64,000 bases of DNA from positions 4,854 through 68,853 of the forward strand of contig CALGYB010000009.1 of assembly GCA_937935075.1 (NCBI GenBank), in the 5' to 3' direction. The notes under the pieces were generated by a model. That model was not told the origin of the DNA, made no database searches, and saw only the letters and a list, made by a program, of their open reading frames with translations. The stretch comes from an uncultured Roseiflexus sp. Lineage in GTDB: Bacteria; Chloroflexota; Chloroflexia; Chloroflexales; Roseiflexaceae. The position numbers were made by a program, and so were the translations under genes. This document shows positions 1 to 64,000 of this stretch, piece after piece (within the stretch, counting starts at the first letter, position 1; every line of letters begins with the position of its first letter).

Positions 1-399
1 ATTAATCGTGTGCGCCAGGCGCGCATTGAGCACGTGTTCGTAAAATGTGCGCATCTGAGTGGACGCAGCGCCGATCAGTAGCAGCCCCAATTCCAGCCCC
101 AGGTACGGCAGCGCCTGCTCGAGACCGATAAAGGGATCGACGCGCGCAGTAAACGAGTCGACGACCGAGTCGACAATCAGTGCGCCTGCCCACGCCTGCG
201 CTGCGGGAAGCGCCGCTGCAACCAACGTCAGCACCGCCATAATGACCGTCGATGTGCGATCCGCCCTCCACACCAGCCGAAAAGCGCCTGGGATGTTGCC
301 GTATGCACTGCGCACCTGCGCCAGGCGTTCAGACCAGGTGGCAGCGGTTTCCCGCTCGAATGGACGGCGGGCGCGCCGCGTTTCACGACCGTCGTGCAT
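1..399 (-). CDS. ABC transporter permease/ATP-binding protein, N-terminal part (runs off the window edge)
   Basis: Not in the ORF track. Manual translation from ATG at 399 gives MHDGRETRRARRPFERETAATWSERLAQVRSAYGNIPGAFRLVWRADRTSTVIMAVLTLVAAALPAAQAWAGALIVDSVV..., open to base 1. GAGG RBS upstream. The AFRLVW...LPAAQAW..LIVD pattern is typical of ABC exporter TMD starts. Confidence 0.75.
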   Translation of the reverse strand, partial: MHDGRETRRARRPFERETAATWSERLAQVRSAYGNIPGAFRLVWRADRTSTVIMAVLTLVAAALPAAQAWAGALIVDSVVDSFTARVDPFIGLEQALPYLGLELGLLLIGAASTQMRTFYEHVLNARLAHTIN

Positions 400-724
400 T
401 GTCGTCCTCGTCGAGACAGCAGCGCGCCCGGCGCAACGCCAGGCGCGTATCGGGAAGGATACTCCTCACGGGTGCAGGTTTTGTCGATGCAACGTGAGGG
501 CCTGCCGGAAACTCTGCATCGGAACAGGCTTCCCTCGTGCACAGCCCTGGAGGGGCTTTCACGCGCCGTGTGCACCATCGCACCGCTGTGGTGAGCACCG
601 TCGCGCTACGTCTTCAGCGAGGGCTTCAACCTTCAGCGATACGGCGTTTCGTGACAGCGCATACCTGTATCTTTCTCTATCATACCACGTAGACCCCGGC
701 AGGACGACCCGGAAAAATGGGCAG

Positions 725-1255
725 TCACCGCACCACTCCCATCAACTGGGCGCGCTCCTCAGGCAGGATTGGCTCAAACTGCCCATTGCGGTTCAGATAG
801 ACGATCGCCTCATTCTTGACCTTCACCAGCATGTCGGGCGCACCATCGTTGTTGAGATCGACAAAATCGAGCAGAACGGGCGTTTTGTCTTCCCCGGCGC
901 CAAATAGATACGGACCGGTGATAACCCTGGTTTTTGTAGTATCACCACCCGGCATATAGACCACCACGACCTGCCGGTTGAGGTTCATTGCGATGAAGTG
1001 ACTTGGCGTGGCCGGATTATCATCGTGCCCGACGACCGCCTGCGCATGGAACGTGCGCGTCGTGCCGTAGCGCAGATCATCGAGCCGTTCACGCCCCCAA
1101 CTGACGACGTTGCCCATCACAACATAGATCGCCAGGAGCGCCAGTACCCCGGTGACCAGATACATCGCGCTGTTCACGCCCACACGCGGCACAACCGTCA
1201 GCGGGCGATCCGATAAACGGGAGTTATTGCGCAGATTCTTGCTTGTGACTGCCAT
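725..1255 (-). CDS. Conserved hypothetical membrane-anchored protein
   Basis: ORF with strong AAGGAGG RBS, one hydrophobic segment (MYLVTGVLALLAIYVVMG) and a C-terminal DLNNDGAPD calcium-loop-like motif. Confidence 0.7.
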   Translation of the reverse strand: MAVTSKNLRNNSRLSDRPLTVVPRVGVNSAMYLVTGVLALLAIYVVMGNVVSWGRERLDDLRYGTTRTFHAQAVVGHDDNPATPSHFIAMNLNRQVVVVYMPGGDTTKTRVITGPYLFGAGEDKTPVLLDFVDLNNDGAPDMLVKVKNEAIVYLNRNGQFEPILPEERAQLMGVVR

Positions 1256-1459
1256 CACTCACCCTCCTTGACTTCAGATCGATGATCCTCGCCGCTGTGG
1301 GCGTTCTTTCCAGAAACAAAATCGAAACTTTTGTGCTATTTCAGGTTCGCATGGTACCAGAACATGTTTGCTATGTCAAGGGGGATGTTGGCGAAATTCT
1401 GCGAAAAAGCCTGGTTTCAGGTCGGTATTGCCGGGGGTTCGCCCACCGTTCACTGCGGA

Positions 1460-2395
1460 TCAGAGCGATCGATCAGAAGAAAACAGGTCGCGTTCGATCG
1501 CCTCGCCATTCCATGGCGGTGCAACGCGGGTAAAGTGTTCGACCGAGTTGAGACGGCGCTGAACAAATGTGGGGATGCGGCGCAGCCAGCCAATGCCGCC
1601 ACCCTGGCTGTGATGACACTCCCGCGCCCGAATGGCCGGCTCGAAGTACGCAGAGGTGTCGATGGTCGTCGTCACCGGCGTCGCTTCACGGGCCGCATTT
1701 ACCAGGTCTACGTCGCCATTTCGCCCAAAGCGGCTCGGATCTTTCCCCAGCAGACGCATGACGAAGACGACCGAGGAAAGAAAGCGTGTCCCGAATGTTG
1801 AGTAGTAGAGACGTTGCGGTTGCCACGGTTCAAGCCCGTTGTCGATCTGTTCGGGGTAGAGCGTCGGATTGCCGGCGGCTTCGAAGGCAGCTGTCGTCGC
1901 ACGATGGCAGAAGATATGATCGGGATGACCGTAACCGCCATAGGGTCCGAATGTCACGACGACTTGCGGTTGAATGGCGCGGATCAGCGCAACAATCTGC
2001 CCGGCGACGTGCGTGAGCGGTTGACGAATCAGCGCAGCGGGATGCTGATTGTCCGGCGAACCGGCCATGCCGGAGTCGCGATGCCCGAGGAAGTGCACGC
2101 CGGTCAGTCCCAACACCTCTGCCGCGCATATCTGCTCAACGGTGCGTAACGCGCCGACATCGGCGTATCCTGCCAGCATTTCGGGAGGAACATCGCCCGC
2201 CTCGCCACGTGTCGCACAGGCGTAGTGCACTGCCACGCCGTCGTTCGTATACCGCAGGATCGTTCCGGCATTGCCGAAACTCTCATCGTCCGGATGCGCA
2301 TAGACGAACAGGAGTCGCCGCTCCGCTGCATGATTGCGCAACCAGCGCGAGTCGATGCCGTAAGCCGTAAGATCGTAAGTCGATTGTGTTGTCAT
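1460..2395 (-). CDS. PIG-L/LmbE family zinc deacetylase (MshB/Mca-like)
   Basis: AHPDDE and GHPDH metal motifs; CATRGEAG and RDSGM segments; K/R-x2-A-x2-CHxSQ-like C-terminal motif. Confidence 0.9.
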   Translation of the reverse strand: MTTQSTYDLTAYGIDSRWLRNHAAERRLLFVYAHPDDESFGNAGTILRYTNDGVAVHYACATRGEAGDVPPEMLAGYADVGALRTVEQICAAEVLGLTGVHFLGHRDSGMAGSPDNQHPAALIRQPLTHVAGQIVALIRAIQPQVVVTFGPYGGYGHPDHIFCHRATTAAFEAAGNPTLYPEQIDNGLEPWQPQRLYYSTFGTRFLSSVVFVMRLLGKDPSRFGRNGDVDLVNAAREATPVTTTIDTSAYFEPAIRARECHHSQGGGIGWLRRIPTFVQRRLNSVEHFTRVAPPWNGEAIERDLFSSDRSL

Positions 2396-2587
2396 GTTCC
2401 AATGCCCGCCTGTCTGACATCTGATACTAACGTGCGGTCAGTCAGACAAGATGTTCGAGCGCCTGGTTCGCGAGGCGCACCAGTCAACGCGCACCGGCAG
2501 TCCATGTTGTGGACACGTGACTGCGCAGTGGCATCAGCAACCCTGTGAGTATCAAAAACCATTATTGACTTCCCGGCACAAAGCGGT

Positions 2588-2888
2588 AACCACGAAGGTC
2601 ACAAAGGACATGCGCTTCATTTTCCCCTTCGTGCGCTTCGGGTCCCCGGCGGTTCAGCCTTTGTGCAAGCGACATCGGCGCTGTTAACCACGAAGGTCAC
2701 CAAGGGACACAAAGGACATGCGCTTCATTTTCCCCTTCTGCGCTTCGGGTCCCTGGCGGTTCAGCCTTTGTGCAAGCGACATCGGCGCTGTTAACCACGA
2801 AGGTCACCAAGGGACACAAAGGACATGCGCTTCATTTTCCCCTTCGTGCGCTTCGGGTCCCTGGCGGTTCAGCCGGTGTGCAAGCGAC
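2588..2888. repeat. Three tandem copies of a 98-107 bp palindromic intergenic element
   Basis: Units start at 2588, 2686 and 2793, each AACCACGAAGGTCAC...AAAGGACATGCGCTTCATTTTCCCCTTC(G)TGCGCTTCGGGTCCC(C/T)GGCGGTT; near-identical to one another. Confidence 0.9.
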
Positions 2889-3023
2889 TCGTTATTGTCC
2901 AAATGACCGCGATTTAGTATCAGTCCTCAATTCTCAAAACCTCGACAGAGGGATTGTTATTATACCACCTTCTCTCACAAAGAATTAACGCGCCCATCCA
3001 CCCCCGCACGCAGCATCACCGGG

Positions 3024-3029
3024 TATAAT
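3024..3029 (+). promoter_or_regulatory. Candidate -10 box for the S8 peptidase
   Basis: Perfect TATAAT 30 nt upstream of ATG 3060; no clear -35. Confidence 0.35.
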
Positions 3030-3059
3030 GCATCATGTGTCCAGAGAGGCATTGATTGC

Positions 3060-5132
3060 ATGTATCGCCATCTGCTCGCTCTCGTTGTTCTTGTTCTCAT
3101 ACTGGCGGCGCCGCTCGCTCCACCCGTCGCAGCCCGCGAGGCATCTGATGAACTAGTGGTGCGCCTCGCCGAAGGCTGGTCGCTGACCGCCGACGCGCGC
3201 GTTCGTGGCCCGTTCGCCGCACCCCTCGATGGCTTGCTGCGACGGTCTGGCGTCCGTCAAGCGCAGGCGCTCGGCGGCGACGCCTACCTGCTGCGCTTCG
3301 CTCGCTCATTTGAAAAGGGTGACCTGATCACGCGCCTGAACGATACGCCAGGCATTGTGTACGCGGAACCAAACCGTGAACGTCAGGCGCTGCGCGTTCC
3401 CGACGACGAAGGAGTCGACCGCCAGTGGTCACTGGCGGTCATTCAGGCATTCGATGCCTGGAACATCACGACGGGAAGCGAGATCATCATTGCTGTTCTC
3501 GACACCGGCGTGTCGCCGACACATCCCGATCTGAGCGGGCGCGTGCTGCCCGGCTTCGATTTTGTGAACAACGATGATGACCCTCGTGATGATGACGGGC
3601 ACGGAACATTCACCGCCGGCGTTGCGGCTGCGGCAGGCGACAACAGGATCGGCATCGCCGGCATCTGCTGGCGCTGTCGCATTCTGCCGGTCAAGGTGCT
3701 CAACCGGCGCGGTCGCGGCAATGACGCCGCTATCGCCGCCGGCATTCGTTTCGCGGTTGATCGCGGTGCGCGTATTATCAGTATGAGTTTTGGCGGACCG
3801 GACGACTCGCGGGTGTTACGCGAGGCGGTCGCGTATGCGCTGGAACGTGATGTGCTCCTGGTCGCTGCGTCGGGCAATGGTCAGACGGAGGGCAATCTAC
3901 CCAATTACCCTGCGGCCTATCCGGGAGTTCTGGCAGTTTCGGCGACCGGACCGAACGACGCGATCACCAGTTTTTCGACAACCGGCGATTTTGTTGCGCT
4001 GGCTGCGCCGGGCGCCGAGGTGTGGAGCACCCTGTGGCGACGCACAACCGGCGACACGTATGGTTTTGCCGATGGCACATCCGCCGCCTGCCCGCATGTG
4101 GCAGGCGCAGCGGCGCTTGTGTGGACGGTGCGCCCCGAATTGTCCGCCCGTCAGGTCGCCGAAGTCTTGATGCTCGGCGCCGATGATCGCGGCGCTCCCG
4201 GCAAAGACCCGGCGTATGGGTATGGACGCCTGAACCTTTTGCGCGCGGTGCAGGTTGCGCTGGAACCCGATCTGCTGAACCGTTCGCGGATCGAGGGAGT
4301 TGTGCGGAGCGTCGCCCCGGATCAAACCACGATTGTGCTGAGCGCCGGGCGGGAAACTCGCCCCGATACAGGGGGGTTCTACCGTTTCGACAATCTCCCT
4401 GCCGGTCAATATACGATCACTGCCCGCAGTCCTTCTGGCGAAACGCTGCAACAACAGGTGTCGTTAACGGGCACGGCGCTCAGCGTGGCACGCGTCGATT
4501 TTGCACTGGATAGCGCCAGCGCCGCCAGCACGGCATTTGCTCCGGTTGCACCGCAGCGCGGCGTCGTCTACTTCCCCGAAACCGGGCACACGCTACGCGG
4601 CGTCTTCCTCTCCTACTGGCGCACACACGGCGGGTTGCCGGTTTTCGGATACCCGATCAGTGAAGAATTCATCGAGCGCAGTGAAGACGGGCGCGAGGCG
4701 CTGGTGCAGTATTTCCAGCGACACCGGTTTGAACTCCGCCCTGAGAACCGCCCGCCGTACAACGTTCAGTTGAGTCGCATGGGCGATATCATTCTTCGCG
4801 CGCGCGGCGTAGACTGGTTCACTTTGCCAAAAGGAGCGCCCCGACAGGGATGCCGCTATTTCCCCGAAACCGGACACAGCCTCTGCGAGCCGTTCCTCAG
4901 CGCCTGGAGAGCCAGCGGCCTCGAGTTCGACCGCAGGCGCGGCAAGTCGGAAGCCGAGAACCTGGCGCTGTTCGGCATGCCAATCTCTGAACCGCAGATC
5001 GAAACGCTTCCTGACGGTCGCCCGATCCTGGTGCAGTGGTTCGAGCGCGCGCGCTTCGAGGATCATGGACCCGACGGAGTTCTGTTCGGGCTGCTTGGCG
5101 AAGAACTGGCGCGCCTTCGCGGATGGCGCTAA
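3060..5132 (+). CDS. Secreted S8 subtilase (thermitase-like) with a carboxypeptidase-regulatory-like beta domain and C-terminal YFPETGH repeats
   Basis: Signal peptide; catalytic triad motifs DTG, HGT and GTSAACPH; oxyanion ASGN; two YFPETGH(T/S)L...Q(Y/W)F(Q/E)R repeats. Confidence 0.93.
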   Translation: MYRHLLALVVLVLILAAPLAPPVAAREASDELVVRLAEGWSLTADARVRGPFAAPLDGLLRRSGVRQAQALGGDAYLLRFARSFEKGDLITRLNDTPGIVYAEPNRERQALRVPDDEGVDRQWSLAVIQAFDAWNITTGSEIIIAVLDTGVSPTHPDLSGRVLPGFDFVNNDDDPRDDDGHGTFTAGVAAAAGDNRIGIAGICWRCRILPVKVLNRRGRGNDAAIAAGIRFAVDRGARIISMSFGGPDDSRVLREAVAYALERDVLLVAASGNGQTEGNLPNYPAAYPGVLAVSATGPNDAITSFSTTGDFVALAAPGAEVWSTLWRRTTGDTYGFADGTSAACPHVAGAAALVWTVRPELSARQVAEVLMLGADDRGAPGKDPAYGYGRLNLLRAVQVALEPDLLNRSRIEGVVRSVAPDQTTIVLSAGRETRPDTGGFYRFDNLPAGQYTITARSPSGETLQQQVSLTGTALSVARVDFALDSASAASTAFAPVAPQRGVVYFPETGHTLRGVFLSYWRTHGGLPVFGYPISEEFIERSEDGREALVQYFQRHRFELRPENRPPYNVQLSRMGDIILRARGVDWFTLPKGAPRQGCRYFPETGHSLCEPFLSAWRASGLEFDRRRGKSEAENLALFGMPISEPQIETLPDGRPILVQWFERARFEDHGPDGVLFGLLGEELARLRGWR

Positions 5133-5140
5133 CAGGTGCG

Positions 5141-6286
5141 TCACCTGTCCTTTCCCAGTGCCAGAATACTTGCACCAAGCGCAGCGATCAGCGCTGCCGC
5201 CGCAAACAATGCGCCATAGCCGTAATCGCGGTAGATCACGCCGCCGACTGCATTGGCGAACGCAACCGCCACGCCAAAAACCGCCATGCCGAACAGACTC
5301 TGCGCCGTTGCTTCGAGTCCCGAAGGCGCCAGGCGCTGCGCCTCGACCACGCCTGCTGTCCAGAGCGATGCAAAACAGAGACCGTGGAGCAGCTGGATCG
5401 TCAGCGCCCATTCCGGCGTTGGCGCTGACCAGTAGAGCAGCATACGAATGGTGTAGGCAATGCCCGCAGTAACAATCAGCCAGCGCGCCCCCCACCGGCG
5501 AATGGCAAATGCCGAGAACGCCATTACCGGCAGTTCGCTGATGCTGGCAATCGTATACGCCAGGCCGATCTGGGCGCTGCTGGCGCCCAGGTCTTCCATG
5601 TAGAGTGAAAAGAAGCCATGCATCAACGCTCCGCTGCATCCGATGAACATTGCGCCGACGAGAAACCGCGCCCAGCGCCCGTCGCGCAGCAGCCGACGCG
5701 CCGCCTGCACCACATTGACCGTCACCACTTCGGCGCGCGGCATCGCCAGCGCCGCCAGCGCACCTGCGATCGGGTACACCCAGAAGATCAAGCCTAACCC
5801 CATGCGCTGCACTGCCCACCCAAAGGCAATCGTGCTCAGTCCCCAGCCAAGCGCCCCCCAGACGCGTTGTGATCCATAGCGCTCGCGCGCATTCCCAAGC
5901 GCTGCCAGCGTGGCGCTATCCGCCAGCGGCGCAACCGGCGCAGCAAACAGGCTCATGACGCTTACCAGCGCAAAAATCAACCAGAAATCGGTCGTCACAC
6001 CGAGCAGCAGCGCCGGCACAACTGCACCGGCGATGACCACCGGCAGCAACAGACGACGCAGGCGCAGCGCATCGGCAAACAATCCCCAAAGCGGGCTGGC
6101 GATCTGCAGGATGCCGCCCAACGACAGCAGCACCCCGATCTGCGCCAGATTCAGCCCGATGCTCCGATAATGCAGCGTGATGAACGGCATGAACGATCCC
6201 AGTGCGACGAACCAGCAAAAGTAGAATGCCTTCGGCGCAATCAACAGGCTCGTTGCGCGCGCCCGCAGCGAGACTCGCAGAGTCAT
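5141..6286 (-). CDS. MFS transporter (MFS_1-like/HcaT-type)
   Basis: About 12 hydrophobic helices. The + strand reads TCA at 5141 (TGA on -) and CAT at 6284-6286, so the gene is on the minus strand despite the + label in the ORF track. Confidence 0.9.
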   Translation of the reverse strand: MTLRVSLRARATSLLIAPKAFYFCWFVALGSFMPFITLHYRSIGLNLAQIGVLLSLGGILQIASPLWGLFADALRLRRLLLPVVIAGAVVPALLLGVTTDFWLIFALVSVMSLFAAPVAPLADSATLAALGNARERYGSQRVWGALGWGLSTIAFGWAVQRMGLGLIFWVYPIAGALAALAMPRAEVVTVNVVQAARRLLRDGRWARFLVGAMFIGCSGALMHGFFSLYMEDLGASSAQIGLAYTIASISELPVMAFSAFAIRRWGARWLIVTAGIAYTIRMLLYWSAPTPEWALTIQLLHGLCFASLWTAGVVEAQRLAPSGLEATAQSLFGMAVFGVAVAFANAVGGVIYRDYGYGALFAAAALIAALGASILALGKDR

Positions 6287-6554
6287 GCGACGATCCAATC
6301 ATCAGAATCAGGAGAGGGGCACACGCCTTCGTGCAGGAACATATGCACAACGCGCGACTATTATAGCCGGAAGTCCGTGGTATCATACGTACAGAACGTA
6401 TAATCGGCAGGTCAGTTGCGTTCTTATACGATGAGGGCGCCAGCGACGACGGTCATTCCCGACCCGGCGAGGGATCATTGAAATCACGTCGTTGTGTGCC
6501 GTGCATCAACAAAAGCCCGGAACGTCAGGCCATCTGTGAGCGAAAGAGACGTCC

Positions 6555-9221
6555 ATGCCCGAGTTGAATCTGATCGGTCGAACGATTGGTCGCTTCGAGA
6601 TCCTCTCCGAACTGGGTCGCGGCGGCATGGCAGTGGTCTACAAAGCGCGACAGACATCGCCCAACCGTATTGTTGCGCTCAAGGTGCTGCCGCCAGAGTT
6701 GAGCCTCGACCGCACATACATCGCCCGCTTCCGTCAGGAAGCCGATAGCGCCGCCGCGCTCGAGCATCCTAACATTGTTCCGATCTATGTGGTGGACGAA
6801 GCGGACGGATTGCACTACATTGCGATGAAGTTCATCGATGGGCGCACCCTGAAAGAGGTCATTCACGAGCGGGGCACATTGCCCGTCGATGAGACGATCC
6901 GGCTGGTCGAGCAGGTGGCGAGCGCACTCGATTATGCGCACAGCCGGGGAGTCATCCATCGTGACATCAAACCGTCCAATATGATGCTCGACCGCAGCGG
7001 ATGGGTCTACCTGACCGATTTTGGTCTGGCGCGCGGCACAGGCGGCGGCGGCGGGCTGACCGTCGCCGGCACGGTGATGGGAACACCGGAATATATGTCA
7101 CCGGAGCAGGCGCAGGGCTTGCCGAACGTCGGACCGCCGACCGACATTTATGCGCTCGGTGTGGTAATCTACGAGATGCTCACCGGTCGCATGCCGTTCA
7201 AAGCGGATACGCCGCTGGCGATGCTGGTGGCGCGGCTGCAACAGGCGCCTATTCCGCCGCGCGACTTTCGCAGCGATCTGCCGCTGCCGGTGGAGGATGT
7301 GATTATGCGCGCGCTGGCGCGCAAGCCGGAGGCGCGTTACCCAAGCGCCGGCGAACTGGTGACGGCGCTCAAACAGGCGGCGGGGCCGGGCACAGGCTCG
7401 ATGAGCAGCGCCACGCCACCTGTCTCGCCGCCTGCCGGGACGCCGCTGCCGTATGTGCGTACCGTGCCGCCATCGCCGCCCGCCGGAACCGCCGCGCCTC
7501 GTCCGCAGGCGCCTCCGGCGTCGCCTGCATATGGCGTTCCTGCCCAACCATACTCCCCCCCCTCTGGCGAACCGACCATCCACGCCAGTTCGCCAGCGTA
7601 TGGCGTTGCTGCACAGCCACAGTCGCCGCCCTCCGGTCTCCCCACAATGAATGTTCCACCAGGAACATTGCCGCCGCCGCCTACGGCGCAGGCGCCCGCC
7701 AAAGCGAAGAAAGGCGGAAGTTTGGGATTGATCATCGGCGGCGTCGCAGCAGTGCTGTTGCTGCTCGTCGGCGCATTCTTCCTGATCCGCCCGTCAGACG
7801 GCAATGAACGTCCGCAGGTCACGACGGCGCTGACGCAGGCGAACCAGTTGTTCAACCAGCGCGGCAGTCTCGATCAGGCTATCGAAGCCTACCAGAATGT
7901 TCTGAACCTCGATAAACAGAATGTCGAAGCGCACACGCGCCTGGCGTTGATCTACCAGTTTCGTGATCGCTACACCGACGCCGAGAACTCGGCGCGCGCC
8001 GCAATCGCCGCCGATGCACGCGCTGCACTAGCGCACGCCGTGCTCGCCGAGTCGCTCCACAGCCAGGGACGGTATGATGAGGCGCTCGACGCTGCCGATG
8101 AGGCGGTTGCCGCTGATCCTGACCATCCGGCGGGATATGCGTCGCGCGCGGTCATCAAAGCCGCGCGCGCGCTCGACGATGCCGATGCAGCCATGCTGAG
8201 CGAGGCGGTGGACGATGCCGAGGCCGCGCTCGAAAAAGCGGCGGGGAAGGAGAACCTGCTTCAGGCGCTGGCGCATAATGCGCGCGGCGTTGTCTATTGG
8301 TATCAATATCAGTTCAGCAACGATCAGTCAATGGTTGCACGGGGCGGTGATGAGTTCAACCGCGCAATCGGCTTGCAGGGTCAGATCGCGGTTTTCCATT
8401 CCAACCTTGGCTACTTCTACAACGACCAGGGCGCGAATGCTCTCCAACGCGGCAACCGTCAGGACGCCGCGCCGCTGCTGGAACTGGCGCGGCAGCAGTT
8501 CGAACGCGCTCAGGAGATCGATCCGGCATACGGGCATGCCCATGCCGGACTGGGATGGAATCTCTACCATCTGGAAGATTACGCTGGCGCGGTAGCAGAG
8601 TTCGATAAAGCGCTCGAACTCAATCCCCAGGATGCCGATGCGCACCTTGGGAAGAGTTATGCACTGCTGGCGTTCTCGCCACCCGATTATGACAGCGCGA
8701 TTGCAACCCTTGAACGGGCGATCACGATCACGCCTTACCGTCCCGATCTGTTCGCGCGTCTGGGATGGACGCATATGAGCAAAGGATTTAGCCTGCCATT
8801 CGGCAGCAGTGAACAGACATCGACCTACCAGCGCGCCGAGGATCGTTTCCGTGAGGCGCTCGACCGCAACGACCGTTTCGTCAGCGCTATTACCGGTCTG
8901 GGCTGGGCGCAGTCGGCACTCGGGCAGTACGAACAGGCGCTCGACACGCTGCAACAGTCCCTGGCGATCAAGGACGATCAGGCAGACGCACATTTTGGAG
9001 TCGGCTGGACGTACTACAACCAGGGGCGCTTCAATGACGCCGAGGTCAGTTTCCGCCGCGCGATAGAGATTGCGCCAAATGATGGCGGCAATTACTACTG
9101 GCTGGGGCTGACGCTCGAACAACTCGGGCGAGTGGAAGAAGCAAAGCAGGCGTATCGTACTGCCATTGAGAAGGGGAGCCGCTTCGCGCAGCAGGAACTC
9201 GACCGGTTGGGGGGATCGTAG
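6555..9221 (+). CDS. Membrane Ser/Thr (Hanks) protein kinase with Pro-rich linker, TM helix and C-terminal TPR array
   Basis: GRGGMAVVY, ALKVL, HRDIKPSN, DFG and YMSPE motifs; TM LGLIIGGVAAVLLLLVGAFFLI; many TPRs (e.g. AHAGLGWNLYHLEDYAGAVAEFDKALELNP). Confidence 0.95.
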   Translation: MPELNLIGRTIGRFEILSELGRGGMAVVYKARQTSPNRIVALKVLPPELSLDRTYIARFRQEADSAAALEHPNIVPIYVVDEADGLHYIAMKFIDGRTLKEVIHERGTLPVDETIRLVEQVASALDYAHSRGVIHRDIKPSNMMLDRSGWVYLTDFGLARGTGGGGGLTVAGTVMGTPEYMSPEQAQGLPNVGPPTDIYALGVVIYEMLTGRMPFKADTPLAMLVARLQQAPIPPRDFRSDLPLPVEDVIMRALARKPEARYPSAGELVTALKQAAGPGTGSMSSATPPVSPPAGTPLPYVRTVPPSPPAGTAAPRPQAPPASPAYGVPAQPYSPPSGEPTIHASSPAYGVAAQPQSPPSGLPTMNVPPGTLPPPPTAQAPAKAKKGGSLGLIIGGVAAVLLLLVGAFFLIRPSDGNERPQVTTALTQANQLFNQRGSLDQAIEAYQNVLNLDKQNVEAHTRLALIYQFRDRYTDAENSARAAIAADARAALAHAVLAESLHSQGRYDEALDAADEAVAADPDHPAGYASRAVIKAARALDDADAAMLSEAVDDAEAALEKAAGKENLLQALAHNARGVVYWYQYQFSNDQSMVARGGDEFNRAIGLQGQIAVFHSNLGYFYNDQGANALQRGNRQDAAPLLELARQQFERAQEIDPAYGHAHAGLGWNLYHLEDYAGAVAEFDKALELNPQDADAHLGKSYALLAFSPPDYDSAIATLERAITITPYRPDLFARLGWTHMSKGFSLPFGSSEQTSTYQRAEDRFREALDRNDRFVSAITGLGWAQSALGQYEQALDTLQQSLAIKDDQADAHFGVGWTYYNQGRFNDAEVSFRRAIEIAPNDGGNYYWLGLTLEQLGRVEEAKQAYRTAIEKGSRFAQQELDRLGGS

Positions 9222-9243
9222 GCTGCGACAGTTTCGTGCGGGA

Positions 9244-10224
9244 ATGACGACTGTGCCATTCGTTTCAGCCCCGGCGCTGCCGGTCGTGTACGATACGCGC
9301 GTGCGCCACGTGACGTTTTTCAGTCCGGCGCTTGGTGTGTCGCGGGGGTTTTTCATCTACATTCCGCCCGATGTCGATGATGATCATCGAGCGCCGACAC
9401 TCTATCTCCTGCGCGGGCACGAGCGCGAATGGATCAATCCATTCGAAGATCAATTGCGTGGCGGCAGGAATGTCATCGATGTTTACGAAACGCAACGCGC
9501 AGCCGGGCGCGTCGGTCCGCTGGCGCTGGTCTTCCCCGGCACATCGAGCGATGACAATCGCATTCCTGGCATGCTGCTCAATATGCGCGCGCCCCATCTG
9601 GCAGACGGCGCCTCCGGCATCGGCAGCGGTCGCTTCGCCGATTATTTTTTCAACGACCTGATTCCCTACATTGAGAGTCACTTCCCGGTTGTCGGCGGCG
9701 GTCGAGCGCGCGGCATCGTCGGTTTTTCGCTTGGCGGCGCGATGGCGCTGTCGGCGGCGGCGCGCCGTCCCGACCTGTTCGCCTGCGCCGGCGCATACGA
9801 CGGTACGTTCCTGTACGCCTGCGACCGGGGGCGGCGTGTCCGCAAGCGCGATCGCGTGGTTGCCAATGCGATGTTCGACGCTGCGTACGGTGTGCCGCGC
9901 GATCTGGCTTTCGTCGCTCAATACAATGCACCGAACCTGATTCTGCGCAGCCGGCGCGAGGAACTGGCGCGCATCACCTGGGTCGTGGCGTATGGTCCCG
10001 AAGCGCAGGAACCCTGGCAGTCGAATTACTATCGTGGCGAACATCTGCTGGCATGCCTGCATGCGCGGGGTTTCGCCAATGCGCTGGAAGACCCGGTGCT
10101 GCACGACGGCGACCATAGCTGGCGCACTGCGGATCGGTTCATCGCGCTGACGTTGCCGCTGTATGATCGCGCACTGCGTCATGAATCACTGAGGGCGCCT
10201 GACCGCGTCAGACACCCTCAGTGA
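9244..10224 (+). CDS. Putative esterase, alpha/beta hydrolase (Fes/CE1-like)
   Basis: GFSLGG nucleophile elbow, YLLxG motif and C-terminal DHSW His. Start placed at ATG 9244, after the kinase stop. Confidence 0.85.
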   Translation: MTTVPFVSAPALPVVYDTRVRHVTFFSPALGVSRGFFIYIPPDVDDDHRAPTLYLLRGHEREWINPFEDQLRGGRNVIDVYETQRAAGRVGPLALVFPGTSSDDNRIPGMLLNMRAPHLADGASGIGSGRFADYFFNDLIPYIESHFPVVGGGRARGIVGFSLGGAMALSAAARRPDLFACAGAYDGTFLYACDRGRRVRKRDRVVANAMFDAAYGVPRDLAFVAQYNAPNLILRSRREELARITWVVAYGPEAQEPWQSNYYRGEHLLACLHARGFANALEDPVLHDGDHSWRTADRFIALTLPLYDRALRHESLRAPDRVRHPQ

Positions 10225-10343
10225 GAGAAGAGAGGAGAAGGAGATAGCGCTATCTTAGCATAAACTTAACATTCGCGCAAGAGCCTTTTTGATGTGTTTA
10301 CGTTTTTCCTGAGAGTGACGGCTTCTTGCCCTCGAACACCGTC

Positions 10344-10453
10344 GCAGGCGGGACGCCCGCCGCCATCGTTGCAGGCGAGACGCCTGCGCTCCCAGAGTGA
10401 CGAGGTGGCCGACTGGCAAGACGCCTGCGCTCCCAGGGTGACGAGGTGGCCGA
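10344..10453. repeat. REP-like GCAGGCG(G/A)GACGCC(C/T)GC palindromes and a 35-nt direct repeat
   Basis: Hairpins at 10344-10360 and 10371-10387. AGACGCCTGCGCTCCCAG(A/G)GTGACGAGGTGGCCGA occurs at 10378 and 10419 (41-bp period). Confidence 0.8.
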
Positions 10454-10535
10454 ACGCTGAACACGTCTTTTTAAGACGTGCGTGTTGCAGCCGTTGCGCT
10501 CAACATCAACGATGTATCCGGCTGAAGGATTCTCA

Positions 10536-11267
10536 ATGATTACCTGCATCGATCACATTGTCATTCTCGTCCAGGACCTGTCAACGGCAACAGACGACTA
10601 TACAGCGCTGGGGTTCACCGTGACGCCCGGCGGCGTCCATGCCGACGGTGCAACGCACAATGCACTGGTGGCATTCGCCGACGGCAGTTACCTTGAGTTG
10701 CTCGCCTTCCGCCGCGAGGCGCCAGAACATATCTGGTGGCGCCACACCGCCGATGGCGAAGGGGTGATCGACTTTGCCCTGCTCCCTGATGCAATCGACG
10801 AGGATGTTGCCGCCGCGTGCTCCCGTGGATTGGACATTGCCGGTCCCTTCTCCGGCGGCAGGGAACGCCCCGACGGTGTGCGCATCGCCTGGAAGACAGC
10901 CCGCCCCGCCACGCCGGACCTGCCATTCCTCTGCGGCGACGTAACCCCGCGCGACCTGCGGGTTCCGACCGGCGCAGCCCAGCAGCACGCAAACGGAGTC
11001 ACCGGCATTGCACGGGTGCTGGTCGTAACTCGCAATCTGGCGGAGAGCGCTGCGCGCTACCATGCACTGCTGGGAGTCGAGGGCATGACTGTTGCGGAAG
11101 GTGTTTCCTTCTCACTGGGGGCATCGACCATCGTGCTGACCGTTCTAAACGATCGGCGCCGTGAGGGACCCTGGGCGCTGGAATTGTACGGCGGCGCCCC
11201 CGGCGACCTGGACCTGGCGCGAACCCATGGGGCGCCGATACACATTGGCGTCCTATCGCCACAGTAG
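10536..11267 (+). CDS. VOC/glyoxalase-like domain protein (Glyoxalase_3 type)
   Basis: IDHIVI...LGF.V..GG.H..G.T.N.LV.F.DGSYLELL pattern; LPFLC; RBS-like AAGGA upstream of ATG 10536. Confidence 0.85.
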   Translation: MITCIDHIVILVQDLSTATDDYTALGFTVTPGGVHADGATHNALVAFADGSYLELLAFRREAPEHIWWRHTADGEGVIDFALLPDAIDEDVAAACSRGLDIAGPFSGGRERPDGVRIAWKTARPATPDLPFLCGDVTPRDLRVPTGAAQQHANGVTGIARVLVVTRNLAESAARYHALLGVEGMTVAEGVSFSLGASTIVLTVLNDRRREGPWALELYGGAPGDLDLARTHGAPIHIGVLSPQ

Positions 11268-11323
11268 CGGAGTGTTCAGCCTCTGTTCTCACATTCGCAC
11301 TACCGCCATCGTGTGTGTTTGCT

Positions 11324-11361
11324 ATACTGCGGATGCGGCTGCAATGACGCATCCGCAGTAT
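11324..11361. promoter_or_regulatory. Perfect 14-bp inverted repeat in the fhs leader
   Basis: ATACTGCGGATGCG, 10-nt loop, CGCATCCGCAGTAT. It overlaps a TATACT -10-like hexamer and ends 20 nt before the fhs ATG. Confidence 0.55.
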
Positions 11362-11381
11362 GATGCTTCAAAGGAGCAGCT

Positions 11382-13076
11382 ATGCTTTCCGATCTCGACA
11401 TCGCTCAGGCGGCGCGCCTCCGCCCGATCCGCGCCGTCGCCGCCGACCTCGGGCTGACCGACGACGACATTGAACTGTATGGTCGCCACGTCGCAAAAAT
11501 CGATCTGGCCGTCCTGCAACGACTGACCGACCGGCCACGCGGTCGCTACGTCGTTGTCTCCGCAATTACACCCACGCCTCTGGGCGAAGGCAAAACCACT
11601 ACCACTATCGGACTGGGTCAGGCGCTGGCGCGCCTGGGGAAGCGTTCCGTCGTCACCATCCGCCAACCCTCGATGGGACCAACCTTCGGCATTAAGGGAG
11701 GCGCGGCTGGCGGCGGGTATAGCCAGGTCCTCCCGATGGAGCAGTTCAACCTGCATCTGACCGGCGACATTCACGCGATTGGCGCGGCGCACAATGTGCT
11801 GGCAGCGATGATCGACAACGCCCTGCATCATGGCAATCAGGCAGGCATCGACCCGTATACGATCTCGTGGCCCCGCGTGATGGACATCAGTGACCGCGCG
11901 TTGCGCAACATCGTCGTAGGGTTGGGAAAGAAGGAAGATGGTCCGGTGCGCCAGGCGCGGTTCGATATCACGGTGGCATCGGAGGTGATGGCGATTCTGG
12001 CGCTCACAACCAGCCTGCACGACCTGCGGCAGCGACTGGGACGCATTGTTGTGGCGTACACGCGCGATGGCGCGCCGGTGACCGCCGATGATCTGCACGC
12101 CGCAGGCGCTATGACTGTTTTGCTGAAGGAAGCCATCAAGCCCAACCTGCTACAGACGCTCGAAGGAACACCGGCGCTGGTCCACTGTGGACCGTTCGCC
12201 AACATTGCGCACGGCGCCTCATCGGTGCTGGCCGATCTGATCGGATTGCACTGCGCCGATTATGTGGTCACCGAAAGCGGGTTCGGCGCTGACATCGGTT
12301 TCGAGAAGTTCTGCGACATCAAATGCCGCGCCTCTGGTCTGGCGCCTGATGCAGTGGTGCTGGTTGCAACGGTGCGGGCGCTCAAGGCGCACAGCGGGCG
12401 CTACACCATCACCGCTGGCAAACCGCTCGATCCGCGGCTTGCTGAAGAGAACCCGGAGGATGTGACGGCAGGCGCTGCCAACCTTACCGCGCAGGTGCGG
12501 ATCGCACGTCTCTTCGGGCGACCGGTGGTTGTGGCGATCAACCGCTTCCCCGGCGATTTTCCGTCGGAAGTTGAGGTGATACGGCAGGCGGCGCGCGACG
12601 CAGGGGCGTTCGATGTGGTTGAAAGTTTTGTGTTTGCCGAAGGCGGCGCGGGTGGATATGATCTGGCAAAAGCGGTGATAAAGGCATGCGAAGCGCCAGG
12701 GAAGTTCGCGCCGCTCTACCCGCTCGATCTGAGCCTGCGCGAGAAGATCGAAACGCTGGCGACGAAGGTGTACGGCGCAGCACGGGTGGAGTACACGCCC
12801 GAAGCCTCACGGCAACTGGTGCGGTTCGAGCAGCAGGGGTATGGCGCCCTGCCGATCTGCATGGCAAAGACACAATTGTCGATCAGCCACGACCCGAAAC
12901 TGCGCGGCGCACCATCGGGGTATATCTTCCCCATCCGCGAGATGCGCCTGGCAGCCGGTGCAGGTTTCATCTACCCGCTGGCAGGCGACATTCGCACCAT
13001 GCCGGGGTTGCCGGCTCACCCTGCCGCTGAGCGGATCGACATCGACGCCGAAGGAAAGACGGTGGGATTGTCGTAG
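11382..13076 (+). CDS. fhs: Formate--tetrahydrofolate ligase
   Basis: TPLGEGKTTTTIGL, RQPSMGPTFGIKGGAAGGGYSQV, HCGPFANIAHG, TESGFGADIG, CMAKTQLS, IRTMPGLP. Confidence 0.98.
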   Translation: MLSDLDIAQAARLRPIRAVAADLGLTDDDIELYGRHVAKIDLAVLQRLTDRPRGRYVVVSAITPTPLGEGKTTTTIGLGQALARLGKRSVVTIRQPSMGPTFGIKGGAAGGGYSQVLPMEQFNLHLTGDIHAIGAAHNVLAAMIDNALHHGNQAGIDPYTISWPRVMDISDRALRNIVVGLGKKEDGPVRQARFDITVASEVMAILALTTSLHDLRQRLGRIVVAYTRDGAPVTADDLHAAGAMTVLLKEAIKPNLLQTLEGTPALVHCGPFANIAHGASSVLADLIGLHCADYVVTESGFGADIGFEKFCDIKCRASGLAPDAVVLVATVRALKAHSGRYTITAGKPLDPRLAEENPEDVTAGAANLTAQVRIARLFGRPVVVAINRFPGDFPSEVEVIRQAARDAGAFDVVESFVFAEGGAGGYDLAKAVIKACEAPGKFAPLYPLDLSLREKIETLATKVYGAARVEYTPEASRQLVRFEQQGYGALPICMAKTQLSISHDPKLRGAPSGYIFPIREMRLAAGAGFIYPLAGDIRTMPGLPAHPAAERIDIDAEGKTVGLS

Positions 13077-13141
13077 CGTTGGGCGGGGCGCAGGCGACCA
13101 GGTGCATGAGCACAGCAACCGCAGCAGCGCAGGGGCGCCAT

Positions 13142-13178
13142 CCCTGCGGTTGCTTCGACAGGCTCAGCAACCGCAGGG
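13142..13178. terminator. REP-like hairpin with TTCGACAGGCTCA loop between convergent fhs and GH1 genes
   Basis: CCCTGCGGTTGC, TTCGACAGGCTCA, GCAACCGCAGGG (12-bp stem). Terminator role inferred from position only. Confidence 0.55.
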
Positions 13179-13184
13179 GGATGC

Positions 13185-14546
13185 TCACCTCACGAAAACG
13201 TCCGCCTCCTCCACGGCATTCGCTGCAATCACCTGTTGCATGAACCGCGCCGAGTCTTTTGGGATGCGGCGCTGGGTCGCATAATCCACGTAGACGATGC
13301 CGAATCGCCGGCTGTAACCGAATGCCCACTCGAAGTTGTCCATCAACGACCAGACAAAATAGCCGCGCAACGGAACCCCGGCTGCGATGGCGTCGTGGCA
13401 CGCTGCGAGATGACGCGCAAGGTAGCGTACCCGATCCGGGTCGTGGACGCTGCCATCAGGTGAGACTTCGTCCGGGTAGGCAGCGCCGTTTTCGGTGATG
13501 TACAGCGCTGCCGGTGCATAGTCGCGGTGCAATCGCTCCAGCAGTCGGCGCAGCGAGTCGGGACGCACTTCCCAATCCATATGGGTGTACTCGCCTTCCG
13601 GCCGTTCGTGCGCATATCCGAGACCGCCAGCCTGCGGATCGTCACGAATGACGGCGCGCGAGTAGTAGTTCACCCCCAGAAAATCGAGCGGCGCAGCAAT
13701 GAGGCGCATGTCGTCGTTCTGCATCGGCGGCGTCTGCCCCATCTGCGCGTACAGTTCCAGCATATCGGCAGGGTATGCGCCACGGTAAAGCGGGTCCAGA
13801 TACCAGCGGTTGAAAAAGCCGTCGTGCCGCCACGCGGCTGCCCGATCCGCATCACTGCCGCTCGCGGGGTCGGCGGGCGAAAGGTTGAGGGTGATACCCG
13901 CCTGCGCGTCGGGACGCGCGGCGCGGATGGCGGCAATTGCCAATCCGTGACCGAGGAGCAGATGATGCGCTGCCGCAAGCGCCGGTCCTTCCTTCCGCCC
14001 TGGCGCATGGTCGCCGGTCCAATAGCCGAGAAACGCCGAACACCACGGTTCGTTAAGCGTGATCCAGCGCTTCACGCGATCCCCCAGGCGGCGCACCACC
14101 ACGTCGGCGTAGTCGGCGAACGCATACGCGGTCTTGCGCGCGGGCCATCCACCTGCGTCTTCGAGCGCCTGCGGCAGATCCCAGTGGTACAGCGTCGCAC
14201 ATGGCTGAATGCCGGCTTCCAGCAAGCCATCGACGAGGCGGTCGTAGAAATCGAGACCGGCAGGATTGATCGCTCCTGCGCCCTGCGGAAGAATGCGGGG
14301 CCAGGCGATCGAAAACCGGTATGCCCGCAATCCAAGCGATTTCATCAGCGCGATGTCGTCGCGCCAGCGGTGGTAGTGATCGCACGCCGGATCGCCGGTA
14401 TCGCCGTTGAGCACCTTTCCCGGCGTCGCGCAGAACCGGTCCCAGATCGACTCGCCGCGTCCATCTTCGCGGGTGGCGCCTTCGATTTGAAAGGCAGCCG
14501 TCGCCGCGCCCCAGAGAAAATCGTCAGGGAAGTGTCGTGTTGCCAT
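13185..14546 (-). CDS. bglA: GH1 beta-glucosidase
   Basis: FLWGAATAAFQIEG, DHYHRW, TLNEP (acid/base), YITENG (nucleophile), DNFEWA.G. Start at ATG 14546 behind AAGGA. Confidence 0.96.
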   Translation of the reverse strand: MATRHFPDDFLWGAATAAFQIEGATREDGRGESIWDRFCATPGKVLNGDTGDPACDHYHRWRDDIALMKSLGLRAYRFSIAWPRILPQGAGAINPAGLDFYDRLVDGLLEAGIQPCATLYHWDLPQALEDAGGWPARKTAYAFADYADVVVRRLGDRVKRWITLNEPWCSAFLGYWTGDHAPGRKEGPALAAAHHLLLGHGLAIAAIRAARPDAQAGITLNLSPADPASGSDADRAAAWRHDGFFNRWYLDPLYRGAYPADMLELYAQMGQTPPMQNDDMRLIAAPLDFLGVNYYSRAVIRDDPQAGGLGYAHERPEGEYTHMDWEVRPDSLRRLLERLHRDYAPAALYITENGAAYPDEVSPDGSVHDPDRVRYLARHLAACHDAIAAGVPLRGYFVWSLMDNFEWAFGYSRRFGIVYVDYATQRRIPKDSARFMQQVIAANAVEEADVFVR

Positions 14547-14592
14547 GAGGGAGCGTCCTTTGGAGGTCTGAACATCATCCAGCCCCGCACTG

Positions 14593-15843
14593 TCAGAGAA
14601 GCCCGTAGTATTCGTCGATGTCGCGCTGATAGGCGTCCACGGCGCCATCGAGCACGTCTTGCTGCGTCACGGTGCGCCCCAGCGCCGACGACTCCAGGAT
14701 GGCGAAGGCGCACGCCAGGTCGCGCAACCCCTCTTCCCCGCTGGTCTCCGGGTCGGCGCCGCGTTCAATTGCGCGCAGCCAGTCGAGGTTCTGGATAGCG
14801 CAGGGGTCGGTCAGCCCAAGCGGAAAGCACTGCTCGCGCTCGGCAGACGTCATCCGCTGCTCGAAGGTCTCTTCCAGCGGCAGACGCTCGCCGTCCGCCA
14901 GCACGATCTGCCCGCCGCGAATGGCTCCCGTGCTGCCGATGATCGCCGGCGCACCATTGATCGTCAGTTCTTCCGGCGAACCGGCCCAGCTCCACCACAA
15001 CTGCCCGATCGCGCCGCGTTCGAACTGAAGGGTTGCCATGTAGGTGTCATCGACATCCGCCTGCACCTGATCAATGACATTGCCCTGTGCATCGCGCAGA
15101 TAACGTACTGGCGCAAAAGTGCGCGCAACAGCGTTCACTGCGGCGATTTCGCCGACCACGTAACGCTGGAAGTGCATCTGATGCACGCCGATATCGATGC
15201 TCCCGCCGCCGCCGCCGAGCAGTTTTTTGTGGCGCCATGGCGTTTCTGCAACAATCCGATCCGGTGACCAGAGTCCACCGAGGACTCCCATCACCGAGAT
15301 CTGCGGTTCGCCGATCAATCCCTGGCGCACTGCCCACGCCATCGCGCGCACGATGCGCGCCTGGCGCACATTCTCAAACACGCCAAATGTGACCCCACGC
15401 GCCTTTGCTGCCGCCACCATCTTCTTCGCCGCGCGCACGGAAATTGCCAGCGGCTTCTGCGACAGCAGATGCAACCCGGCGTCGATGGCGGCAAGCCCCA
15501 CCTGATGGTGCAGCGCCAGCGTCGTCAGGTCGTTGATCGCGTCCACCTTTCCCGAGGCGATGAGATCGCGGTAGTCGGTATAGATGGCGACTTCCACATC
15601 GTCGTGGATGTCGGAGACATAGGTGTGCGGCGCTGCCAGCGGATCGCCGGTCGCCGGATCGAGCACCGGCGGACGGGGCGGCGGTCCTTCGCCGCGTTTG
15701 CGGAACATGAGCGCGTCCTCCACCCGGCGCGCACAGAGGGCAGTGATCCGAAAATGGTCGATTCCCAACCGACGGAGTTGCAGGTACCCCTGGAGGTGGG
15801 CATTCAAAATCCGTCCGCAGCCAACGATGCCGATACGAATCAT
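14593..15843 (-). CDS. Gfo/Idh/MocA family NAD-dependent oxidoreductase
   Basis: IGIVGCGRI Rossmann start, QKPLA, DIGVH catalytic-type motif. Confidence 0.9.
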   Translation of the reverse strand: MIRIGIVGCGRILNAHLQGYLQLRRLGIDHFRITALCARRVEDALMFRKRGEGPPPRPPVLDPATGDPLAAPHTYVSDIHDDVEVAIYTDYRDLIASGKVDAINDLTTLALHHQVGLAAIDAGLHLLSQKPLAISVRAAKKMVAAAKARGVTFGVFENVRQARIVRAMAWAVRQGLIGEPQISVMGVLGGLWSPDRIVAETPWRHKKLLGGGGGSIDIGVHQMHFQRYVVGEIAAVNAVARTFAPVRYLRDAQGNVIDQVQADVDDTYMATLQFERGAIGQLWWSWAGSPEELTINGAPAIIGSTGAIRGGQIVLADGERLPLEETFEQRMTSAEREQCFPLGLTDPCAIQNLDWLRAIERGADPETSGEEGLRDLACAFAILESSALGRTVTQQDVLDGAVDAYQRDIDEYYGLL

Positions 15844-17702
15844 GGCGTCTGCTCCTGAGCGGTATAGCGGGCGCGCACGCGCTCCAGCCGCGCCACGCTA
15901 TCGGACAACCCGCCGAGGCGGTTGCGCGCCAGCCAGAGGCGTTCGTACTCGCGGATAATTTCGCGCATGTCATCATTCAACAACCGACGACGCGGCAGGG
16001 CGCCGGCGCCATCGGCAGCGGTCAGCAACTGTCCCAGGCGACAGGCATGCCGCAACAGGCGCACCGTATTGTCGAACTCCTGAAGAATGAGCGGCGCATC
16101 GGAGCGAGTCATACGCTCGGCGGCAATGGGCTGAGTTGCGGCGTCGATCGCATCGAGCGCGCGGTCGAAGTCGAGCGGCGGCAGGGCGGATGGATTGGAG
16201 ACCGGCGGCGATTGCAACACCCAGAACAGCACCGACGAGTTTGGCGGCTCATATCCGACGGCGCGATACACATTTCCCAAATCGTATGCCACTTTTCCCA
16301 TCGCGCCGGTCGGGTCGGTGAACGCATGCCGACTGACCGCCGCCTGTACGTTCGCGTCGCGGTTGGCGGCGTATGCCCATGCGAATGCCGCACCCATCGC
16401 AAACCCCAGGAAACTGACCGGCAAGACCTGCCAGTGCCCCATATCACCCCAGTCGGTAATCAGGTAGCCGATGGCGCCATGCTTCAACCCATTCTCAGCA
16501 GCGTTGCGCAGGTTTCCCAAAGCGTTGTCGGTACGTCCGGCAATGCTCTGCCACGACGATGTGCCAGGGCAGACGTAGAACGGAATACCTGCCGCAGCAT
16601 AGCGAGCGCAGTTGCGGTCAAAGGGATGGTCGGCTTCGTACCCCCATTCGAGTGTGATGACATCGCGCGGCAACTCACCGATCAGTTCCGGGTGATTATT
16701 GACGATATCGCCCCAGAACATCATCGTGCGCCCGTGGTGTTTCACGGCGTCGTAGAGTTTGAGCAGAAAATCGAGGTACACCCGCCCGACGCCGCGCTGC
16801 GTGCAGGCGTCTTTGCTGCGTCCCTGCCCGAGATCGACCGTCTCATCGCACCCGACGTTGAACAACCGGCTCGAAAAATGCGGCAACAGTTCATCGTACA
16901 GGCTGCGCACCAGATCGAGGCTGCCCGGATCTTCTGGCGCCAGGCTGAATGGTCCCTGCATGACGCCCCACGGCGCCTGGAATTCGCCGTGGGTCTCGGC
17001 GAGCGCCGCGTAACGCGGGTGGATGAGCCAGCGGTGCATATGACCGAACGAGTTCTGGTTGGGCACGAGATCGATGAACCGCGCTTTGCAGTACGCATCG
17101 AGCGCCAGCGCCTCTTCGCCGGTGAGCGGCGAGGCGCGCGCCCACACATCGGGATGATTACGGTAGGCAAACGTATGCTCGGTGTAAAGCTGCACCTGAT
17201 TGATTTTCCAGCCCGCCAGCATATCGATCAGCATGAACAGGGTTTCCATCGTCGGGACCTTGTCGCGGCTGATATCGATCATCACCCCGCGCGCGGCAAA
17301 ATCGGGGTAATCGTTGACATGCAGGCAGGGAAAAGCGCGCCCGGTCTGCTCCACAATCTGGATCAGGGTGCAGACGCCATAGAAGATGCCGGTTGGGTTC
17401 GGCGCTTCGATTAGGATGCCATCGTCCTTGATGGTCAGGACATACCCCTGCGGATGGTCGGCGCTGCCGGCAGTCACCCGCAGCGTAGCGCCGATCTCGC
17501 CTGGAGGACCTTCCGGCGTCGCGGTCAGTTCCCATTCGACGCCGGCATGGGCGCGTAGCGCATTCTGCAGGCGGCGCGCCGCAAACCGCAGGTCTCCGGG
17601 CGCAGCACCCTGGAGCAGAATGCGCCGTGTTGATGTCGCCACATACATTCCCGGCAAAACGGTCAGCGATTGCGGTATGGGAAGGAGCGAAAGATGATTC
17701 AC
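15840..17702 (-). CDS. GH20 beta-N-acetylhexosaminidase
   Basis: DYPDFAARGVMIDISR, K.NQVQLY.EH, NSFGH, GCDET (catalytic DE pair), TDWGD; ATGA overlap with the next gene. Confidence 0.9.
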   Translation of the reverse strand: MNHLSLLPIPQSLTVLPGMYVATSTRRILLQGAAPGDLRFAARRLQNALRAHAGVEWELTATPEGPPGEIGATLRVTAGSADHPQGYVLTIKDDGILIEAPNPTGIFYGVCTLIQIVEQTGRAFPCLHVNDYPDFAARGVMIDISRDKVPTMETLFMLIDMLAGWKINQVQLYTEHTFAYRNHPDVWARASPLTGEEALALDAYCKARFIDLVPNQNSFGHMHRWLIHPRYAALAETHGEFQAPWGVMQGPFSLAPEDPGSLDLVRSLYDELLPHFSSRLFNVGCDETVDLGQGRSKDACTQRGVGRVYLDFLLKLYDAVKHHGRTMMFWGDIVNNHPELIGELPRDVITLEWGYEADHPFDRNCARYAAAGIPFYVCPGTSSWQSIAGRTDNALGNLRNAAENGLKHGAIGYLITDWGDMGHWQVLPVSFLGFAMGAAFAWAYAANRDANVQAAVSRHAFTDPTGAMGKVAYDLGNVYRAVGYEPPNSSVLFWVLQSPPVSNPSALPPLDFDRALDAIDAATQPIAAERMTRSDAPLILQEFDNTVRLLRHACRLGQLLTAADGAGALPRRRLLNDDMREIIREYERLWLARNRLGGLSDSVARLERVRARYTAQEQTP

Positions 17703-17712
17703 CCATCACCTC

Positions 17713-18753
17713 CTAAGCCAACAACGTCATTGGCAGCGGCAGCGACACCGTGCGCCCTTCGGCAGCCGAAATGATGCCTGCATCGAGCACCTCCTGCGCC
17801 ATCAAGCCGACGTCGGCGCTGCACAGACCGGTGATCGGCGCACCGGAGCGAATGTGACCAAGAAAATACTCGGCACTGTTGCGCATACCGACCGGCGGTT
17901 CCGGCACGTCGAGGCGCATGCCGTCGCGATGCTCGCGGTCTGCCAGCCACAGTTCTTTGCCGTGCTCGCGGATGTGAATGGTTCCCTCACTGCCATAGAT
18001 CATCGGCTCGTAGCTGGTCATATCGCCGACTTGCGTCCATGACGCAGTCGCGGTGCTGATGGCGCGCGCGTGCTGCATGACGATCACCGCATTATCTTCT
18101 GCGGGCAGATCGGGCTTCCACAGGCGCCCCGTCAGCGCTGTGACGCGGGAGGGCAACCCGAGCAGCGCGCAGGTTAGCGCTGCGCCATAGCAGCAGTAAT
18201 CCATCAGCGCACCGGCGCCGTTGCGCCGCGGGTCGTAGAGCCATTCACAGAAAAAGGGCGAACAACCGAGTTCACGCGGCCCAATGTGGGCAGCGCGGTA
18301 GTTGACCTGCCAGACCTGACCGATGCGCCCCCCGGCAATCAGGTGCAGCGCATATTGCATTGTAGGCCACCACATGATGGGCCAGTTGACCATCAACTGA
18401 ACGCCAGCCGCGGCAGCGGCGCCGCGCATGCGCGCTGCATCGGCATACGTCGCCGCCATCGGCTTCTCGATCATGACATGCAGACCGCGCTCCGCCGCCA
18501 TTTCGGTCAACTCTGCGCCGCGCAGATTGTCGCTGAAGACATACACTGCATCGAGTTCCACCGCGTCCAGCATGTCGCTGTAATCGTCGAAAACCTGTTC
18601 GCACCCCAGGGATCGGATATGCTCGCGGAGCGCCGGGTTGGGGTCTGCCGCCGCAACCAGTACGCCATCATCGCAGTTCGCCAGGTCCTTGAGATTCCCC
18701 CACACGTGGTCATGGGTCAGCCCCAAGACGCCGACCCGTAGTTTGTCCGCCAT
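17713..18753 (-). CDS. Gfo/Idh/MocA family oxidoreductase
   Basis: VGVLGL.HDH start, EKPMA, GAGALMDYCCY. Confidence 0.9.
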   Translation of the reverse strand: MADKLRVGVLGLTHDHVWGNLKDLANCDDGVLVAAADPNPALREHIRSLGCEQVFDDYSDMLDAVELDAVYVFSDNLRGAELTEMAAERGLHVMIEKPMAATYADAARMRGAAAAAGVQLMVNWPIMWWPTMQYALHLIAGGRIGQVWQVNYRAAHIGPRELGCSPFFCEWLYDPRRNGAGALMDYCCYGAALTCALLGLPSRVTALTGRLWKPDLPAEDNAVIVMQHARAISTATASWTQVGDMTSYEPMIYGSEGTIHIREHGKELWLADREHRDGMRLDVPEPPVGMRNSAEYFLGHIRSGAPITGLCSADVGLMAQEVLDAGIISAAEGRTVSLPLPMTLLA

Positions 18754-18786
18754 TGCTGTGCTCCTTCTGATCGTCTTGCTGCTACG

Positions 18787-21303
18787 TTAGCGCCCTGCAT
18801 CGCGCGCCGCCGCGCGCGCATACGGTTCGAGCGCCGCCAGGATGCGTTTGCGATCCATAGCCGGAATGAAAAAGGCGCGGTCATCACGCACAACCCGCCC
18901 ATTCGCCGCAAACGCTGCGACCTCCTCCTCGTGCATCATCAGGTCTGCCGCCAGCAACTGACCGTCGCCGAGGTCCGCACCGGCTGCCGACCGCTTCAAT
19001 TGCGCGTCGAGCGCCAGGATCTGATCGCGCGTCAGCGGATATGGCGTAGCGACCAGGAAACTATGCGTCGCACCAGTGTACCACAGCGTTGTGTGGGGGA
19101 AGACGCGCTGAAATGTGTGAATAATATCGTGGTAGTCACGTTCCGAAAGGTCGTGGAACGGCAGCCACTGGATGAAGACGCCATCATCGGCGAGCCGGCG
19201 CTTCACCATGGTGTAGAACTCGAAGGTGAACAGCGCCCAGCTGCTGCTGTTAATTGGGTGGGTGGCGTCGGCGGTGATGATGTCGTAGCGTTCGGCGCTG
19301 CGCAGGAGATAATTGCGCCCATCCTCAATGGTGATCTGGAAGCCGGGGCGATCGAGCACGCCGCGATTTTCGGCTTTGTAGAGACGTGCAGCTTCGACCT
19401 GTTCGGCAACCAGTTCGACGGCATGGATGCGCGGAATCGGGTGCGTCGCCATGGCGCCCGAGGCAATACCGTTGCCGAAGCTGATCATCAGCGCATTCTG
19501 CGCATCCGGGCGCAGGAGCGCCGGCAGATGACCAAGGAGATGGAAGGCGCGCATGCTGTGTTTGTCGGTTGGAACCTCATTACGCCCGTTGACGAACGAC
19601 ATCTTGAGCGGCGGGTATTTGACTTCAAACACGGCGACTGTTGCCCCTACTCCCTCGCGGTAGTAGACCAGTTCCGGGATTACGCCCTCACGGAATCCCA
19701 GGTAGACGCCAGGCGGCAACAGCACCACCGCCAGCGCTGTCGCTCCCAGTAATCCTGCCAGCCGTACCCGTTCGCTCCATGCCGATGATGCCAGCAGCAC
19801 AGCGACGGCGCCAAGCACCAGGTTGAGCGCTGCCAGCAAAAGTGAGCAGCGTTGCAGTCCGATCAGTGGAATAAAGATGAAGCCAGCCATGAATGCGCCC
19901 AGGGTTGCGCCGACGGTGTTGAGCGCATAAAGCCGCCCGACCCGCGATCCCACCGCGCCCTGATTCGGCAACTGCGCCTGAGCGTCGTCTGCGGCGAGAG
20001 GCGCGGTATACAGCCGCGCCGCGACCGGGAAGACCGCACCCATCAGCAGTGTTGGCACGATCATGATCACGGCGGCGGCGAAGAACTCTGCCCACAACGT
20101 TCCGAGAAAACTGGTTCTGACGGTGAACATGTCGAGCAAAGTCGGCATGCGCGCAAAGGCGTAGAGTGCAATCACCGCCCCCATCCCGATCCCGATCTGC
20201 AACCAGCCAAAGAGCGCCAGCGGCTGCGCATGCCGGTCAATCCGCCGTCCCATCCAGGCGCTGCCCGCCGCCAGCCCGATCAGAAACGTCACCAGCATGA
20301 TGGTGAACGAATAGACGGCATTCAGACTGAAGATCGCCAGCGTGCGAGTCCATGTGACCTGATAGCCCAGCGCTGCAAACCCCGAGAGCGCATACCCGAT
20401 CAGCGCCAGCCGTGTTGGGGGGAACAGGGATGCCGCAGGTCCGGCGGCGGAGCGCATAGACGTTGTTGCAACGGCGCCGTTGTGTGCGATGCGTGTGCCG
20501 GTCGCCGTTTCACCGGTTGCCTGGAGCGCTACGACGACGCGCCCGCCAGACGCGCGCTGCGCCGGTTTGCGCACTGTGCGTTTCGACGGGAGCGCTGGCG
20601 TCGATAACACCGGTTGTCGCGGTGCAGACGCCGCAGCCGCCGGCGCTTCCTGCCAGCGGCGCGCCAGCCAGAACGCCGCGCCAGCCGCTGCCAGGTCCAG
20701 CCCGCCGCCCAGATAGAGCGACCGGTTGACGCCGAGCGACGGGATCAGGATCAGCCCAGCCGCCAGCGCTCCCAGCACGCCGCCAAACGTGTTGATTGCG
20801 TACAGTGCGCCGATCCGTCGTCCGCGATCCTGATTGCGCGCTGCCAGCACCTGCGCCAGCACCGGCAATGTGCCCCCCATCAGGAAAGTCGGTGGCGCCA
20901 GCGCCAGCGTGGCGAGCGCAGTGCGTACGACATTGTACGCCAGGAAGTCCGGCTGCAAATGGCGTGCAATCCAGACGTACAGGTCGGTCAATGCAGCAAA
21001 GAGGGGAGGGGTGGCGAAGGCAAAAAATGCGATCCCGATCTGCAACAGGCCGAAGAGGCGCAGGAGTGACGCTGCTGGCGCTACAAAGCCCGCGCGCCAG
21101 CGGCGCGCCGTCAGTTTGCCGAACACCCAGCTTCCCAGCGCCAGCCCGCCCATGAAGGCGGTTAACACGGCGCTGGCGGCATACACGCTGACGCCGAAAC
21201 TAAGGCTGAGCAGGCGAAACCAGACGACCTCGTAGATCAACCCACTCGCGCCGCTCGCAAAGAAGAGCGCCAGTACCAACCCGGTCGGTTGCGCCTGCTT
21301 CAC
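18787..21303 (-). CDS. Fused multi-pass membrane / spermidine-synthase-like protein
   Basis: LFFASGASGLIYEVVW repeated as LSGFAALGYQVTW; GRLYALNTVGA repeats; C-terminal SAM-binding-like LMISFGNG, VEL, EDGRNYL and YDIITAD motifs. Confidence 0.88.
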   Translation of the reverse strand: MKQAQPTGLVLALFFASGASGLIYEVVWFRLLSLSFGVSVYAASAVLTAFMGGLALGSWVFGKLTARRWRAGFVAPAASLLRLFGLLQIGIAFFAFATPPLFAALTDLYVWIARHLQPDFLAYNVVRTALATLALAPPTFLMGGTLPVLAQVLAARNQDRGRRIGALYAINTFGGVLGALAAGLILIPSLGVNRSLYLGGGLDLAAAGAAFWLARRWQEAPAAAASAPRQPVLSTPALPSKRTVRKPAQRASGGRVVVALQATGETATGTRIAHNGAVATTSMRSAAGPAASLFPPTRLALIGYALSGFAALGYQVTWTRTLAIFSLNAVYSFTIMLVTFLIGLAAGSAWMGRRIDRHAQPLALFGWLQIGIGMGAVIALYAFARMPTLLDMFTVRTSFLGTLWAEFFAAAVIMIVPTLLMGAVFPVAARLYTAPLAADDAQAQLPNQGAVGSRVGRLYALNTVGATLGAFMAGFIFIPLIGLQRCSLLLAALNLVLGAVAVLLASSAWSERVRLAGLLGATALAVVLLPPGVYLGFREGVIPELVYYREGVGATVAVFEVKYPPLKMSFVNGRNEVPTDKHSMRAFHLLGHLPALLRPDAQNALMISFGNGIASGAMATHPIPRIHAVELVAEQVEAARLYKAENRGVLDRPGFQITIEDGRNYLLRSAERYDIITADATHPINSSSWALFTFEFYTMVKRRLADDGVFIQWLPFHDLSERDYHDIIHTFQRVFPHTTLWYTGATHSFLVATPYPLTRDQILALDAQLKRSAAGADLGDGQLLAADLMMHEEEVAAFAANGRVVRDDRAFFIPAMDRKRILAALEPYARAAARDAGR

Positions 21304-21371
21304 AGATCACTCCTGTTCATCGAGAGAGCAACGTGAACCTGGACAGCGAAAAAAAACCATCCCCGTGAGCG

Positions 21372-21400
21372 CCCCCTCTCCAGCATCGCTGGAGAGGGGG
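21372..21400 (-). terminator. Hairpin downstream of the sugar-binding protein gene
   Basis: CCCCCTCTCCAGC, ATC, GCTGGAGAGGGGG (13-bp stem). On the - strand a T-run follows about 15 nt later (A-run near 21349-21356 on +). Confidence 0.55.
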
Positions 21401-21455
21401 TTGGGGTGTCCTAATGACTAAAACGGAGATGCAGCGAGAGGACTTACCGGGAGAG

Positions 21456-22922
21456 TTACCGTCCCGCCTCTCTACGGATGCGTTCCAGCGCAGCATTGAC
21501 GTCCGACTCGAGGATCGGCATCAGATCCGAGGCTTTCGCGTTAGGATCGTTCCAGAACGGACTCAAGAGGTTGTCCCAGGTCTGACTGAGTTCATCGAAC
21601 TTGACCAGCAGGTGGTTCGACGACTCACGTCCGTGACTAAAGGCGCCCTGGAACGACTCTTTGGTCTTTTCTGCCGGAACACACTTCTCATACTGCTTGT
21701 AGTAGTCGTTGAGCAGGCTCTGACGCACCGGCGGGGTGCCGGTTGCCAGCGTGTAGGTGCGCTGCTGCTCCGCCGATGCCAGGAACTTCACGAAGTTCCA
21801 CGCCAGATCGGTATTCTCCGCGTCCATTCCGGCAGTAACGACCCAGGGATCGGTAAAGATAGTCGCGCGGATATTGGCGTCGGGCGCACCCCATGGGAGC
21901 GGCGCTGCGCCCCAGCAGAAGCCGTTCGGATCGTCAATAATGTCCTTATAGTTCCAGTGGCCCCAGCCGCCGGTCATAAACATAGCCACCCGACCGGAGA
22001 GGAAGGCGCCGCCAAGCTGATCGAGCGCCTGAGACGCTGCCTGGTCGGGAGCGACCTTGTGGACGTACACCAGGTCGTGGATCGCCTGGAAGGCTGCAGC
22101 CGTCTGTTCATCCAGCTGGATAGGATCGGAGAAGCCGGTCTCGAGCGCTTCTGTGGTGAACGGATCCTTGCCCCAGATCATTGGGATGCTGTCGAAGGGG
22201 GGCCACAGACCGTTGACGCCGCCATACACCGCCGTGCTTGGATCGTCCGGGTTCTTCGTCAGCTTCTTAGCAGTCTCAAGGAACGCATCCCACGTCCACG
22301 ATTTGTCATTCCAGTCGCTTGGCGGATATGGCACGCCAGCCTCATCAAACAGCTTCATGTTGTAGTACACGTAGCTGCCGGTGGTGAGAAACGGAATGCC
22401 GTACTGTTTGCCTTCGACATTGTAGATGGCGAACACTTCGGGGATAAAGTCGCTCGTGTCCCACTTATCGCGTTCGATGAGCGGCGTCAGGTCCGCCAGC
22501 AAGCCGCGGAAGCGGTCGCTGGCGAAGCCGTCGCCGCCCCAGTTGGACGACCAGACGTGCAGCGGCTCCCTGGCGGCGATCATCGCTTCGCGCTTGACGG
22601 CAATATCGTCCTGGTTGATGTTGAGCACCTTCACGAACACGTCCGGTGCAACCTGCTGGTAGGCGGGCAGAACAACATCGCGCTCCCAGCGATTCTCGGT
22701 GGCATTGATGCGCACCATCCATACCAGCACTTTCTGCCCGGCTTGAGGTTGCTGCGCGAACTCCAGAATCGGCGTAGGCGTCGGCAAGTCGCCTGCGGGC
22801 GCGGTGGTTGGCGCTTCACCCGGGGCTGCGGTTGGGGTCGTCGCCTGTTGCCCGCCACATGCCGCCAGCACCAGCATCAAGGCGCCGAGCAGGAGGATCC
22901 AGGGATACTGTTTTAACCTCAT
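21456..22922 (-). CDS. Carbohydrate ABC transporter substrate-binding lipoprotein
   Basis: Lipobox LAAC; YGIP, YYNMKLFDEAGV.YP, F.SGRVAMF motifs; AAGGAG RBS before ATG 22922. Confidence 0.93.
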   Translation of the reverse strand: MRLKQYPWILLLGALMLVLAACGGQQATTPTAAPGEAPTTAPAGDLPTPTPILEFAQQPQAGQKVLVWMVRINATENRWERDVVLPAYQQVAPDVFVKVLNINQDDIAVKREAMIAAREPLHVWSSNWGGDGFASDRFRGLLADLTPLIERDKWDTSDFIPEVFAIYNVEGKQYGIPFLTTGSYVYYNMKLFDEAGVPYPPSDWNDKSWTWDAFLETAKKLTKNPDDPSTAVYGGVNGLWPPFDSIPMIWGKDPFTTEALETGFSDPIQLDEQTAAAFQAIHDLVYVHKVAPDQAASQALDQLGGAFLSGRVAMFMTGGWGHWNYKDIIDDPNGFCWGAAPLPWGAPDANIRATIFTDPWVVTAGMDAENTDLAWNFVKFLASAEQQRTYTLATGTPPVRQSLLNDYYKQYEKCVPAEKTKESFQGAFSHGRESSNHLLVKFDELSQTWDNLLSPFWNDPNAKASDLMPILESDVNAALERIRREAGR

Positions 22923-23227
22923 GCTTGTGTCTCCTTCATCATTGTAAGGGTACACCGTGCGAACGAGTCTCTGTCCTGATCCACCTCCTCTCCAGTGTCT
23001 TCATGTGACGGGAGCAGCGTGCCGCTCCGCCTGCCCGTGCATCCCAACAGCGTATGCACGGCATGGTGCATCACGCAGAACAGGAGCTGGAGTTCCCATG
23101 GACTCCGGCCTTCTGGCTGTCGGGAAAACACGATGCTCACATCTCCCGTCAGAGCATATTCCACACAGCGCCGTCAGCATTCAGGATGACAGCGCAGATG
23201 CAAGCGATGACGCGCAGCAGACGCCGA

Positions 23228-24136
23228 CTATCCTTTGACGCCGGTCACCACGATGCCCTGAATGAAATAGCGCTGCGCCAGGAAGAAAAGCGCCATGGGC
23301 GGGATCAGCGTGACCAGCGATGCCGCCATGAGGAGATGGAAGGCAGTGCCGCCAAAGGGCGCACGGAACTGTTGCAAGCCGATCGAAACCGGATAGTTGT
23401 ACTGCGAATTGATGTAGAGCAGCGGACCCATGAAGTCCTGATAGTGGAACATAAAACTCATAATAGCGACAGCGCCGATCGCCGGCAATGACAGTGGCAC
23501 AATAATGCGCCACCAGATGCCGAAATAGCCGGCGCCGTCGATCAGCGCCGCTTCCTCGTAATCTTTTGGAAGCGTCTTATAGAACTGACGGAGGAGAAAA
23601 ATGAGATAGGCGCTGCCAAAAAATTTCGGCACGAGCAGCGGGAGGTAGGTATCGATCCATCCCAGGCGGGCGAAGATAATATACTGCGGGATCAGCGTCA
23701 CCCAGAACGGCAGCATCATAGTTGCAAGCACCAGCACGAACAGCGCGTTCTTGCCCGGCGCGCGCAGCCGGGCAAAGCCGTAGGCGACGAGCGCACACGA
23801 CAGGGTCTCGCCCAGTGTTGCGCCGCCGGCGTAGATCAACGTATTCTTGAAGTAAATATCGAAGCGATTCTCGCCGGTGAGCGCCATACGGTAGTTGTCC
23901 CACTGCGGGATCGCCGGAATCCAGACCGGCGGGAACTTTGCCACTTCCGCGCGGGTTTTTAGCGAGGTGGAGAACATCCACACCAGCGGAAACAGGATGA
24001 TGATCAACCCAAGCGCCACCACAATCGTCGAAAGGACCGTCACGATCTGTTCACGTCGCCGTTTGCTTGCCCAGAGTCCGCGCCGTACCAGAGGGGTTGC
24101 CGGGCGCACACCCGGAGATGTCGTTTGTGTTGCCAT
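23228..24136 (-). CDS. Carbohydrate ABC transporter permease (MalG-like)
   Basis: YEEAALIDGA EAA loop; PLVWMFSTSLK. Confidence 0.95.
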   Translation of the reverse strand: MATQTTSPGVRPATPLVRRGLWASKRRREQIVTVLSTIVVALGLIIILFPLVWMFSTSLKTRAEVAKFPPVWIPAIPQWDNYRMALTGENRFDIYFKNTLIYAGGATLGETLSCALVAYGFARLRAPGKNALFVLVLATMMLPFWVTLIPQYIIFARLGWIDTYLPLLVPKFFGSAYLIFLLRQFYKTLPKDYEEAALIDGAGYFGIWWRIIVPLSLPAIGAVAIMSFMFHYQDFMGPLLYINSQYNYPVSIGLQQFRAPFGGTAFHLLMAASLVTLIPPMALFFLAQRYFIQGIVVTGVKG

Positions 24137-24174
24137 TGCTCGTCCTCCTGTTCATTCACGACCGTGCAGCCCGG

Positions 24175-25182
24175 TCAGATCGCTCCCTCTTCGTCCGACT
24201 CGTAGTGAACATAACGACGCGACACCCAGAACATTGCCAGCGTCAACAGCAGGATGACGATCAGCAGAATCCACGCCTGCGCCGATGCCAACCCCATCCG
24301 GTAGCGCCGGAACGCATTCAAGAAGAGATACAGGTTGTAGAACATCGACGAATAGGCGGGAGCGCCGAGATTCATGCCGCCGGAAATGACATATGCCGCC
24401 GTAAACTGCTGCATAGCGCCAATGACGCCGGTAATGAAGGTGAACAGAATGACCGGCGAAATCATCGGGACAGTCACGTTGAAGAACTGCTGGATGCGAT
24501 TGGCGCCATCGATCTCGGCGGCTTCGTAGAGCGCAGTGGGAACGCCCTGAAGCGCCGAGAGATAGATCAGCATTGTCCCGCCGAATCCCCAGAGCGACAT
24601 GAGCGTAAAGGACGGAATGACCCAGTTCGGATCCTGGAGCCAGCGCGGTCCGGTAATGCCGAGCGGGATCAAACCATTGGGACCGACCAGATTACGGATG
24701 ATCAGGTTGATCGCACCGAACTGGGGATTGAGCAGCCAGGAGAAGAGCAACGCAACCGCGACGCTGCCGCCGAGCAGCGCGGGCAGATAGTAGAGCGTGC
24801 GAAAGACGCCGAGCGCCGGAACGCGCTGATTGAGCAGCACCGCCAGCATCAAACCGAAAGCGATGCCCAACGGAACGCTCAACAGGGTGTAGTAGCCGGT
24901 GACCTGGAGCGACTTCCAGTACACCCGATCATTGAACAAGTTGATGTAGTTCTCGAAGCCAACCCACACCGGCGGACTCGCCACGTTGAACACTGTCATG
25001 CTGTAGTACGCAGACATGACAATCGGGTAGAGGGTAAATGCGAGAAACCCGATGATCCATGGCGAAATGAAGATCCAAAACCAGAGCGCTTCGCGCCGCT
25101 CGATCTTTCCAGCCGGAATCAAGCCAAACAGGGCTGGCTTTCGTTTGCTCCGGGCCGGAACCTGCGCCGTTTGCACCGCCAT
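24175..25182 (-). CDS. Carbohydrate ABC transporter permease (MalF-like)
   Basis: LYEAAEIDGA EAA loop; RTLYYLP; VPMISP. Confidence 0.95.
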   Translation of the reverse strand: MAVQTAQVPARSKRKPALFGLIPAGKIERREALWFWIFISPWIIGFLAFTLYPIVMSAYYSMTVFNVASPPVWVGFENYINLFNDRVYWKSLQVTGYYTLLSVPLGIAFGLMLAVLLNQRVPALGVFRTLYYLPALLGGSVAVALLFSWLLNPQFGAINLIIRNLVGPNGLIPLGITGPRWLQDPNWVIPSFTLMSLWGFGGTMLIYLSALQGVPTALYEAAEIDGANRIQQFFNVTVPMISPVILFTFITGVIGAMQQFTAAYVISGGMNLGAPAYSSMFYNLYLFLNAFRRYRMGLASAQAWILLIVILLLTLAMFWVSRRYVHYESDEEGAI

Positions 25183-25245
25183 ACTGCACCTCCTGCACCC
25201 ATGTGCGCCATTGCGCCGTCGTGTTTTGGGCTTTCCTCATGCTGT

Positions 25246-26529
25246 TCAGCTCAGTAGCTCGATCACTCTGCCATCGGTTGTGCGCACATAGACTGCGTGC
25301 CCGGCAATAATCGGCGCTGTCGTTGCCAGGCGCGGCACCGCTTGCGACCAGACGGTCGCTCCGGTTGCCATATCGAGCGCCGCAACCGATGCATCCGCTC
25401 CCATGCCGTTGATGATAAACACATACTCCTGCGTCAGCGCGGGAAGCGAAACGTAGTTGACATCCTGAAACGACCACAATTCACGACCGTCGCTGCGATT
25501 GAGCGCAAACAATTCATTCGTCGTCTTGACGAAGACCACGTCACCCTGCGCCCCCGCAGGAATGAGCGCTTTGCCGGGAACGCTCTTCTCCCAGCGCCTG
25601 GCGCCGTCGCGTATGTCGAGCGCAATCATGTTTTGCCCGCTGCTGATCAGCACCAGATCGCCGGTCGCCACCGATGAGAAGTAGACGGCGGAATGCGCCG
25701 GATACGACCAGAGCATCCTTCCGGTTTCCTGATCAATCGCATAGAAATAGGAAAAGTCAGAAACGAACACCCGCCCATCGGCAACCGCTGCAGATGAGGT
25801 GATGAAGTCCTGCGCGCTAAACTCCCAGCGGATCTTGCCGTTGATTGCATCCAGTGCGTAGAGTTCTTTGCCGGCGCCGACGTACACTGTGCTATCGACA
25901 ACCACCGGCGAGGTCAGATGACCGCCGAAGTAGTTGTTGGCAGCGGCGCTCAACCGTTTGGGAGTAAACGTCCAGCGTTGCCGTCCGCTGCTTAGTTCCA
26001 GCGCCACCATTTGCCCCTGATTTGCCTGTTCAGATCGGAAATACACCGTATCGCCAGCAATGGCGGGCGAGATGTAGGCGCCTTTCTGACGATATGCCCA
26101 GCGTTGCCGACCGGTGCGTATATCGATAGCGCTCAACGCATCTTTGGTTTCCAACAGCATGAGACCGCGAGCGATGACCGGCGGTGACACGCCTTCTTCA
26201 AACGACGCAGTGACAATCACGCGCTGTTGTGCCAGCGGCGGCGCAATTGGCGTTTCGACAGCACGTGTACGCGCCGGGTTCAGTCCTTCCATCGTCCAAT
26301 CGCCCGAAGGATCGCGTGCGGAATGCACAGGCGCAGATTGGGTAAAATGGTCGGCAGGAGCAACCGGCGCCATAACGACCGGCGCAGTCGTCGGAGGGGA
26401 GGAGACATGATCGGCAGGCGTCTGCGATGGCGGCCGCAGAGCGACATAGCCAATTGCGCCAAGGAAGGCGAGAATGGCGATCATCCACAAGCCTCGTTGC
26501 CTGGATGCGTCCATACCATGCTCCGTCAT
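25246..26529 (-). CDS. Membrane-anchored PQQ-like (BamB-type) beta-propeller repeat protein
   Basis: N-terminal TM; repeated ALD..TG...W.F / SSPAV blades. Confidence 0.85.
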   Translation of the reverse strand: MTEHGMDASRQRGLWMIAILAFLGAIGYVALRPPSQTPADHVSSPPTTAPVVMAPVAPADHFTQSAPVHSARDPSGDWTMEGLNPARTRAVETPIAPPLAQQRVIVTASFEEGVSPPVIARGLMLLETKDALSAIDIRTGRQRWAYRQKGAYISPAIAGDTVYFRSEQANQGQMVALELSSGRQRWTFTPKRLSAAANNYFGGHLTSPVVVDSTVYVGAGKELYALDAINGKIRWEFSAQDFITSSAAVADGRVFVSDFSYFYAIDQETGRMLWSYPAHSAVYFSSVATGDLVLISSGQNMIALDIRDGARRWEKSVPGKALIPAGAQGDVVFVKTTNELFALNRSDGRELWSFQDVNYVSLPALTQEYVFIINGMGADASVAALDMATGATVWSQAVPRLATTAPIIAGHAVYVRTTDGRVIELLS

Positions 26530-26658
26530 GCTGCAGAGCGGTGATCATCTGGTGTGCGGAGAAAATCTGAGAGATGCCCACGCAGAGATGACGTACCGCA
26601 CTGTACTATTTTCTCGTGGCGTCGGCGCCAGGATTATAGAGCCTGCAACGTCTTCCTG

Positions 26659-27666
26659 TCAATCTATCGGACAGCGCCCCGTCGAAGCGCGAACGACCAG
26701 TTCGGTCTCGACGGTATACCGCATCTGTTCTGGCGTTTCGCCATCGATCAGTCGGCAGACCAGATCGGCGGCCATTTCGCCCATGGCGCGCAACGGCTGG
26801 CGCATTGTCGTCAGCGGCGGGCACGCCAGCGCCGCCTCTGGCGTATCATCGAATCCGATGATCGAGAGATCATGCGGGATGCGCAGCCCATGGCGCGCGG
26901 CGACATGCAGCGTTCCGATTGCCATCAGGTCGTTGCAGGCAAAGATTGCCGTTGGTCGCGGATCGAGCGCCAGCAGACGCTCAGCGCCCGCGACGCCGCT
27001 GGCAAAGCTGAAATCACCCGATGCCGTCAACGCCGGATCGAATACGATACCGTAATCGTGCAGCGCCGCCCTGTACCCATCGAGCCGCAACTGGCCAACG
27101 GGAATATCGCCCCGTCCGGTGATAATCCCGATCCGGCGGTGCCCAAGCCGGATCAGGTGTTCGGTCGCCAGGTACGCGCCGTGATAGTTATTCACGGTGA
27201 TGCCGTAGACATCCAGATCGTACTGCAGGTCGATGTGGACAATCGGCACGCGCCCTGGCGCCAGGCGGCTCAGGCTCAGACTGTTTGCCAGCGGCAACAC
27301 GATGACCAGACCATCGATCCGACGGCTGCGCTGTAATGTATCAACAACGTCGAACTGCGTCGCGTCTTCGACCGTCGCCAGCAGCATGAATCGCCCGCGA
27401 CGACGGAGCGCCTGTGCCACGCCGTCGATGGTTTGCGCGAAGAAGGTGGACGTAACGGTATCGACAATGATGCCGACAATGTCGGTGCGGTTGCGTGAGA
27501 GGCTGACAGCCTGAGCGTTGGGGTGGTAATCGAGTTCAGCGATGACGCGCAGCACGTGTTCACGTGTGGCTTCCGCCACATCGGGGCTGTTGTTGATTAC
27601 GCGCGAGACGGTCTGATACGACACACCGGCGCGTAACGCCACTTCGCGGATCGTGCTGCGTCGCAT
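26659..27666 (-). CDS. LacI family transcriptional regulator
   Basis: TIREVALRAGVSYQTVSRVIN HTH; L.Y.PN..A..L hinge; ATEHLIRLGHRRIG; DLSIIGFDD; LTTMRQP. Confidence 0.97.
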   Translation of the reverse strand: MRRSTIREVALRAGVSYQTVSRVINNSPDVAEATREHVLRVIAELDYHPNAQAVSLSRNRTDIVGIIVDTVTSTFFAQTIDGVAQALRRRGRFMLLATVEDATQFDVVDTLQRSRRIDGLVIVLPLANSLSLSRLAPGRVPIVHIDLQYDLDVYGITVNNYHGAYLATEHLIRLGHRRIGIITGRGDIPVGQLRLDGYRAALHDYGIVFDPALTASGDFSFASGVAGAERLLALDPRPTAIFACNDLMAIGTLHVAARHGLRIPHDLSIIGFDDTPEAALACPPLTTMRQPLRAMGEMAADLVCRLIDGETPEQMRYTVETELVVRASTGRCPID

Positions 27667-27697
27667 GCTTCCGACCCGTTTCCAAAAAACCAGATAA

Positions 27698-27711
27698 TGT
27701 GATCGGTCACA
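27698..27711. promoter_or_regulatory. LacI-type operator TGTGATCGGTCACA
   Basis: TGTGA-TCGG-TCACA palindrome with central CG, resembling the symmetric lac operator TGTGAGCGCTCACA; 32 bp upstream of the LacI start. Confidence 0.75.
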
Positions 27712-27738
27712 CTATAGCATACAAAATGAAATTGTCAA
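27711..27738 (-). promoter_or_regulatory. Sigma70-type promoter of the LacI/sugar locus
   Basis: On the - strand: TTGACA (27738-27733), 16 bp, TATAGT (27716-27711), directly followed by the operator. Confidence 0.75.
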
Positions 27739-28049
27739 GATGGATGTTCGTTCCACAGGTATCTCTTCAGATCGACATAGCCGCGCTCGTCGAAAACGAC
27801 GCCTTCGGCTTCCAGGAGCGCGCGCTGCAATTCGGCGTGATACTCGTTGCTGATGCGCCCGGCGGCGTTGATCACGCGCCACCAGGGCACGTCGCGCGCC
27901 TGCGCCGGACCAAGCGCGTGCAGCGCCCATCCAACGCCACGGGCGCCGCGCGGAACCGGCGTCATCGCCGCAATCCGCCCATACGTCGAGACCCGCCCAC
28001 GCGGGATGCGGCAGACGATGGCGTAGACATCCTTATAGTAACCGGCCAT
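27735..28049 (-). CDS. Alkyltransferase-like (ATL, YbaZ/MGMT family) DNA damage recognition protein
   Basis: IPRGRVSTYG.IA, ARGVGWAL, VPWWRVIN (Trp at the catalytic Cys position), QRALLEAEGV.F. Confidence 0.9.
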   Translation of the reverse strand: MAGYYKDVYAIVCRIPRGRVSTYGRIAAMTPVPRGARGVGWALHALGPAQARDVPWWRVINAAGRISNEYHAELQRALLEAEGVVFDERGYVDLKRYLWNEHPS

Positions 28050-28077
28050 GCTTCCTCCGTATGTGACCGCCACCTCA

Positions 28078-30078
28078 TCATGGCGTAAATGTATCATCAA
28101 ACCGCTCGAACGTTCCATCGGCGTACAGCACATAGATTGTTTTCCCCCGCCCTAACCCCTCACGGCTGTAGATCATCACACCGCCGGTGAATGGTTGATA
28201 CGCGCCTTCGATCTCATCGCTCTGCGGGCGCAGCGCAAAGCCGAGATTCTGGCGCACCCCCGGATTGGCCGCCCAGACGATGCCAAAGGTGTTCGTTGGC
28301 GTCTGCAAGCCTGCGGGTGGCGTCGGCGTGGCCGGTGCGTCGGGCGGCAGCGGCGTCGGAAAGGGGAAACGCTGCCATTCGCCGCGGGCGAAACCAACCA
28401 GGACGTAAATGTCGCCAATGGGCAGGAATGAGATCATACTGCCGCCTTCGAAGCGCTGCTCGGCAAGCGTGCGGTCGCCGCCGCGCTCGATATCGGTCGG
28501 GCATCCGAGACGCTGCGCCACCGTTGCGTTCTTGTTCCAGACCTCACCGAAACCACGGATGGGTTCAATCGGGCAGGGAGTTGGGGTTGGCGTCGCGCTT
28601 GGCGTGGACGTCGCCGTCTCGGTTGGCGTCGCCGACGGCGTCGGTGTGACCGATGGCGTCGGTGTGACCGATGGCGTCGGCGTTGGCGGAACCGGCGTCT
28701 CGGTCGGCGCAGCGGTTGGCGTCGCGGTTGGCGCCGCAGTCGGGCGCGGGGTCGGCGTTGGTGGAATCGGCGTCTCGGTTGGGGTGGCAGTCGCAGTCGG
28801 CGTTGCGGTTGGAGCGGCTGTCGGTTCTGGTGTGTCGGTTGGAGTGGGAGTCCCGCTTGGCGTAGATGTGTGGGTTGGCGTTGCCGTATCGACGACCGGC
28901 GGCGGGATCGGTGTCGGAGCGGGCGGGATCAGCAGCCTGGCGGCCAGCACAACCCCGCCGCCGCCGAGGATCAGGGCGCCAAGCGCCAGCAATGCCAGCA
29001 GCGCCGGATGCAACCGACGGCGCGGCGCTGCTGCAACACCGGTAGCCAGCGGTGTGGGAGGCGGGACGCTTTCCCGCGCAGCGGACGGGCGTACCTCGCC
29101 AATGCCGGTTGGTGCGTCGGGAGCAACGCGCGCCATATCTGGCGTCGGGCGCGGCGCAGCAGCGCCTGCATGGGGCAGCGGCGCTTCCATTCGCTCCGCC
29201 GATTGCAGGGCGCGCGCAAATTCTCCGGCTGTCCGGTAACGGTCGTCTGGCCGGCGCGTCAGCGCCAGGCGAATTGCAGCGCCAATCGGCTGCGGAATGG
29301 TCGGGACGAGCGCCGAGGGGTCGACAATGGCGCCTTCGAGATGTCCCAGCAGCACTTCCTGCGTTGTTCCTTCGAATGGGCTGCGCCCGGTGAGACAGCG
29401 AAACGCCAGCACACCCAGCGCATACACATCGGCGCGCCCGTCGATGCGCGTATCACCGCGGATCTGTTCCGGCGCCATATACTCCGGCGTGCCGACCAGA
29501 AAGCCGGTTGTGGTGGTTCCTGGCGTATCGAGCGCCTTTGCGATGCCAAAATCGGTCAGGATCGCGCGCATACCCGGCGCCGTCAGGCGCACCCGTTCCA
29601 GTGCGGAAGGGTCGCGCCCGTCCCACGGAACGCCCAACCCTTCCAGAATGATATTCGCCGGCTTGATGTCACGGTGAATCACGCCGCGCGCGTGGGCATA
29701 ATCGAGTGCAGCAGCAAGTTGATCGATCAGTGCGGTGGTCTCATCGACCGTCAGGCACTGGCGCGCCCGCAGCACATCGGCGAGCGAGGGACCATCGAGC
29801 AGGCGCATGGCAATGAACGCCAGTCCATTGAACTCGCCAACGTCGTAGATCGGTACAATGCCGGGATGATCGAGACGCGCAGCGAGCACCGCTTCGCGCC
29901 GAAACCGTTCGACGAGCGCGGCATCGCCGAGGAATTGCGGGTAGAGCACTTTCAGCGCCACATCGCGTTGCAGCGCCGTATCGCGCGCGCGGTAGACCGC
30001 CGCCATGCCGCCGCGCCCCAGCAGCGCGATCACTTCATACCGATCCACCCGGCGACCAACCAGATCTTCGAGCCGCAT
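28078..30078 (-). CDS. Membrane Ser/Thr kinase with Pro/Thr-rich stalk and duplicated C-terminal GFG.VW repeat domain
   Basis: GRGGMAAVY, ALKVL, HRDIKPAN, DFG, YMAPE; TM helix; (PT)n stalk; RGFGEVW...LGCP and TFGIVW...LGFA repeats. Confidence 0.93.
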   Translation of the reverse strand: MRLEDLVGRRVDRYEVIALLGRGGMAAVYRARDTALQRDVALKVLYPQFLGDAALVERFRREAVLAARLDHPGIVPIYDVGEFNGLAFIAMRLLDGPSLADVLRARQCLTVDETTALIDQLAAALDYAHARGVIHRDIKPANIILEGLGVPWDGRDPSALERVRLTAPGMRAILTDFGIAKALDTPGTTTTGFLVGTPEYMAPEQIRGDTRIDGRADVYALGVLAFRCLTGRSPFEGTTQEVLLGHLEGAIVDPSALVPTIPQPIGAAIRLALTRRPDDRYRTAGEFARALQSAERMEAPLPHAGAAAPRPTPDMARVAPDAPTGIGEVRPSAARESVPPPTPLATGVAAAPRRRLHPALLALLALGALILGGGGVVLAARLLIPPAPTPIPPPVVDTATPTHTSTPSGTPTPTDTPEPTAAPTATPTATATPTETPIPPTPTPRPTAAPTATPTAAPTETPVPPTPTPSVTPTPSVTPTPSATPTETATSTPSATPTPTPCPIEPIRGFGEVWNKNATVAQRLGCPTDIERGGDRTLAEQRFEGGSMISFLPIGDIYVLVGFARGEWQRFPFPTPLPPDAPATPTPPAGLQTPTNTFGIVWAANPGVRQNLGFALRPQSDEIEGAYQPFTGGVMIYSREGLGRGKTIYVLYADGTFERFDDTFTP

Positions 30079-30088
30079 ACATCTCCTG

Positions 30089-31993
30089 CTACCCGACAAA
30101 AAAGCCATTGACAAACAGGGCGGTCGCCCATGCCAGCAGGATGAGCGCCAAAGGCGTTGCCAGCAGCATGGGGCGACGCTCGATCAGCATTGCCGCAGCA
30201 ATGAATGCGGGCAACGCCAGCAGGACATACCGCGGGAGCGAATGTGAGACATTCGTCAGGTATGCCGGCGCAAGCATCGCAATCGTTGTCAGACCGTACA
30301 CCAGCGGCAGGCGGCGTAGCGCCGCCGCTGTCAACCCGGCGAACGTCAACCAGACGAGCAGTTGAAACACGCGCGTGGTCCAGCGTCCGCTCCAGTGATC
30401 AGCGCCGGCGCTGATCGTCTCGATCATCATCGAGAGTTGCACCCATGGCGGACTCGCCTGCTGATCCCAGATATCGCGCTGGGTCTGCATAAACAGAAAC
30501 GGCGACCCGAAGCGCCACCACTGGTATGCCATAAACAACCCCAGACCGAGCGCCGGCAACAATGGCGCCAGATACGCGCGCGCCAGCGGCGGTCGTCGCC
30601 AACCAGCGTGTTCCAGTAACGCCAGCGCAATGACCGGCGCCATCAACACACCAGGCAGCCGGGTCAGGCTCAGGAGGAATCCGGCGACGCCTGCAAGCAG
30701 CCAGCGCCGGCGGCGTAATCCCCACAGCGTCAGCGCCAGCAACGCCAGCGCTACCGACTCGGCGTACACAGCGCCTAAAAAGAAAGACGTGGGAAAGCAC
30801 AATAGCGTTGCGATCGACCGGTAGGCAATCTGCGCATCGAAGTCGCGCCTGACGACATCGGCGACGATCAACGCCGCAGTGAACAGCGCGCCGTGGGAGA
30901 CGATCAGTCCGGCAGTGACCGCATCGCCTCCGGTGAACGGCAGCGCCATCCGAATGAGGAGCGGGTAGAGCGGAAGAAAGGCCATATTTGCATATTCTTC
31001 CGGCGGATGCTGGTATCCCAGGGTCACAATGCTTAGGTACAGCCGCGAGTCCCACTGCGACCAGGCTGTGCCGATAACCTGATTGAACGGCACAGACAAC
31101 GGGATGGTCAATGCAGACAATGATCCGGCGTCGCTGACGATCCACTGCGCCAGTGGAGCAAGCCAGGCGCCGGTTTGTAATGCCGCCCACGCGACCACCC
31201 AGAGGGTCACACGCCACATGCCGACCAGCACGGCAACCGCGATCAGGGTTCGCCGAACGAGCCAGGATGGCGGATGCGCCGCGAGGGCGCCAAATGCCGC
31301 GACAACCGCTCCTGCAACGCTCCAGAGAACCGGTGACGCGCTCTGACCGCGCAACACCCAGACGACCCATACTGTTCCAATCGCTGCCAGCGCCAGCAGC
31401 ACGAGCGCCAGGCGCCGGTCATCAACCAGCAAGAAGATGGCGAGCCAGGCGCCGCCCATCAGGGTCAGCGCGACGCCCAGCGTTCGCAGCGAAGGCAACG
31501 CCCATCCTGTCGAGCGTATCTCCAGATGGTCGAGCAACAATCCCAACCGACGGGTTTCGCCTGGCGGTTGGGACGTGGCGCTCGTCAGATGCAGCGCCAG
31601 TGCGCCGCGGGCATCGGCGGGCGCCAGGACGCGGAACACCCGTATCGAACCAACGTCGCCAATGGCGATGCTGCGTTCGCCGATTGCGATGCTGACCGGC
31701 ACGAGATCACGCCCACCGGGACCGCCCATCCGCACCAGAACCTCATACGCACCCGCACCGACCATCGGCGCCAGGATGAGCGACCGCCCCTGTGAGTAGG
31801 CATACGACATAGTTGCGTTGCGCTCTGGAGCATACAGGCTGGAAATCGGGACAGGCTGACTGCCGACATCATACACGGCGCGCAGAGGCATCAAGTGCAG
31901 CGCCACAATGGCAGCGAGCATCGCAATGCCTGTTACCAGTGATCCCCAAGCGAAGAACGCGCTGTACCAGAAGAACTGTCGATCAACGACCAT
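30089..31993 (-). CDS. GT-C fold membrane mannosyltransferase-like protein (PIG-V/Mannosyl_trans2 type)
   Basis: QWDSRLYLSIV..GY, AFLPLYP, FP.SFFL.A.Y.ES and QTQ...W motifs, many TM helices. Start moved to ATG 31993; the exact start is uncertain. Confidence 0.8.
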   Translation of the reverse strand: MVVDRQFFWYSAFFAWGSLVTGIAMLAAIVALHLMPLRAVYDVGSQPVPISSLYAPERNATMSYAYSQGRSLILAPMVGAGAYEVLVRMGGPGGRDLVPVSIAIGERSIAIGDVGSIRVFRVLAPADARGALALHLTSATSQPPGETRRLGLLLDHLEIRSTGWALPSLRTLGVALTLMGGAWLAIFLLVDDRRLALVLLALAAIGTVWVVWVLRGQSASPVLWSVAGAVVAAFGALAAHPPSWLVRRTLIAVAVLVGMWRVTLWVVAWAALQTGAWLAPLAQWIVSDAGSLSALTIPLSVPFNQVIGTAWSQWDSRLYLSIVTLGYQHPPEEYANMAFLPLYPLLIRMALPFTGGDAVTAGLIVSHGALFTAALIVADVVRRDFDAQIAYRSIATLLCFPTSFFLGAVYAESVALALLALTLWGLRRRRWLLAGVAGFLLSLTRLPGVLMAPVIALALLEHAGWRRPPLARAYLAPLLPALGLGLFMAYQWWRFGSPFLFMQTQRDIWDQQASPPWVQLSMMIETISAGADHWSGRWTTRVFQLLVWLTFAGLTAAALRRLPLVYGLTTIAMLAPAYLTNVSHSLPRYVLLALPAFIAAAMLIERRPMLLATPLALILLAWATALFVNGFFVG

Positions 31994-32278
31994 TGAGGAA
32001 CCTATCAAAGCCCCCCGCAGATTCCGTGGCTTCGACGCATGAGGGCCTGTCCGAAAAATCGCTGACCGAAGTGCAACCAGGCAGGCGCAGGCATTACCTT
32101 CGCCTACCCAACGAGCTTTTCCGGATAGGCACTTAGTCCGGCATCGCCTGGTCTGGTCTGCGAAGGCGGGCTTCGCTTGCCATAGCCTCCGCACGGGTAA
32201 GCTGCGGGAGGCTCCTCACTCTCACGACAGCGATTATAGCATCTGCAACCAGATGCGCAATGTGTTACAATCGGAGGC

Positions 32279-35062
32279 ATGGATAACATACGCCGAAACC
32301 GTCGTTCTCGACTGCTGGGGCGCGCGCCGCTGCCGCCGGGTATGCTCCGGCGCGGGCGCACTGTTGAACCGGACGTGCGGATGGGCGGCGTGCTGGCGCG
32401 CCTGTTACTGGCACTCCTGGCGCTGAGCGTCGTGATAGCGCTGGGAGTCGTCGGAGTGGCGTACAGCGCCTATAGCGATCTTGCCGCATCGCTCAAACCG
32501 CGCCTGGCAGCCATCGAGAACCGCGAGAGTTTTGAAACCACGCGGTTGTACGACCGCAATGGGCAACTCCTCTACGAGTTCTTTGGCGCCGGAAAACGCA
32601 CCCGCGTATCGATCGACCAGGTTTCAACCTACCTGATCAGCGCCACGGTCGCCATCGAGGATCGCACGTTCTTCGAGAATCGCGGCGTCGATTACCTGGG
32701 CATCGCGCGCACGCTGCTGACCAGCCTCCAGGCAGGCGAGGAAACCGGCGGCGCTTCGACCATCACGCAGCAGTTGATCAAAAACGTCGTGCTGAGCGAC
32801 GAGGAGCGCCGGTACGAAAACCGGTATCAGCGCAAGATCACCGAGATTATTCTGGCGCAGGAACTCTCGGAGCAGTACTCGAAGAACGACATTCTCGAGT
32901 TGTATCTGAACGAGATCTACTACGGCAACCTGGCATATGGCATCGAAGCCGCATCCAACGTCTATTTCGGCATTCCGGCGAAGGACCTGAACCTGCCGCA
33001 GGCGGCGCTCCTGGCGGGGTTGCCGCAGTTGCCGAATGTCTACGATCCGTTCAACTATCTCGACGGCGGCGTGCTCAAAGGTGTGCGCCTGGAAGATGGC
33101 TGGCTCAGCCCATCATACCGCCTGCCGACCGGCGCCCCGCCGCCGAAGTGGCGGCAGGTCGCTGTGCTGCGGCAGATGGTGGACGAAGGGATTATCACGG
33201 ATCAGGTCGCCCGTCGCGCTGCGGCGGTCGATCTCACCTTCGCCAGCCAGGACGTGCCGCTCAATGCGCCGCACTTCGTCTTCTACGTGCGCCGTCTGCT
33301 GGAGGAAGAGTACGGTCCGCAATTCGCCAATATGGGGCTGTCGGTCTACACGACCATCGACCTCGATCTCCAGCGGATGGCACAGGAGAAGGCTGCTGAA
33401 CGCATCCAGGAATTGGAAGAGCGCAATATCCACAACGCGGCGGTCGTCATTCTTCAGCCAAACACGGGCCAGATTCTGGCAATGGTCGGCAGCATCGATT
33501 ACAACGCAACGATTCCGACGAAAACCCCCGGCGAAACGGGCAATGTGCTCGATGGGCAGGTCAATGTCACGGTGCGCGAGCGACAACCCGGATCGGCGCT
33601 CAAGCCCTTCACCTATCTGGCGGCAATGGAACGCGGCATGACGCCGGAGACGGTCATCTGGGACGTGCCGACGAAGTTCCCGCTGATCGCAGGCGAGTGG
33701 TACGAGCCGCAGAACTACAACGGCCGCTGGAACGGTCCGGTGCGAATGCGTGCGGCGCTTGCCAACTCACTGAACATGCCGGCGGTCAAGGCGCTGAAGT
33801 TTGCCGGCATCGATCAGACCATCGGGCTGCTGCGCCGCGCCGGTATCACCACGCTCCAGCGCGGCAGCGGGTTCTACGGGCTGGCGCTGACCCTGGGAGG
33901 CGGTGAAGTGACGCCGCTGGAATTGACCGCCGCCTACAACACCCTGGCAAGCGGCGGGCGCTACTATCCGCCGGTCGCCATTCTGAAGGTTGTCGATTCA
34001 AACGGACGGACGCTGCAGGAGTTCCGACCAACGCTCCGCCCGCAGACGCTCAATCCGGATCATGTCGCAATCATTACCGACATCTTGAGCGACGACACAG
34101 CGCGCGCGCCGGTCTGGGGGTTGAACAGCAAACTGAAACTCTCTCGTCCGGCGGCGGTCAAAACCGGCACCTCGAACGACTGGCGCGACGCCTGGGCCGT
34201 CGGATACACGCCGTATGCGACCGTCGGCGTGTGGACCGGCAACAACAACAATGAACCAACGAAGAAAGTTGAGAGTCTGACTGGCGGCGGTGTGATCTGG
34301 CACAATATTATGGAAGAATTGTTTGCCGATCCGAAGTTTCAGCGGCTGCTCGCCGAACCGTATCCCGATGGTCGTTTGCCGCTCGATTTTACGAAACCTT
34401 CGTGGCTGGTGCGTAAACCGATCTGCCCGCTGCCGGGACCCTACCACGTCTCGAGGGAGGAACTGTTTGCGCCGGATATGCTGCCCGCCGGCTCTGCGCA
34501 GGTTTCCGACACGGCGCAACTCTGCCGTGATGTGTTCACCGAGGTACAGGTTGTGCGGTTGAGCGATGCTCCTATCGAGGCAACCAGTCTCATTACCGAT
34601 ACCGCGATTGCAGGGCAATGGTACTGCACCCCCGGCGAGGGGCAGGGCGCAGCGTCAGAACAGGTGACGACTATCCTGACCTGGAACGTGCCGCCGCCCG
34701 ACCCGGATGAGCAGATCGTGTACCGATGGGAAGGGATGAGCGCTTCGATTGGCGACCGAACTGTCGCGCCGGTCATTGCCTCTGCCATTCCTGCGTGCAC
34801 GGCAGATATGCTCATTCCCTACGCGCCGCCCACGCCGGGCGCAGTGCGCATGCCGGATCTGCGGCGCTTCGGCGAGAACCAGGCGAAGGAGCAACTGGCC
34901 GCGCTTGGCATTTTCAACATCTATGTCGATTACCAGACGCGCGACCGCATTCCCGATGTGTTCGACGAATACGCCCCGTATGCCGTCGTGAGCACCCTGC
35001 CGTCCGCCGGTGAGTGGATCGACCCGAATATGACCGTTGTGCTTGGCGTGCGCGCGCCGTAG
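32279..35062 (+). CDS. Class A penicillin-binding protein (PBP1A) with C-terminal PASTA-like domain
   Basis: GT51 motifs EDRTF, GASTITQQLIKN and RKITE; transpeptidase SALK, SLN and KTG motifs; VRMPDL.R PASTA-like end. Confidence 0.95.
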   Translation: MDNIRRNRRSRLLGRAPLPPGMLRRGRTVEPDVRMGGVLARLLLALLALSVVIALGVVGVAYSAYSDLAASLKPRLAAIENRESFETTRLYDRNGQLLYEFFGAGKRTRVSIDQVSTYLISATVAIEDRTFFENRGVDYLGIARTLLTSLQAGEETGGASTITQQLIKNVVLSDEERRYENRYQRKITEIILAQELSEQYSKNDILELYLNEIYYGNLAYGIEAASNVYFGIPAKDLNLPQAALLAGLPQLPNVYDPFNYLDGGVLKGVRLEDGWLSPSYRLPTGAPPPKWRQVAVLRQMVDEGIITDQVARRAAAVDLTFASQDVPLNAPHFVFYVRRLLEEEYGPQFANMGLSVYTTIDLDLQRMAQEKAAERIQELEERNIHNAAVVILQPNTGQILAMVGSIDYNATIPTKTPGETGNVLDGQVNVTVRERQPGSALKPFTYLAAMERGMTPETVIWDVPTKFPLIAGEWYEPQNYNGRWNGPVRMRAALANSLNMPAVKALKFAGIDQTIGLLRRAGITTLQRGSGFYGLALTLGGGEVTPLELTAAYNTLASGGRYYPPVAILKVVDSNGRTLQEFRPTLRPQTLNPDHVAIITDILSDDTARAPVWGLNSKLKLSRPAAVKTGTSNDWRDAWAVGYTPYATVGVWTGNNNNEPTKKVESLTGGGVIWHNIMEELFADPKFQRLLAEPYPDGRLPLDFTKPSWLVRKPICPLPGPYHVSREELFAPDMLPAGSAQVSDTAQLCRDVFTEVQVVRLSDAPIEATSLITDTAIAGQWYCTPGEGQGAASEQVTTILTWNVPPPDPDEQIVYRWEGMSASIGDRTVAPVIASAIPACTADMLIPYAPPTPGAVRMPDLRRFGENQAKEQLAALGIFNIYVDYQTRDRIPDVFDEYAPYAVVSTLPSAGEWIDPNMTVVLGVRAP

Positions 35063-35686
35063 TCACATGCCTGTGACGATGCGCGCGGCAATGGCCGCAA
35101 TCTTCGCGCCATAATCGACGCCAGGGCTGGCCCATCCCTGTCCCGTCGGGTTATGCACCTTGCCGAGTTGCTTGAGGATTGGCGCCGAGCCGCGCATGCG
35201 CGCCGGCAGCGCGCGGTACCGCAGCGCGCGCTCGATGGCGGCGCGTTGCACCGGATTCTCCGCGCCGATGGGAAGCGCATACGCCAGCAACCGCCCGACA
35301 TGCGCCGGTATCGCGTCGTGCTCCCAGGTGGCAAAACTGACCCCCGCTTCCCACAGCCGCCGCTGCGTGTTGTACGCCCAGCCATTGGTATTTGGCGGCG
35401 GAGTCATCTGCTTTTGACCGGTGACGCCGATCCCCGCCGGATTGCGTTGCGGACGCGCTGCCCAGAAACTGGTCAGATTGCCGGTTTCGTGGATCATCTG
35501 CGCCACCGCCAGCGTCGGATCGATGCCGACCTCGGCGCACAGGCGCCAGTATGTCGGCACAATGACCGCTTCGATGTCCTGCGCCGTGTACTCGCCGTGT
35601 GGACGCGCCAGGATGAAGGCTGCCAGTTGCGCGACGCTGGCGGTTGGTCTGCCAAGGATCGGCGTCTGTTCGGTAAACAAGGGCAT
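35063..35686 (-). CDS. Glucosaminidase (GH73-like) peptidoglycan hydrolase domain protein
   Basis: GIDP.LAVAQMIHETG, NPAGIG, F.TW..AI.AH, WAS...YG.KI motifs. Confidence 0.8.
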   Translation of the reverse strand: MPLFTEQTPILGRPTASVAQLAAFILARPHGEYTAQDIEAVIVPTYWRLCAEVGIDPTLAVAQMIHETGNLTSFWAARPQRNPAGIGVTGQKQMTPPPNTNGWAYNTQRRLWEAGVSFATWEHDAIPAHVGRLLAYALPIGAENPVQRAAIERALRYRALPARMRGSAPILKQLGKVHNPTGQGWASPGVDYGAKIAAIAARIVTGM

Positions 35687-35744
35687 GTCCTTATCGAGCG
35701 ATCAATCAGATGTTGCACAATAATGACCCGTCTTGACCGTCCTG

Positions 35745-35785
35745 CGGCGGACGTTGGCTTCGACAGGCTCAGCCAACGTCCGCCG
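35745..35785. repeat. REP-like hairpin, TTCGACAGGCTCA loop
   Basis: CGGCGGACGTTGGC, TTCGACAGGCTCA, GCCAACGTCCGCCG (14-bp stem). Confidence 0.85.
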
Positions 35786-35833
35786 TGCCACATCCTTGAT
35801 TGTCCGTGTTTGACTTCACTGCAAAAAGCTGTC

Positions 35834-36027
35834 AACCACGAAGGTCACACAGAGACACACAGGAAATGCGCTTCATGTTTCTTCACCTTCGTGTGCTTCG
35901 TGTCCCTGGTGGTGAAGCCTTCCATGACTTCACCGCAAAAAGCAACCACGAAGGTCGCCAAGGGACACAAAGGAAATGATCTTCATGTTTATTCACCTTC
36001 GTGCGCTTCGTGTCCCTGGTGGTGAAG
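35834..36027. repeat. Two tandem copies of the AACCACGAAGG element (same family as 2588-2888)
   Basis: Units at 35834 and 35944: AACCACGAAGGTC...ACAC..AGGAAATG..CTTCATGTTT.TTCACCTTCGTG.GCTTCGTGTCCCTGGTGGT. Confidence 0.85.
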
Positions 36028-36028
36028 G

Positions 36029-36059
36029 GGGTAGGCGAAGGCGCCGCCTTCGCCTACCC
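36029..36059. terminator. GTAG-type palindrome just downstream of the surface protein gene
   Basis: GGGTAGGCGAAGGC, GCC, GCCTTCGCCTACCC (14-bp stem), 11 bp from the stop at 36071. Confidence 0.6.
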
Positions 36060-36070
36060 GGCTACCCGGC

Positions 36071-38893
36071 TTACCGGACGATCAGCGGCATCACTACCCG
36101 ATACAGCGGCGATGCCGCCGGCGCCTGCGCCTTTGCCGGACCATACCGGTTGATCTGTCCGGTCGTTTCGATCTCCTCAAGCCAGTATGTGTACGATGTG
36201 TCCGGTTGCGCAGTTACGTCACGCCATTCATACGCCGCGCCGCTGCCAGGGCTGCCGCGCGCGCGGATGAGCGCTGGCGTCACGAGGACCGCGTCGTCGC
36301 TGCGCCCGGTAGCGCTGCGCAGCAGACGGAAGCCGGCAGTATCGAGTTCCAGTATGGTCCCCCAACGAACAATCAGCGTTCCGCCTTCCCAGCCAGCCGT
36401 AAAGTACTCAAGCACAATCGCCGTAGGAATGCCCTCGAAGAACCCGAAGTCGTAGGTGTGGTTGTTCGTTCCGGCAGCCGCGTGATTATCATACGGAATG
36501 ACGAACACCGCGTTATTCCCGACCGTCACGCCATCGGAGTCGCGGCTGTCGCCATTCGGGCTGTCGTCGTTGTTTGCGAATGTCAGCGTCAGGTTGTTCA
36601 ACGGCTGTTGCTGATTCGGACCGGTAATGTTCGGAATGCGGATCTCGTATTCCGATGCGCCGCCTGGCGTGCCGGTGCGGGTGCGAATGCCGATCCCGCC
36701 GTCGTGGATGATATTGTCCTCGAGGTTGGCGTCCACCGGGTCTCTGCCACTGCGGAAGTAGTACGTCCCCTCGGCATCAGTTACCGCAACGCCAATCCGC
36801 TGACCATTGCGCCACAATTCAACCGTCACGCCGGGGATGGGCGGTTCATCCGGGTCCTGCACGCCATTGCGATTGGCATCGAGCCAGACGCGGTTCCCGA
36901 TTTCGATCGGCGCCTGATCGCAAAACGTTTCCAGGTCGCCAAGTCCTGCCGATTTGCCGAATGTCGCTCGCCGCACCCGCGTGCCTGGCGGTGAACCGAT
37001 CGGTTGATCCGTCCCGAAGATCGTATAGGCATTGATAAAGGCGCCGTTGGCGGCATTGAACCAGCGCAGACCGCCGGAGCGGACCTGACCTCCCTGTCCT
37101 GCCAGCAATGCATCATAAGCCGTGGTAATCACCTGGCGCTGACCATAATGCACCGCCATGCCGCCGATGGTCACTTCATCGTGGGCTGTGCCATACTCAT
37201 CGCGGTTGTAGAACTCGCCATTCCCCGGACCCTGCCGGTTGTTCGTCGAGCCGCCGACCAGACCGCCAGGGCATGCGCCAGCGTTTTCCAGGCTATAGCC
37301 GGAAGGCGCTGCAGGGTCAACGCATACGCGCAGCAGATCACCGGCAGCCACGCCATCGTACTCGCCTGTGTCAGTCGCAATCGTGCTATAGTTGCGGTTG
37401 CCCAATTGCATGCCCGCGCGATCATTGAACGCAACCAGGATAGCGCCATCGACATCGAAATCGATTGCGGTCAGCATCGGTTGCGGGTATATCGTCTGTC
37501 CAAACGGACCCTGACCGGGCAACGGCACAGGTGGTCCGATATCACTCCACTCGTTGATCCAGGGCAGCCAGGCGGCAGACACCCGATTGCCGGGACCCGC
37601 GTTCGAAGCCCGACCGCGCGGATAGTTGAGCGGGAATGAGAAGACCTCGGTGAAGTTCCCTGCCGCTCCATTCGGATCGTGGCGATAGATATGCGCTGTC
37701 AGATCGGTCGTGTCGATATTCTTCCCGGCGTAGGGGAGTTCTCCCGAACAGACGCCGCCGACGTACACCTGACCGGCATACGCCTTGACTGCCCACGGAC
37801 GAAACACGCCATCGCTGCACGCAGGCGCCGGCAGAGGATGGACAGTGATATCTGCGGCTGTCGGTGTAACTGGCGGAACGCCAATCCGAATCTCGAGCAG
37901 CGTTCGGGCGGTCAGGTTGACGACCCACAGCGTCTCTTCATCTTCCGAGAGCGAAATGCCGCCGATGCCAAGTTTGCCAATCGCGTCGAACGCTGCGGGA
38001 TCGCGGCTCGGATCGGCTTCGTTGATGGCCAGGTCGCCAGGACTGCGCGGATCAGGACCGACTGCGACGCCGGACGGATACCCGGCGGCATTCAAGTCGA
38101 TCAGCACAGTGGGAGCAACGACCCCATCGCGGTCAATACGGTAGATAGCGCCAATGCCGCCTGCGCCAAAACCGACGTGGCGTTTCACGACCGCCGAAGC
38201 CAGCAGTGTTCGGCTGGAACGCTGATAGGCCAGCCCCCACGTCGCACCAACCTGCTGACCGATCGCCAGATACACATTCTCGTCCGGACCGGTCGTTGTC
38301 GGCTCGAATGGGACCTGCACAATTGCAAACCGGCTCGCCGTCGAGCCGCCACCCTGCGGGTCGCCGTTCGTATAGCAACTGGTAACGAGGTCTGGTCCCT
38401 GCTGGCAATACTCTGCCGGATTGTGCAGCGCAAAATTGATATTCGACGAGTTGCCGTCCGGCACGAACTGAATGCTGGTGTTGTTGCTCGCGCCCTGGAC
38501 TGCGGGACGCATATACGCGGGCCAGCCGCTGAACTCGATGCGGTACGGTCCTGTGCCGCCGGCATTGAGGGTGTAACTCCCAATCGCCGGCGTATTCAGC
38601 GCGGTACACTCCGCTATCGGGTTTCCAGGACCGAGGCAGAGTGTGGCAAAGCTCACCGTAACACCCACTGCCGCGCCTGACGAGTCATAAGCAGTGACCG
38701 CAATGCCGCCGACGCCGGGTTCGTTTTCGTCACGCACACCATCACCATCGAAATCACGGAACACGTTGCCACTTATGACGCCAGCCGCCTGAACCCCGGC
38801 GGCCATTGGGAGAGCAGCCGCGATGAGCGCCATAATCAGCGCGCCGACCATCAGAGCCGGCGCGCGCCGTCCGGGGGGCAAAAAACGTTGCAT
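36071..38893 (-). CDS. Large secreted/surface protein with two SdrD-B-like domains, a central repeat domain and a C-terminal Ig-like domain
   Basis: Signal peptide; ISGNVFRDFDGDGVRDENEPGV and IGNRVWLDANRNGVQDPDEPPIPGVTVEL SdrD-B starts; NHTYDFGF; PTAIVLEYFTA domain. Confidence 0.85.
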   Translation of the reverse strand: MQRFLPPGRRAPALMVGALIMALIAAALPMAAGVQAAGVISGNVFRDFDGDGVRDENEPGVGGIAVTAYDSSGAAVGVTVSFATLCLGPGNPIAECTALNTPAIGSYTLNAGGTGPYRIEFSGWPAYMRPAVQGASNNTSIQFVPDGNSSNINFALHNPAEYCQQGPDLVTSCYTNGDPQGGGSTASRFAIVQVPFEPTTTGPDENVYLAIGQQVGATWGLAYQRSSRTLLASAVVKRHVGFGAGGIGAIYRIDRDGVVAPTVLIDLNAAGYPSGVAVGPDPRSPGDLAINEADPSRDPAAFDAIGKLGIGGISLSEDEETLWVVNLTARTLLEIRIGVPPVTPTAADITVHPLPAPACSDGVFRPWAVKAYAGQVYVGGVCSGELPYAGKNIDTTDLTAHIYRHDPNGAAGNFTEVFSFPLNYPRGRASNAGPGNRVSAAWLPWINEWSDIGPPVPLPGQGPFGQTIYPQPMLTAIDFDVDGAILVAFNDRAGMQLGNRNYSTIATDTGEYDGVAAGDLLRVCVDPAAPSGYSLENAGACPGGLVGGSTNNRQGPGNGEFYNRDEYGTAHDEVTIGGMAVHYGQRQVITTAYDALLAGQGGQVRSGGLRWFNAANGAFINAYTIFGTDQPIGSPPGTRVRRATFGKSAGLGDLETFCDQAPIEIGNRVWLDANRNGVQDPDEPPIPGVTVELWRNGQRIGVAVTDAEGTYYFRSGRDPVDANLEDNIIHDGGIGIRTRTGTPGGASEYEIRIPNITGPNQQQPLNNLTLTFANNDDSPNGDSRDSDGVTVGNNAVFVIPYDNHAAAGTNNHTYDFGFFEGIPTAIVLEYFTAGWEGGTLIVRWGTILELDTAGFRLLRSATGRSDDAVLVTPALIRARGSPGSGAAYEWRDVTAQPDTSYTYWLEEIETTGQINRYGPAKAQAPAASPLYRVVMPLIVR

Positions 38894-38912
38894 GGTTCAT
38901 CCTCCTGTGCGT

Positions 38913-40007
38913 TTACCGGGAGCGCGCGCGAACAGCCGGGGTTCGCGCATCAAATGGGAACGGATCGGCGAATGCGGGGTTGCGTAGCGACTCTTCGTCG
39001 GTCAGCGCCTCGAGAAATGCGATCAGGTCGTGGCGTTCATCGTCGCTCAACACAAACCCGGCGATCAGCGGGTGACGCGCGGCGATGCGCTCTGGTTCAG
39101 CGCCGCCGCCCTGACGCCCGCCTGATTCGTAGAAGCGAAGAACTGCATCGAGCGTGGGCAGACTTCCGTCGTGCATATAGGGCGCCGTCACCGCCACGTT
39201 CCGCAACGGCGGCACGCGGAACCGGTAGGCATCCGCCAGGTTCCCCGTCTGCTCCGCCAGACCGCGATCCGGGCTGCGACCGGCGCCTGTGGCGACATAT
39301 GTCAGATCAGACCAGCGTGGCGGCGTGGCGCGCTCCGGCGGCGCAATGTCAACATGGCAATGACCGCACGCCAGCCCTGGCGAAAAGAAGAGCGCCAGAC
39401 CGCGTTTCGCGCTGTCGCTCAGCGCCGTGTCCTCGCCGTGGTAGACATATCGGTCGTAAGGCGTGTTACGCGCAGCCAGCGAACGAACAAAGGCTGCCAG
39501 CGCGTCGGTAATGCGTTGCCAGGTCCATGGATCGGCATCCGCAGGAAACGCCGCAGCAAATTGATGAAGATACGCCGGATCGGTTCGTAGCCGGTCAATC
39601 GCCATGGTTTCGTATCCTGCAACGCCCATCTCTGGCGGGTCGGCGGTAAAAAGTGCGCGCGCTATTTGTTGCTCCAGCCGCCGAATATCGGCATTCGCCC
39701 AGGTCAACACAGATAGTTCACCGCTGTTGAACAGCCCTGGCGTATTCCGCCGCAACGGGACGCCGGTCGCGCCGGTTGGAACAACCCGTCCGTCACTGAA
39801 CCCCAGTTCCTGGCGATGACACGTAGCGCACGCAATCTGCCCGTTGGCTGACAGGCGCTGGTCATAAAACAACCGGCGACCCAATTCGATCATCGCCTGC
39901 GGCGACTTGCCGGGCGCTAGCGTTTCGGCAGCAGGAACAAACCCTCGCACCACGGTGACGAGCGCCACAATGAATAGGGCGATGCCCAAGAGAAAAGCCA
40001 GGCGCAT
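38913..40007 (-). CDS. Di-heme cytochrome c peroxidase superfamily enzyme, MbnH/MauG-like
   Basis: LGRRLFYDQRLS, CATCH, LTWAN, LEQQ...F...P.EMG, CGHCH, FRVP.LRNVAVTAPYMHDGS; N-terminal signal/TM. Confidence 0.9.
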   Translation of the reverse strand: MRLAFLLGIALFIVALVTVVRGFVPAAETLAPGKSPQAMIELGRRLFYDQRLSANGQIACATCHRQELGFSDGRVVPTGATGVPLRRNTPGLFNSGELSVLTWANADIRRLEQQIARALFTADPPEMGVAGYETMAIDRLRTDPAYLHQFAAAFPADADPWTWQRITDALAAFVRSLAARNTPYDRYVYHGEDTALSDSAKRGLALFFSPGLACGHCHVDIAPPERATPPRWSDLTYVATGAGRSPDRGLAEQTGNLADAYRFRVPPLRNVAVTAPYMHDGSLPTLDAVLRFYESGGRQGGGAEPERIAARHPLIAGFVLSDDERHDLIAFLEALTDEESLRNPAFADPFPFDARTPAVRARSR

Positions 40008-40048
40008 TGCAGCCTTTCTGAAAGTGCTTGAACCTTACATTGTAGTGA

Positions 40049-40077
40049 GCGTGGGCTGAGCCTGTCGAAGCCCACGC
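40049..40077. repeat. REP-like hairpin, TGAGCCTGTCGAA loop (reverse orientation)
   Basis: GCGTGGGC, TGAGCCTGTCGAA, GCCCACGC. Confidence 0.8.
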
Positions 40078-40349
40078 CAATCACCACGTCGTTTTGCCCA
40101 AAAAGAGCGCCGCCACCCCTCGGCGTCTGTAAAACGCCGCTGATTGCTTTAGCCATGCGCCAGCGTTGCTACGACGTATGTGCATTTATGTATGGCTGGT
40201 CGTACTATCCTATCACGTGGAACGAGACAGATCAACTGTCAAAATCGTCAAAAAAGCGCTGCGTGTCTGACAGTTTTGTTCCTTATTCCGAAACGCTTGT
40301 AGGAAGATCAATCTAAACCCGGACACCCACGCTTGCACCTGTGGAACGG

Positions 40350-40384
40350 TTGGCGTTGGCTGAGCCTGTCGAAGCCACCGCCGA
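40350..40384. repeat. REP-like hairpin, TGAGCCTGTCGAA loop, imperfect stem
   Basis: TTGGCGTTGGC, TGAGCCTGTCGAA, GCCACCGCCGA. Confidence 0.7.
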
Positions 40385-40466
40385 TCACGAGATTGTCTCA
40401 TATCCGGTTGATCTTCCTGTTAGGGTATACTTGTTGCACAGCAGTTTCAGCATGAAAGGCACACCT

Positions 40467-40865
40467 ATGCGACTCGAACACATCGCCCTGAACGTTGCGG
40501 ACCCCGATGCCATGGCGCAGTGGTACGTCACGCATCTGGGGATGCACATTGTGCGTCATATTCCGACGCCCAACGCAATCTATTTTCTGTCCGACTCGGC
40601 GCAGCGCAGCGTGATCGAGATCTACCGCAACCCTGCCGCTCCCATTCCCGACTACGCCTCCCTGTCGCCGCTAGCGCTGCACCTGGCATTCAACACAGAT
40701 GACATGGAAGGCGATATTGCGCGGTTGGTCGCTGCGGGCGCAACCCACGTCTCACCCATCGAAACGACGCCCTCCAACGACCGGCTGACATTCCTGCGCG
40801 ATCCGTGGCACGTTGCGATTCAACTGGCGCAGCGGAATACGCCGCTCCTGCAACCGGCGCCGTAA
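40467..40865 (+). CDS. VOC/glyoxalase family protein
   Basis: MRLEHIALNV.D..AMAQWY...LG, IEIY, HLAF..DD, FLRDPW. Confidence 0.9.
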   Translation: MRLEHIALNVADPDAMAQWYVTHLGMHIVRHIPTPNAIYFLSDSAQRSVIEIYRNPAAPIPDYASLSPLALHLAFNTDDMEGDIARLVAAGATHVSPIETTPSNDRLTFLRDPWHVAIQLAQRNTPLLQPAP

Positions 40866-40889
40866 CCGTCATACCAGGAACGATCGCCA

Positions 40890-41656
40890 ATGCCGCGACG
40901 ACAACCGCAGAAACGACACCGGCTGCCGCCGGTCGAAGGCTTTGCGCGCCGGGCGCTGGCACTGCGCGCGATGCTCAACGACGACAGCGCCAGCGCTGGC
41001 GATCAGGCGCTCAAATTGCTCGAAGAGTATCTCGAACGCCTGGCGTATGGCTACGGCTATGTCGGCGACGGTAGTCTGGGGCGCTACGCAAACTTTCTCC
41101 GGGGACGAAATGCGCTCGATGAGGATATTATCGAGCGTATCGACGCCTACACCCAGGTGCGCAACTGTCTGGCGCATTCGTATGGGTTGCAGACTTCGCC
41201 TGACCTTGCCGCTGAACTGGTCGAGTTCATCGAGTTGCTCCTCAAGCGTGGCGCTCCGACAGCGGAAGATTTGATGACCCACGCCGTTCGCACCGTCGAT
41301 TTGGGGGCGTCGCTGGCGCATGTACGCGACCTGATGATCCGCGACGGCTATGGGCGGTTGCCGGTACTGCGCGATGATCGCCGGATAGTCGGATTGCTGA
41401 CGGAGCGCGACCTGGTTGCCGCCCAGGCGCTTGCTGAGCGGGCGCATCGGCGTTTCGACGAACTGACAGTTGCCGATGTGCTGCCGCCGGACGTCGTGAT
41501 CGCGTTGTGTGCGTGGCGCCCGACACGTCGCGCGAGGAGGTGGCGGAAGCGTTGACGCGCGGCGGAGTGATTGCCTGTCTGGTGACGCCGGACGGTTCGT
41601 CCGATGCCGCGCTGCTCGGCATCATCACCCATGCAGATTTGCTTTATCGGATGTAG
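40890..41656 (+). pseudogene. HEPN-like + tandem CBS domain gene with an apparent 1-nt deletion near 41498
   Basis: Frame 1 gives RNCLAH and CBS1 (DLMT...GYGRLPVL..GLLTERDL). The -1 frame from 41498 reads DRVVCVAPDTSREEVAEALTRGGVIACLVTPDG...LGIITHADLLYRM*, a complete CBS2. Span 767 nt = 3n+2. Confidence 0.8.
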
Positions 41657-42701
41657 GGACGCTTTCAGGGAAGGGAACCCAGGAGTCGCGCTCGGCGTCG
41701 TAGCCGTATCGCAGCACGACCTGTTGCTGCTCGGAGACGGCGCGCAGGTTGAACGCAAACGGCACGACGAAGAGGGTCATGTTCGTCTGATCGAAACTGA
41801 TCCGCCGCACCCGCGGTTCGGCGAAATGCGCCAGACGCTCGTCGATTTGCAGGTCGATCCGGAACTCGCCGGTGGCGTGGCCTTCGGCGTCCAGCGCCAC
41901 TGAGCCGACTTCGGCGCTGCGCGCCAGCCCGACGTAGAGCCGCTTCCCGGCGCGCCCCTGAAACACTGCCAGCCCGATGGCATCGATACCGATCATTTCA
42001 TCGCTGATCGCCCCGCTCGCCAGATCAACCCGCACGATCCGCCCCTGTTCCGCCTGCCGCGTCGAACCGGCGACGGTACTGACATACAGCGCGTGGGTAT
42101 CACAGTCGTAGGTCATCCCCAGGATACCGAACGGATTGTCGCTCGAACCTGCCACGCCCGGCAGCGTGACAAACGGTTGCAATTCCGCAGTCTCGCTATC
42201 GATCCGATAGACGACGTTCAGGCTGCCGGGCGGATTGTCACTGACAGCGGTGCGCGGCACAGCCGCAGTATAGACATGCCCGTCACGGTCGATGACGAAC
42301 GGTCCCAGCGTGCCGGCGTCGTCCCACGACGGTTCCTGGTGAATGTCGCGCTGCGCCGGGTCGGCAGTGACCGGCACGCGCCCATCGAAGATGACCAGCC
42401 CTTTGTACATGCGCTCACTGGTGCTGATGCCGAGCCGGTCGGCATACCCCAGCCGCGCGGCGAAACGCGGGATGCCCCGGCAGCCGGTGACGCCGCCGAT
42501 GACGGCTGGTGAGCGTGTGGTCGATGGCGCGATCGGCACGGCGTTCTCTGCGCTGCGCGTCACCCACCATCCGACACTGGCGATCGCCAGCAATGCGACA
42601 ACCCCTGCGACAAGCAACAGAAAGCCGCGTCCGGCGGAAGGCGGCGAGGCGGCGGGGCGCCTCGTTCCAGATGTGGCAGTGCGGCGGCGTTTCCCCATCA
42701 T
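41625..42701 (-). CDS. Membrane-anchored extracellular protein, probable beta-propeller
   Basis: Basic N-terminus plus TM helix; beta-rich repeats (GPFVIDRDGHVY, GMTYDCDTHALYVST, GLAVF); ATGA overlap with the upstream gene. Confidence 0.7.
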   Translation of the reverse strand: MMGKRRRTATSGTRRPAASPPSAGRGFLLLVAGVVALLAIASVGWWVTRSAENAVPIAPSTTRSPAVIGGVTGCRGIPRFAARLGYADRLGISTSERMYKGLVIFDGRVPVTADPAQRDIHQEPSWDDAGTLGPFVIDRDGHVYTAAVPRTAVSDNPPGSLNVVYRIDSETAELQPFVTLPGVAGSSDNPFGILGMTYDCDTHALYVSTVAGSTRQAEQGRIVRVDLASGAISDEMIGIDAIGLAVFQGRAGKRLYVGLARSAEVGSVALDAEGHATGEFRIDLQIDERLAHFAEPRVRRISFDQTNMTLFVVPFAFNLRAVSEQQQVVLRYGYDAERDSWVPFPESVPTSDKANLHG

Positions 42702-44488
42702 CCGCCTCCCAACGGCACAAACAGCGGTCCGGCGGCGCAGGGCCAGATGCGCGGCGTGAAGATGCCTTCGCTCAGAACAGAATCCGCCCAGCAGTATTCG
42801 GCGCCGGGCGTATCCGAGTTTTTCAGTTGCGGCACGTACCAGAGGACGAGCGGCGCCCGCTTGAGCGACTCCGGCGGCGCCAGGAAACGCTCCGGTCCCT
42901 GGCGTTCATCGGTATTGCAGCAGTCGCCGAGCGTCGGCAGGTCGCTTTCGCCCTCATCGCGGTCGGCATCGCCGCGCACGGCGTACAGGTAGGCGTTGTC
43001 GCCGCGCCCGCCATCGCCGAACTGCCCTCGCCCCGGCGCAATGTACCATCCGCGCCGGGCGACGTTCACAATCCGATATTGAAATCCCTCCGGCGTGTAC
43101 GGCGTCGCATCGCGTTGCACCTGCCATCCCTCGGTGGTCCAGTCGCGCCAGCCGGCGCCATCCCATTCGGAAAAGGTGTACTGGTCGTCTGCCAGAGCAA
43201 TGCGCATTACCGGACGATACATCCCATCGTTGCCGCAGCCACGCCCTTCGCTCACGAACACGACGCGAAAACTGCCGTCCTGGTAGAACTCATAGCGCTG
43301 GCGATACGCATAGTTGCACGGCGTGGGCCAGAACTCGCTGCGGAAACGTTGCACCAGCGCGAACCCCGCAACGCCGCCTGGGGAACGAATCTCTTCGACC
43401 TGCGGACCATCCCACGCGACGACCGCCGCCGCCGAAAATGCCGGGCATCCCAGCGCATCGCTGTAGCCGAACCCTTCCTGCTGCGAATAACTGATGTGGA
43501 CATCGACCAGTTTGGCGCTGCGCAACACCGGACTGTCGTTGAAGCGCACATCTTCGATGCGCAGCCCGTCGGTGCTGGTCAGCAGATAGCGCAACGACCA
43601 GCCATCGCGCTGCAGGTCGGTCTTTTGATCGCAGAAGCGCGCCGTCACCACATCGTCCTGGAGGCGTTGTTCGGTGACCGGACGACGACTCGACGCGCCC
43701 AGGTCGGTCCAGCGCAGCCCGATAATCGTATAGTCGACCAGATCGACGATCACCCACAGCGCGCGGTCGCCCCAGACGAAGATCGGCGCGGTGCAGAGGT
43801 GGCGCGAGCGTTCGCAGGCGGTCGCCTGGAACTGCACCTTCATCTGCGGCTGCTGGATCATGCGCTCGTCTGGCGGCAGATCGAGTTCTTCGCGCACCTC
43901 AGGGGCTGCCAGCGCAATCTGCGCCGCGAGATCGAGCAGGTGGCGCGGCACGACCGTCGGCTGCGTGTCGTCGAGCGTCGCCACGCGATAGACGCGCTGC
44001 GCCTGCGGCTCGACGATCACAATCACCGTGCGGTTGCGTGCATAGTCGTAGAGTTCGACGCGATAGCAGGCGCGGTTGCGGCACGCATCACCCGCCAGGG
44101 CGTCATCCGCCGGACCGAGCGGATAGATGCCGAACACCTCAGCGCGCACCAGGCGACCGTCGGCGGTGGAAAGCGCCTGGCGCACCCGCTCGTCGGCGAC
44201 GGCGAGTTGCCATGCCGCCTGTTGTGCCGCATCGAGACCTTCGAGCAGCATTAGCGGTTCACCGCGCCCAAGCGCCTGTTCGACCTGCGCCAGGCGCGCT
44301 GCCAGGAGCGGCGCCGCGTCCGGCGGCGGCGTGGTACGTGGCGCCAGGCGTCCCGGATCGGCGGGCGGCGTGATTGGACGGACGACCGGCGTGCGGACGT
44401 TCGTAGATGTGGGTGAAGGCGGCGTAGCGGGCTGGCTGCACGCCGCGAGAAGAACAATAATGAAGAGTGCAGGAAGGGATTGTCTCAT
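42698..44488 (-). CDS. Lipoprotein with a copper-amine-oxidase-like enzyme domain
   Basis: Lipobox LLAAC after MRQSLPALFIIV; GWSL...DGLRIEDVRF, CNYAY...FYQDGSF and LVLWY segments parallel the CAO catalytic domain. The start could be further upstream. Confidence 0.6.
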   Translation of the reverse strand: MRQSLPALFIIVLLAACSQPATPPSPTSTNVRTPVVRPITPPADPGRLAPRTTPPPDAAPLLAARLAQVEQALGRGEPLMLLEGLDAAQQAAWQLAVADERVRQALSTADGRLVRAEVFGIYPLGPADDALAGDACRNRACYRVELYDYARNRTVIVIVEPQAQRVYRVATLDDTQPTVVPRHLLDLAAQIALAAPEVREELDLPPDERMIQQPQMKVQFQATACERSRHLCTAPIFVWGDRALWVIVDLVDYTIIGLRWTDLGASSRRPVTEQRLQDDVVTARFCDQKTDLQRDGWSLRYLLTSTDGLRIEDVRFNDSPVLRSAKLVDVHISYSQQEGFGYSDALGCPAFSAAAVVAWDGPQVEEIRSPGGVAGFALVQRFRSEFWPTPCNYAYRQRYEFYQDGSFRVVFVSEGRGCGNDGMYRPVMRIALADDQYTFSEWDGAGWRDWTTEGWQVQRDATPYTPEGFQYRIVNVARRGWYIAPGRGQFGDGGRGDNAYLYAVRGDADRDEGESDLPTLGDCCNTDERQGPERFLAPPESLKRAPLVLWYVPQLKNSDTPGAEYCWADSVLSEGIFTPRIWPCAAGPLFVPLGGG

Positions 44489-45319
44489 CAGGAAACCGTC
44501 AGCATGCACACCTGGCGTCGCGTGTTCCATGGTACCACGAGTTGTGGCGGGGTGGAGCACGGAAGGCTCATTGAACGTCGGGTAGGCGAAGGCAATGCCT
44601 TCGCCTGCCCAATTGACTTCTTCGGACACGCTCACAGATGGAGCGTTGTGCAGGTGAGAGGTGGGATGGACCAGAACGCCGCTGCGCCTGTACGCACATC
44701 GCAACGCTGTTCGCCTCTCGTCTCTCTCCCCGGAGAAGAGAATGATAACCACATTTATACAATCTTGATAAAAGATTATTCATCTTATCAATATGTAAAA
44801 CGAATACAGAATGTTTTTCTTGCAAAAACGGCAAAAATATCCCTGGTTCTCTGACATTATGTTCATTAATTCAGGAGTCGAGCGTATACAAAACGCATAC
44901 AAAGGCGCATAAACGCACCACGTATCGCTACAGCGCTCCTTATTTTGACCGGGATTTCACACATCGATGACTTCAGATGACAAAAACTTCACGATTGGAG
45001 TGAGATGCCGCAAGAGGTTCTTTATCTTCTCCTGCTACAGTGATACACAAAGACCTACAACGCTCTTCCCACATCGAGCACGACATCATTCCCTCTCTCG
45101 GTACATCTATCACATACCAGCCAGGCATCCAGCGCAGGCGATTGTGCGACTAAAGGATCGACAAGGGATCGTGCGATCCTGGGGGTTACTGTTGTCTGGT
45201 TTATGCACTATTCCCTCGTCACTGCGCAGAACGGGGCAAGGGCATCATGCTGACGTTCACCCGTCAGTAATATGTGATGCCAGCCCTGATAGCAGCGTCG
45301 AGTTGGGAGGAGAGCGGCA

Positions 45320-46786
45320 ATGGATGGACGATTTGTGCGGCGGCTGCTGCGACGGCAGTGGCGCGCCGTTGTTGCAGGCGGCGGACTCGTCGGGCTGCTT
45401 GCGCTGATCATCAGTGTGCTTCAGACGCCCGTGTATCAGGCATCAACCACGTTGCTGGTCAATCAGGGACGAGGAGTCGCGGCGCCGACCTACGAGTCGG
45501 TGCTGATGAGCCAGCAATTGACGCGCACATACGCAGAACTTCTGAAGAAACGACCGCTGTACGAGATGGTCATCGCCAACCTCAAACTGGATGCGTCTCC
45601 CGACCATCTGATGCGGAATGTGCGGGTTTCGACCATTCGTGATACGCAACTCATTGTGGTGACGGCATATGATCGTTCGCCGCAACGCGCTGCCAGTATC
45701 GCCAATGAACTGGTGCGGCTCCTGCGTGAACAGGATCGTCAGTTACTGACGGGCGCGTATGTGAGTGGCGAGCGTGGATTGAGCGTCGTAGAGCCGGCCC
45801 AACCCGATCTGGTCCCGGCACGTCCGAAGGTAGTGCGCAACACGCTGCTGGGGCTGTTCTTCGGATTGCTCGGCATGGCCGGCGTCGCGCTGGTGCGCGA
45901 GTATGTCGATGAGTCGATCAAAGATGGCTACGAAGCCGCACAGGCGGTCGGCGCGCCTGTCCTGGCGGTCGTTGGCGCTCGAACAGCGGCGGGCAACGCG
46001 CAACGACAGGTGGTTGACGATGGAGATAGCGCAAACGCAGAATCCTACCGGATGCTTGCAGTGCGCACGCGCAGCGTCCTGGCTGACAACCCGGTGCGTT
46101 CGTTGCTGGTGACGAGTGCGGAACCGCTGGCAGACACCCAGGATGTCGCCGTGCATCTGGCTGTGGTCTACGCGCAGCTTGGTCAGCGCGTCGTGCTGGT
46201 CGACGGCAATCTGCGTCAGCCGGCGCTGCACTCCTGGTTCGATCTGCATGGGGACGCCGGTTTGCATGATGTGCTCACATGCGCCCAAAACCTGCCCGTC
46301 TATCGTTACCTGCAACCGACGTCGGTCGCTCATGTGATGCTGCTCCCTGGCGGCAAACCGGCAATGCATCCCCTGACCCTCGTCAATACGCCGCGCCTGA
46401 GCGAGAGCATCAGCGCACTGTGCCAGCATGCCGACCTGATTATCGTTGCTGCTCCGACGCTGCTGAACGCTGCGGAGACCCTGATCCTGGCGCAGCGGAC
46501 AGACGCGACGCTCCTTGTAGTGCGTGCTGAGACGACCGCCCGCACCGCTGCTGCCGCAGCACGCGCCATCCTGGAACAGTCACACGTCTGGCTGGCCGGT
46601 GTCGTATTGACCGGCGCGCCAGACGATGATCGCACCTCGTTCGCGCGTGTTCCTGCGCCCAAGGCGACGTTGTCGGCGGTATCCAGGAAACGTCGGCGTC
46701 TGGCGCTGACCAACGGTGAAGAAGAACGTTATCGCCTCTCGATACCGGCAGCATCGACTGTTTCATCCCGACCCTCCGACCAGTAA
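45320..46786 (+). CDS. Polysaccharide co-polymerase / BY-kinase fusion (Wzz/CpsC + CpsD-like)
   Basis: Two TMs flanking TPVYQASTTLLV...TYAELL; VVEPA..P.RP; C-terminal VTSA...LGQRVVLVDGNLRQP, DLIIV.AP, DATLLVVR. Confidence 0.85.
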   Translation: MDGRFVRRLLRRQWRAVVAGGGLVGLLALIISVLQTPVYQASTTLLVNQGRGVAAPTYESVLMSQQLTRTYAELLKKRPLYEMVIANLKLDASPDHLMRNVRVSTIRDTQLIVVTAYDRSPQRAASIANELVRLLREQDRQLLTGAYVSGERGLSVVEPAQPDLVPARPKVVRNTLLGLFFGLLGMAGVALVREYVDESIKDGYEAAQAVGAPVLAVVGARTAAGNAQRQVVDDGDSANAESYRMLAVRTRSVLADNPVRSLLVTSAEPLADTQDVAVHLAVVYAQLGQRVVLVDGNLRQPALHSWFDLHGDAGLHDVLTCAQNLPVYRYLQPTSVAHVMLLPGGKPAMHPLTLVNTPRLSESISALCQHADLIIVAAPTLLNAAETLILAQRTDATLLVVRAETTARTAAAAARAILEQSHVWLAGVVLTGAPDDDRTSFARVPAPKATLSAVSRKRRRLALTNGEEERYRLSIPAASTVSSRPSDQ

Positions 46787-46876
46787 CCCGTTGCGGATGT
46801 CACCGAAGAGTTGACATTAGAGACATCGGCGTCAGATCGAAGGTACGTCTTCGACTCACCCAGAGGGAGGTGGAAG

Positions 46877-48385
46877 ATGTCTGTTCCTGTGCACAAAATC
46901 GTCATCGGCGCGCTGGCAGCGATTCTTCTGACAGGCGGCGCGTTGATGGCATACCATCGTGTCGCTCCGCCATTGACCGCAGAGGCGTCAACGGAGAGCG
47001 CAGCGCCGCCAGTTGCCGCACCGGCGACGCAACCGATTCTTGCGAACGGCATTGTAGCGCCTGCCAGCCACGTTGATCTCCGTTTCGCAATTGGCGGAAT
47101 TGTGCGTGAGGTGCTGGTGCGCGAAGGCGATGTGGTCAAGGCTGGCGATCCCTTGTTGCACCTGGATACGAGTGAACTGGATCTGCGCGTTGCGCAGGCG
47201 CGCGCCCAACTGGCAGCGGCGCAGGCAAGTTATGAACTGTTGATGAGCACCGCCATGCCTGCCGACATTCAGCGCGCGCAGGCGAACCTGGCGCGCGCGC
47301 AGGCGCGATTGCGTGAAGTGAGCGGCGCCGTGACCCCGCACGCCAGAGCGGCAGCGCAGGCGCGCCTCGAAGCGGCGCGCGCCGCGCTTGCGCGCCTGGA
47401 AGCGGGACCCAATCCGGCAGAAGTGCGCGCATTGCGCGCCGAACTGCGCCAGGCGGAAGCGGATCTCCAGGCGACCCGCGATCGTCTGTCGCTCGAAAAG
47501 ACGACGCTGCGCTTGCAGATGGAACAGGCCGCCAATCTGCTGCGCGACCGCCAAGCCGAGTATGCGCGCATTCGTGATGAAAACCAGGCGCGCACCGAAC
47601 CGCTGACCGCCGAGCAGCGCACCCGGGAGACCACCGCGCGACTGGCAATGGACAGCGCCGAGAAAGCGCTCGAACAGACGCGGGTAGCGTATGAGACGGC
47701 GCTACAGGCGGAGCGCACCGGCATTGCCGCCGCAGAAGCGCGCGTTGATGCCGCCAAAGCGCGGCTTGAGCGCGCACTCACCGGCGCCGACCCGGATCAA
47801 CTCGCTGCGGCGCGCGCTGCCGTCGCACAGGCGGAGGATGACCTGGCGCGCCTCCAGGGTGAACAGCGCGCCGGCGCCATCGAGTCGGCTCAGGCGGAGG
47901 TTGCGATCGCCGAAGCCGAACTGGAGCGATTGCTGGCGGGGGTGCGACCGGCGGAAGCCGCCATGGCGCGTGCGCGCATCGAAGAAGCGCAGACGGCGCT
48001 CGAACAGGCGGAACTCGCACTCGAACGCGCAATTCTGCGCGCGCCGATTGCAGGGGTCGTCGCATCGCTCAATGTCAAAGCCGGTGAAATCGCAGACCCG
48101 CAGCTTGTTGCAGTACGTCTGGCGGATGTGCGCACCTGGCGTATCGAAACCACCAACCTGAGTGAACTGAGTGTCACCCGCCTGCGCGCAGGCGATTCCG
48201 CGATCATCCGGCTCAGCTCACTGCCCGACCTCGAAATCCCTGGCAAAGTGACCGACATCAGGCTGCTGGGAACCGGTCAGGATGGCGATGTCACGCTGTA
48301 TACCGTCATCATCACCCCGGATCGGATGGATACGCGTCTGCGCTGGAATATGACGGCGCAGGTGCAGATTACTCCCGGTCATTGA
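46877..48385 (+). CDS. HlyD family membrane fusion (periplasmic adaptor) protein
   Basis: TM anchor; lipoyl halves GIV.EVLVREGDVVKAGDPL and LRAPIAGVV; long Ala/Glu/Arg coiled coil; LRWNMTAQV end. Confidence 0.88.
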   Translation: MSVPVHKIVIGALAAILLTGGALMAYHRVAPPLTAEASTESAAPPVAAPATQPILANGIVAPASHVDLRFAIGGIVREVLVREGDVVKAGDPLLHLDTSELDLRVAQARAQLAAAQASYELLMSTAMPADIQRAQANLARAQARLREVSGAVTPHARAAAQARLEAARAALARLEAGPNPAEVRALRAELRQAEADLQATRDRLSLEKTTLRLQMEQAANLLRDRQAEYARIRDENQARTEPLTAEQRTRETTARLAMDSAEKALEQTRVAYETALQAERTGIAAAEARVDAAKARLERALTGADPDQLAAARAAVAQAEDDLARLQGEQRAGAIESAQAEVAIAEAELERLLAGVRPAEAAMARARIEEAQTALEQAELALERAILRAPIAGVVASLNVKAGEIADPQLVAVRLADVRTWRIETTNLSELSVTRLRAGDSAIIRLSSLPDLEIPGKVTDIRLLGTGQDGDVTLYTVIITPDRMDTRLRWNMTAQVQITPGH

Positions 48386-48413
48386 GTGTTGCCGAACAGA
48401 GGAGTGCGATCCG

Positions 48414-51068
48414 ATGTCCAGATTGCGCCTGAAAGCGGGTATCCGGTGGATGCTGGGACTGTCGCTGATGCTGGTGTCGCTCTCCTTTTGCGGCTCTGGC
48501 AAACCGTTCTCATCAGAGTCCACAACACTGCCGGTGAGTATGCCTGGCGGGACAGCGGCAAGCGCGACGCCTGCTCCTGTCGTTCCGCCAACCACGACGC
48601 CGGCAGATGCCGCCGACTCTGCGACAGATGTCTCGGAACAGATCACGCTGCGCACACAGGACGGGCTGACACTCGTTTTTGATCGGCAGACGGGCAGGTT
48701 TGTGCGCCTGGACGTGCAGGATCGCACATTCCCGCTCGCCACAGGCGACGATCTGGCGGTGTATCTGTTCGATCCGCGCGGAAACCCGCTGTTGAACCCC
48801 CGGAGCGCCAGCATTGCGCACATCGAACGGACGGACAACAAACTCACCATAATCCGCGAAGATCGTGCCATGGGCGTCCAGACGACCGAACGATGGGTTG
48901 AGTATGCCAATCGCATCGATCTTGAGACCACAATCGTCAATACCATCCCTTCATTAACATCTCGCGCTATCGAGGCGTGTCTACAGATACCCATCGATTT
49001 GACCAACACATACTGGCGCCACCATTTCGATGCGCGGGAACGTATTGTTCCACGCAGTGAACCATATCAAACGACGCTTCAGAAACTGATTGATATCGGA
49101 ACGTTCGATGATGGCAGTTTCCATCTCAAAACCGATCTGGACATCAATCTGAATGGTCTCAACCTGATAGGAGATGATCAGTTCGGGCTTGCGCTTTCAA
49201 TTAACCCGGAACGCCCTGCAGCGTACTATGTGCGTTACGATACGCAGCGTCACTCCTACGATGCATGTTTCCATCTAGGCATTTACAACGAGCACATTCG
49301 CTTCCAAAACACGGTTTCCTTTGCGCTCTCGCTTTTTGTGCCGGATGAACCGGCTTGGGGACTGCGTTCGGCATATGCAAAATACGTGACCATCTACCCG
49401 CAGGCGCATGCAGGCAGGCTGCCGCGCAAAACAACCATGGTCGTGCTGGAGGAATACGACTACCGCGTCTTTCCCAACCCTTCCGATTACCGGATCGGCG
49501 CCGTCTGGGGACGGTACAAGGCGCAGAACCGCCGTTTCGGCGTCGATGACCTGGTCTACATCTGGCCCCATGGCTACTACGACCGCGGAATGCGCCTGAA
49601 AGCGTCGCCGTCGTCCGCCGGAAGCGTTCAAACGTGGGAAGCGGATATTGCCGCCTGTTTCGCGCTGTACGAAGACATCGAACGCGGACGGCAGCCGTTT
49701 GCTGAAACCTGCACCGGATCATATCCATTTGCGACCTGTACCAGGCAGCGAAGCAGCGGGCAGATGTATGGTCCGCTGCTCGAACGTCAGCAAGACAGCG
49801 GCTGGCGGCGCGTCGAAGCGTATCAGATGACCGTCAGCAACGGACCGAACTTCCTGATCGGCACATTTCACCTGCCTGCGCCATTTGCGGCATCGCTGCT
49901 GCAGGACGCCGACGGACGCTGGCTCAATGCAGTGAGTTTCGCCTCCATGCTCACGGAAGTTCCCTGGGAGCCGGGATTTCGCCGTTGCATCTTTGACGGC
50001 ATCAACCCCGATCCCGGCATCGATGCGGCGCTGTCGAACGAACCGCGCACCACGCCTGCTCCCACGATGGTGCGCAATTTTGGCGAGTTGAATCTGGAAA
50101 TCGTCAAGCGCGCCAATGGTCTCTACGGAGCGGCATATCTCGATACGCATCCAGAAGAAGGAACAACACTGTACCACGGCGTCGCTGTTGACACCGTCGG
50201 AGTGTACTTGCGCCCGGATTTCAATCCGCGCGCGCTGCGCGTCGCGTCGCTGCCGCTCAGTTACGACCGGGCGACCGGGCGGGTCGTGGCGCTCGAGCAT
50301 CTGACGACGCTGGCGTTTCTCCGCGCATTGCGCGCCTCACTGCCATCCGATGCGCCCATTGCATCGAGCGGTGCGCCGATCGGTGGGATTTTGTACCAGG
50401 AAGCCGATTACATCGTCGAAGAGTTCGTCAAAATCGAACGCGCCGGACGACTGATTGATGAGTTGTATGACGAGACATTACCGAATAAAGTGCGTCTGAT
50501 CAACCGGATCCGGATGGGAGCGAATAAGCGACCGATCACTTTTAGCGTCCGTTTTGAGCGCGCAACGGACGAAGACGCTTTTATCGATCAGATTCGACGC
50601 TATCTTCCTCTTTACACGGCAAAAGGCATCTATATCAATATTGATCGGTATGGCGCCAACCCAGAGCATTATTTCTGGAACGATCCCCCCAGTCAACGCG
50701 TCTTGAGGGAGTATCAACGCCACCTGCATCTGGTGCATACATTGAATGTCGCCGGCTGGCAACCTGTTCCATATGCGACTGCTGCCGATGGCATTCTGGT
50801 TGAGCGGTTCGGTAAAGATTATCTGACAATGTACAACACGGCTGAAACCTCGACTTCGACCAGATTAAACGTGAACTGGCGCGCCATTGGGTTTGATAAA
50901 GCGCCATACCGGATCATAGACGCAGAAACCGGCGCTGAACTTCCGTTCAACGTCTCAGGTGATTATCTGGTCCTTGATCCTTTGACAATTGATGGTCTCG
51001 CGGCGCGCATCGTCAGAATTGACCCGCCACGCTGGACGGTCCTGTTGCCGATGGTTGTTGCGATATAG
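48414..51068 (+). CDS. Large secreted protein of unknown function (possible glycoside-hydrolase-like multidomain)
   Basis: 884-aa ORF with RBS and signal peptide, Pro/Thr/Ala linker, aromatic-rich core, and C-terminal WTVLLPMVVAI tail. Confidence 0.7.
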   Translation: MSRLRLKAGIRWMLGLSLMLVSLSFCGSGKPFSSESTTLPVSMPGGTAASATPAPVVPPTTTPADAADSATDVSEQITLRTQDGLTLVFDRQTGRFVRLDVQDRTFPLATGDDLAVYLFDPRGNPLLNPRSASIAHIERTDNKLTIIREDRAMGVQTTERWVEYANRIDLETTIVNTIPSLTSRAIEACLQIPIDLTNTYWRHHFDARERIVPRSEPYQTTLQKLIDIGTFDDGSFHLKTDLDINLNGLNLIGDDQFGLALSINPERPAAYYVRYDTQRHSYDACFHLGIYNEHIRFQNTVSFALSLFVPDEPAWGLRSAYAKYVTIYPQAHAGRLPRKTTMVVLEEYDYRVFPNPSDYRIGAVWGRYKAQNRRFGVDDLVYIWPHGYYDRGMRLKASPSSAGSVQTWEADIAACFALYEDIERGRQPFAETCTGSYPFATCTRQRSSGQMYGPLLERQQDSGWRRVEAYQMTVSNGPNFLIGTFHLPAPFAASLLQDADGRWLNAVSFASMLTEVPWEPGFRRCIFDGINPDPGIDAALSNEPRTTPAPTMVRNFGELNLEIVKRANGLYGAAYLDTHPEEGTTLYHGVAVDTVGVYLRPDFNPRALRVASLPLSYDRATGRVVALEHLTTLAFLRALRASLPSDAPIASSGAPIGGILYQEADYIVEEFVKIERAGRLIDELYDETLPNKVRLINRIRMGANKRPITFSVRFERATDEDAFIDQIRRYLPLYTAKGIYINIDRYGANPEHYFWNDPPSQRVLREYQRHLHLVHTLNVAGWQPVPYATAADGILVERFGKDYLTMYNTAETSTSTRLNVNWRAIGFDKAPYRIIDAETGAELPFNVSGDYLVLDPLTIDGLAARIVRIDPPRWTVLLPMVVAI

Positions 51069-51097
51069 GCGAATTATTCGCAGAAAACGGAACATAT

Positions 51098-52435
51098 ATG
51101 CCTGTAGATCGTTACAATCAGCCGTTCGCACGTCTCTCGTTGCGCGCCAATTTTTCCTGGACATTTGTCGGAAATGTGGTGTATGCCGCGTGTCAGTGGG
51201 GCATGCTCATGGCGCTGGCGAAACTTGGCTCACCGGCAATGGTTGGCATGTTTGCGCTCGGTCTGGCGATTACGGCGCCGGTGTTTATGTTCTCGAACCT
51301 GCACCTGCGCACTATTCAGGCGACGGATGCGCAGCAGCAGTATCAGTTTCGCGATTATCTCGGCGTTCGCCTGGCGACGACGACGCTGGCGTTGCTGGCG
51401 GTTGTGGTCATCACGCTGACCGTCGGGTACCCGTGGGAGACGGGCGCAGTGGTTGTTGCAATCGGATGCGCGAAGGCGTGCGAGTCGATCAGCGACATTT
51501 TCTACGGTCTGCTCCAGCGCCTCGAGCGCATGGACCGGATTGCTGTGGGGATGATGCTGAAAGGCGTTGTCTCACTGCTCGTGCTGGCAGTCGGCGTCTA
51601 TCTGAGCGGATCGGTAGTGTGGGGTGTGGTCGGAATGACCGGCGCGTGGGCGGCGGTGCTGACGTTCTACGACGCGCCGCAGGGTTTGTACGCATTGCGG
51701 CGCTCTCCGGCGCGCCATACGTCGTCGGCGCTCCCCGAACGTATGGCAATCGCCGCGCGTCTGGCGTGGATGGCGCTACCGCTCGGCATCGGGATTTTGC
51801 TGGTGTCGCTCAGCACAGCAATTCCGCGCTACTTCGTCGAGCGGGTGCTGGGTGCGGCGAGTCTGGGCATCTTCGCCGCCATCGCCTACATTCAGGTAGC
51901 CGGCACGACGGTCATCAGCGCGCTCGCTGCGGCTGCCAATCCACGTCTGGCGCAGCACTACGCTCGTGGCGATGCACGTGCGTTTCGCGCCCTGCTGCAC
52001 AAACTCGTGGCCATTGCGCTGACGCTGGGCGGCGCCGGCGCGCTGGTCGCATGGCTGATTGGCGGCTGGATTCTGACCCTGATCTATGGACCAGAGTACG
52101 GCGCGCACAACCATATCTTCGTGCTGGTCATGATTGCAGCCGGTATCGGCTACGTCGGCTGGTTCGTCGGCGATGCGATGACGGCGGTACGGTGTTTGCG
52201 TGCACAGGCGCTGCTCTTTCTGACAATGACAATCGCAACAATCGGCGCCTGCGCCTGGCTGATCCCGCCGTTCGGTCTGACCGGCGCGGCGCTGGCGACT
52301 ATGGTCACATCGGTGATCCATGCTGCTGGCGGCTGGCTCATCGTTGAGCACACATTGCGCGCGCTGCCGTCAACGAGAGCAACGGCGGACGCGGACGAAG
52401 CGACGTTGACAAGGCGTGTTTCCTTCAACCGATGA
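51098..52435 (+). CDS. wzx: Oligosaccharide flippase (Wzx/MOP family)
   Basis: NFSWTFVGNVVYAACQW...LAKLG...VGMF; 12+ TM helices; YGPEY. Confidence 0.88.
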   Translation: MPVDRYNQPFARLSLRANFSWTFVGNVVYAACQWGMLMALAKLGSPAMVGMFALGLAITAPVFMFSNLHLRTIQATDAQQQYQFRDYLGVRLATTTLALLAVVVITLTVGYPWETGAVVVAIGCAKACESISDIFYGLLQRLERMDRIAVGMMLKGVVSLLVLAVGVYLSGSVVWGVVGMTGAWAAVLTFYDAPQGLYALRRSPARHTSSALPERMAIAARLAWMALPLGIGILLVSLSTAIPRYFVERVLGAASLGIFAAIAYIQVAGTTVISALAAAANPRLAQHYARGDARAFRALLHKLVAIALTLGGAGALVAWLIGGWILTLIYGPEYGAHNHIFVLVMIAAGIGYVGWFVGDAMTAVRCLRAQALLFLTMTIATIGACAWLIPPFGLTGAALATMVTSVIHAAGGWLIVEHTLRALPSTRATADADEATLTRRVSFNR

Positions 52436-52436
52436 G

Positions 52437-53963
52437 ATGGTGAGCATGACCATGACCGTGATGAGATCCAACCTGAGAGTGCAACATCGCGCAGGGGCGA
52501 TGTCGGGGCGCGACATCGAGAGCCTGGTCTTGTCCGTGTACGCCTGCGCGTTGACGCTGACCGTCTTCGTGGCGCTGTCGGATCAATTCTGGCACTGGTT
52601 CGTCGTGCCGGTTGCGATGTCGGGCATCCTTATCGGCATCGATGCCGTGGATTGGATGCGGGGGCGGGTTGACCTGTTCGATCCAATCGGTCTTTCCGGC
52701 GCATTCGGCTGGTTTTTCTTCTTCTTTGCGCCGTTGCTGACTGTCGCCACCGGCTACTGGCTGATCTACGTCGAACCTCCCGCCGAACGACGCGACTGGC
52801 TGGGCTGGATGGCGCTCCTGAATCTGCTGGGATTGATCGTCTATCGCGGCGTGCGCCTGATCTACTTCCAGCGGGAACGGCGGATTGCGACGTTCTGGAA
52901 TATTGATCGCAAACGATTTTATGTCCTGGGCGCTGCGGCGCTCGTCGTGACCGCTTTCCTGCAAATCTACGTCTATAGCAGCCTGGGAGGCATTCAGGGG
53001 TTCATCGTAGCAGCCACTGATCAGCGCGCCATCCGCCAGAATCTTCAGGGTTTCGGGCAAGTGTTCATGATCTCAGAGAGTTTTCCGATTATTGCGCTGA
53101 TGATGTTTGTCGTGTATGCAAGCAACCAGAAGTCGCCGTCATATCGTTCATGGCTGGTCCTTGGAATTGTACTGCTGATCTACTTTGCACTGAAGATTTT
53201 CTTTGGAGGGTTACGTGGAAGTCGCAATAACACAATCTGGGGGTTATTTTGGGCAATGGGACTTATTCACTTCTGGATTCGACCAATAACGCGCAAAGTC
53301 GTGCTCATCGGATGGATCTTTCTGATTGCATTTATGTATGTCTATGGGTTTTATAAGAATGCCGGTCTTGACGTGATGCGTCTGATCGAAGATCCGACCG
53401 CACGTGTCGAACTGGAGCGCGAAACTCGTCGTGATCTTCCCACGTTGCTGCTCGGCGATCTAGGGCGCAGCGATGTGCAGGCATTCCTGCTCTATCAACT
53501 GGCGCGCCCCGATAGCGACTATGAGTATGCCCTTGGGCGCACCTATGTTTCCGCATTTGCGGTACTCATCCCGCGATCATTGATCGAACGCATGCCAAGT
53601 AAGACGCTGGAAGGCACCGAGGCACTGTATGGCAAAGGTTCGTACATTCCGATCGATTTTGAGGCGTCACAACTCTATGGTATTGCCGGTGAAGCGATGC
53701 TCAACTTCGGCTTTCTTGCCGCACCGGTGTCGTTCATCATCTTTGGGCTGGCGAACTGTTCGGTGCGACGCTGGCTCTCAGGGTTGGCGCCGGGTGATGC
53801 GCGGTTGCTCTTCTTTCCGTTTCTGTCACTCTTCTGCTTCTATATGCTCGCCTGCGACCTGGAAAATATTGTGTTCGACGTCATCAAGAACGTGGCGACG
53901 CCGCTTGCCATAACCGTGCTGTCGTTGTCGTCAGTTTCGCGCCTGCCCGCTTCCGGGCAATAG
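52437..53963 (+). CDS. Probable Wzy-type polysaccharide polymerase
   Basis: About 11 TM helices, GSR motif, large late loop and GEAMLNFG motif; sits between wzx and the glycosyltransferases. Confidence 0.7.
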   Translation: MVSMTMTVMRSNLRVQHRAGAMSGRDIESLVLSVYACALTLTVFVALSDQFWHWFVVPVAMSGILIGIDAVDWMRGRVDLFDPIGLSGAFGWFFFFFAPLLTVATGYWLIYVEPPAERRDWLGWMALLNLLGLIVYRGVRLIYFQRERRIATFWNIDRKRFYVLGAAALVVTAFLQIYVYSSLGGIQGFIVAATDQRAIRQNLQGFGQVFMISESFPIIALMMFVVYASNQKSPSYRSWLVLGIVLLIYFALKIFFGGLRGSRNNTIWGLFWAMGLIHFWIRPITRKVVLIGWIFLIAFMYVYGFYKNAGLDVMRLIEDPTARVELERETRRDLPTLLLGDLGRSDVQAFLLYQLARPDSDYEYALGRTYVSAFAVLIPRSLIERMPSKTLEGTEALYGKGSYIPIDFEASQLYGIAGEAMLNFGFLAAPVSFIIFGLANCSVRRWLSGLAPGDARLLFFPFLSLFCFYMLACDLENIVFDVIKNVATPLAITVLSLSSVSRLPASGQ

Positions 53964-53982
53964 ACTGGAGCAAGAGGAACAT

Positions 53983-55212
53983 ATGCGCGTTATCGTGTCG
54001 CTCGAACACCACTTTGATCGCACGCCAGACGGCGTGGTATGGACGCAGACGCAGTTTCCCTATCGCTTCTGGCAGCGCTATCTGGAGGTCTTCGATCAGG
54101 TGCGTGTCGTCGCGCGGGTGCGCAACGCGCCACGGGCAGCGCCCGACTGGCAGCGCGCCGATGGTCGGCATGTCTCCTTTGCCGCAATCCCGGAGTATCT
54201 GGGCCCGCGTCAGTATCTGATGCGCTTCCGGCAGATACGCGCAGCGGCACGCAGTGCGATAGGCGCGGATGATGCGGTCATTCTGCGCGTCAGTTCGCAG
54301 ATCGCCAGCCTGCTCTATCCCTTGCTGCGGCGTGACGGTCGTCCGTATGGCGTCGAGGTGGTCAGCGACCCCTACGATGTATTTGCGCCTGGTTCGGTTC
54401 GGCACCCGTTGCGCCCGTTCTTCCGCTGGCTCTTTCCACGCCGGCTACGGCAGCACTGCGCCGGTGCGGTCGCCGCGTGCTATGTCACCGAACAGGCGTT
54501 ACAGCGACGATACCCATGCCCGTCATTTTCGGTGGCGGCGTCGGATGTGGAACTGCCCGATGAGGCAATCGTTCCGGCGCCGCGTTCGTTGCGCGCTTCT
54601 GGCGCCGCCTGTCGCCTGATCTTCGTTGGGACGCTGGGGCAGTTGTACAAGGCGCCGGATGTGTTGATCGACGCCGTTGCGCTGTGCGTGCGCGACGGCG
54701 TTGATCTGACGCTTACTCTGCTCGGCGATGGCAAACATCGTGTGGAGCTGGAAGCGCGCGCCCACGCGCTGGGCATTGCAGACCGGGTGACCTTTCGCGG
54801 ACAGGTGACGGCCGGCGCGGCGGTGCGCGCCGAACTCGACGCGGCGGACCTGTTCGTCCTGCCGTCGCGTCAGGAAGGCATGCCACGCGCCATGATCGAG
54901 GCGATGGCGCGCGCGCTTCCATGCATTGGCTCGACGGTCGGCGGCATCCCCGAACTGTTGCCGCCGGAAGACCTTGCGCCCCCCGGCGATGTCGCTGCAC
55001 TGGCACAGGTCATCCGCGAGATGGTCGCCAGCCCGGAGCGGATGGCGCACGCCTCGGCGCGCAACCTCGAACGCGCACGGGCATTCGCCGAGTCGCGGTT
55101 GCGCGCGCAACGACTGGCGTTCTTCCAGCGTGTGCGTGAGCAGACCGAAGCCTGGATCGCTCATCGCCGCGCATCGACCGGATGGCAGGCGCGGCGTCGC
55201 GCGCTGCCGTAA
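53983..55212 (+). CDS. GT4 glycosyltransferase
   Basis: DLFVLPSRQEGMPRAMIEAMA, VGGIPEL. Confidence 0.93.
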   Translation: MRVIVSLEHHFDRTPDGVVWTQTQFPYRFWQRYLEVFDQVRVVARVRNAPRAAPDWQRADGRHVSFAAIPEYLGPRQYLMRFRQIRAAARSAIGADDAVILRVSSQIASLLYPLLRRDGRPYGVEVVSDPYDVFAPGSVRHPLRPFFRWLFPRRLRQHCAGAVAACYVTEQALQRRYPCPSFSVAASDVELPDEAIVPAPRSLRASGAACRLIFVGTLGQLYKAPDVLIDAVALCVRDGVDLTLTLLGDGKHRVELEARAHALGIADRVTFRGQVTAGAAVRAELDAADLFVLPSRQEGMPRAMIEAMARALPCIGSTVGGIPELLPPEDLAPPGDVAALAQVIREMVASPERMAHASARNLERARAFAESRLRAQRLAFFQRVREQTEAWIAHRRASTGWQARRRALP

Positions 55213-55246
55213 TGCGCACGTTGATATTCATCACACAAGGTGACCT

Positions 55247-56410
55247 ATGCCACGTCTCTTGATAGTGACAACTGTTCCGGCAACGCTCTCAGCATTTCTG
55301 CTGCCATTTGCGCGACACTACCGCGCCTGCGGCTGGCGGGTCGATGCCATGACGCGCAATGAAACGATCGACGCTGAGACGCGCACAGCGTTCGATCACA
55401 TCTGGACGCTTCCCTGGTCGCGCCAGCCATTCAGCCCGGTGAACCTGATCGGAACGCCGCGCCGCATCCGACGCATCGTCGAGGGTGAGCAGTACGACAT
55501 CGTCCACGTGCATACCGCAGTCGCAGCGTTTGTCACGCGCTATGCGCTGCGCACCGTCCGTCGGCGCACCGGCGTTCGGGTGATCTACACGGCACACGGC
55601 TTCAACTTCGACCGGGGGATGCCATGGCACAAGAATCTTGCCTTCCTGGCGCTGGAAAAATGCGCAAGCGCCTGGATGGACTACCAGGTGGTGATCAACC
55701 GCACCGATGAACAGGCGGCTCTTCGCTACCGTCTCGCACCGCCGGAGCGCGTCTGGTATATGCCCGGCATTGGCGTTGATCTCACCCGCTACTGTCCCGA
55801 TGGCGTCGCCGAGACGGATGTGGCGGCGCTGCGCCAGCGCCTGGGTATCGCGCCCAACGAGGCGCTGTTCCTGATGATTGCCGAGTTCATCCCGCGCAAG
55901 CGTCACACCGATGCGTTGCGTGCATTTGCGCAGCTGGGGCGGCAAGACGCCCATCTGGCGCTGGCGGGAGACGGACCGCTGCTGGACCCGATGCGGCGCC
56001 TGGCGAACGACCTGGGGATTGCCGAACGAACCCATTTCCTCGGCTACCGACGGGATATTCCGGCGTTGTTGCGGGCGGCGACGGCGCTCGTGCTGCCATC
56101 GCAGCAGGAGGGATTGCCTCGCAGCATTCTGGAGGCGCTGGCGCTTGGCGTGCCGGTGATCGGTTCTGACATTCGCGGCGTGCGCGATCTGCTGGCGGAT
56201 GGCGCCGGTCTGCTTGTGCCGGTTGGCGACGTTGCACGGCTGGCGCGCGCGATGAGACGACTTATCGATGAAAAAGCAGCAGCGCGCGCAATGGCGCAAC
56301 GTGGATTGGAGCAGGTGAAGCGGTACGACTTGCAGCGCATCATTGCGCTGCACGACCAGTTATATGCGGCGGCGTTGAGCGAGCGACATGCCCTGACGCC
56401 AACAGTCTAG
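55247..56410 (+). CDS. GT4 glycosyltransferase
   Basis: DIVHVHT, YTAHGF, RKRH, LPSQQEGLPRSILEALA, DIRGVRDL. Confidence 0.93.
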   Translation: MPRLLIVTTVPATLSAFLLPFARHYRACGWRVDAMTRNETIDAETRTAFDHIWTLPWSRQPFSPVNLIGTPRRIRRIVEGEQYDIVHVHTAVAAFVTRYALRTVRRRTGVRVIYTAHGFNFDRGMPWHKNLAFLALEKCASAWMDYQVVINRTDEQAALRYRLAPPERVWYMPGIGVDLTRYCPDGVAETDVAALRQRLGIAPNEALFLMIAEFIPRKRHTDALRAFAQLGRQDAHLALAGDGPLLDPMRRLANDLGIAERTHFLGYRRDIPALLRAATALVLPSQQEGLPRSILEALALGVPVIGSDIRGVRDLLADGAGLLVPVGDVARLARAMRRLIDEKAAARAMAQRGLEQVKRYDLQRIIALHDQLYAAALSERHALTPTV

Positions 56411-56423
56411 AGGAGGACCGCTG

Positions 56424-57077
56424 ATGTATCGCAGATACGGCAAACGCGCATTGGACCTGATTCTCGTGGTTCCGGCATTGATCCTGCTCGCGCCGGCAAT
56501 GGCAATCCTTGCCCTGCTGATCCGGCTCAGGATGGGATCGCCGGTGTTGTTTGTCCAGGAGCGGGCCGGAAAGGACGGGAAGCCATTCAGGCTCTATAAG
56601 TTTCGCAGCATGACCAATGCGCGCGATGCGCAGGGCAACCTGCTGCCCGACGAGCAACGCCTGACGCCGTTCGGCAAATTCCTGCGCAGCGCCAGTTTGG
56701 ATGAACTGCCGCAGTTGTTCAACGTCCTGCGCGGCGAGATGAGCCTGGTCGGACCGCGACCGCTGCTGATGAGATATATCGACCGGTATACGCCAGAGCA
56801 GCGCCGACGTCTCGATGCGCTGCCTGGCGTCACATGCCAGGCAGTGCTTCACGGGCGCAGTAATCAGACGTGGGACGAAATCCTGGCGCACGATGTCTGG
56901 TATGTCGATCATATCAGCCTCTGGACCGATCTGCGCATCCTGGTTGGCACGGTGCGGGTGGTGCTGACCCGCGAGGGGGTCGAGCGCAGCGCAAATGGGC
57001 AGGTTCCCGAATTTCTTGGTGTGCTGGCTCAAACGCAGGGCGCCGCTCCTGAAGCGCGCCGCGTCGGGCAATCATAG
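56424..57077 (+). CDS. Priming phosphoglycosyltransferase (monotopic, PglC/EpsL-like)
   Basis: KRALDL, F.QER.G..GKPF..YKFRSM, DELPQLFNVL.GEMSLVGPRP. Confidence 0.95.
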   Translation: MYRRYGKRALDLILVVPALILLAPAMAILALLIRLRMGSPVLFVQERAGKDGKPFRLYKFRSMTNARDAQGNLLPDEQRLTPFGKFLRSASLDELPQLFNVLRGEMSLVGPRPLLMRYIDRYTPEQRRRLDALPGVTCQAVLHGRSNQTWDEILAHDVWYVDHISLWTDLRILVGTVRVVLTREGVERSANGQVPEFLGVLAQTQGAAPEARRVGQS

Positions 57078-57092
57078 GGACGTGAGGTGGGT

Positions 57093-57956
57093 ATGCGTAT
57101 CACGCTCATCCGGTCTGCTCAGGAATCTGAAGCAGTGTTCGATGCAGTCGAACGTCTGTTTTGCAGCACGTTTGGTTATCGCCCGGACAGGAGTGCATGG
57201 TCGCAATTCTACTTCGCCAATCCGTATGGCGATGCCATTGTGGCATTGGGCTGGAACAGCGATCAACTGGTCGGGCATCACGCCCTCGTGCCGCATGTGC
57301 TGACGGACAGCAATGGGCAGTGCTACCGGTATTACCTGGCGATGAGTCTCATGCTCCACCCGGATCATCGCGGCTTTCCCGCCTTTTATCGGCTGGTCGC
57401 GGCGACGACCGAGGCGGCGCGGGCGGAGGGTGCGCCGTTTATTCTCGGGTTTCCGAACAAGAACTCGTATGCGCTCTTTCAACGCGCGTTCGGATGGAAG
57501 ACGTTGATCGAAACCGAGTTGTACAACTGGCGCCCGACAGCGCTGGTCGATCCACCGCACAGCATCGTTGCATTGCCGCATCTGCGCCTGACCGATGAGA
57601 TAGGACCGCCACGCGATGAGACATACCGACAGTGGCGCAGCCTGACGCGCCCCTACCACGCCGAACTGGTCAACAGGCGGCTTGCCGTCATCTACAAAAT
57701 CGAGCGCAACGACACGCTCACCGTGCTCGACATCCTGACCGATTGCCCAGAGGCGGCAGCGAACGACCTGGGGGCATTGGCAGCATATGCGGGCGTACAA
57801 CAGGTGCGTATCACCGGTGTGCACGCCCGGATGATCGGTCTCGAACCGGCGGGTATGGAGCGCCACACCGATTACCGCTTGCGCATGTGCTATGCGCCGT
57901 TGACGGATCACCCGCCGTCGATGCGTTTCAGTCTACTCTTGAGCGATGTGTTCTGA
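57093..57956 (+). CDS. GNAT family N-acyltransferase
   Basis: W..FYFANPYG, LVGH.AL, MLHPDHRG (motif A), ILGFPN..S. Confidence 0.8.
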   Translation: MRITLIRSAQESEAVFDAVERLFCSTFGYRPDRSAWSQFYFANPYGDAIVALGWNSDQLVGHHALVPHVLTDSNGQCYRYYLAMSLMLHPDHRGFPAFYRLVAATTEAARAEGAPFILGFPNKNSYALFQRAFGWKTLIETELYNWRPTALVDPPHSIVALPHLRLTDEIGPPRDETYRQWRSLTRPYHAELVNRRLAVIYKIERNDTLTVLDILTDCPEAAANDLGALAAYAGVQQVRITGVHARMIGLEPAGMERHTDYRLRMCYAPLTDHPPSMRFSLLLSDVF

Positions 57957-57978
57957 AAGGGAGAAAAGGAGTTCCGGT

Positions 57979-58644
57979 ATGAATGTTCTGGTGGTGGCGG
58001 CGCATCCTGACGACGAAGTGCTTGGATGTGGCGGGGTTACGGCGCGTCACGTCGCGCAGGGCGACTCGGTCTACGCACTGATCGCCACTCGCGGCATGCC
58101 GGACATGTTTCCGCCGGAGCGGGACGAAGCGGATCGCCAGGATTCGCGGACAGCGCATCAACTGCTTGGCGGTTCGGACATCTTCTTCCTCGACTTTCCT
58201 GCGCCACAACTGGATATGGTGCCAGGGCACAAACTGGCGGACGCGATCCGCGAGGTGATCTTCGCTGTGCGCGCCGACGTGGTCTATGCGCCGTTTGGCG
58301 GCGATCTGCACGGCGATCACAAAGCCGTCTATCTGGCAACGCTGGTCGCGGCGCGCCCGATCAATGGGTGCCCGGCGCGGCGGCTGCTCTGCTACGAAAC
58401 CCTCTCTGAGACCGATTGGGCGTCGCCAATCGAGGAGAGCGCCTTCAAGCCCACCGTTTTTGTGGACATCAGTGATGTGCTGGAGCGTAAATTGCAGGCG
58501 CTTGCCTGCTTTCGCAACGAACTCAAACAGCCGCCGCATCCCCGCTCGTTGCGTGCGGTCGAGGCGCTGGCGCGGGTGCGCGGCAGCACCGCCGGTCTGA
58601 TGGCGGCAGAGGCGTTCATGCTGGTTCGCGAGATTATCAGTTGA
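57979..58644 (+). CDS. PIG-L family N-deacetylase
   Basis: VAAHPDDEVLGCGG, HGDH, YET.S, FVDIS..LERK..AL; AAGGAG RBS before ATG 57979. Confidence 0.92.
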   Translation: MNVLVVAAHPDDEVLGCGGVTARHVAQGDSVYALIATRGMPDMFPPERDEADRQDSRTAHQLLGGSDIFFLDFPAPQLDMVPGHKLADAIREVIFAVRADVVYAPFGGDLHGDHKAVYLATLVAARPINGCPARRLLCYETLSETDWASPIEESAFKPTVFVDISDVLERKLQALACFRNELKQPPHPRSLRAVEALARVRGSTAGLMAAEAFMLVREIIS

Positions 58645-58659
58645 AGGAGGACCTCAAAC

Positions 58660-58983
58660 ATGCAGGTCACTGCACTGGACGTTCCATCTCAGATTCGCCA
58701 CTACATTACGCACAACCTTTTGTTCGGCGACGAGGGCTTGGTCTACGCTGACGACGACTCGTTCCTCGAGCGGGGTATTGTGGACTCGCTCGGCGTCATT
58801 GAACTGGTCTCGTTTATTGAAGCGCAATTCGGCATCAGTGTCGCCGATCACGAATTGACCCCCGAGAACTTCGATTCGGTGACGAAACTCTCGGAGTATG
58901 TGGCGCGCAAACTTGCGAACAACGCGCATGAAACCGTCGCAGTCCAGGCGCCGCTCTCCTCGATTGCCCTGGGAGGAACATGA
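58660..58983 (+). CDS. Acyl carrier protein
   Basis: GIVDSLGVIELVSFIE..FGI phosphopantetheine site; PENFDSV; strong AAGGAGG RBS. Confidence 0.93.
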   Translation: MQVTALDVPSQIRHYITHNLLFGDEGLVYADDDSFLERGIVDSLGVIELVSFIEAQFGISVADHELTPENFDSVTKLSEYVARKLANNAHETVAVQAPLSSIALGGT

Positions 58984-60521
58984 TGCTGGTTCACGATTTT
59001 CTGACCAACAGCGCCACGCGCCTGCCGGAAAAGGTGGCGCTCGTCTGCGACGGTAAACGGTTGACCTACCGCGACCTCGATCAGATGACGAATCGCCTGG
59101 CGCGTGCGCTGGTCGAGCATGGCATCCGACGCGGCGATCGGGTGGCGATCTTTGCGCCCAACTCGGTCGAGGCGGTCGTTGGGATTTTCGCCGCGCTCAA
59201 GGCAGGTGGCGTGTTCGTGGTCATCAACCATACGACCAAGCAGGATAAACTGATCGCCATTCTGAACAACTGCCGCGCATCGGCAATCATCGTTGACGCC
59301 CAGATCAGAGACGTCCAACTGTCGGCATTGCTGCACAACGTGCCATCACTCCGGGTTGGCGTGCTGGGCAATCAGCGCACCAGCGCTCGTCTGTCGCATC
59401 CCCGTTTTATCGACTTCGATGAGGTGCAGGCGCAGTACGATGCAACGCCTCTGCCGCGCGTCAACATCGATCTCGACCTGGCGTGCCTGATCTACACCTC
59501 GGGCAGCACCGGCGAGCCGAAGGGCGTGATGAGCGATCACAGCAACGTCGTCTTCGCCAGCGGGTCGATCATCGAGTACCTGCAAAATGTCGAAGATGAT
59601 GTCGTCATCAACATGCTGCCGCTCTCCTTCGATTACGGTCTCTACCAGTTGCTGATGACCGTCCGTTTTGGCGGCAGGCTGGCGCTCGAACGCTCGTTTG
59701 CCTATCCGGCGGCGATCCTCAAGCGCGTCGAGGAAGAGCGGGTCACCGGTTTCCCTGGCGTGCCGACGATCTACGCGGTTCTCTTGCAGATGGACCTGAG
59801 CCAGTACGATCTGGCGAGCATCCGGTACCTGACGAACACCGCAGCCGCGTTGCCGCCGAGCCATCTGCTGGAATTGCGCCGGAAGTTCCCGTGGGCGCGC
59901 ATCTACTCGATGTACGGTCTGACCGAAACCAAGCGCACCCTCTATCTGCCGCCGGAAGAACTGGAGCGACGCCCCGGCTCGGTGGGCATCGCCATTCCCG
60001 GCACCGAAGTCTGGCTGGAAGACGAACAGGGCAACCGGGTGGCGCCCGGCGAAGTCGGCGAACTGGTGGTGCGCGGGCGACACGTTATGCGCGGCTACTG
60101 GGAGGCGCCGGAAGCAACCGCACAGCGATACCGTCCCGGTCCATTGCCGGGGGAGCGCGTGTGCTACACCGGCGACCTGTTCCGCATGGACGAGGAAGGC
60201 TTCCTGTACTTCGTCGGGCGCAAGGACGACATCATCAAGAGTCGCGGCGAGAAAGTCGCCCCCAAAGAAGTCGAGAACGTCATCTATGAACTGCCGGGAG
60301 TGGCGGCAGTCGCCGTCGTCGGCGTGCCCGACCCGATACTGGGGCAGGCAATCAAGGCATTTGTGGTGACCAAAAACGCAGATCTGACCGCAAAGCAGAT
60401 TCTGGCGCATTGCCGGGCGCGATTGGAAGATTTCATGGTCCCGCAGTACGTGGAATTCCGCGACGAATTGCCGGTCAATGCATCGGGGAAAATCGCCCGC
60501 CGCGAATTGGCCGGACCGTAG
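58980..60521 (+). CDS. Adenylate-forming acyl-ACP/CoA ligase
   Basis: YTSGSTGEPKG, LPLSFDYG, MYGLTE, YTGD, GRKDDIIK, SGK; ATGA overlap with the ACP gene. Confidence 0.93.
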   Translation: MMLVHDFLTNSATRLPEKVALVCDGKRLTYRDLDQMTNRLARALVEHGIRRGDRVAIFAPNSVEAVVGIFAALKAGGVFVVINHTTKQDKLIAILNNCRASAIIVDAQIRDVQLSALLHNVPSLRVGVLGNQRTSARLSHPRFIDFDEVQAQYDATPLPRVNIDLDLACLIYTSGSTGEPKGVMSDHSNVVFASGSIIEYLQNVEDDVVINMLPLSFDYGLYQLLMTVRFGGRLALERSFAYPAAILKRVEEERVTGFPGVPTIYAVLLQMDLSQYDLASIRYLTNTAAALPPSHLLELRRKFPWARIYSMYGLTETKRTLYLPPEELERRPGSVGIAIPGTEVWLEDEQGNRVAPGEVGELVVRGRHVMRGYWEAPEATAQRYRPGPLPGERVCYTGDLFRMDEEGFLYFVGRKDDIIKSRGEKVAPKEVENVIYELPGVAAVAVVGVPDPILGQAIKAFVVTKNADLTAKQILAHCRARLEDFMVPQYVEFRDELPVNASGKIARRELAGP

Positions 60522-60543
60522 GCGCATCGGCGGGGTAAAACGA

Positions 60544-60756
60544 GGTTGGTATGGGTCGGTATGGGTTGGTATGGATCGGGGTCGGTGGGACGGGGCGGCG
60601 CGGCATGGAATGTCGCGGCGGCGCGGACGGAATGTCGCCGCAAGGCGGCGCAGAGGCGACGCGGCGTCGGGACGGGTCTGAGACCCGCCCCTACACGGAC
60701 CCGCCCCGACGCCCCGACGCCCCGACCATCGTCCATCGTCCCATCGCCCGTCGCCT
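60544..60756. repeat. Mosaic of short tandem repeats plus a GTAG REP palindrome inside the operon
   Basis: 10-mer GGT(T/C)GGTATG x3; GCGGCGCGG..GGAATGTCGC x2; GGGACGGGTCTGAGACCCGCCCCTAC at 60669-60694; CGCCCCGA x3; CCATCG x3. Confidence 0.75.
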
Positions 60757-60814
60757 GCCGCCCCGGGAACACCAACCCGACCCGGCGACATATCGTAAGA
60801 TCAGGAGTTTCGTA

Positions 60815-62815
60815 ATGTGCGGAATTGTGGGCATCGTTAATGTTCGCGGCGATCAACCGATCTCCGAAGAGACGCTCCGCCAGATGCTGGCAATGATCCG
60901 GCATCGCGGTCCAGACCAGTTCGGCATCTACCTCGACGACCGGGCCGGGCTGGGCAATGCGCGGTTGCGCATCATCGACCTGAGCGGCGGGCAGCAGCCG
61001 ATTGCCAACGAAGACGAGCGTTTCTGGATTGTCTTCAACGGCGAGATTTTCAACTACGTGGAACTGCGCTCCGATCTCGAAGCGCGTGGACACTGCTTCA
61101 CGACTCATAGCGACACCGAGGTGATCCTGCACCTGTACGAAGAGTACGGTCCGGCGTGCCTCGCGCATCTCAACGGTCAGTTTGCGATTGCCATCTGGGA
61201 CGCGCGCGAGCAGACGCTATTCCTGGCGCGCGATCGGGTGGGCATTCTCCCGCTGTTCTACTCCCTCGTCGATGGAACATTGATCTTTGCGTCGGAGATT
61301 AAAGCAATCCTGGCTGACCCGCGTGTTCGACGCGCCATCGACCCGGTGGCGCTGGAGCAGATTTTCACCTTTTGGGCAACACTCTCATCCCGGACGATTT
61401 TTCGTGACATCGTGAGCCTCCCTCCAGGTCATTACCTGGTTGCGCACCACGGGCGGATCGACGTTCAGCCGTACTGGCGCCTCGAATTCGGCGCGCCGGC
61501 GAAGGAGCGCAGCGAGGAGGAGTATGTCGAGGAATTGCGCGATCTGCTGATCGATGCCACACGGATCCGCCTGCGCGCAGATGTGCCGGTCGGCGCATAC
61601 CTGAGCGGCGGACTGGACTCCTCAACAGTCGCGGCGATTGTGCGCCGGTATACCGGCAACCAGCTCGACACCTTTTCGATTGCCTTCAGCGACCCGGAGT
61701 TCGATGAGAGTCCGTTCCAGCGCCAGATGGCGCAGTATCTCAGCACCAACCATCAGGTGGCGTATGTGACGCACGCCGATATCGGGCGCGTCTTCCCGGA
61801 GGTGATCTGGCATACGGAAATGCCGATCCTGCGCACGTCGCCTGCGCCGCTCTTCATGCTCTCGCAACTGGTGCACGACCATTCCTACCGCGTAGTGCTG
61901 ACCGGCGAAGGCGCCGATGAGTTTCTTGCAGGCTACGACATCTTCAAGGAGGCAAAAGTGCGACGGTTTTGGGCGCGTCAGCCCGACTCACGACTGCGAC
62001 CGCTGCTATTCCGCCGCCTTTACCCGTGGATCGCCGGATTTGCAAGCAGCAATACTGCCTATCTCGCAGCATTCTTCAGCGAAGGGCTGATGGACACCGC
62101 CGCACCGGATTACTCCCATCGTCCGCGCTGGCGCACCACCAGCCGCACCCGCCGGTTCTTCAGCGATGAGGTGCGCCAGGCAGCCGACACGCTGGCGCAC
62201 CCGACGGATCGCACGCCGTACTACCCGGAAGCGTTCTCTTCGTGGGAACCGCTGCATCAGGCGCAGTATCTGGAAATTACCACCTTCCTCTCGCAGTATC
62301 TCCTCTCGGCGCAAGGCGACCGGATGATCATGGCGCACGCAGTCGAAGGGCGTTTTCCGTTCCTTGACCATCGCGTGATCGAGTTCGCCAACCGCCTGCC
62401 GCCACGCCTGAAACTGCGCGGTCTTACCGAAAAGTACATCCTGCGCCAGGTCAGTCGCGCCTGGCTGCCAGACGCCATCTGGCAGCGTCCCAAGCAACCA
62501 TATCGCGCGCCCATCCATCGAAGCTTCTTCAACGACGCGCGCCTGGACTACGTTCAGCACCTTCTCTCGGTAGACTGCATCCGGGCGAACGGTCTGTTCA
62601 AACCGACAGCAGTTGCACACCTGAAGGAAAAAGCGCAATCCGGCATGCGCCTGAGCGAAATCGAAGATATGGCGCTGGCAGGCATTCTCTCGACCCAACT
62701 GCTGGTCGAGCGGTTTATCCGCGATTTTCGCATGCCGCCGCCGATCGCCGACGCAGATGATGTCAAAGTCTGCATCAGAAGCGGCATTGTTGCAGGAGGA
62801 AGCTATGGGGTTTGA
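60815..62815 (+). CDS. asnB: Asparagine synthase (glutamine-hydrolysing) family amidotransferase
   Basis: MCGI N-terminal nucleophile Cys, HRGPD, FNGEIFNY, SDTEV, LSGGLDSS, LTGEGADE, EGRFPFLD; AGGAG RBS. Probably a tailoring paralogue. Confidence 0.95.
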   Translation: MCGIVGIVNVRGDQPISEETLRQMLAMIRHRGPDQFGIYLDDRAGLGNARLRIIDLSGGQQPIANEDERFWIVFNGEIFNYVELRSDLEARGHCFTTHSDTEVILHLYEEYGPACLAHLNGQFAIAIWDAREQTLFLARDRVGILPLFYSLVDGTLIFASEIKAILADPRVRRAIDPVALEQIFTFWATLSSRTIFRDIVSLPPGHYLVAHHGRIDVQPYWRLEFGAPAKERSEEEYVEELRDLLIDATRIRLRADVPVGAYLSGGLDSSTVAAIVRRYTGNQLDTFSIAFSDPEFDESPFQRQMAQYLSTNHQVAYVTHADIGRVFPEVIWHTEMPILRTSPAPLFMLSQLVHDHSYRVVLTGEGADEFLAGYDIFKEAKVRRFWARQPDSRLRPLLFRRLYPWIAGFASSNTAYLAAFFSEGLMDTAAPDYSHRPRWRTTSRTRRFFSDEVRQAADTLAHPTDRTPYYPEAFSSWEPLHQAQYLEITTFLSQYLLSAQGDRMIMAHAVEGRFPFLDHRVIEFANRLPPRLKLRGLTEKYILRQVSRAWLPDAIWQRPKQPYRAPIHRSFFNDARLDYVQHLLSVDCIRANGLFKPTAVAHLKEKAQSGMRLSEIEDMALAGILSTQLLVERFIRDFRMPPPIADADDVKVCIRSGIVAGGSYGV

Positions 62816-63809
62816 TACGCGCGTGCTACAGATCGATGCGGCAGCCGAGACGAAGCGCATCATTGCCTGGTTGCAGTACCACGTCATCAGAACTCTGCAT
62901 CGTCAGGGAGTCGTGCTGGGAATCAGCGGCGGGATCGACTCATCGGTGGCGCTGGCGCTCTGCGTCCGCGCATTCGGGCCGCAGCGCGTGATTGCGCTGA
63001 TGATGCCCGAGCGCGACTCTGATCCGCAGACGGTGCATCTGTCGGAGATGGTTGCCCGACACTACGGCGTCGAGCCGATCCTGGAAGACATCACACCGGT
63101 GCTCGAAGGGTTTGGCTGTTACCGCCGCCGCGACGAAGCGGTGCAACGAATATTCCCGGAGTACGACGCCGAACGCGGCTACAAAATGCGCATCGTGCTG
63201 CCACAGAACCTGCTCGATGCCGATACGCTGAATGTCTTTTCGCTCGAAATCATCACGCCGGAGGGCGAGGTGAAGAGCAAACGCCTGCCGCCGCGCGAAT
63301 ACGCTCAGATCGTTGCCGCCTCGAATTTCAAGCAGCGGACACGGATGGCAATGGTGTACTACCACGCAGAACTGCGCAACTATGCCGTCGTTGGCACGCC
63401 GAACAAGAACGAACACGATCAGGGATTTTTCGTCAAGTACGGCGACGGCGGCGCCGATCTGCGCCCGATTGTGCATCTGTACAAAACGCAGATCTACCAG
63501 CTGGCGCGTTATCTCGATGTACCGGAGGTCATTCAACGTCGCCCGCCGACATCCGACACCTACAGCGCTCCAACCACGCAACAGGAATTCTTCTTCCGCC
63601 TGCCGTTCGAGACGATGGACCTGCTCTGGTATGCGCAGGAGCACAACGTACCGGTAGCGGACGTGGCAGAGGCGCTGCACCTGACGCCGGTGCAGGTGCA
63701 GCGCGCCTTCAACGATTTTGCCCGCAAACGGCACACAACCGCGTATCTGCGGGTGCCGCCGCTGGAAATGCGCGCCGAGGAGCACGCAACAGTCACTGTG
63801 AATCTGTAG
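62805..63809 (+). CDS. nadE: NH3-dependent NAD synthetase-like amide ligase
   Basis: GISGGIDSS, NFKQRTRM, GT.NKNE...GFFVKYGDG, HLYKTQIYQLA; overlaps the asnB stop. May be a specialised paralogue. Confidence 0.88.
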   Translation: MGFDTRVLQIDAAAETKRIIAWLQYHVIRTLHRQGVVLGISGGIDSSVALALCVRAFGPQRVIALMMPERDSDPQTVHLSEMVARHYGVEPILEDITPVLEGFGCYRRRDEAVQRIFPEYDAERGYKMRIVLPQNLLDADTLNVFSLEIITPEGEVKSKRLPPREYAQIVAASNFKQRTRMAMVYYHAELRNYAVVGTPNKNEHDQGFFVKYGDGGADLRPIVHLYKTQIYQLARYLDVPEVIQRRPPTSDTYSAPTTQQEFFFRLPFETMDLLWYAQEHNVPVADVAEALHLTPVQVQRAFNDFARKRHTTAYLRVPPLEMRAEEHATVTVNL

Positions 63810-63824
63810 ACTCGGGAGGATGGA

Positions 63825-64000
63825 ATGCAGGCAAGAGTATACACCGTTGACGATCAGGAAGCGTGGGAGGCTGCGGCGCCGGCGCACGTGAGCGTCTTTG
63901 GCAGCGTCGGGTACGCCCGGGTGGTTCAGAAACACACCGGCTATCCGGCGCGCTTGTTCGTCGTATCATCGGATGAGGGACGGATTGTGCACCCGTTTTT
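63825..64000 (+). CDS. N-terminus of a probable GNAT/FemAB-like protein (truncated by the window edge)
   Basis: Not in the ORF track. GGAGG RBS then MQARVYTVDDQEAWEAAAPAHVSVFGSVGYARVVQKHTGYPARLFVVSSDEGRIVHPF, open to the end. The W..............Y...........LF........HPF pattern resembles FemAB-like GNAT starts. Confidence 0.55.
   Translation, partial: MQARVYTVDDQEAWEAAAPAHVSVFGSVGYARVVQKHTGYPARLFVVSSDEGRIVHPF

Follow-up and report, generated by a model that had tools for sequence, protein, structure and literature searches.

The window analyzed here is a 64,000-nucleotide stretch of DNA from an uncultured Roseiflexus sp. (contig CALGYB010000009.1). On its minus strand lie a gene for a MauG/MbnH-like di-heme enzyme (P0001), a gene for a large surface protein (P0002) and, 1.6 kb upstream of the di-heme gene, a gene pair (41625-44488) encoding a lipoprotein (protein A) and a membrane-anchored protein (protein B) (Table 1). 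Export or anchor signals are present on all four proteins, and the four genes look like one previously undescribed cell-envelope oxidation module. The original prediction, which had proposed the surface protein as a new class of substrate for the di-heme enzyme, overlooked the A-B pair as a candidate partner.

Table 1. Features of the di-heme locus, with positions in the window
Feature	Position	Strand	Remarks
Protein A, 596-aa lipoprotein, lipobox LLAAC	42698..44488	minus	copper amine oxidase fold
CNYAY in A, residues 391-395	43304..43318	minus	matches topaquinone consensus N-Y-D/E-Y
Protein B, 358-aa, membrane-anchored	41625..42701	minus	start overlaps A stop by 4 bp (ATGA)
Promoter-like site upstream of di-heme gene	40039..40068	minus	10/12 consensus positions, pattern match only
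MauG/MbnH-like di-heme gene, P0001	38913..40007	minus	364 aa, N-terminal signal/anchor; PF03150, TIGR04039, 6e1c
First heme-binding motif CATCH, residues 60-64 of P0001	39816..39830	minus	
TWAN (inter-heme Trp), residues 102-105 of P0001	39693..39704	minus	aligns with LTWAN of 6e1c
Second heme-binding motif CGHCH, residues 214-218 of P0001	39354..39368	minus	
LRFY with Tyr293, axial-ligand position of six-coordinate heme	39129..39140	minus	by alignment only
Spacer between di-heme and surface-protein genes	38894..38912	minus	19 bp, GGAGG Shine-Dalgarno
Surface protein P0002, 940 aa	36071..38893	minus	SdrD_B 79.8 bits (Pfam)
Trp cluster AAWLPWINEW, residues 440-449 of P0002	37547..37576	minus	

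P0001 matches the CCP_MauG family of Pfam (PF03150) at 138.9 bits, and its closest solved structure is the di-heme enzyme 6e1c (3e-67), which we take to be MbnH. All motifs quoted in the original prediction (CATCH, CGHCH, TWAN, AAWLPWINEW and PYMHDG, the last at residues 276-281) were located. In the alignment, Tyr293 falls on a Tyr of 6e1c (..IDIY); in the bacterial cytochrome c peroxidase (bCcP) 2c1u the same column holds the Met that ends ..AVKIM, presumably the Met heme ligand. The MbnH-type set of features, namely two c-type heme motifs, an inter-heme Trp and a distal Tyr, is found in P0001, with the ligand assigned by alignment. The role of the inter-heme Trp in the di-heme superfamily has been described (PMC11892367), and heme ligation is Tyr-His in MauG and Met-His in bCcP (PMC6405878). 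Given the alignment of Tyr293 to the Met-ligand column, P0001 is predicted to be of MauG type, with Tyr ligation at its second heme; together with the match to 6e1c, this agrees with the MauG/MbnH-like identity first proposed.

Comparison with the profiles of the MbnH, MauG and bCcP families, which had been suggested as a check, placed MbnH closest, yet all curated cut-offs were missed. The MbnH family model TIGR04039 gave 326.6 bits against a cut-off of 362.85, the Roseiflexus-type clade scoring 300-357 versus about 489-520 for canonical members, and in the tree P0001 was split from 87 canonical MbnH rows with 100% support. Judged by sequence, P0001 falls outside the clade of canonical MbnH proteins that are paired with MbnP. 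Canonical MbnH identity was rejected on the sub-threshold score, this placement and the lack of MbnP in the genome, and MauG proper was rejected on its TIGR03791 score (178.1 bits versus a cut-off of 443.85). Identity as a canonical cytochrome c peroxidase was likewise rejected, based upon Tyr293 at the Met-ligand column and an NF040606 score of 27.9 against a cut-off of 150.

MauG oxidizes pre-methylamine dehydrogenase (pre-MADH) and MbnH oxidizes MbnP, both by long-range electron transfer, and MbnH turns one Trp of the copper-binding MbnP into kynurenine. To our knowledge, pre-MADH and MbnP are the only two known substrates of MauG-type di-heme enzymes, the bulk of the superfamily being orphan. 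The absence of an MbnP or MADH partner had been noted originally for the vicinity of the gene, and a profile search with TIGR04052 extended it for MbnP to the entire 99.95%-complete Roseiflexus genome. An mbnP homologue elsewhere in the genome, named at the outset as a possible true partner, is thereby removed from consideration. As a positive control, the search in the relative G024 found a true MbnP (285 bits), encoded immediately before a canonical MbnH. No second PF03150 gene is present in the same 99.95%-complete genome, leaving P0001 as the sole copy. The MADH light chain (PF02975) had no match in the genome either, a weak result since its control was silent in every genome.

The distance of 19 bp from the end of the di-heme gene to the start of the surface-protein gene is as initially reported. 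No terminator-like site occurs within this spacer, the nearest lying at 39056-39073 inside the di-heme gene, and the two genes form an apparent operon in the window. Their adjacency was found in every Roseiflexus genome with readable contigs, in a second genus (G017) and on contigs L027, L028 and L047, with the di-heme gene first in each case and at a di-heme identity of 56-68%. The pair is retained in Roseiflexus and a few close (Roseiflexaceae-level) lineages; elsewhere the di-heme follows A-B, and the conservation anticipated for the gene pair holds at that level only. The Roseiflexus neighborhood is syntenic throughout, including PBP1A, glucosaminidase, glyoxalase and Wzz, and therefore conservation of the pair within the genus is uninformative. 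Surface-protein homologues also occur in genomes without any di-heme (G035 and four g18 genomes), and all four head homologues sampled on long contigs (L120-L123) have neither a di-heme nor A-B nearby. No locus was seen that carried a di-heme and a surface protein without A.

P0002 consists of a signal peptide, an SdrD_B sandwich, a six-bladed beta-propeller, a further SdrD_B sandwich and a C-terminal sandwich with a hydrophobic tail, the SdrD_B match spanning two stretches. Its AF2 model has a pLDDT of 89.6, and Foldseek matches include paraoxonase, strictosidine synthase, YVTN propellers and SdrD. No Pfam model matches the propeller head, and the C-terminal anchor of the family differs by phylum (Por_Secre_tail, IPTL-CTERM, MYXO-CTERM or a Chloroflexota-specific domain). 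Identity as an MSCRAMM SdrD-type adhesin was rejected, with an NF012181 score of 31.7 against a cut-off of 2500, a propeller head and no LPXTG. Within the Trp cluster, W442 and W445 are 90-100% conserved in the family and invariant in 25 diverse homologues, di-heme-less ones included; few other residues of the head share this invariance. They lie in a stretch that is confident in the AF2 model and has almost no regular secondary structure by DSSP. In G001 and G017, whose orthologues are paired with a di-heme, W449 is deleted. Because W442 and W445 are invariant without a di-heme and W449 is lost in the presence of one, the cluster belongs to the family fold and does not signal pairing with a di-heme.

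Protein A probably starts at M89 of a 684-aa open reading frame, since homologue alignments begin at residue 89. Its AF2 model (pLDDT 86.1) was searched with Foldseek, and copper amine oxidases made up all of the best 50 matches listed (lowest E 3e-16, probability 1.0); TM-scores reached only ~0.33 because domain orientations differ. The score for PF01179 was 26.1 bits, against a gathering cut-off of 27, and covered profile positions 17-64 only. Among 88 homologues, C391, Y393 and Y395 of the CNYAY motif are invariant and N392 is at least 90% conserved. The surrounding region (NYAYRQRYEFYQDGSF) was compared with that of TynA (NYDYIFDWIFHENGTI) by local motif match, the profile alignment having failed over that region, and the motif N-Y-x-Y-x3-[YW]-x-F-x2-[DN]-G of A fits the topaquinone strand of copper amine oxidases. 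Y393 is a candidate equivalent of the topaquinone Tyr, based upon the local motif and overall fold. Among 80-88 homologues, H230 and H331 are the only His with at least 90% conservation, and no HxH was found in that set; with just two His conserved family-wide, A cannot have a conserved three-His copper site. About 12 Cys are conserved. No residues were found in A that distinguish proteins with an adjacent di-heme from those without. At least 400 relatives occur among GTDB species genomes, and the family also numbers more than 1000 protein clusters; those bearing a source name are all labelled hypothetical, and no Pfam or NCBIfam model captures the family.

Protein B is probably a YncE-like beta-propeller (profile match to 3vgz (YncE), E 2.4e-4), and A and B are translationally coupled. 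A linkage survey covered 80 loci that were fetched by means of A from several phyla. B adjoins A in 69 of these loci, a di-heme adjoins A-B in 25 and a surface-protein homologue is present in 24; no further gene family recurs around A-B. The di-heme gene adjoins A or B in four ways: in head-to-head orientation, preceding A with an overlap of 19-37 bp, following A-B, and following B-A. A-linked di-hemes belong to at least three lineages, and none falls inside the canonical MbnH clade. Within the di-heme clade, A is adjacent in eight of the nine lineages whose A-side is readable (Roseiflexus, G017, L027, L028, L036, L037, L038 and G010), and the clade member L029 has neither A nor a surface protein nearby. 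Beyond the Roseiflexaceae-level lineages, the di-heme tracks A-B (L036, L037, L038, L048, L049, L053, G010 and 14 Bacteroidota loci); no surface-protein head is within reach at the same named loci other than L037, or at about nine of those from Bacteroidota. In most of the 14 Bacteroidota loci, the di-heme gene runs into the start of A or stops close to it. The linkage to A-B spans four gene orders, several phyla and differing di-heme lineages, which common descent of a gene order cannot account for. Across five phyla, A-B is the steady neighbor of the di-heme enzyme, and by gene linkage A is its best-supported partner. A di-heme is lacking at two thirds of the A-B loci. In four complete g18 genomes, A-B is present but a genome-wide search with the di-heme query gave no match at E <= 1e-10, and therefore no CCP_MauG-type gene was detected there. 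With A-B so often unaccompanied, the di-heme cannot be strictly required for the maturation of A.

To the linkage, folds and motifs observed we add a chemistry of which we infer every step. It is hypothesized that the module acts outside the cytoplasm, with A (N-Y-x-Y kept, conserved three-His copper site absent) and the propeller protein B as its core and the di-heme as a facultative oxidant of the four-gene set. Reaction with H2O2 would take the di-heme to a bis-Fe(IV) state, from which it would oxidize an aromatic residue of its partner by long-range electron transfer, as in MauG/pre-MADH and MbnH/MbnP. Oxidation of A could install, or speed the formation of, a Tyr/Trp-derived cofactor or metal site beyond copper self-processing. 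The surface protein, with its propeller head carried by an SdrD_B stalk, would be a probable target or anchor of the mature A-B, and its sharing of an operon with the di-heme in Roseiflexus may be happenstance. That the di-heme oxidizes an aromatic residue of A, with the surface protein as a facultative fourth member, is the reading we favor, tentatively and at somewhat less than even confidence. An extended version, in which copper-less A receives a Tyr/Trp quinone from the di-heme and A-B then oxidizes or cross-links the surface protein as a lysyl-oxidase-type counterpart in at least five phyla, is speculative and we think it improbable. If true, A would be a third partner class of MauG-type di-hemes, after MADH and MbnP, and the module a bacterial counterpart to lysyl-oxidase-type maturation of the extracellular matrix.

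Copper amine oxidases generate H2O2, which is the starting point for a different arrangement: A would produce H2O2 and the di-heme would scavenge it, or use it to cross-link envelope proteins, with A itself not matured. We consider such an oxidase-peroxidase couple unlikely. It would account for a facultative di-heme found in several lineages and positions, a pattern that fits an accessory enzyme better than a maturase that is essential; the Roseiflexus genome has no other CCP_MauG peroxidase, and the Tyr-ligated di-heme BthA turns over H2O2 catalytically (PMC6405878). However, the missing conserved copper site makes any oxidase activity of A only putative, Tyr ligation and MbnH-like sequence favor protein oxidation over scavenging, and the gene overlap between di-heme and A in Bacteroidota points to a stoichiometric partnership. 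A general periplasmic peroxidase whose neighbors merely reflect inherited gene order, a notion to which the wholly syntenic Roseiflexus neighborhood and the solitary L029 di-heme lend some weight, is very unlikely in view of the A-B adjacency across phyla in four gene orders with di-hemes of different lineages, and the Met-to-Tyr ligand change speaks against a canonical peroxidase.

The surface protein could itself be the substrate, its head residues W442, W445 and W449 being oxidized or cross-linked at the cell surface. The operon-like unit (a short gap with a Shine-Dalgarno and no terminator-like site, and a promoter-like site upstream) is consistent with this, as are the constant gene order in Roseiflexus, G017, L027, L028 and L047 and the invariance of W442 and W445 in a confidently modelled, largely irregular stretch. 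Among A loci with full flanks, a surface-protein homologue accompanies 7 of 13 that have a di-heme and 6 of 23 that do not, a weak difference confounded by relatedness. Yet many di-heme/A-B loci have no head, no locus with both di-heme and surface protein was seen to lack A, and the sampled head homologues (4 of 4) stood apart from di-heme and A-B alike. W442 and W445 are no less invariant in the di-heme-less genomes (G035, g18), and W449 is missing from paired orthologues of G001 and G017. We consider this explanation rather unlikely; the surface protein of the original prediction is retained as a possible substrate, but A is better supported.

Recognition of these distinct MbnH-like lineages identifies as their conserved neighbor an unnamed lipoprotein that combines the fold of copper amine oxidases with a topaquinone-type motif and has no conserved copper site, and A-B is often joined by a giant surface protein. 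The module offers a concrete, testable case of what may be a new protein-derived cofactor or cell-envelope oxidation system. The Bacteroidota di-heme copies exceed the "MbnH family" threshold yet have no adjacent MbnP, and that label is likely a mis-annotation.

Each component can be set beside a known system. P0002 shares an SdrD_B (Cna-B-like) sandwich stalk with the staphylococcal SdrD/MSCRAMM adhesins, but has a six-bladed beta-propeller as its head and no MSCRAMM A-domain, Ser-Asp repeats or LPXTG. Protein A resembles copper amine oxidases (PF01179; E. coli TynA, A. globiformis AGAO) in whole-chain fold and in a local match to the topaquinone-strand motif; unlike them, it has ~12% identity, no canonical copper site, a sub-threshold Pfam score, a lipobox, its set of conserved Cys and a constant pairing with a propeller protein. 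BthA of Burkholderia (6nx0) is an orphan Tyr-ligated di-heme that, like P0001, is MauG-type without a MauG substrate, and it shows that such enzymes can serve other roles, including catalytic H2O2 turnover (PMC6405878). It is distant from P0001 (E 1e-9), has a different gene neighborhood and reportedly lacks the inter-heme Trp (PMC6405878), which P0001 retains. MbnH-MbnP (TIGR04039/TIGR04052) is the closest family by sequence; P0001 has the two CxxCH motifs, the inter-heme Trp (TWAN) and a Tyr at the distal-ligand column, and is likewise encoded beside exported proteins rich in conserved aromatic residues. Its neighbors, however, are a lipoprotein of ~600 aa and a propeller protein rather than the ~260-aa WxW protein MbnP, and the partnership is facultative, with a di-heme at about one third of A-B loci. 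With MauG/pre-MADH, the system of tryptophan tryptophylquinone biogenesis, P0001 shares its superfamily and a predicted Tyr-His heme. The proposed logic is also that of MauG, in that the di-heme would install a quinone-type cofactor in a neighboring enzyme unable to make its own, whereas the candidate substrate A differs in fold, with a Tyr/Trp in a topaquinone-like motif as the putative target.

On the minus strand of the window, which derives from a Roseiflexus genome, a gene for a di-heme enzyme resembling MauG and MbnH is followed by a gene for a large surface protein (P0002), and further upstream lie two genes for protein A, a lipoprotein with a copper amine oxidase fold, and protein B, a probable propeller protein coupled to A. 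The layout originally described for the first two genes, with a 19-bp gap between them, was borne out, and every quoted motif was found. The di-heme enzyme was matched by Pfam to CCP_MauG (138.9 bits) and the surface protein to SdrD_B in two stretches (79.8 bits). Because the di-heme gene is closely preceded by a promoter-like site and the spacer contains no terminator-like site, the two genes look like one transcription unit.

Features of the di-heme, surface-protein, A and B genes (nucleotide positions in the window; residues where stated)
Feature	Position	Strand	Description
Di-heme ORF	38913-40007	minus	364 aa
CATCH	residues 60-64 of di-heme enzyme
TWAN	residues 102-105 of di-heme enzyme
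CGHCH	residues 214-218 of di-heme enzyme
PYMHDG	residues 276-281 of di-heme enzyme
GGAGG ribosome-binding site	in 19-bp spacer between di-heme and surface-protein ORFs	minus
Surface-protein ORF	36071-38893	minus	940 aa; begins 19 bp after di-heme ORF
AAWLPWINEW	residues 440-449 of surface protein
Glyoxalase/VOC gene	40341-40865	plus	between di-heme and A-B
CBS-domain gene	40890-41555	plus	between di-heme and A-B
B	41625-42701	minus	358-aa membrane-anchored protein
A	42698-44488	minus	596-aa lipoprotein, lipobox LLAAC

The di-heme enzyme is 78% identical to an R. castenholzii protein annotated as cytochrome c peroxidase. Among NCBIfam models, the MbnH family (TIGR04039) ranked first with 326.6 bits, below its cut-off of 362.85, and MauG came second with 178 bits, its own cut-off being 443.85; the HMM comparison thus upheld the prediction of a MauG/MbnH-like enzyme, though with its best model under the threshold. 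The closest solved relative was the di-heme enzyme 6e1c (3e-67), which we take to be MbnH of Methylosinus trichosporium, followed by canonical peroxidases at ~1e-30 and MauG at ~1e-17. In HMMER alignments, Tyr293 (..AVLRFY) was placed opposite a Tyr of 6e1c (..VIDIY) and opposite a Met in the peroxidase of Paracoccus pantotrophus (..AVKIM). Canonical peroxidases are characterized by Met-His ligation, and the MauG-type enzymes able to reach bis-Fe(IV) by Tyr-His ligation (PMC6405878; PMC11951088). Judged by its sequence, the enzyme is predicted to be of the MauG type. A tree built from 123 homologues set 87 canonical MbnH rows apart, at 100% support, from the Roseiflexus-type di-hemes and a small sister group, which contains the long-branched di-heme of relative G010. 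Many canonical Chloroflexota MbnH proteins carry an N-terminal extension of ~200 aa, for a total of 545-567 aa (e.g., contig L032 7339-9042 of relative G024, P0038, P0041 and P0048), and some of the extended proteins are fused to a PCuAC copper-chaperone domain (PF04314).

Neither MbnP (TIGR04052) nor a second CCP_MauG gene was found anywhere in the 99.95%-complete genome. The MADH light chain was likewise not found in the genome, in a search whose control was silent in every genome. For MbnP the positive control worked: in G024, MbnP (285 bits) lies immediately upstream of a canonical MbnH (518 bits). An mbnP homologue elsewhere in the genome, which would have spoken against the original prediction, is thereby ruled out as a hidden partner. 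The claim that no partner gene is nearby therefore stands for MbnP, but it overlooked the A-B pair upstream.

The di-heme/surface-protein pair is kept in all Roseiflexus genomes with readable contigs (G001, G002, G004-G009), where the entire neighborhood is syntenic, so that only more distant cases carry weight. Such cases are the second genus represented by G017 (68% identity for the di-heme and 55% for the surface protein) and contigs L027, L028 and L047 (di-heme identity 56-68%). Beyond these the pairing is not kept, and each gene occurs apart from the other. Di-hemes of the same clade stand without the surface protein in L029, L036, L038, L039 and G010, and surface-protein homologues exist in G035 and in four genomes of group g18, none of which was hit by the di-heme query (threshold E <= 1e-10). 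Within Chloroflexaceae, the di-heme stays beside A, and the surface protein adjoins in L047 and is absent from the flanks of L048 and L049. A Peptidase_C25 protein follows the di-heme instead of the surface protein in L037, a metagenomic contig; this gingipain-like protein of 931 aa (2513-5308) sits on the other side of the di-heme from A, and the di-heme belongs to the sister clade.

The model of the surface protein (pLDDT 89.6) comprises an SdrD_B sandwich, a six-bladed propeller matching paraoxonase, strictosidine synthase and YVTN propellers, a further SdrD_B sandwich and a C-terminal sandwich. The propeller head defines a broad family (at least 196 matches in many phyla) with stalks of SdrD_B repeats and a C-terminal anchor that suits the phylum (Por_Secre_tail, IPTL-CTERM or MYXO-CTERM), and the protein is a genuine cell-surface protein. 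None of the four head homologues sampled on long contigs had a di-heme or A-B within 9 kb. The C-terminal sandwich of P0002 (residues ~820-940; 36071-36450, minus strand) ends in a hydrophobic tail (..YRVVMPLIVR) and stands where homologues of other phyla have Por_Secre_tail or IPTL-CTERM. Many giant proteins, the longest of 5198 aa, end in the same type of domain in this genome and in related Chloroflexales; it may serve for sorting or anchoring and be specific to Chloroflexota. Two surface-protein homologues occur in tandem downstream of A-B in the Acidobacteriota loci L060 and L080, and one on each side in L066, likewise Acidobacteriota; giant SdrD_B proteins occupy both flanks of A-B in L062, L065 and L084.

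The Trp cluster of the head had been proposed as a target of the di-heme. W442 and W445 are indeed conserved, without exception in a set of 25 diverse homologues and to at least 90% in a set of 78, but this extends to proteins from loci and whole genomes without a di-heme. W449 is variable: together with the stretch NEWSDIGPP, a deletion has removed it from the G001, G003 and G017 orthologues, although G001 and G017 have a di-heme next door (the G003 contig starts inside the gene). Since the first two Trp are kept without a di-heme and the third is lost despite an adjoining one, the cluster is a conserved feature of the propeller head that does not track the di-heme, and we rejected it as a signature of the pairing.

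Protein A had a single sequence match, to copper amine oxidase (26.1 bits, under the cut-off of 27), and a sequence-profile search against PDB sequences returned no match. Its model was confident (pLDDT 86.1, 88 homologues in the alignment), and the 50 best Foldseek hits listed were all copper amine oxidases, matched over the whole chain with E down to 3e-16, at TM-scores of only ~0.33 because the domains are placed differently. The longest ORF (42698-44752, minus strand; 684 aa) starts at a GTG 88 codons upstream of the conserved start; every homologue begins at its Met89, the Met preceding the lipobox, and the gene is therefore probably the shorter one. B, which starts 4 bp before the end of A, showed a weak profile match to the YncE beta-propeller (E 2.4e-4). 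Two copies of B (602-1651 and 3189-4274) adjoin a single A gene in the metagenomic contig L036.

A search with A matched 513 stretches, of which 406 encode relatives, from Chloroflexota, Acidobacteriota, Bacteroidota, Burkholderiales, Binatia and others; a few bins have odd taxonomic labels and may be binning errors. Eighty loci were fetched with the A alignment from species-representative genomes. B was present in 69, the di-heme in 25, and a surface-protein head homologue with an alignment of 500 residues or more in 24. For the 36 loci whose flanks were complete, the corresponding numbers were 32, 13 and 13, with di-heme and surface protein together in 7. No other recurrent gene family was found around A-B, and additional recurrent clusters were rejected as module genes, all being shadow ORFs inside the A, B, di-heme and surface-protein genes. 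In the window, the glyoxalase and CBS genes are inserted between the di-heme and A-B. The glyoxalase occupies this position in Roseiflexus and G017, a CBS remnant was seen in one further locus only (L045), and the two look like a lineage-specific insertion into the module.

Homologues of A and B flank the di-heme in L027, L028, L036, L037, L038, G017 and G010. At the A loci the di-heme is always in contact with A or B, in four arrangements: head to head with A at 140-160 bp (Chloroflexaceae, Chloroflexales); di-heme, A, B, with a di-heme present in this order in 14 of 18 Bacteroidota loci and, at several loci, an overlap of 19-37 bp between the di-heme stop and the A start; A, B, di-heme (Binatia, Burkholderiales); and B, A, di-heme (G010). 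The Bacteroidota di-hemes exceed the MbnH cut-off (369-391 bits), yet they adjoin A, with no MbnP gene seen alongside, and automatic annotation of this clade as MbnH is probably misleading. Overlap with, or close abutment to, the A start was observed in L088, L093, L098 and others. Di-hemes of Binatia and Burkholderiales are far more divergent (124-166 bits with the MbnH model). In a joint tree, the canonical MbnH clade (86 rows) contained none of the 32 A-adjacent di-hemes.

The pair in the window is thus one face of a four-gene extracytoplasmic module whose gene linkage is firm; A-B forms its constant core, and roughly one locus in three has the di-heme and roughly one in three the surface protein. 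That the di-heme is functionally tied to A-B is strongly supported by the variety of gene orders, by the variety of di-heme lineages and by the overlap of reading frames. Set beside that tie, a plain peroxidase with inherited synteny is very improbable, and readings other than those formulated here have only a slightly better, still small, chance. That the surface protein is the substrate, as originally proposed, draws on the apparent shared operon in Roseiflexus; with the pairing lost at greater distance and the Trp cluster independent of the di-heme, we regard it as unlikely. An oxidase-peroxidase couple of A and the di-heme accounts well for the facultative occurrence of the di-heme and is somewhat less doubtful, while ranking below action on A itself.

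That the di-heme acts on A is our first-ranked reading, held tentatively and at rather less than even confidence. A is placed first because the position of the di-heme follows A, because A resembles an amine oxidase no longer equipped to make its own cofactor, and because both MauG-type enzymes known to us modify a neighboring partner protein. What weakens A as target most is that many A-B systems, complete genomes included, have no di-heme, so that it can only be an accessory or alternative route. Between B and the surface protein, the g18 genomes have a trypsin-like protease, a GDPD and two unknowns; a substitute oxidant there was ruled out, these genes being unrelated. No residue of A was found to change with the presence of the di-heme, which also counts against A as target. 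Pfam, NCBIfam and a limited literature search gave no description of A, B, the surface-protein head or the pairing; the MauG/MbnH-type di-heme would here have a partner of a new class, and the finding merits bench testing.

The comparison with known amine oxidases bears on how A would obtain a cofactor. Topaquinone self-processing needs a three-His copper site. Only two His (H230 and H331) are conserved in the A family and HxH is absent, so such a site cannot be conserved, and A looks like an amine oxidase without its own means of making the cofactor. In hhalign, the A family gave a weak N-terminal match to E. coli TynA (probability 4.5%) that left the topaquinone region unaligned, for which reason Y393 is regarded as no more than the probable counterpart of the topaquinone Tyr. 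The family keeps C391-(N392)-Y393-x-Y395, and the A stretch NYAYRQRYEFYQDGSF mirrors the TynA stretch NYDYIFDWIFHENGTI around that Tyr.

What the first reader, a model, noticed from the sequence alone, without database searches (positions are those of the whole stretch)
57093..64000. ACP-dependent acyl-amide tailoring cassette inside a Wzx/Wzy polysaccharide operon
Seen: directly after the priming transferase, on the same strand and tightly spaced, come GNAT, PIG-L deacetylase, ACP, adenylating ligase, AsnB, NadE-like and a second probable GNAT/FemAB gene. Established: PIG-L enzymes remove N-acetyl groups from amino sugars; ligase + ACP pairs activate acids; AsnB-type amidotransferases amidate polysaccharide carboxyls; NadE makes amides. 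From memory (please verify), a four-gene nadE/ligase/ACP/asnB operon in Sinorhizobium meliloti loads malonate on its ACP, with no known end product. Inference: here the cassette deacetylates a repeat-unit amino sugar and re-acylates it with an ACP-borne, amidated dicarboxylate (e.g. malonamyl) via the GNATs. That would be an NRPS/PKS-like glycan decoration pathway and would give the orphan module a product.
Basis: partly seen in the sequence, partly recalled or inferred. Interest (0 to 1): 0.8.

Follow-up and report, generated by a model that had tools for sequence, protein, structure and literature searches.

The report
Carrier-protein aspartyl-amide cassette in glycan operon
A surface-polysaccharide operon of a Roseiflexus-like bacterium carries a widespread but uncharacterised four-gene module (carrier protein, adenylating ligase, AsnB-type amidotransferase, NadE-like enzyme) that most likely builds an amidated aspartate-type acyl group for an amino sugar.

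Summary
After a small PglC-like priming transferase, on one strand, come GNAT, PIG-L deacetylase, carrier protein, adenylating ligase, AsnB, a NadE-like gene and the start of a FemAB-family gene. The same genome continues with a DegT aminotransferase, DUF218 and a PglF-like 4,6-dehydratase.

- ACP-ligase-AsnB-NadE is a conserved module: all four genes lie together in 49 of 63 surveyed loci from more than ten phyla.
- About half of the longer loci hold glycan genes. About half hold an acyltransferase-type neighbour.
- The S. meliloti pSymB operon is a homologue.

Two points of the reading change.
- The ligase pocket matches VinN, the 3-methylaspartate/aspartate enzyme: D-Y-T-K-R against D-F-S-K-R, ungapped. 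The carrier resembles aminoacyl carriers. An aspartate-type cargo is therefore more likely than malonate.
- GNAT and PIG-L are not partners of the quartet. Four related Chloroflexota loci keep PGT-GNAT-PIG-L...DegT. In the slot held here by quartet plus FemAB they carry ACP and KASIII plus a PglD-like enzyme, with an SDR in three of them.

I infer that the cassette supplies the N-acyl group for the 4-amino group of a bacillosamine-type sugar. The role of the NadE-like enzyme is unresolved. Whether the genome has a second nadE was not tested.

The parts
45320..46786 (+). Wzz / tyrosine-autokinase-like chain-length regulator; head of the glycan locus (context).
   Evidence: PF02706 and TIGR01007/TIGR03029 hits.
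46811..48385 (+). HlyD-type membrane-fusion protein (context).
   Evidence: PF13437, PF16576.
48414..51068 (+). 884-aa protein with no family hit and a signal/lipoprotein-like N-terminus. It is conserved at this position in related loci.
   Evidence: No Pfam or NCBIfam hit. Proteins of 858 and 877 aa sit at the same place in L096 and L097.
51098..52435 (+). Wzx-like flippase (weak call).
   Evidence: PF01943 at 25.6 bits, below cutoff. At least 9 hydrophobic segments.
52416..53963 (+). Putative Wzy-type polymerase, inferred from position and topology only.
   Evidence: No family hit. At least 9 hydrophobic segments with a large loop at 300-417.
53983..55212 (+). GT4 glycosyltransferase.
   Evidence: Pfam families on the orthologue in L001/L091.
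55247..56410 (+). GT4 glycosyltransferase.
   Evidence: Pfam families on the orthologue in L001/L091.
56424..57077 (+). Small PglC-like monotopic phosphoglycosyl (priming) transferase.
   Evidence: PF02397, 204 bits. 217 aa with a single N-terminal hydrophobic segment.
57093..57956 (+). GNAT acyltransferase (Acetyltransf_9). It travels with the PGT and PIG-L, not with the quartet.
   Evidence: PF13527, 28 bits. Homologues sit after the PGT in L093-L097 with other ACP cassettes.
57979..58644 (+). PIG-L/LmbE-family de-N-acetylase. An alternative start lies at 57946.
   Evidence: PF02585, 84 bits. AHPDDE and HGDH motifs are in the translation. Closest solved relatives are TT1542, BshB and diacetylchitobiose deacetylase.
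58660..58983 (+). Stand-alone carrier protein of aminoacyl/peptidyl-carrier type, with a DSL serine.
   Evidence: PF00550. The best-described PDB relatives are PCPs, PltL, PigG, DltC and an aminoacyl carrier protein; a single FAS-type 'acyl carrier protein' (2lol) appears only near the bottom of the list.
58980..60521 (+). VinN-type adenylating ligase, predicted to load an aspartate-type acid on the carrier.
   Evidence: PF00501/PF13193. In the pocket region VinN scores 91 bits against 46 or less for every other solved structure. Pocket residues D-Y-T-K-R match VinN D230-F231-S299-K330-R331 without gaps.
60522..60814 (.). Variable G+C-rich spacer with imperfect hairpins. A conserved AGGAG lies before the AsnB ATG.
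   Evidence: Fold z-score -0.8. No Rfam hit.
60815..62815 (+). AsnB-type glutamine-dependent amidotransferase. The true start is MCGIVG; the 754-aa gene call from 60551 is an over-extension.
   Evidence: TIGR01536, 537 bits. PF13537 and PF00733. The upstream stretch is not conserved among strains.
62805..63809 (+). NadE-like PP-loop ATP-pyrophosphatase of subfamily NF002048, with an insertion of about 60-70 residues. Its substrate is unknown.
   Evidence: NF002048, 512 bits. About 27-33% identity to the canonical NadE sequences compared, with an unaligned stretch of about 70 residues (query 104-172) between the two matched segments. The AF2 model shows a NadE core plus an extra helix and three strands at about 105-160. 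AsnB is adjacent in 61 of 63 loci.
63825..64000 (+). N-terminus of a 362-aa FemAB-family transferase, cut by the window end.
   Evidence: Identical to the start of L091 16733-17821. PF02388 at 62 bits and FemX as closest solved relative, both on the L001 orthologue.

Best explanation
The quartet of carrier protein, ligase, AsnB and NadE-like enzyme is an acyl-donor cassette plugged into a bacillosamine-type sugar pathway.

Inferred sequence of events:
1. The PglF-like dehydratase and the DegT aminotransferase, just beyond the window, convert UDP-GlcNAc into a UDP-2-acetamido-4-amino-2,4,6-trideoxyhexose.
2. The VinN-type ligase adenylates an aspartate-type amino acid. By analogy with VinN it activates the carboxyl that is beta to the amino group. 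It loads the acid as a thioester on the stand-alone carrier protein.
3. The AsnB-type enzyme, using glutamine and ATP, amidates the remaining free carboxylate. This would give an isoasparaginyl-like thioester.
4. The NadE-like enzyme performs a second ATP-dependent step of the same chemical type. Its target is unresolved. Candidates are amide to amidine or nitrile, a second carboxylate, or an amide ligation.
5. The FemAB-family enzyme moves the unit from the carrier to the 4-amino group. It occupies the slot that holds a PglD-type N-acyltransferase in sister loci.
6. The small PglC-like transferase then primes the lipid carrier with this sugar. Two GT4 enzymes extend it, and Wzx/Wzy/Wzz-like proteins export and polymerise it.
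7. GNAT and PIG-L are a separate, conserved pair that modifies another position, probably by N-2 deacetylation and re-acylation.

Shown:
- gene content and order;
- conservation of the module;
- the cassette swap;
- the pocket similarity.

Inferred:
- the identity of the acid;
- the order of the steps;
- the transferase;
- the acceptor.
For: 1. Module conservation. Of 63 loci with at least 4.5 kb upstream of a NadE-like gene, 61 have AsnB adjacent, 58 an ACP, 52 a VinN-type ligase, and 49 all four. Protein identity is 55-79% across Chloroflexota, Acidobacteriota, Verrucomicrobiota, Cyanobacteria, Calditrichota, Planctomycetota, Bacteroidota, Gemmatimonadota, Elusimicrobiota and Proteobacteria.

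2. Glycan linkage. At least 25 of 53 loci of 12 kb or more hold glycan genes. 27 of 53 hold an acyltransferase-type neighbour. The commonest immediate same-strand neighbours are Acyl_transf_3 (8), an NRPS C-PCP-TE protein (6) and hexapeptide acyltransferases (5).

3. Linkage to the 4-amino-sugar pathway outside Roseiflexus. DegT and/or a PglF-like gene lie next to the quartet in L016, L019, L023, L034, L073 and L004/L011.

4. Cassette swap. L093-L096 keep PGT-GNAT-PIG-L; DegT follows in L093-L095 and a PglF-like gene in L094. Between them lie ACP, KASIII and a PglD-like enzyme, with an intact SDR in L093-L095. L096 is also syntenic upstream. The window's genome has no hexapeptide/PglD-type gene in the locus.

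5. Ligase pocket. VinN is the closest solved structure in this region by a wide margin. D230, F231, S299, K330 and R331 and the short loop correspond to D, Y, T, K, R with no gap. The same signature is in S. meliloti SMb20650 and in about 43-54 of 56 ligases at each position (residue roles from PMC11253843).

6. The carrier resembles aminoacyl/peptidyl carriers.

7. FemAB-family genes flank the ACP-AsnB-NadE set a second time, in an Acidobacteriota MAG, L032.

8. Aspartyl N-acyl groups on 4-amino-4,6-dideoxyhexoses exist in known O-antigens (PMC10609480).
Against: - No biochemical data exist for any member of the quartet except the S. meliloti ACP and ligase. From my memory of Ramos-Vega 2009, which is not held in the library, C12/C18 acyl forms were seen in E. 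coli.
- A beta-linked aspartyl thioester has only one free carboxylate. The invariant pairing of two amidating enzymes is therefore not explained.
- FemAB-family enzymes are known to use aminoacyl-tRNA, not aminoacyl-carrier proteins.
- The FemAB link is seen in only two lineages.
- About half of the quartet loci, including the rhizobial ones, show no glycan genes within 10 kb.
- Pocket similarity to VinN is 37% identity over 153 residues. It predicts a substrate class, not a compound.
- The catalytic motifs of the NadE-like protein are canonical, so NAD synthetase activity is not excluded.
- The 293-nt spacer before asnB could hold a promoter or terminator that the simple scans miss.
Confidence: 0.5

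Rival explanations
1. PIG-L removes the N-acetyl group from a repeat-unit amino sugar. A GNAT re-acylates that amine with ACP-borne malonamyl, made from malonate by the ligase plus AsnB and NadE.
For: - PIG-L and GNAT lie directly before the ACP.
- Malonyl-CoA synthetases are among the ligase's solved relatives (4fuq, 213 bits).
- N-malonyl on Qui4N exists in Proteus.
- From memory, an AsnB homologue (OxyD) makes the malonamyl starter in oxytetracycline biosynthesis.
Against: - The ligase keeps the Asp that binds a substrate amino group. Its pocket region matches VinN at 91 bits and malonyl-CoA synthetase at only about 34 bits.
- The GNAT-PIG-L pair is conserved next to a different ACP cassette in L093-L096.
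- The pair is missing from all non-Roseiflexus quartet loci.
- The carrier is of the aminoacyl-carrier type.
Confidence: 0.12
2. The FemAB-family enzyme works in the classical way, adding an amino acid from aminoacyl-tRNA to the 4-amino sugar. The quartet's product is attached elsewhere: to that amino acid, to N-2 via the GNAT, or to a hydroxyl.
For: - All characterised FemABX enzymes use aminoacyl-tRNA. The closest solved relative is FemX, which acts on a UDP-linked amine.
- In most other loci the quartet is paired with other transferase types: AT3, hexapeptide, or C domain.
Against: - No other candidate transferase is specific to the quartet version of the locus.
- FemAB-family genes recur beside ACP-AsnB-NadE in L032.
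Confidence: 0.15
3. The quartet makes a free small molecule, or a lipid or peptide-like product, that is not part of the glycan. Its place in the operon reflects co-regulation or insertion.
For: - It stands alone in S. meliloti and Mesorhizobium plasmids.
- In cyanobacterial and some acidobacterial loci it is linked to an NRPS C-PCP-TE protein.
- About half of the loci have no labelled glycan gene.
Against: - Here it sits exactly in the slot of an N-acylation cassette between PGT-GNAT-PIG-L and DegT-PglF.
- Spacing on either side is tight.
- It is repeatedly linked to DegT/PglF in other phyla.
Confidence: 0.1
4. AsnB and NadE are ordinary housekeeping asparagine and NAD synthetases that happen to lie in the operon.
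For: - Both pass NCBIfam cutoffs for those names.
- The catalytic motifs are intact.
Against: - The two are adjacent in 61 of 63 loci across many phyla, nearly always with an ACP.
- The NadE-like protein is only about 27-33% identical to the canonical NadE sequences compared and carries an insertion of about 60-70 residues.
- The AsnB's best solved relative is a natural-product hydroxyamidotransferase (7ylz).
Confidence: 0.03

Closest known systems
VinN/VinL of vicenistatin biosynthesis (stand-alone adenylation enzyme plus carrier protein loading 3-methylaspartate/aspartate as a beta-amino acid)
   Same: - A stand-alone ligase sits next to a stand-alone carrier.
- The pocket residues and loop length correspond.
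- The free carboxylate of the loaded acid is then processed.
   Different: - In the Vin pathway a PLP decarboxylase removes that carboxylate and the unit primes a polyketide synthase.
- Here two amidating enzymes follow, and the context is a polysaccharide operon.
Sinorhizobium meliloti pSymB operon asnB-SMb20651(ACP)-SMb20650(ligase)-nadE
   Same: - The same four families are present: NadE 49%, ligase 55%, AsnB 52% and ACP 41% identical.
- The ligase pocket signature is the same.
- The product is unknown.
   Different: - It is free-standing, with a different gene order and no glycan genes nearby.
- It forms a more distant clade than the 55-79% group.
Bacillosamine pathway PglF/PglE/PglD/PglC and its N-acyl variants (3-hydroxyacyl cassettes with ACP, KASIII, SDR and a PglD-like enzyme)
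   Same: - A PglF-like dehydratase, a DegT aminotransferase and a small PglC-like PGT are present.
- Sister loci carry ACP and KASIII plus a PglD-like enzyme at the same position, with an SDR in three of four.
   Different: - There is no PglD-type hexapeptide transferase.
- The donor cassette is ligase/carrier/AsnB/NadE and the candidate transferase is FemAB-family.
DltA/DltC/DltB D-alanylation of teichoic acids
   Same: - An adenylating ligase loads an amino acid on a small carrier protein to decorate a cell-surface glycopolymer.
- The carrier has DltC among its relatives.
- In many quartet loci a membrane acyltransferase (AT3) follows, as DltB follows DltC.
   Different: - Dlt makes an ester outside the membrane.
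- Here amidating enzymes act on the cargo, and a cytoplasmic N-acylation of a nucleotide sugar is proposed.
XrtA/PEP-CTERM-associated set (TIGR03098 ligase, ACP, PLP decarboxylase, TIGR03108 amidotransferase, FemAB-family protein; names from NCBIfam and memory)
   Same: - The best NCBIfam hit of the ligase is TIGR03098 (489 bits).
- The second-best hit of the AsnB is TIGR03108 (470 bits).
- The same mix of families occurs in an EPS locus.
   Different: - Both scores are below the curated cutoffs of 592 and 817.
- There is no decarboxylase here, and the exosortase set has no NadE-like member.
- Exosortase genes were not looked for.
Teicoplanin-type deacetylase plus N-acyltransferase, and MshB/MshD in mycothiol (from memory)
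   Same: A PIG-L/LmbE deacetylase frees a hexosamine amine that is then re-acylated. This is a plausible logic for the conserved PIG-L-GNAT pair.
   Different: The acceptor and donor here are unknown, and the pair is independent of the quartet.

Membership tests
VinN-type (beta-amino-acid mode) adenylation enzymes | Asp at the GrsA-235 / VinN-230 position, which binds the substrate amino group | tested here: met
   SFDYG aligns with VinN SWDFG. The residue is D in 45 of 56 quartet-locus ligases.
VinN-type (beta-amino-acid mode) adenylation enzymes | Lys330-Arg331 on a beta13-beta14 loop that is one residue shorter than in alpha-amino-acid A domains; bulky residue at position 231; Ser/Thr at position 299 | tested here: met
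   TETKRT aligns with VinN TECKRI without a gap. Y stands for F231 and T for S299. Residue roles are taken from PMC11253843.
VinN-type (beta-amino-acid mode) adenylation enzymes | Loads 3-methylaspartate/aspartate on its partner carrier protein | not testable with these tools
   This needs ATP-PPi exchange and intact-protein mass spectrometry.
Carrier-protein loading pair (type II NRPS-like) | An adenylate-forming enzyme with the C-terminal catalytic Lys, beside a small protein with a phosphopantetheine-attachment serine | tested here: met
   PF00501, PF13193 and PF00550. SGKI and DSL motifs are in the translations. The two genes overlap by 4 nt.
Asparagine synthetase B family (class II glutamine amidotransferase) | N-terminal nucleophile Cys, a GATase domain and a PP-loop SGGxDS synthetase domain | tested here: met
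   MCGIVG start, PF13537, PF00733 and SGGLDS. TIGR01536 scores 537 bits against a cutoff of 267.
Asparagine synthetase B family (class II glutamine amidotransferase) | Makes asparagine from free aspartate | not testable with these tools
   The context argues for another substrate. The best solved relative is the hydroxyamidotransferase 7ylz.
NAD synthetase (NadE) | NAD_synthase fold with the SGGxDS PP-loop and the GxxxKYGDGGxD motif | tested here: met
   PF02540 at 170 bits and NF002048 at 512 bits against a cutoff of 313. Foldseek target-normalised TM-score is about 0.7 to NadE structures.
NAD synthetase (NadE) | Amidates NaAD and serves NAD biosynthesis as the housekeeping copy | not tested
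   Identity to the canonical NadE sequences compared is only about 27-33% and there is an insertion of about 60-70 residues. The gene is always beside AsnB. A second nadE in the genome could not be searched for. None lies in the window.
XrtA/PEP-CTERM-associated ligase and amidotransferase (TIGR03098, TIGR03108) | Score above the curated NCBIfam cutoffs | tested here: not met
   489 bits against 592, and 470 bits against 817.
Bacillosamine-type UDP-sugar pathway | PglF-like 4,6-dehydratase, PglE/DegT aminotransferase and a small monotopic PGT in one locus | tested here: met
   L091 and L001: Polysacc_synt_2 with CoA_binding_3 (649-653 aa) and DegT. PGT PF02397, 217 aa.
Bacillosamine-type UDP-sugar pathway | PglD-type hexapeptide N-acetyltransferase for the 4-amino group | tested here: not met
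   No hexapeptide gene is in the locus. It is present in sister loci L093-L096.
FemABX transferases | FemAB / Acetyltransf_6 double-GNAT architecture | tested here: met
   PF02388 at 62 bits and PF13480 at 41 bits on the L001 orthologue. FemX is the closest solved relative.
FemABX transferases | Aminoacyl-tRNA as donor | not testable with these tools
   The donor proposed here is the loaded carrier protein. This is inference only.
PIG-L/LmbE de-N-acetylases | PIG-L domain with the metal-binding AHPDD and HxxH motifs | tested here: met
   PF02585 at 84 bits. Both motifs are in the translation.

The most novel reading that the evidence does not exclude
The quartet is a very widespread orphan pathway, present in at least several hundred species-level genomes across more than ten phyla. 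It would build a carrier-tethered aspartate-derived unit whose free carboxyl is processed twice: by AsnB to the amide, then by the NadE-like enzyme to an amidine or nitrile. Interchangeable transferases would then hand the unit to glycans and other acceptors. These would include FemAB-family enzymes that take an aminoacyl-carrier protein instead of aminoacyl-tRNA. This would give the S. meliloti SMb20650-53 operon a chemistry. It would add a new donor type for FemAB enzymes and a non-NAD function for a NadE subfamily.
Probability: 0.15. Interest if true: 0.85.

Novelty: new variant of a known kind. Interest (0 to 1): 0.62.

Why it matters
Carrier-protein-dependent N-acylation of amino sugars is a known kind of glycan tailoring. 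This donor cassette, however, has no assigned product, although it is strongly conserved and common in environmental phyla. It is annotated everywhere as 'NAD synthase', 'asparagine synthase' and 'long-chain acyl-CoA ligase'.

The comparative evidence here turns it into a testable hypothesis:
- a defined substrate class for the ligase, including the S. meliloti enzyme studied since 2009;
- a defined acceptor pathway;
- a defined slot in the operon.

It also flags a NadE subfamily whose annotation may be wrong, and a possible new donor for FemAB-family enzymes.

Tried and rejected
- **Exact-sequence look-up of the ligase.** It found nothing. The window's own contig was reached later through the GNAT.
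- **Public runs guessed to be RNA.** They gave flat, low contig depth over the whole locus, which says nothing about operon structure.
- **Promoter and terminator scans.** They found fewer sites than the shuffled controls, and no + strand terminator-like site downstream of 57155, which lies inside the GNAT gene.
- **Rfam.** It found nothing in 44-64 kb.
- **The ligase-asnB spacer.** It folds no better than shuffles (z-score -0.8).
- **AlphaFold model of the NadE-like protein** (pLDDT 78). It confirmed the NadE fold plus an inserted subdomain but does not tell the substrate.
- **An attempted inference about accessory status.** I considered arguing that the gene is accessory because cultured Roseiflexus genomes were missing from the scan list. 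I rejected this.
- **Literature.** Searches for the four-gene combination, for exosortase-linked ligase/ACP/decarboxylase sets and for 'NadE-like' enzymes returned nothing relevant. Ramos-Vega 2009 is not held.
- **A single-protein scan with the GNAT.** It found only Roseiflexus. The sensitive protein search was needed.

Full report
**What is in the window**

The region 45.3-64.0 kb is one + strand gene train. In order it holds:
- a Wzz/tyrosine-kinase-like gene;
- a HlyD-like gene;
- an 884-aa protein with no family hit;
- a weak Wzx-like gene and a putative Wzy-like membrane protein;
- two GT4 glycosyltransferases;
- a 217-aa PglC-like phosphoglycosyl transferase;
- the genes of the finding.

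The genes of the finding are:
- GNAT (PF13527);
- PIG-L (PF02585);
- a 107-aa carrier protein;
- a 513-aa adenylate-forming ligase;
- AsnB (TIGR01536, 537 bits; true start MCGIVG at 60815);
- a NadE-like protein (NF002048, 512 bits);
- 58 codons of a further ORF.

Spacing is 15-22 nt or overlapping, except for a 293-nt spacer before asnB.

The organism is a Roseiflexus relative. The NadE-like protein is 92-95% identical to proteins of Roseiflexus MAGs.

A contig of the same genome (L091; 1 mismatch in 7000 nt) continues the operon. The cut ORF there is a 362-aa FemAB-family protein. It is followed by a DegT aminotransferase (best NCBIfam hits PseC/LegC-type), a membrane DUF218 protein and a 649-aa PglF-like 4,6-dehydratase. 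The operon also encodes the front end of a bacillosamine-type pathway for a 2-acetamido-4-amino-2,4,6-trideoxyhexose.

**The quartet is a conserved module**

A scan of species-representative genomes with an alignment of the NadE-like protein matched at least 585 stretches, and 80 loci were kept.

Among 63 loci with enough upstream DNA:
- AsnB lies beside the NadE-like gene in 61;
- a carrier protein is present in 58;
- a ligase at least 45% identical to the window's is present in 52;
- all four are present in 49, mostly in the order ACP-ligase-AsnB-NadE.

Identities to the window proteins are high across phyla: NadE 55-79%, ligase about 50-75%, AsnB about 46-71%.

Its order is AsnB by tblastn, then ACP, ligase and NadE, with NadE 49% identical. 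It stands alone there. A Mesorhizobium plasmid has the same four genes in another order.

The held literature says three things:
- SMb20650 is co-transcribed with the ACP SMb20651.
- It gives an acylated ACP in E. coli.
- It cannot replace FadD (PMC7232532).

The ACP's function was still called unclear in 2017 and 2022. The original paper is not held, so the malonate statement stays unverified. My own recollection is that malonylation was done in vitro with E. coli FabD.

**Neighbourhood survey**

I clustered crude ORF calls from the 80 loci and scanned representatives against Pfam. All counts are lower bounds.
- At least 25 of 53 loci of 12 kb or more hold glycan genes: GT4, GT2, Wzy, PGT, tyrosine kinase, PMT-like, sulfotransferase, epimerase.
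- 21 of these loci hold two or more kinds of glycan gene.
- 27 of 53 hold an acyltransferase-type gene.
- Among the immediate same-strand neighbours of the quartet, the commonest families are Acyl_transf_3 (8), an NRPS-like C-PCP-TE protein (6) and hexapeptide acyltransferases (5).
- DegT and/or PglF-like genes lie beside the quartet in six non-Roseiflexus loci from several phyla.

The picture is a fixed donor cassette combined with varying transferases, often inside polysaccharide loci.

**What the ligase loads**

Over its full length the ligase is closest to NRPS adenylation domains and to VinN.

In the 158-residue stretch that forms the substrate pocket, VinN (3WV4/3WVN) scores 91 bits. The next solved structure scores 46 bits, and malonyl-CoA synthetase about 34 bits. 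Identity to VinN there is 37%.

VinN binds 3-methylaspartate, and also L-aspartate, as a beta-amino acid. The features are, according to PMC11253843:
- D230 holds the amino group.
- K330 and R331 sit on a shortened beta13-beta14 loop.
- F231 and S299 lie opposite that loop.

The window ligase has D, Y, T, K, R at these positions, and the alignment through the loop is ungapped. The same five residues are in S. meliloti SMb20650 and the Mesorhizobium enzyme. Across 56 ligases from the surveyed loci the counts are D 45, Y/F 55, T/S 43, K 43 and R 54.

The carrier's best-described solved relatives are peptidyl, prolyl, D-alanyl and aminoacyl carrier proteins. One FAS-type ACP appears only near the bottom of the list.

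I therefore predict an aspartate-type amino acid, loaded through the carboxyl beta to the amine. I do not predict malonate or a fatty acid. This is an inference about a substrate class.

A minority of loci carry a second ligase type without the Asp: C/I, F/Y, A, A, R. It keeps the Arg, so a distal carboxylate may be the common feature.

**Which genes belong to the cassette**

Homologues of the 289-aa GNAT are few and confined to Chloroflexota-like contigs. In four of them (L093-L096) the order PGT-GNAT-PIG-L is kept.
- Between this trio and DegT (present in L093-L095; a PglF-like gene follows in L094) lie an ACP, one or two KASIII enzymes and a PglD-like hexapeptide transferase.
- An intact SDR ketoreductase is present in L093-L095. 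L096 holds only a 60-aa fragment.
- This is a set of the kind expected to make and transfer a 3-hydroxyacyl group.
- L096 is also syntenic upstream: a large unknown protein, Wzx, Wzy, GT4, GT4, PGT.

The window's locus has no hexapeptide gene. None of the 70-odd non-Roseiflexus quartet loci has this GNAT or PIG-L.

Two cassettes therefore alternate in one slot of one scaffold:
- ACP, KASIII and a PglD-like enzyme, usually with an SDR;
- carrier, ligase, AsnB, NadE-like and FemAB-like.

This is the strongest evidence that the quartet supplies an N-acyl group for the 4-amino sugar, and that the FemAB-family protein is its transferase here.

FemAB-family genes also flank ACP-AsnB-NadE in an Acidobacteriota MAG (L032). 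The closest solved relative of the FemAB-like protein is FemX, which acylates an amine on a UDP-linked substrate, though from aminoacyl-tRNA.

GNAT and PIG-L form a separate pair. Their likely role is deacetylation and re-acylation at another position. That role is not resolved.

**The two amidating enzymes**

The AsnB has the N-terminal Cys and the PP-loop. Its best solved relative is a natural-product hydroxyamidotransferase (7ylz).

The NadE-like protein keeps SGGIDS and GFFVKYGDGGAD. It is only about 27-33% identical to the canonical NadE sequences compared. It carries an insertion that the model (pLDDT 78) builds as a helix plus three strands.

AsnB and the NadE-like gene are the tightest pair of the module (61 of 63 loci). 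A beta-linked aspartyl thioester offers only one free carboxylate. Amidation of it, giving an isoasparaginyl-like unit, accounts for one enzyme.

The second step is open. My candidates are:
- conversion of the amide to an amidine, as PP-loop enzymes are thought to do for acetamidino sugars (from memory);
- conversion to a nitrile, as QueC does (from memory);
- a second carboxylate;
- an amide ligation.

True NAD synthetase activity is not excluded.

**Comparison and novelty**

Carrier-dependent decoration of surface glycopolymers is known. Examples are Dlt, the 3-hydroxyacyl/PglD-type cassettes seen in the sister loci and, from memory, the ACP-dependent tetronate genes of Vibrio cholerae O1. 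Aspartyl N-acyl groups on 4-amino-4,6-dideoxyhexoses are known chemically.

What is new:
- the donor cassette, whose four genes are annotated generically and have no known product;
- the predicted aspartate-type cargo, which extends to the S. meliloti enzymes;
- the possible use of a FemAB-family enzyme with a carrier-bound donor.

I rate it a new variant of a known kind.

**Limits**
- There is no biochemistry.
- The second-nadE test was not possible with these tools.
- Transcription evidence is limited to spacing. The RNA-labelled runs and the motif scans were uninformative.
- The survey counts rest on crude ORF calls and are lower bounds.

Noticed in passing
window 60522-60814: The spacer between the ligase and asnB is 293 nt here, but about 50-190 nt and largely unalignable in three other Roseiflexus strains. 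It is G+C-rich, with 10-nt tandem units (GGTNGGTATG) and imperfect inverted repeats. Only AGGAG before the ATG is conserved. Gene callers read through it and give a 754-aa AsnB.
   Followed up: partly
window 48414-51068: An 884-aa protein with a signal/lipoprotein-like N-terminus has no Pfam or NCBIfam hit. It is conserved directly before the Wzx-like gene in related Chloroflexota loci (858 aa in L096, 877 aa in L097). It may be a dedicated component of this polysaccharide system.
   Followed up: no
L034, L039, L047, L057, L069 (ligase genes, coordinates): Some quartet loci carry a second ligase type that lacks the amino-group-binding Asp (pocket C/I-F/Y-A-A-R) but keeps the Arg. In L047 both ligase types sit side by side around the ACP. 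The AsnB-NadE pair may therefore process more than one kind of carrier-bound acid.
   Followed up: partly
L045, L048, L049, L052, L058 (cyanobacteria); L024, L026, L036 (Acidobacteriota); L050 (Bifidobacteriaceae MAG): In these loci the quartet, or in L036 only its ACP and NadE-like genes, is joined to an NRPS-like Condensation-PCP-Thioesterase protein without an adenylation domain. In several cyanobacterial loci a conserved 299-aa protein with no family hit is also present. The product there may be peptide-like rather than a glycan decoration.
   Followed up: no
L091 19124-19804 (just beyond the window end): A membrane-anchored DUF218 (ElyC/SanA-like) protein lies between DegT and the PglF-like gene in the Roseiflexus version of the locus. 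In the sister locus L094 no gene lies between DegT and PglF.
   Followed up: no
L012 about 11.0-13.6 kb; L023 about 11.1-13.5 kb: A PqqD-like gene (scanned against Pfam only in L023; assigned in L012 by clustering) and a second, distant AsnB homologue (28-29% identity) lie right after the quartet. This is the pattern of a lasso-peptide cluster and is probably an unrelated neighbour.
   Followed up: no
L072 and L076 (downstream of the NadE-like gene); L013, L017, L033, L061, L067, L082: Anaerolineae-type quartet loci also hold sulfotransferases, and in two cases a fused ATP-sulfurylase/APS-kinase. The glycans there are probably sulfated as well as acylated.
   Followed up: no
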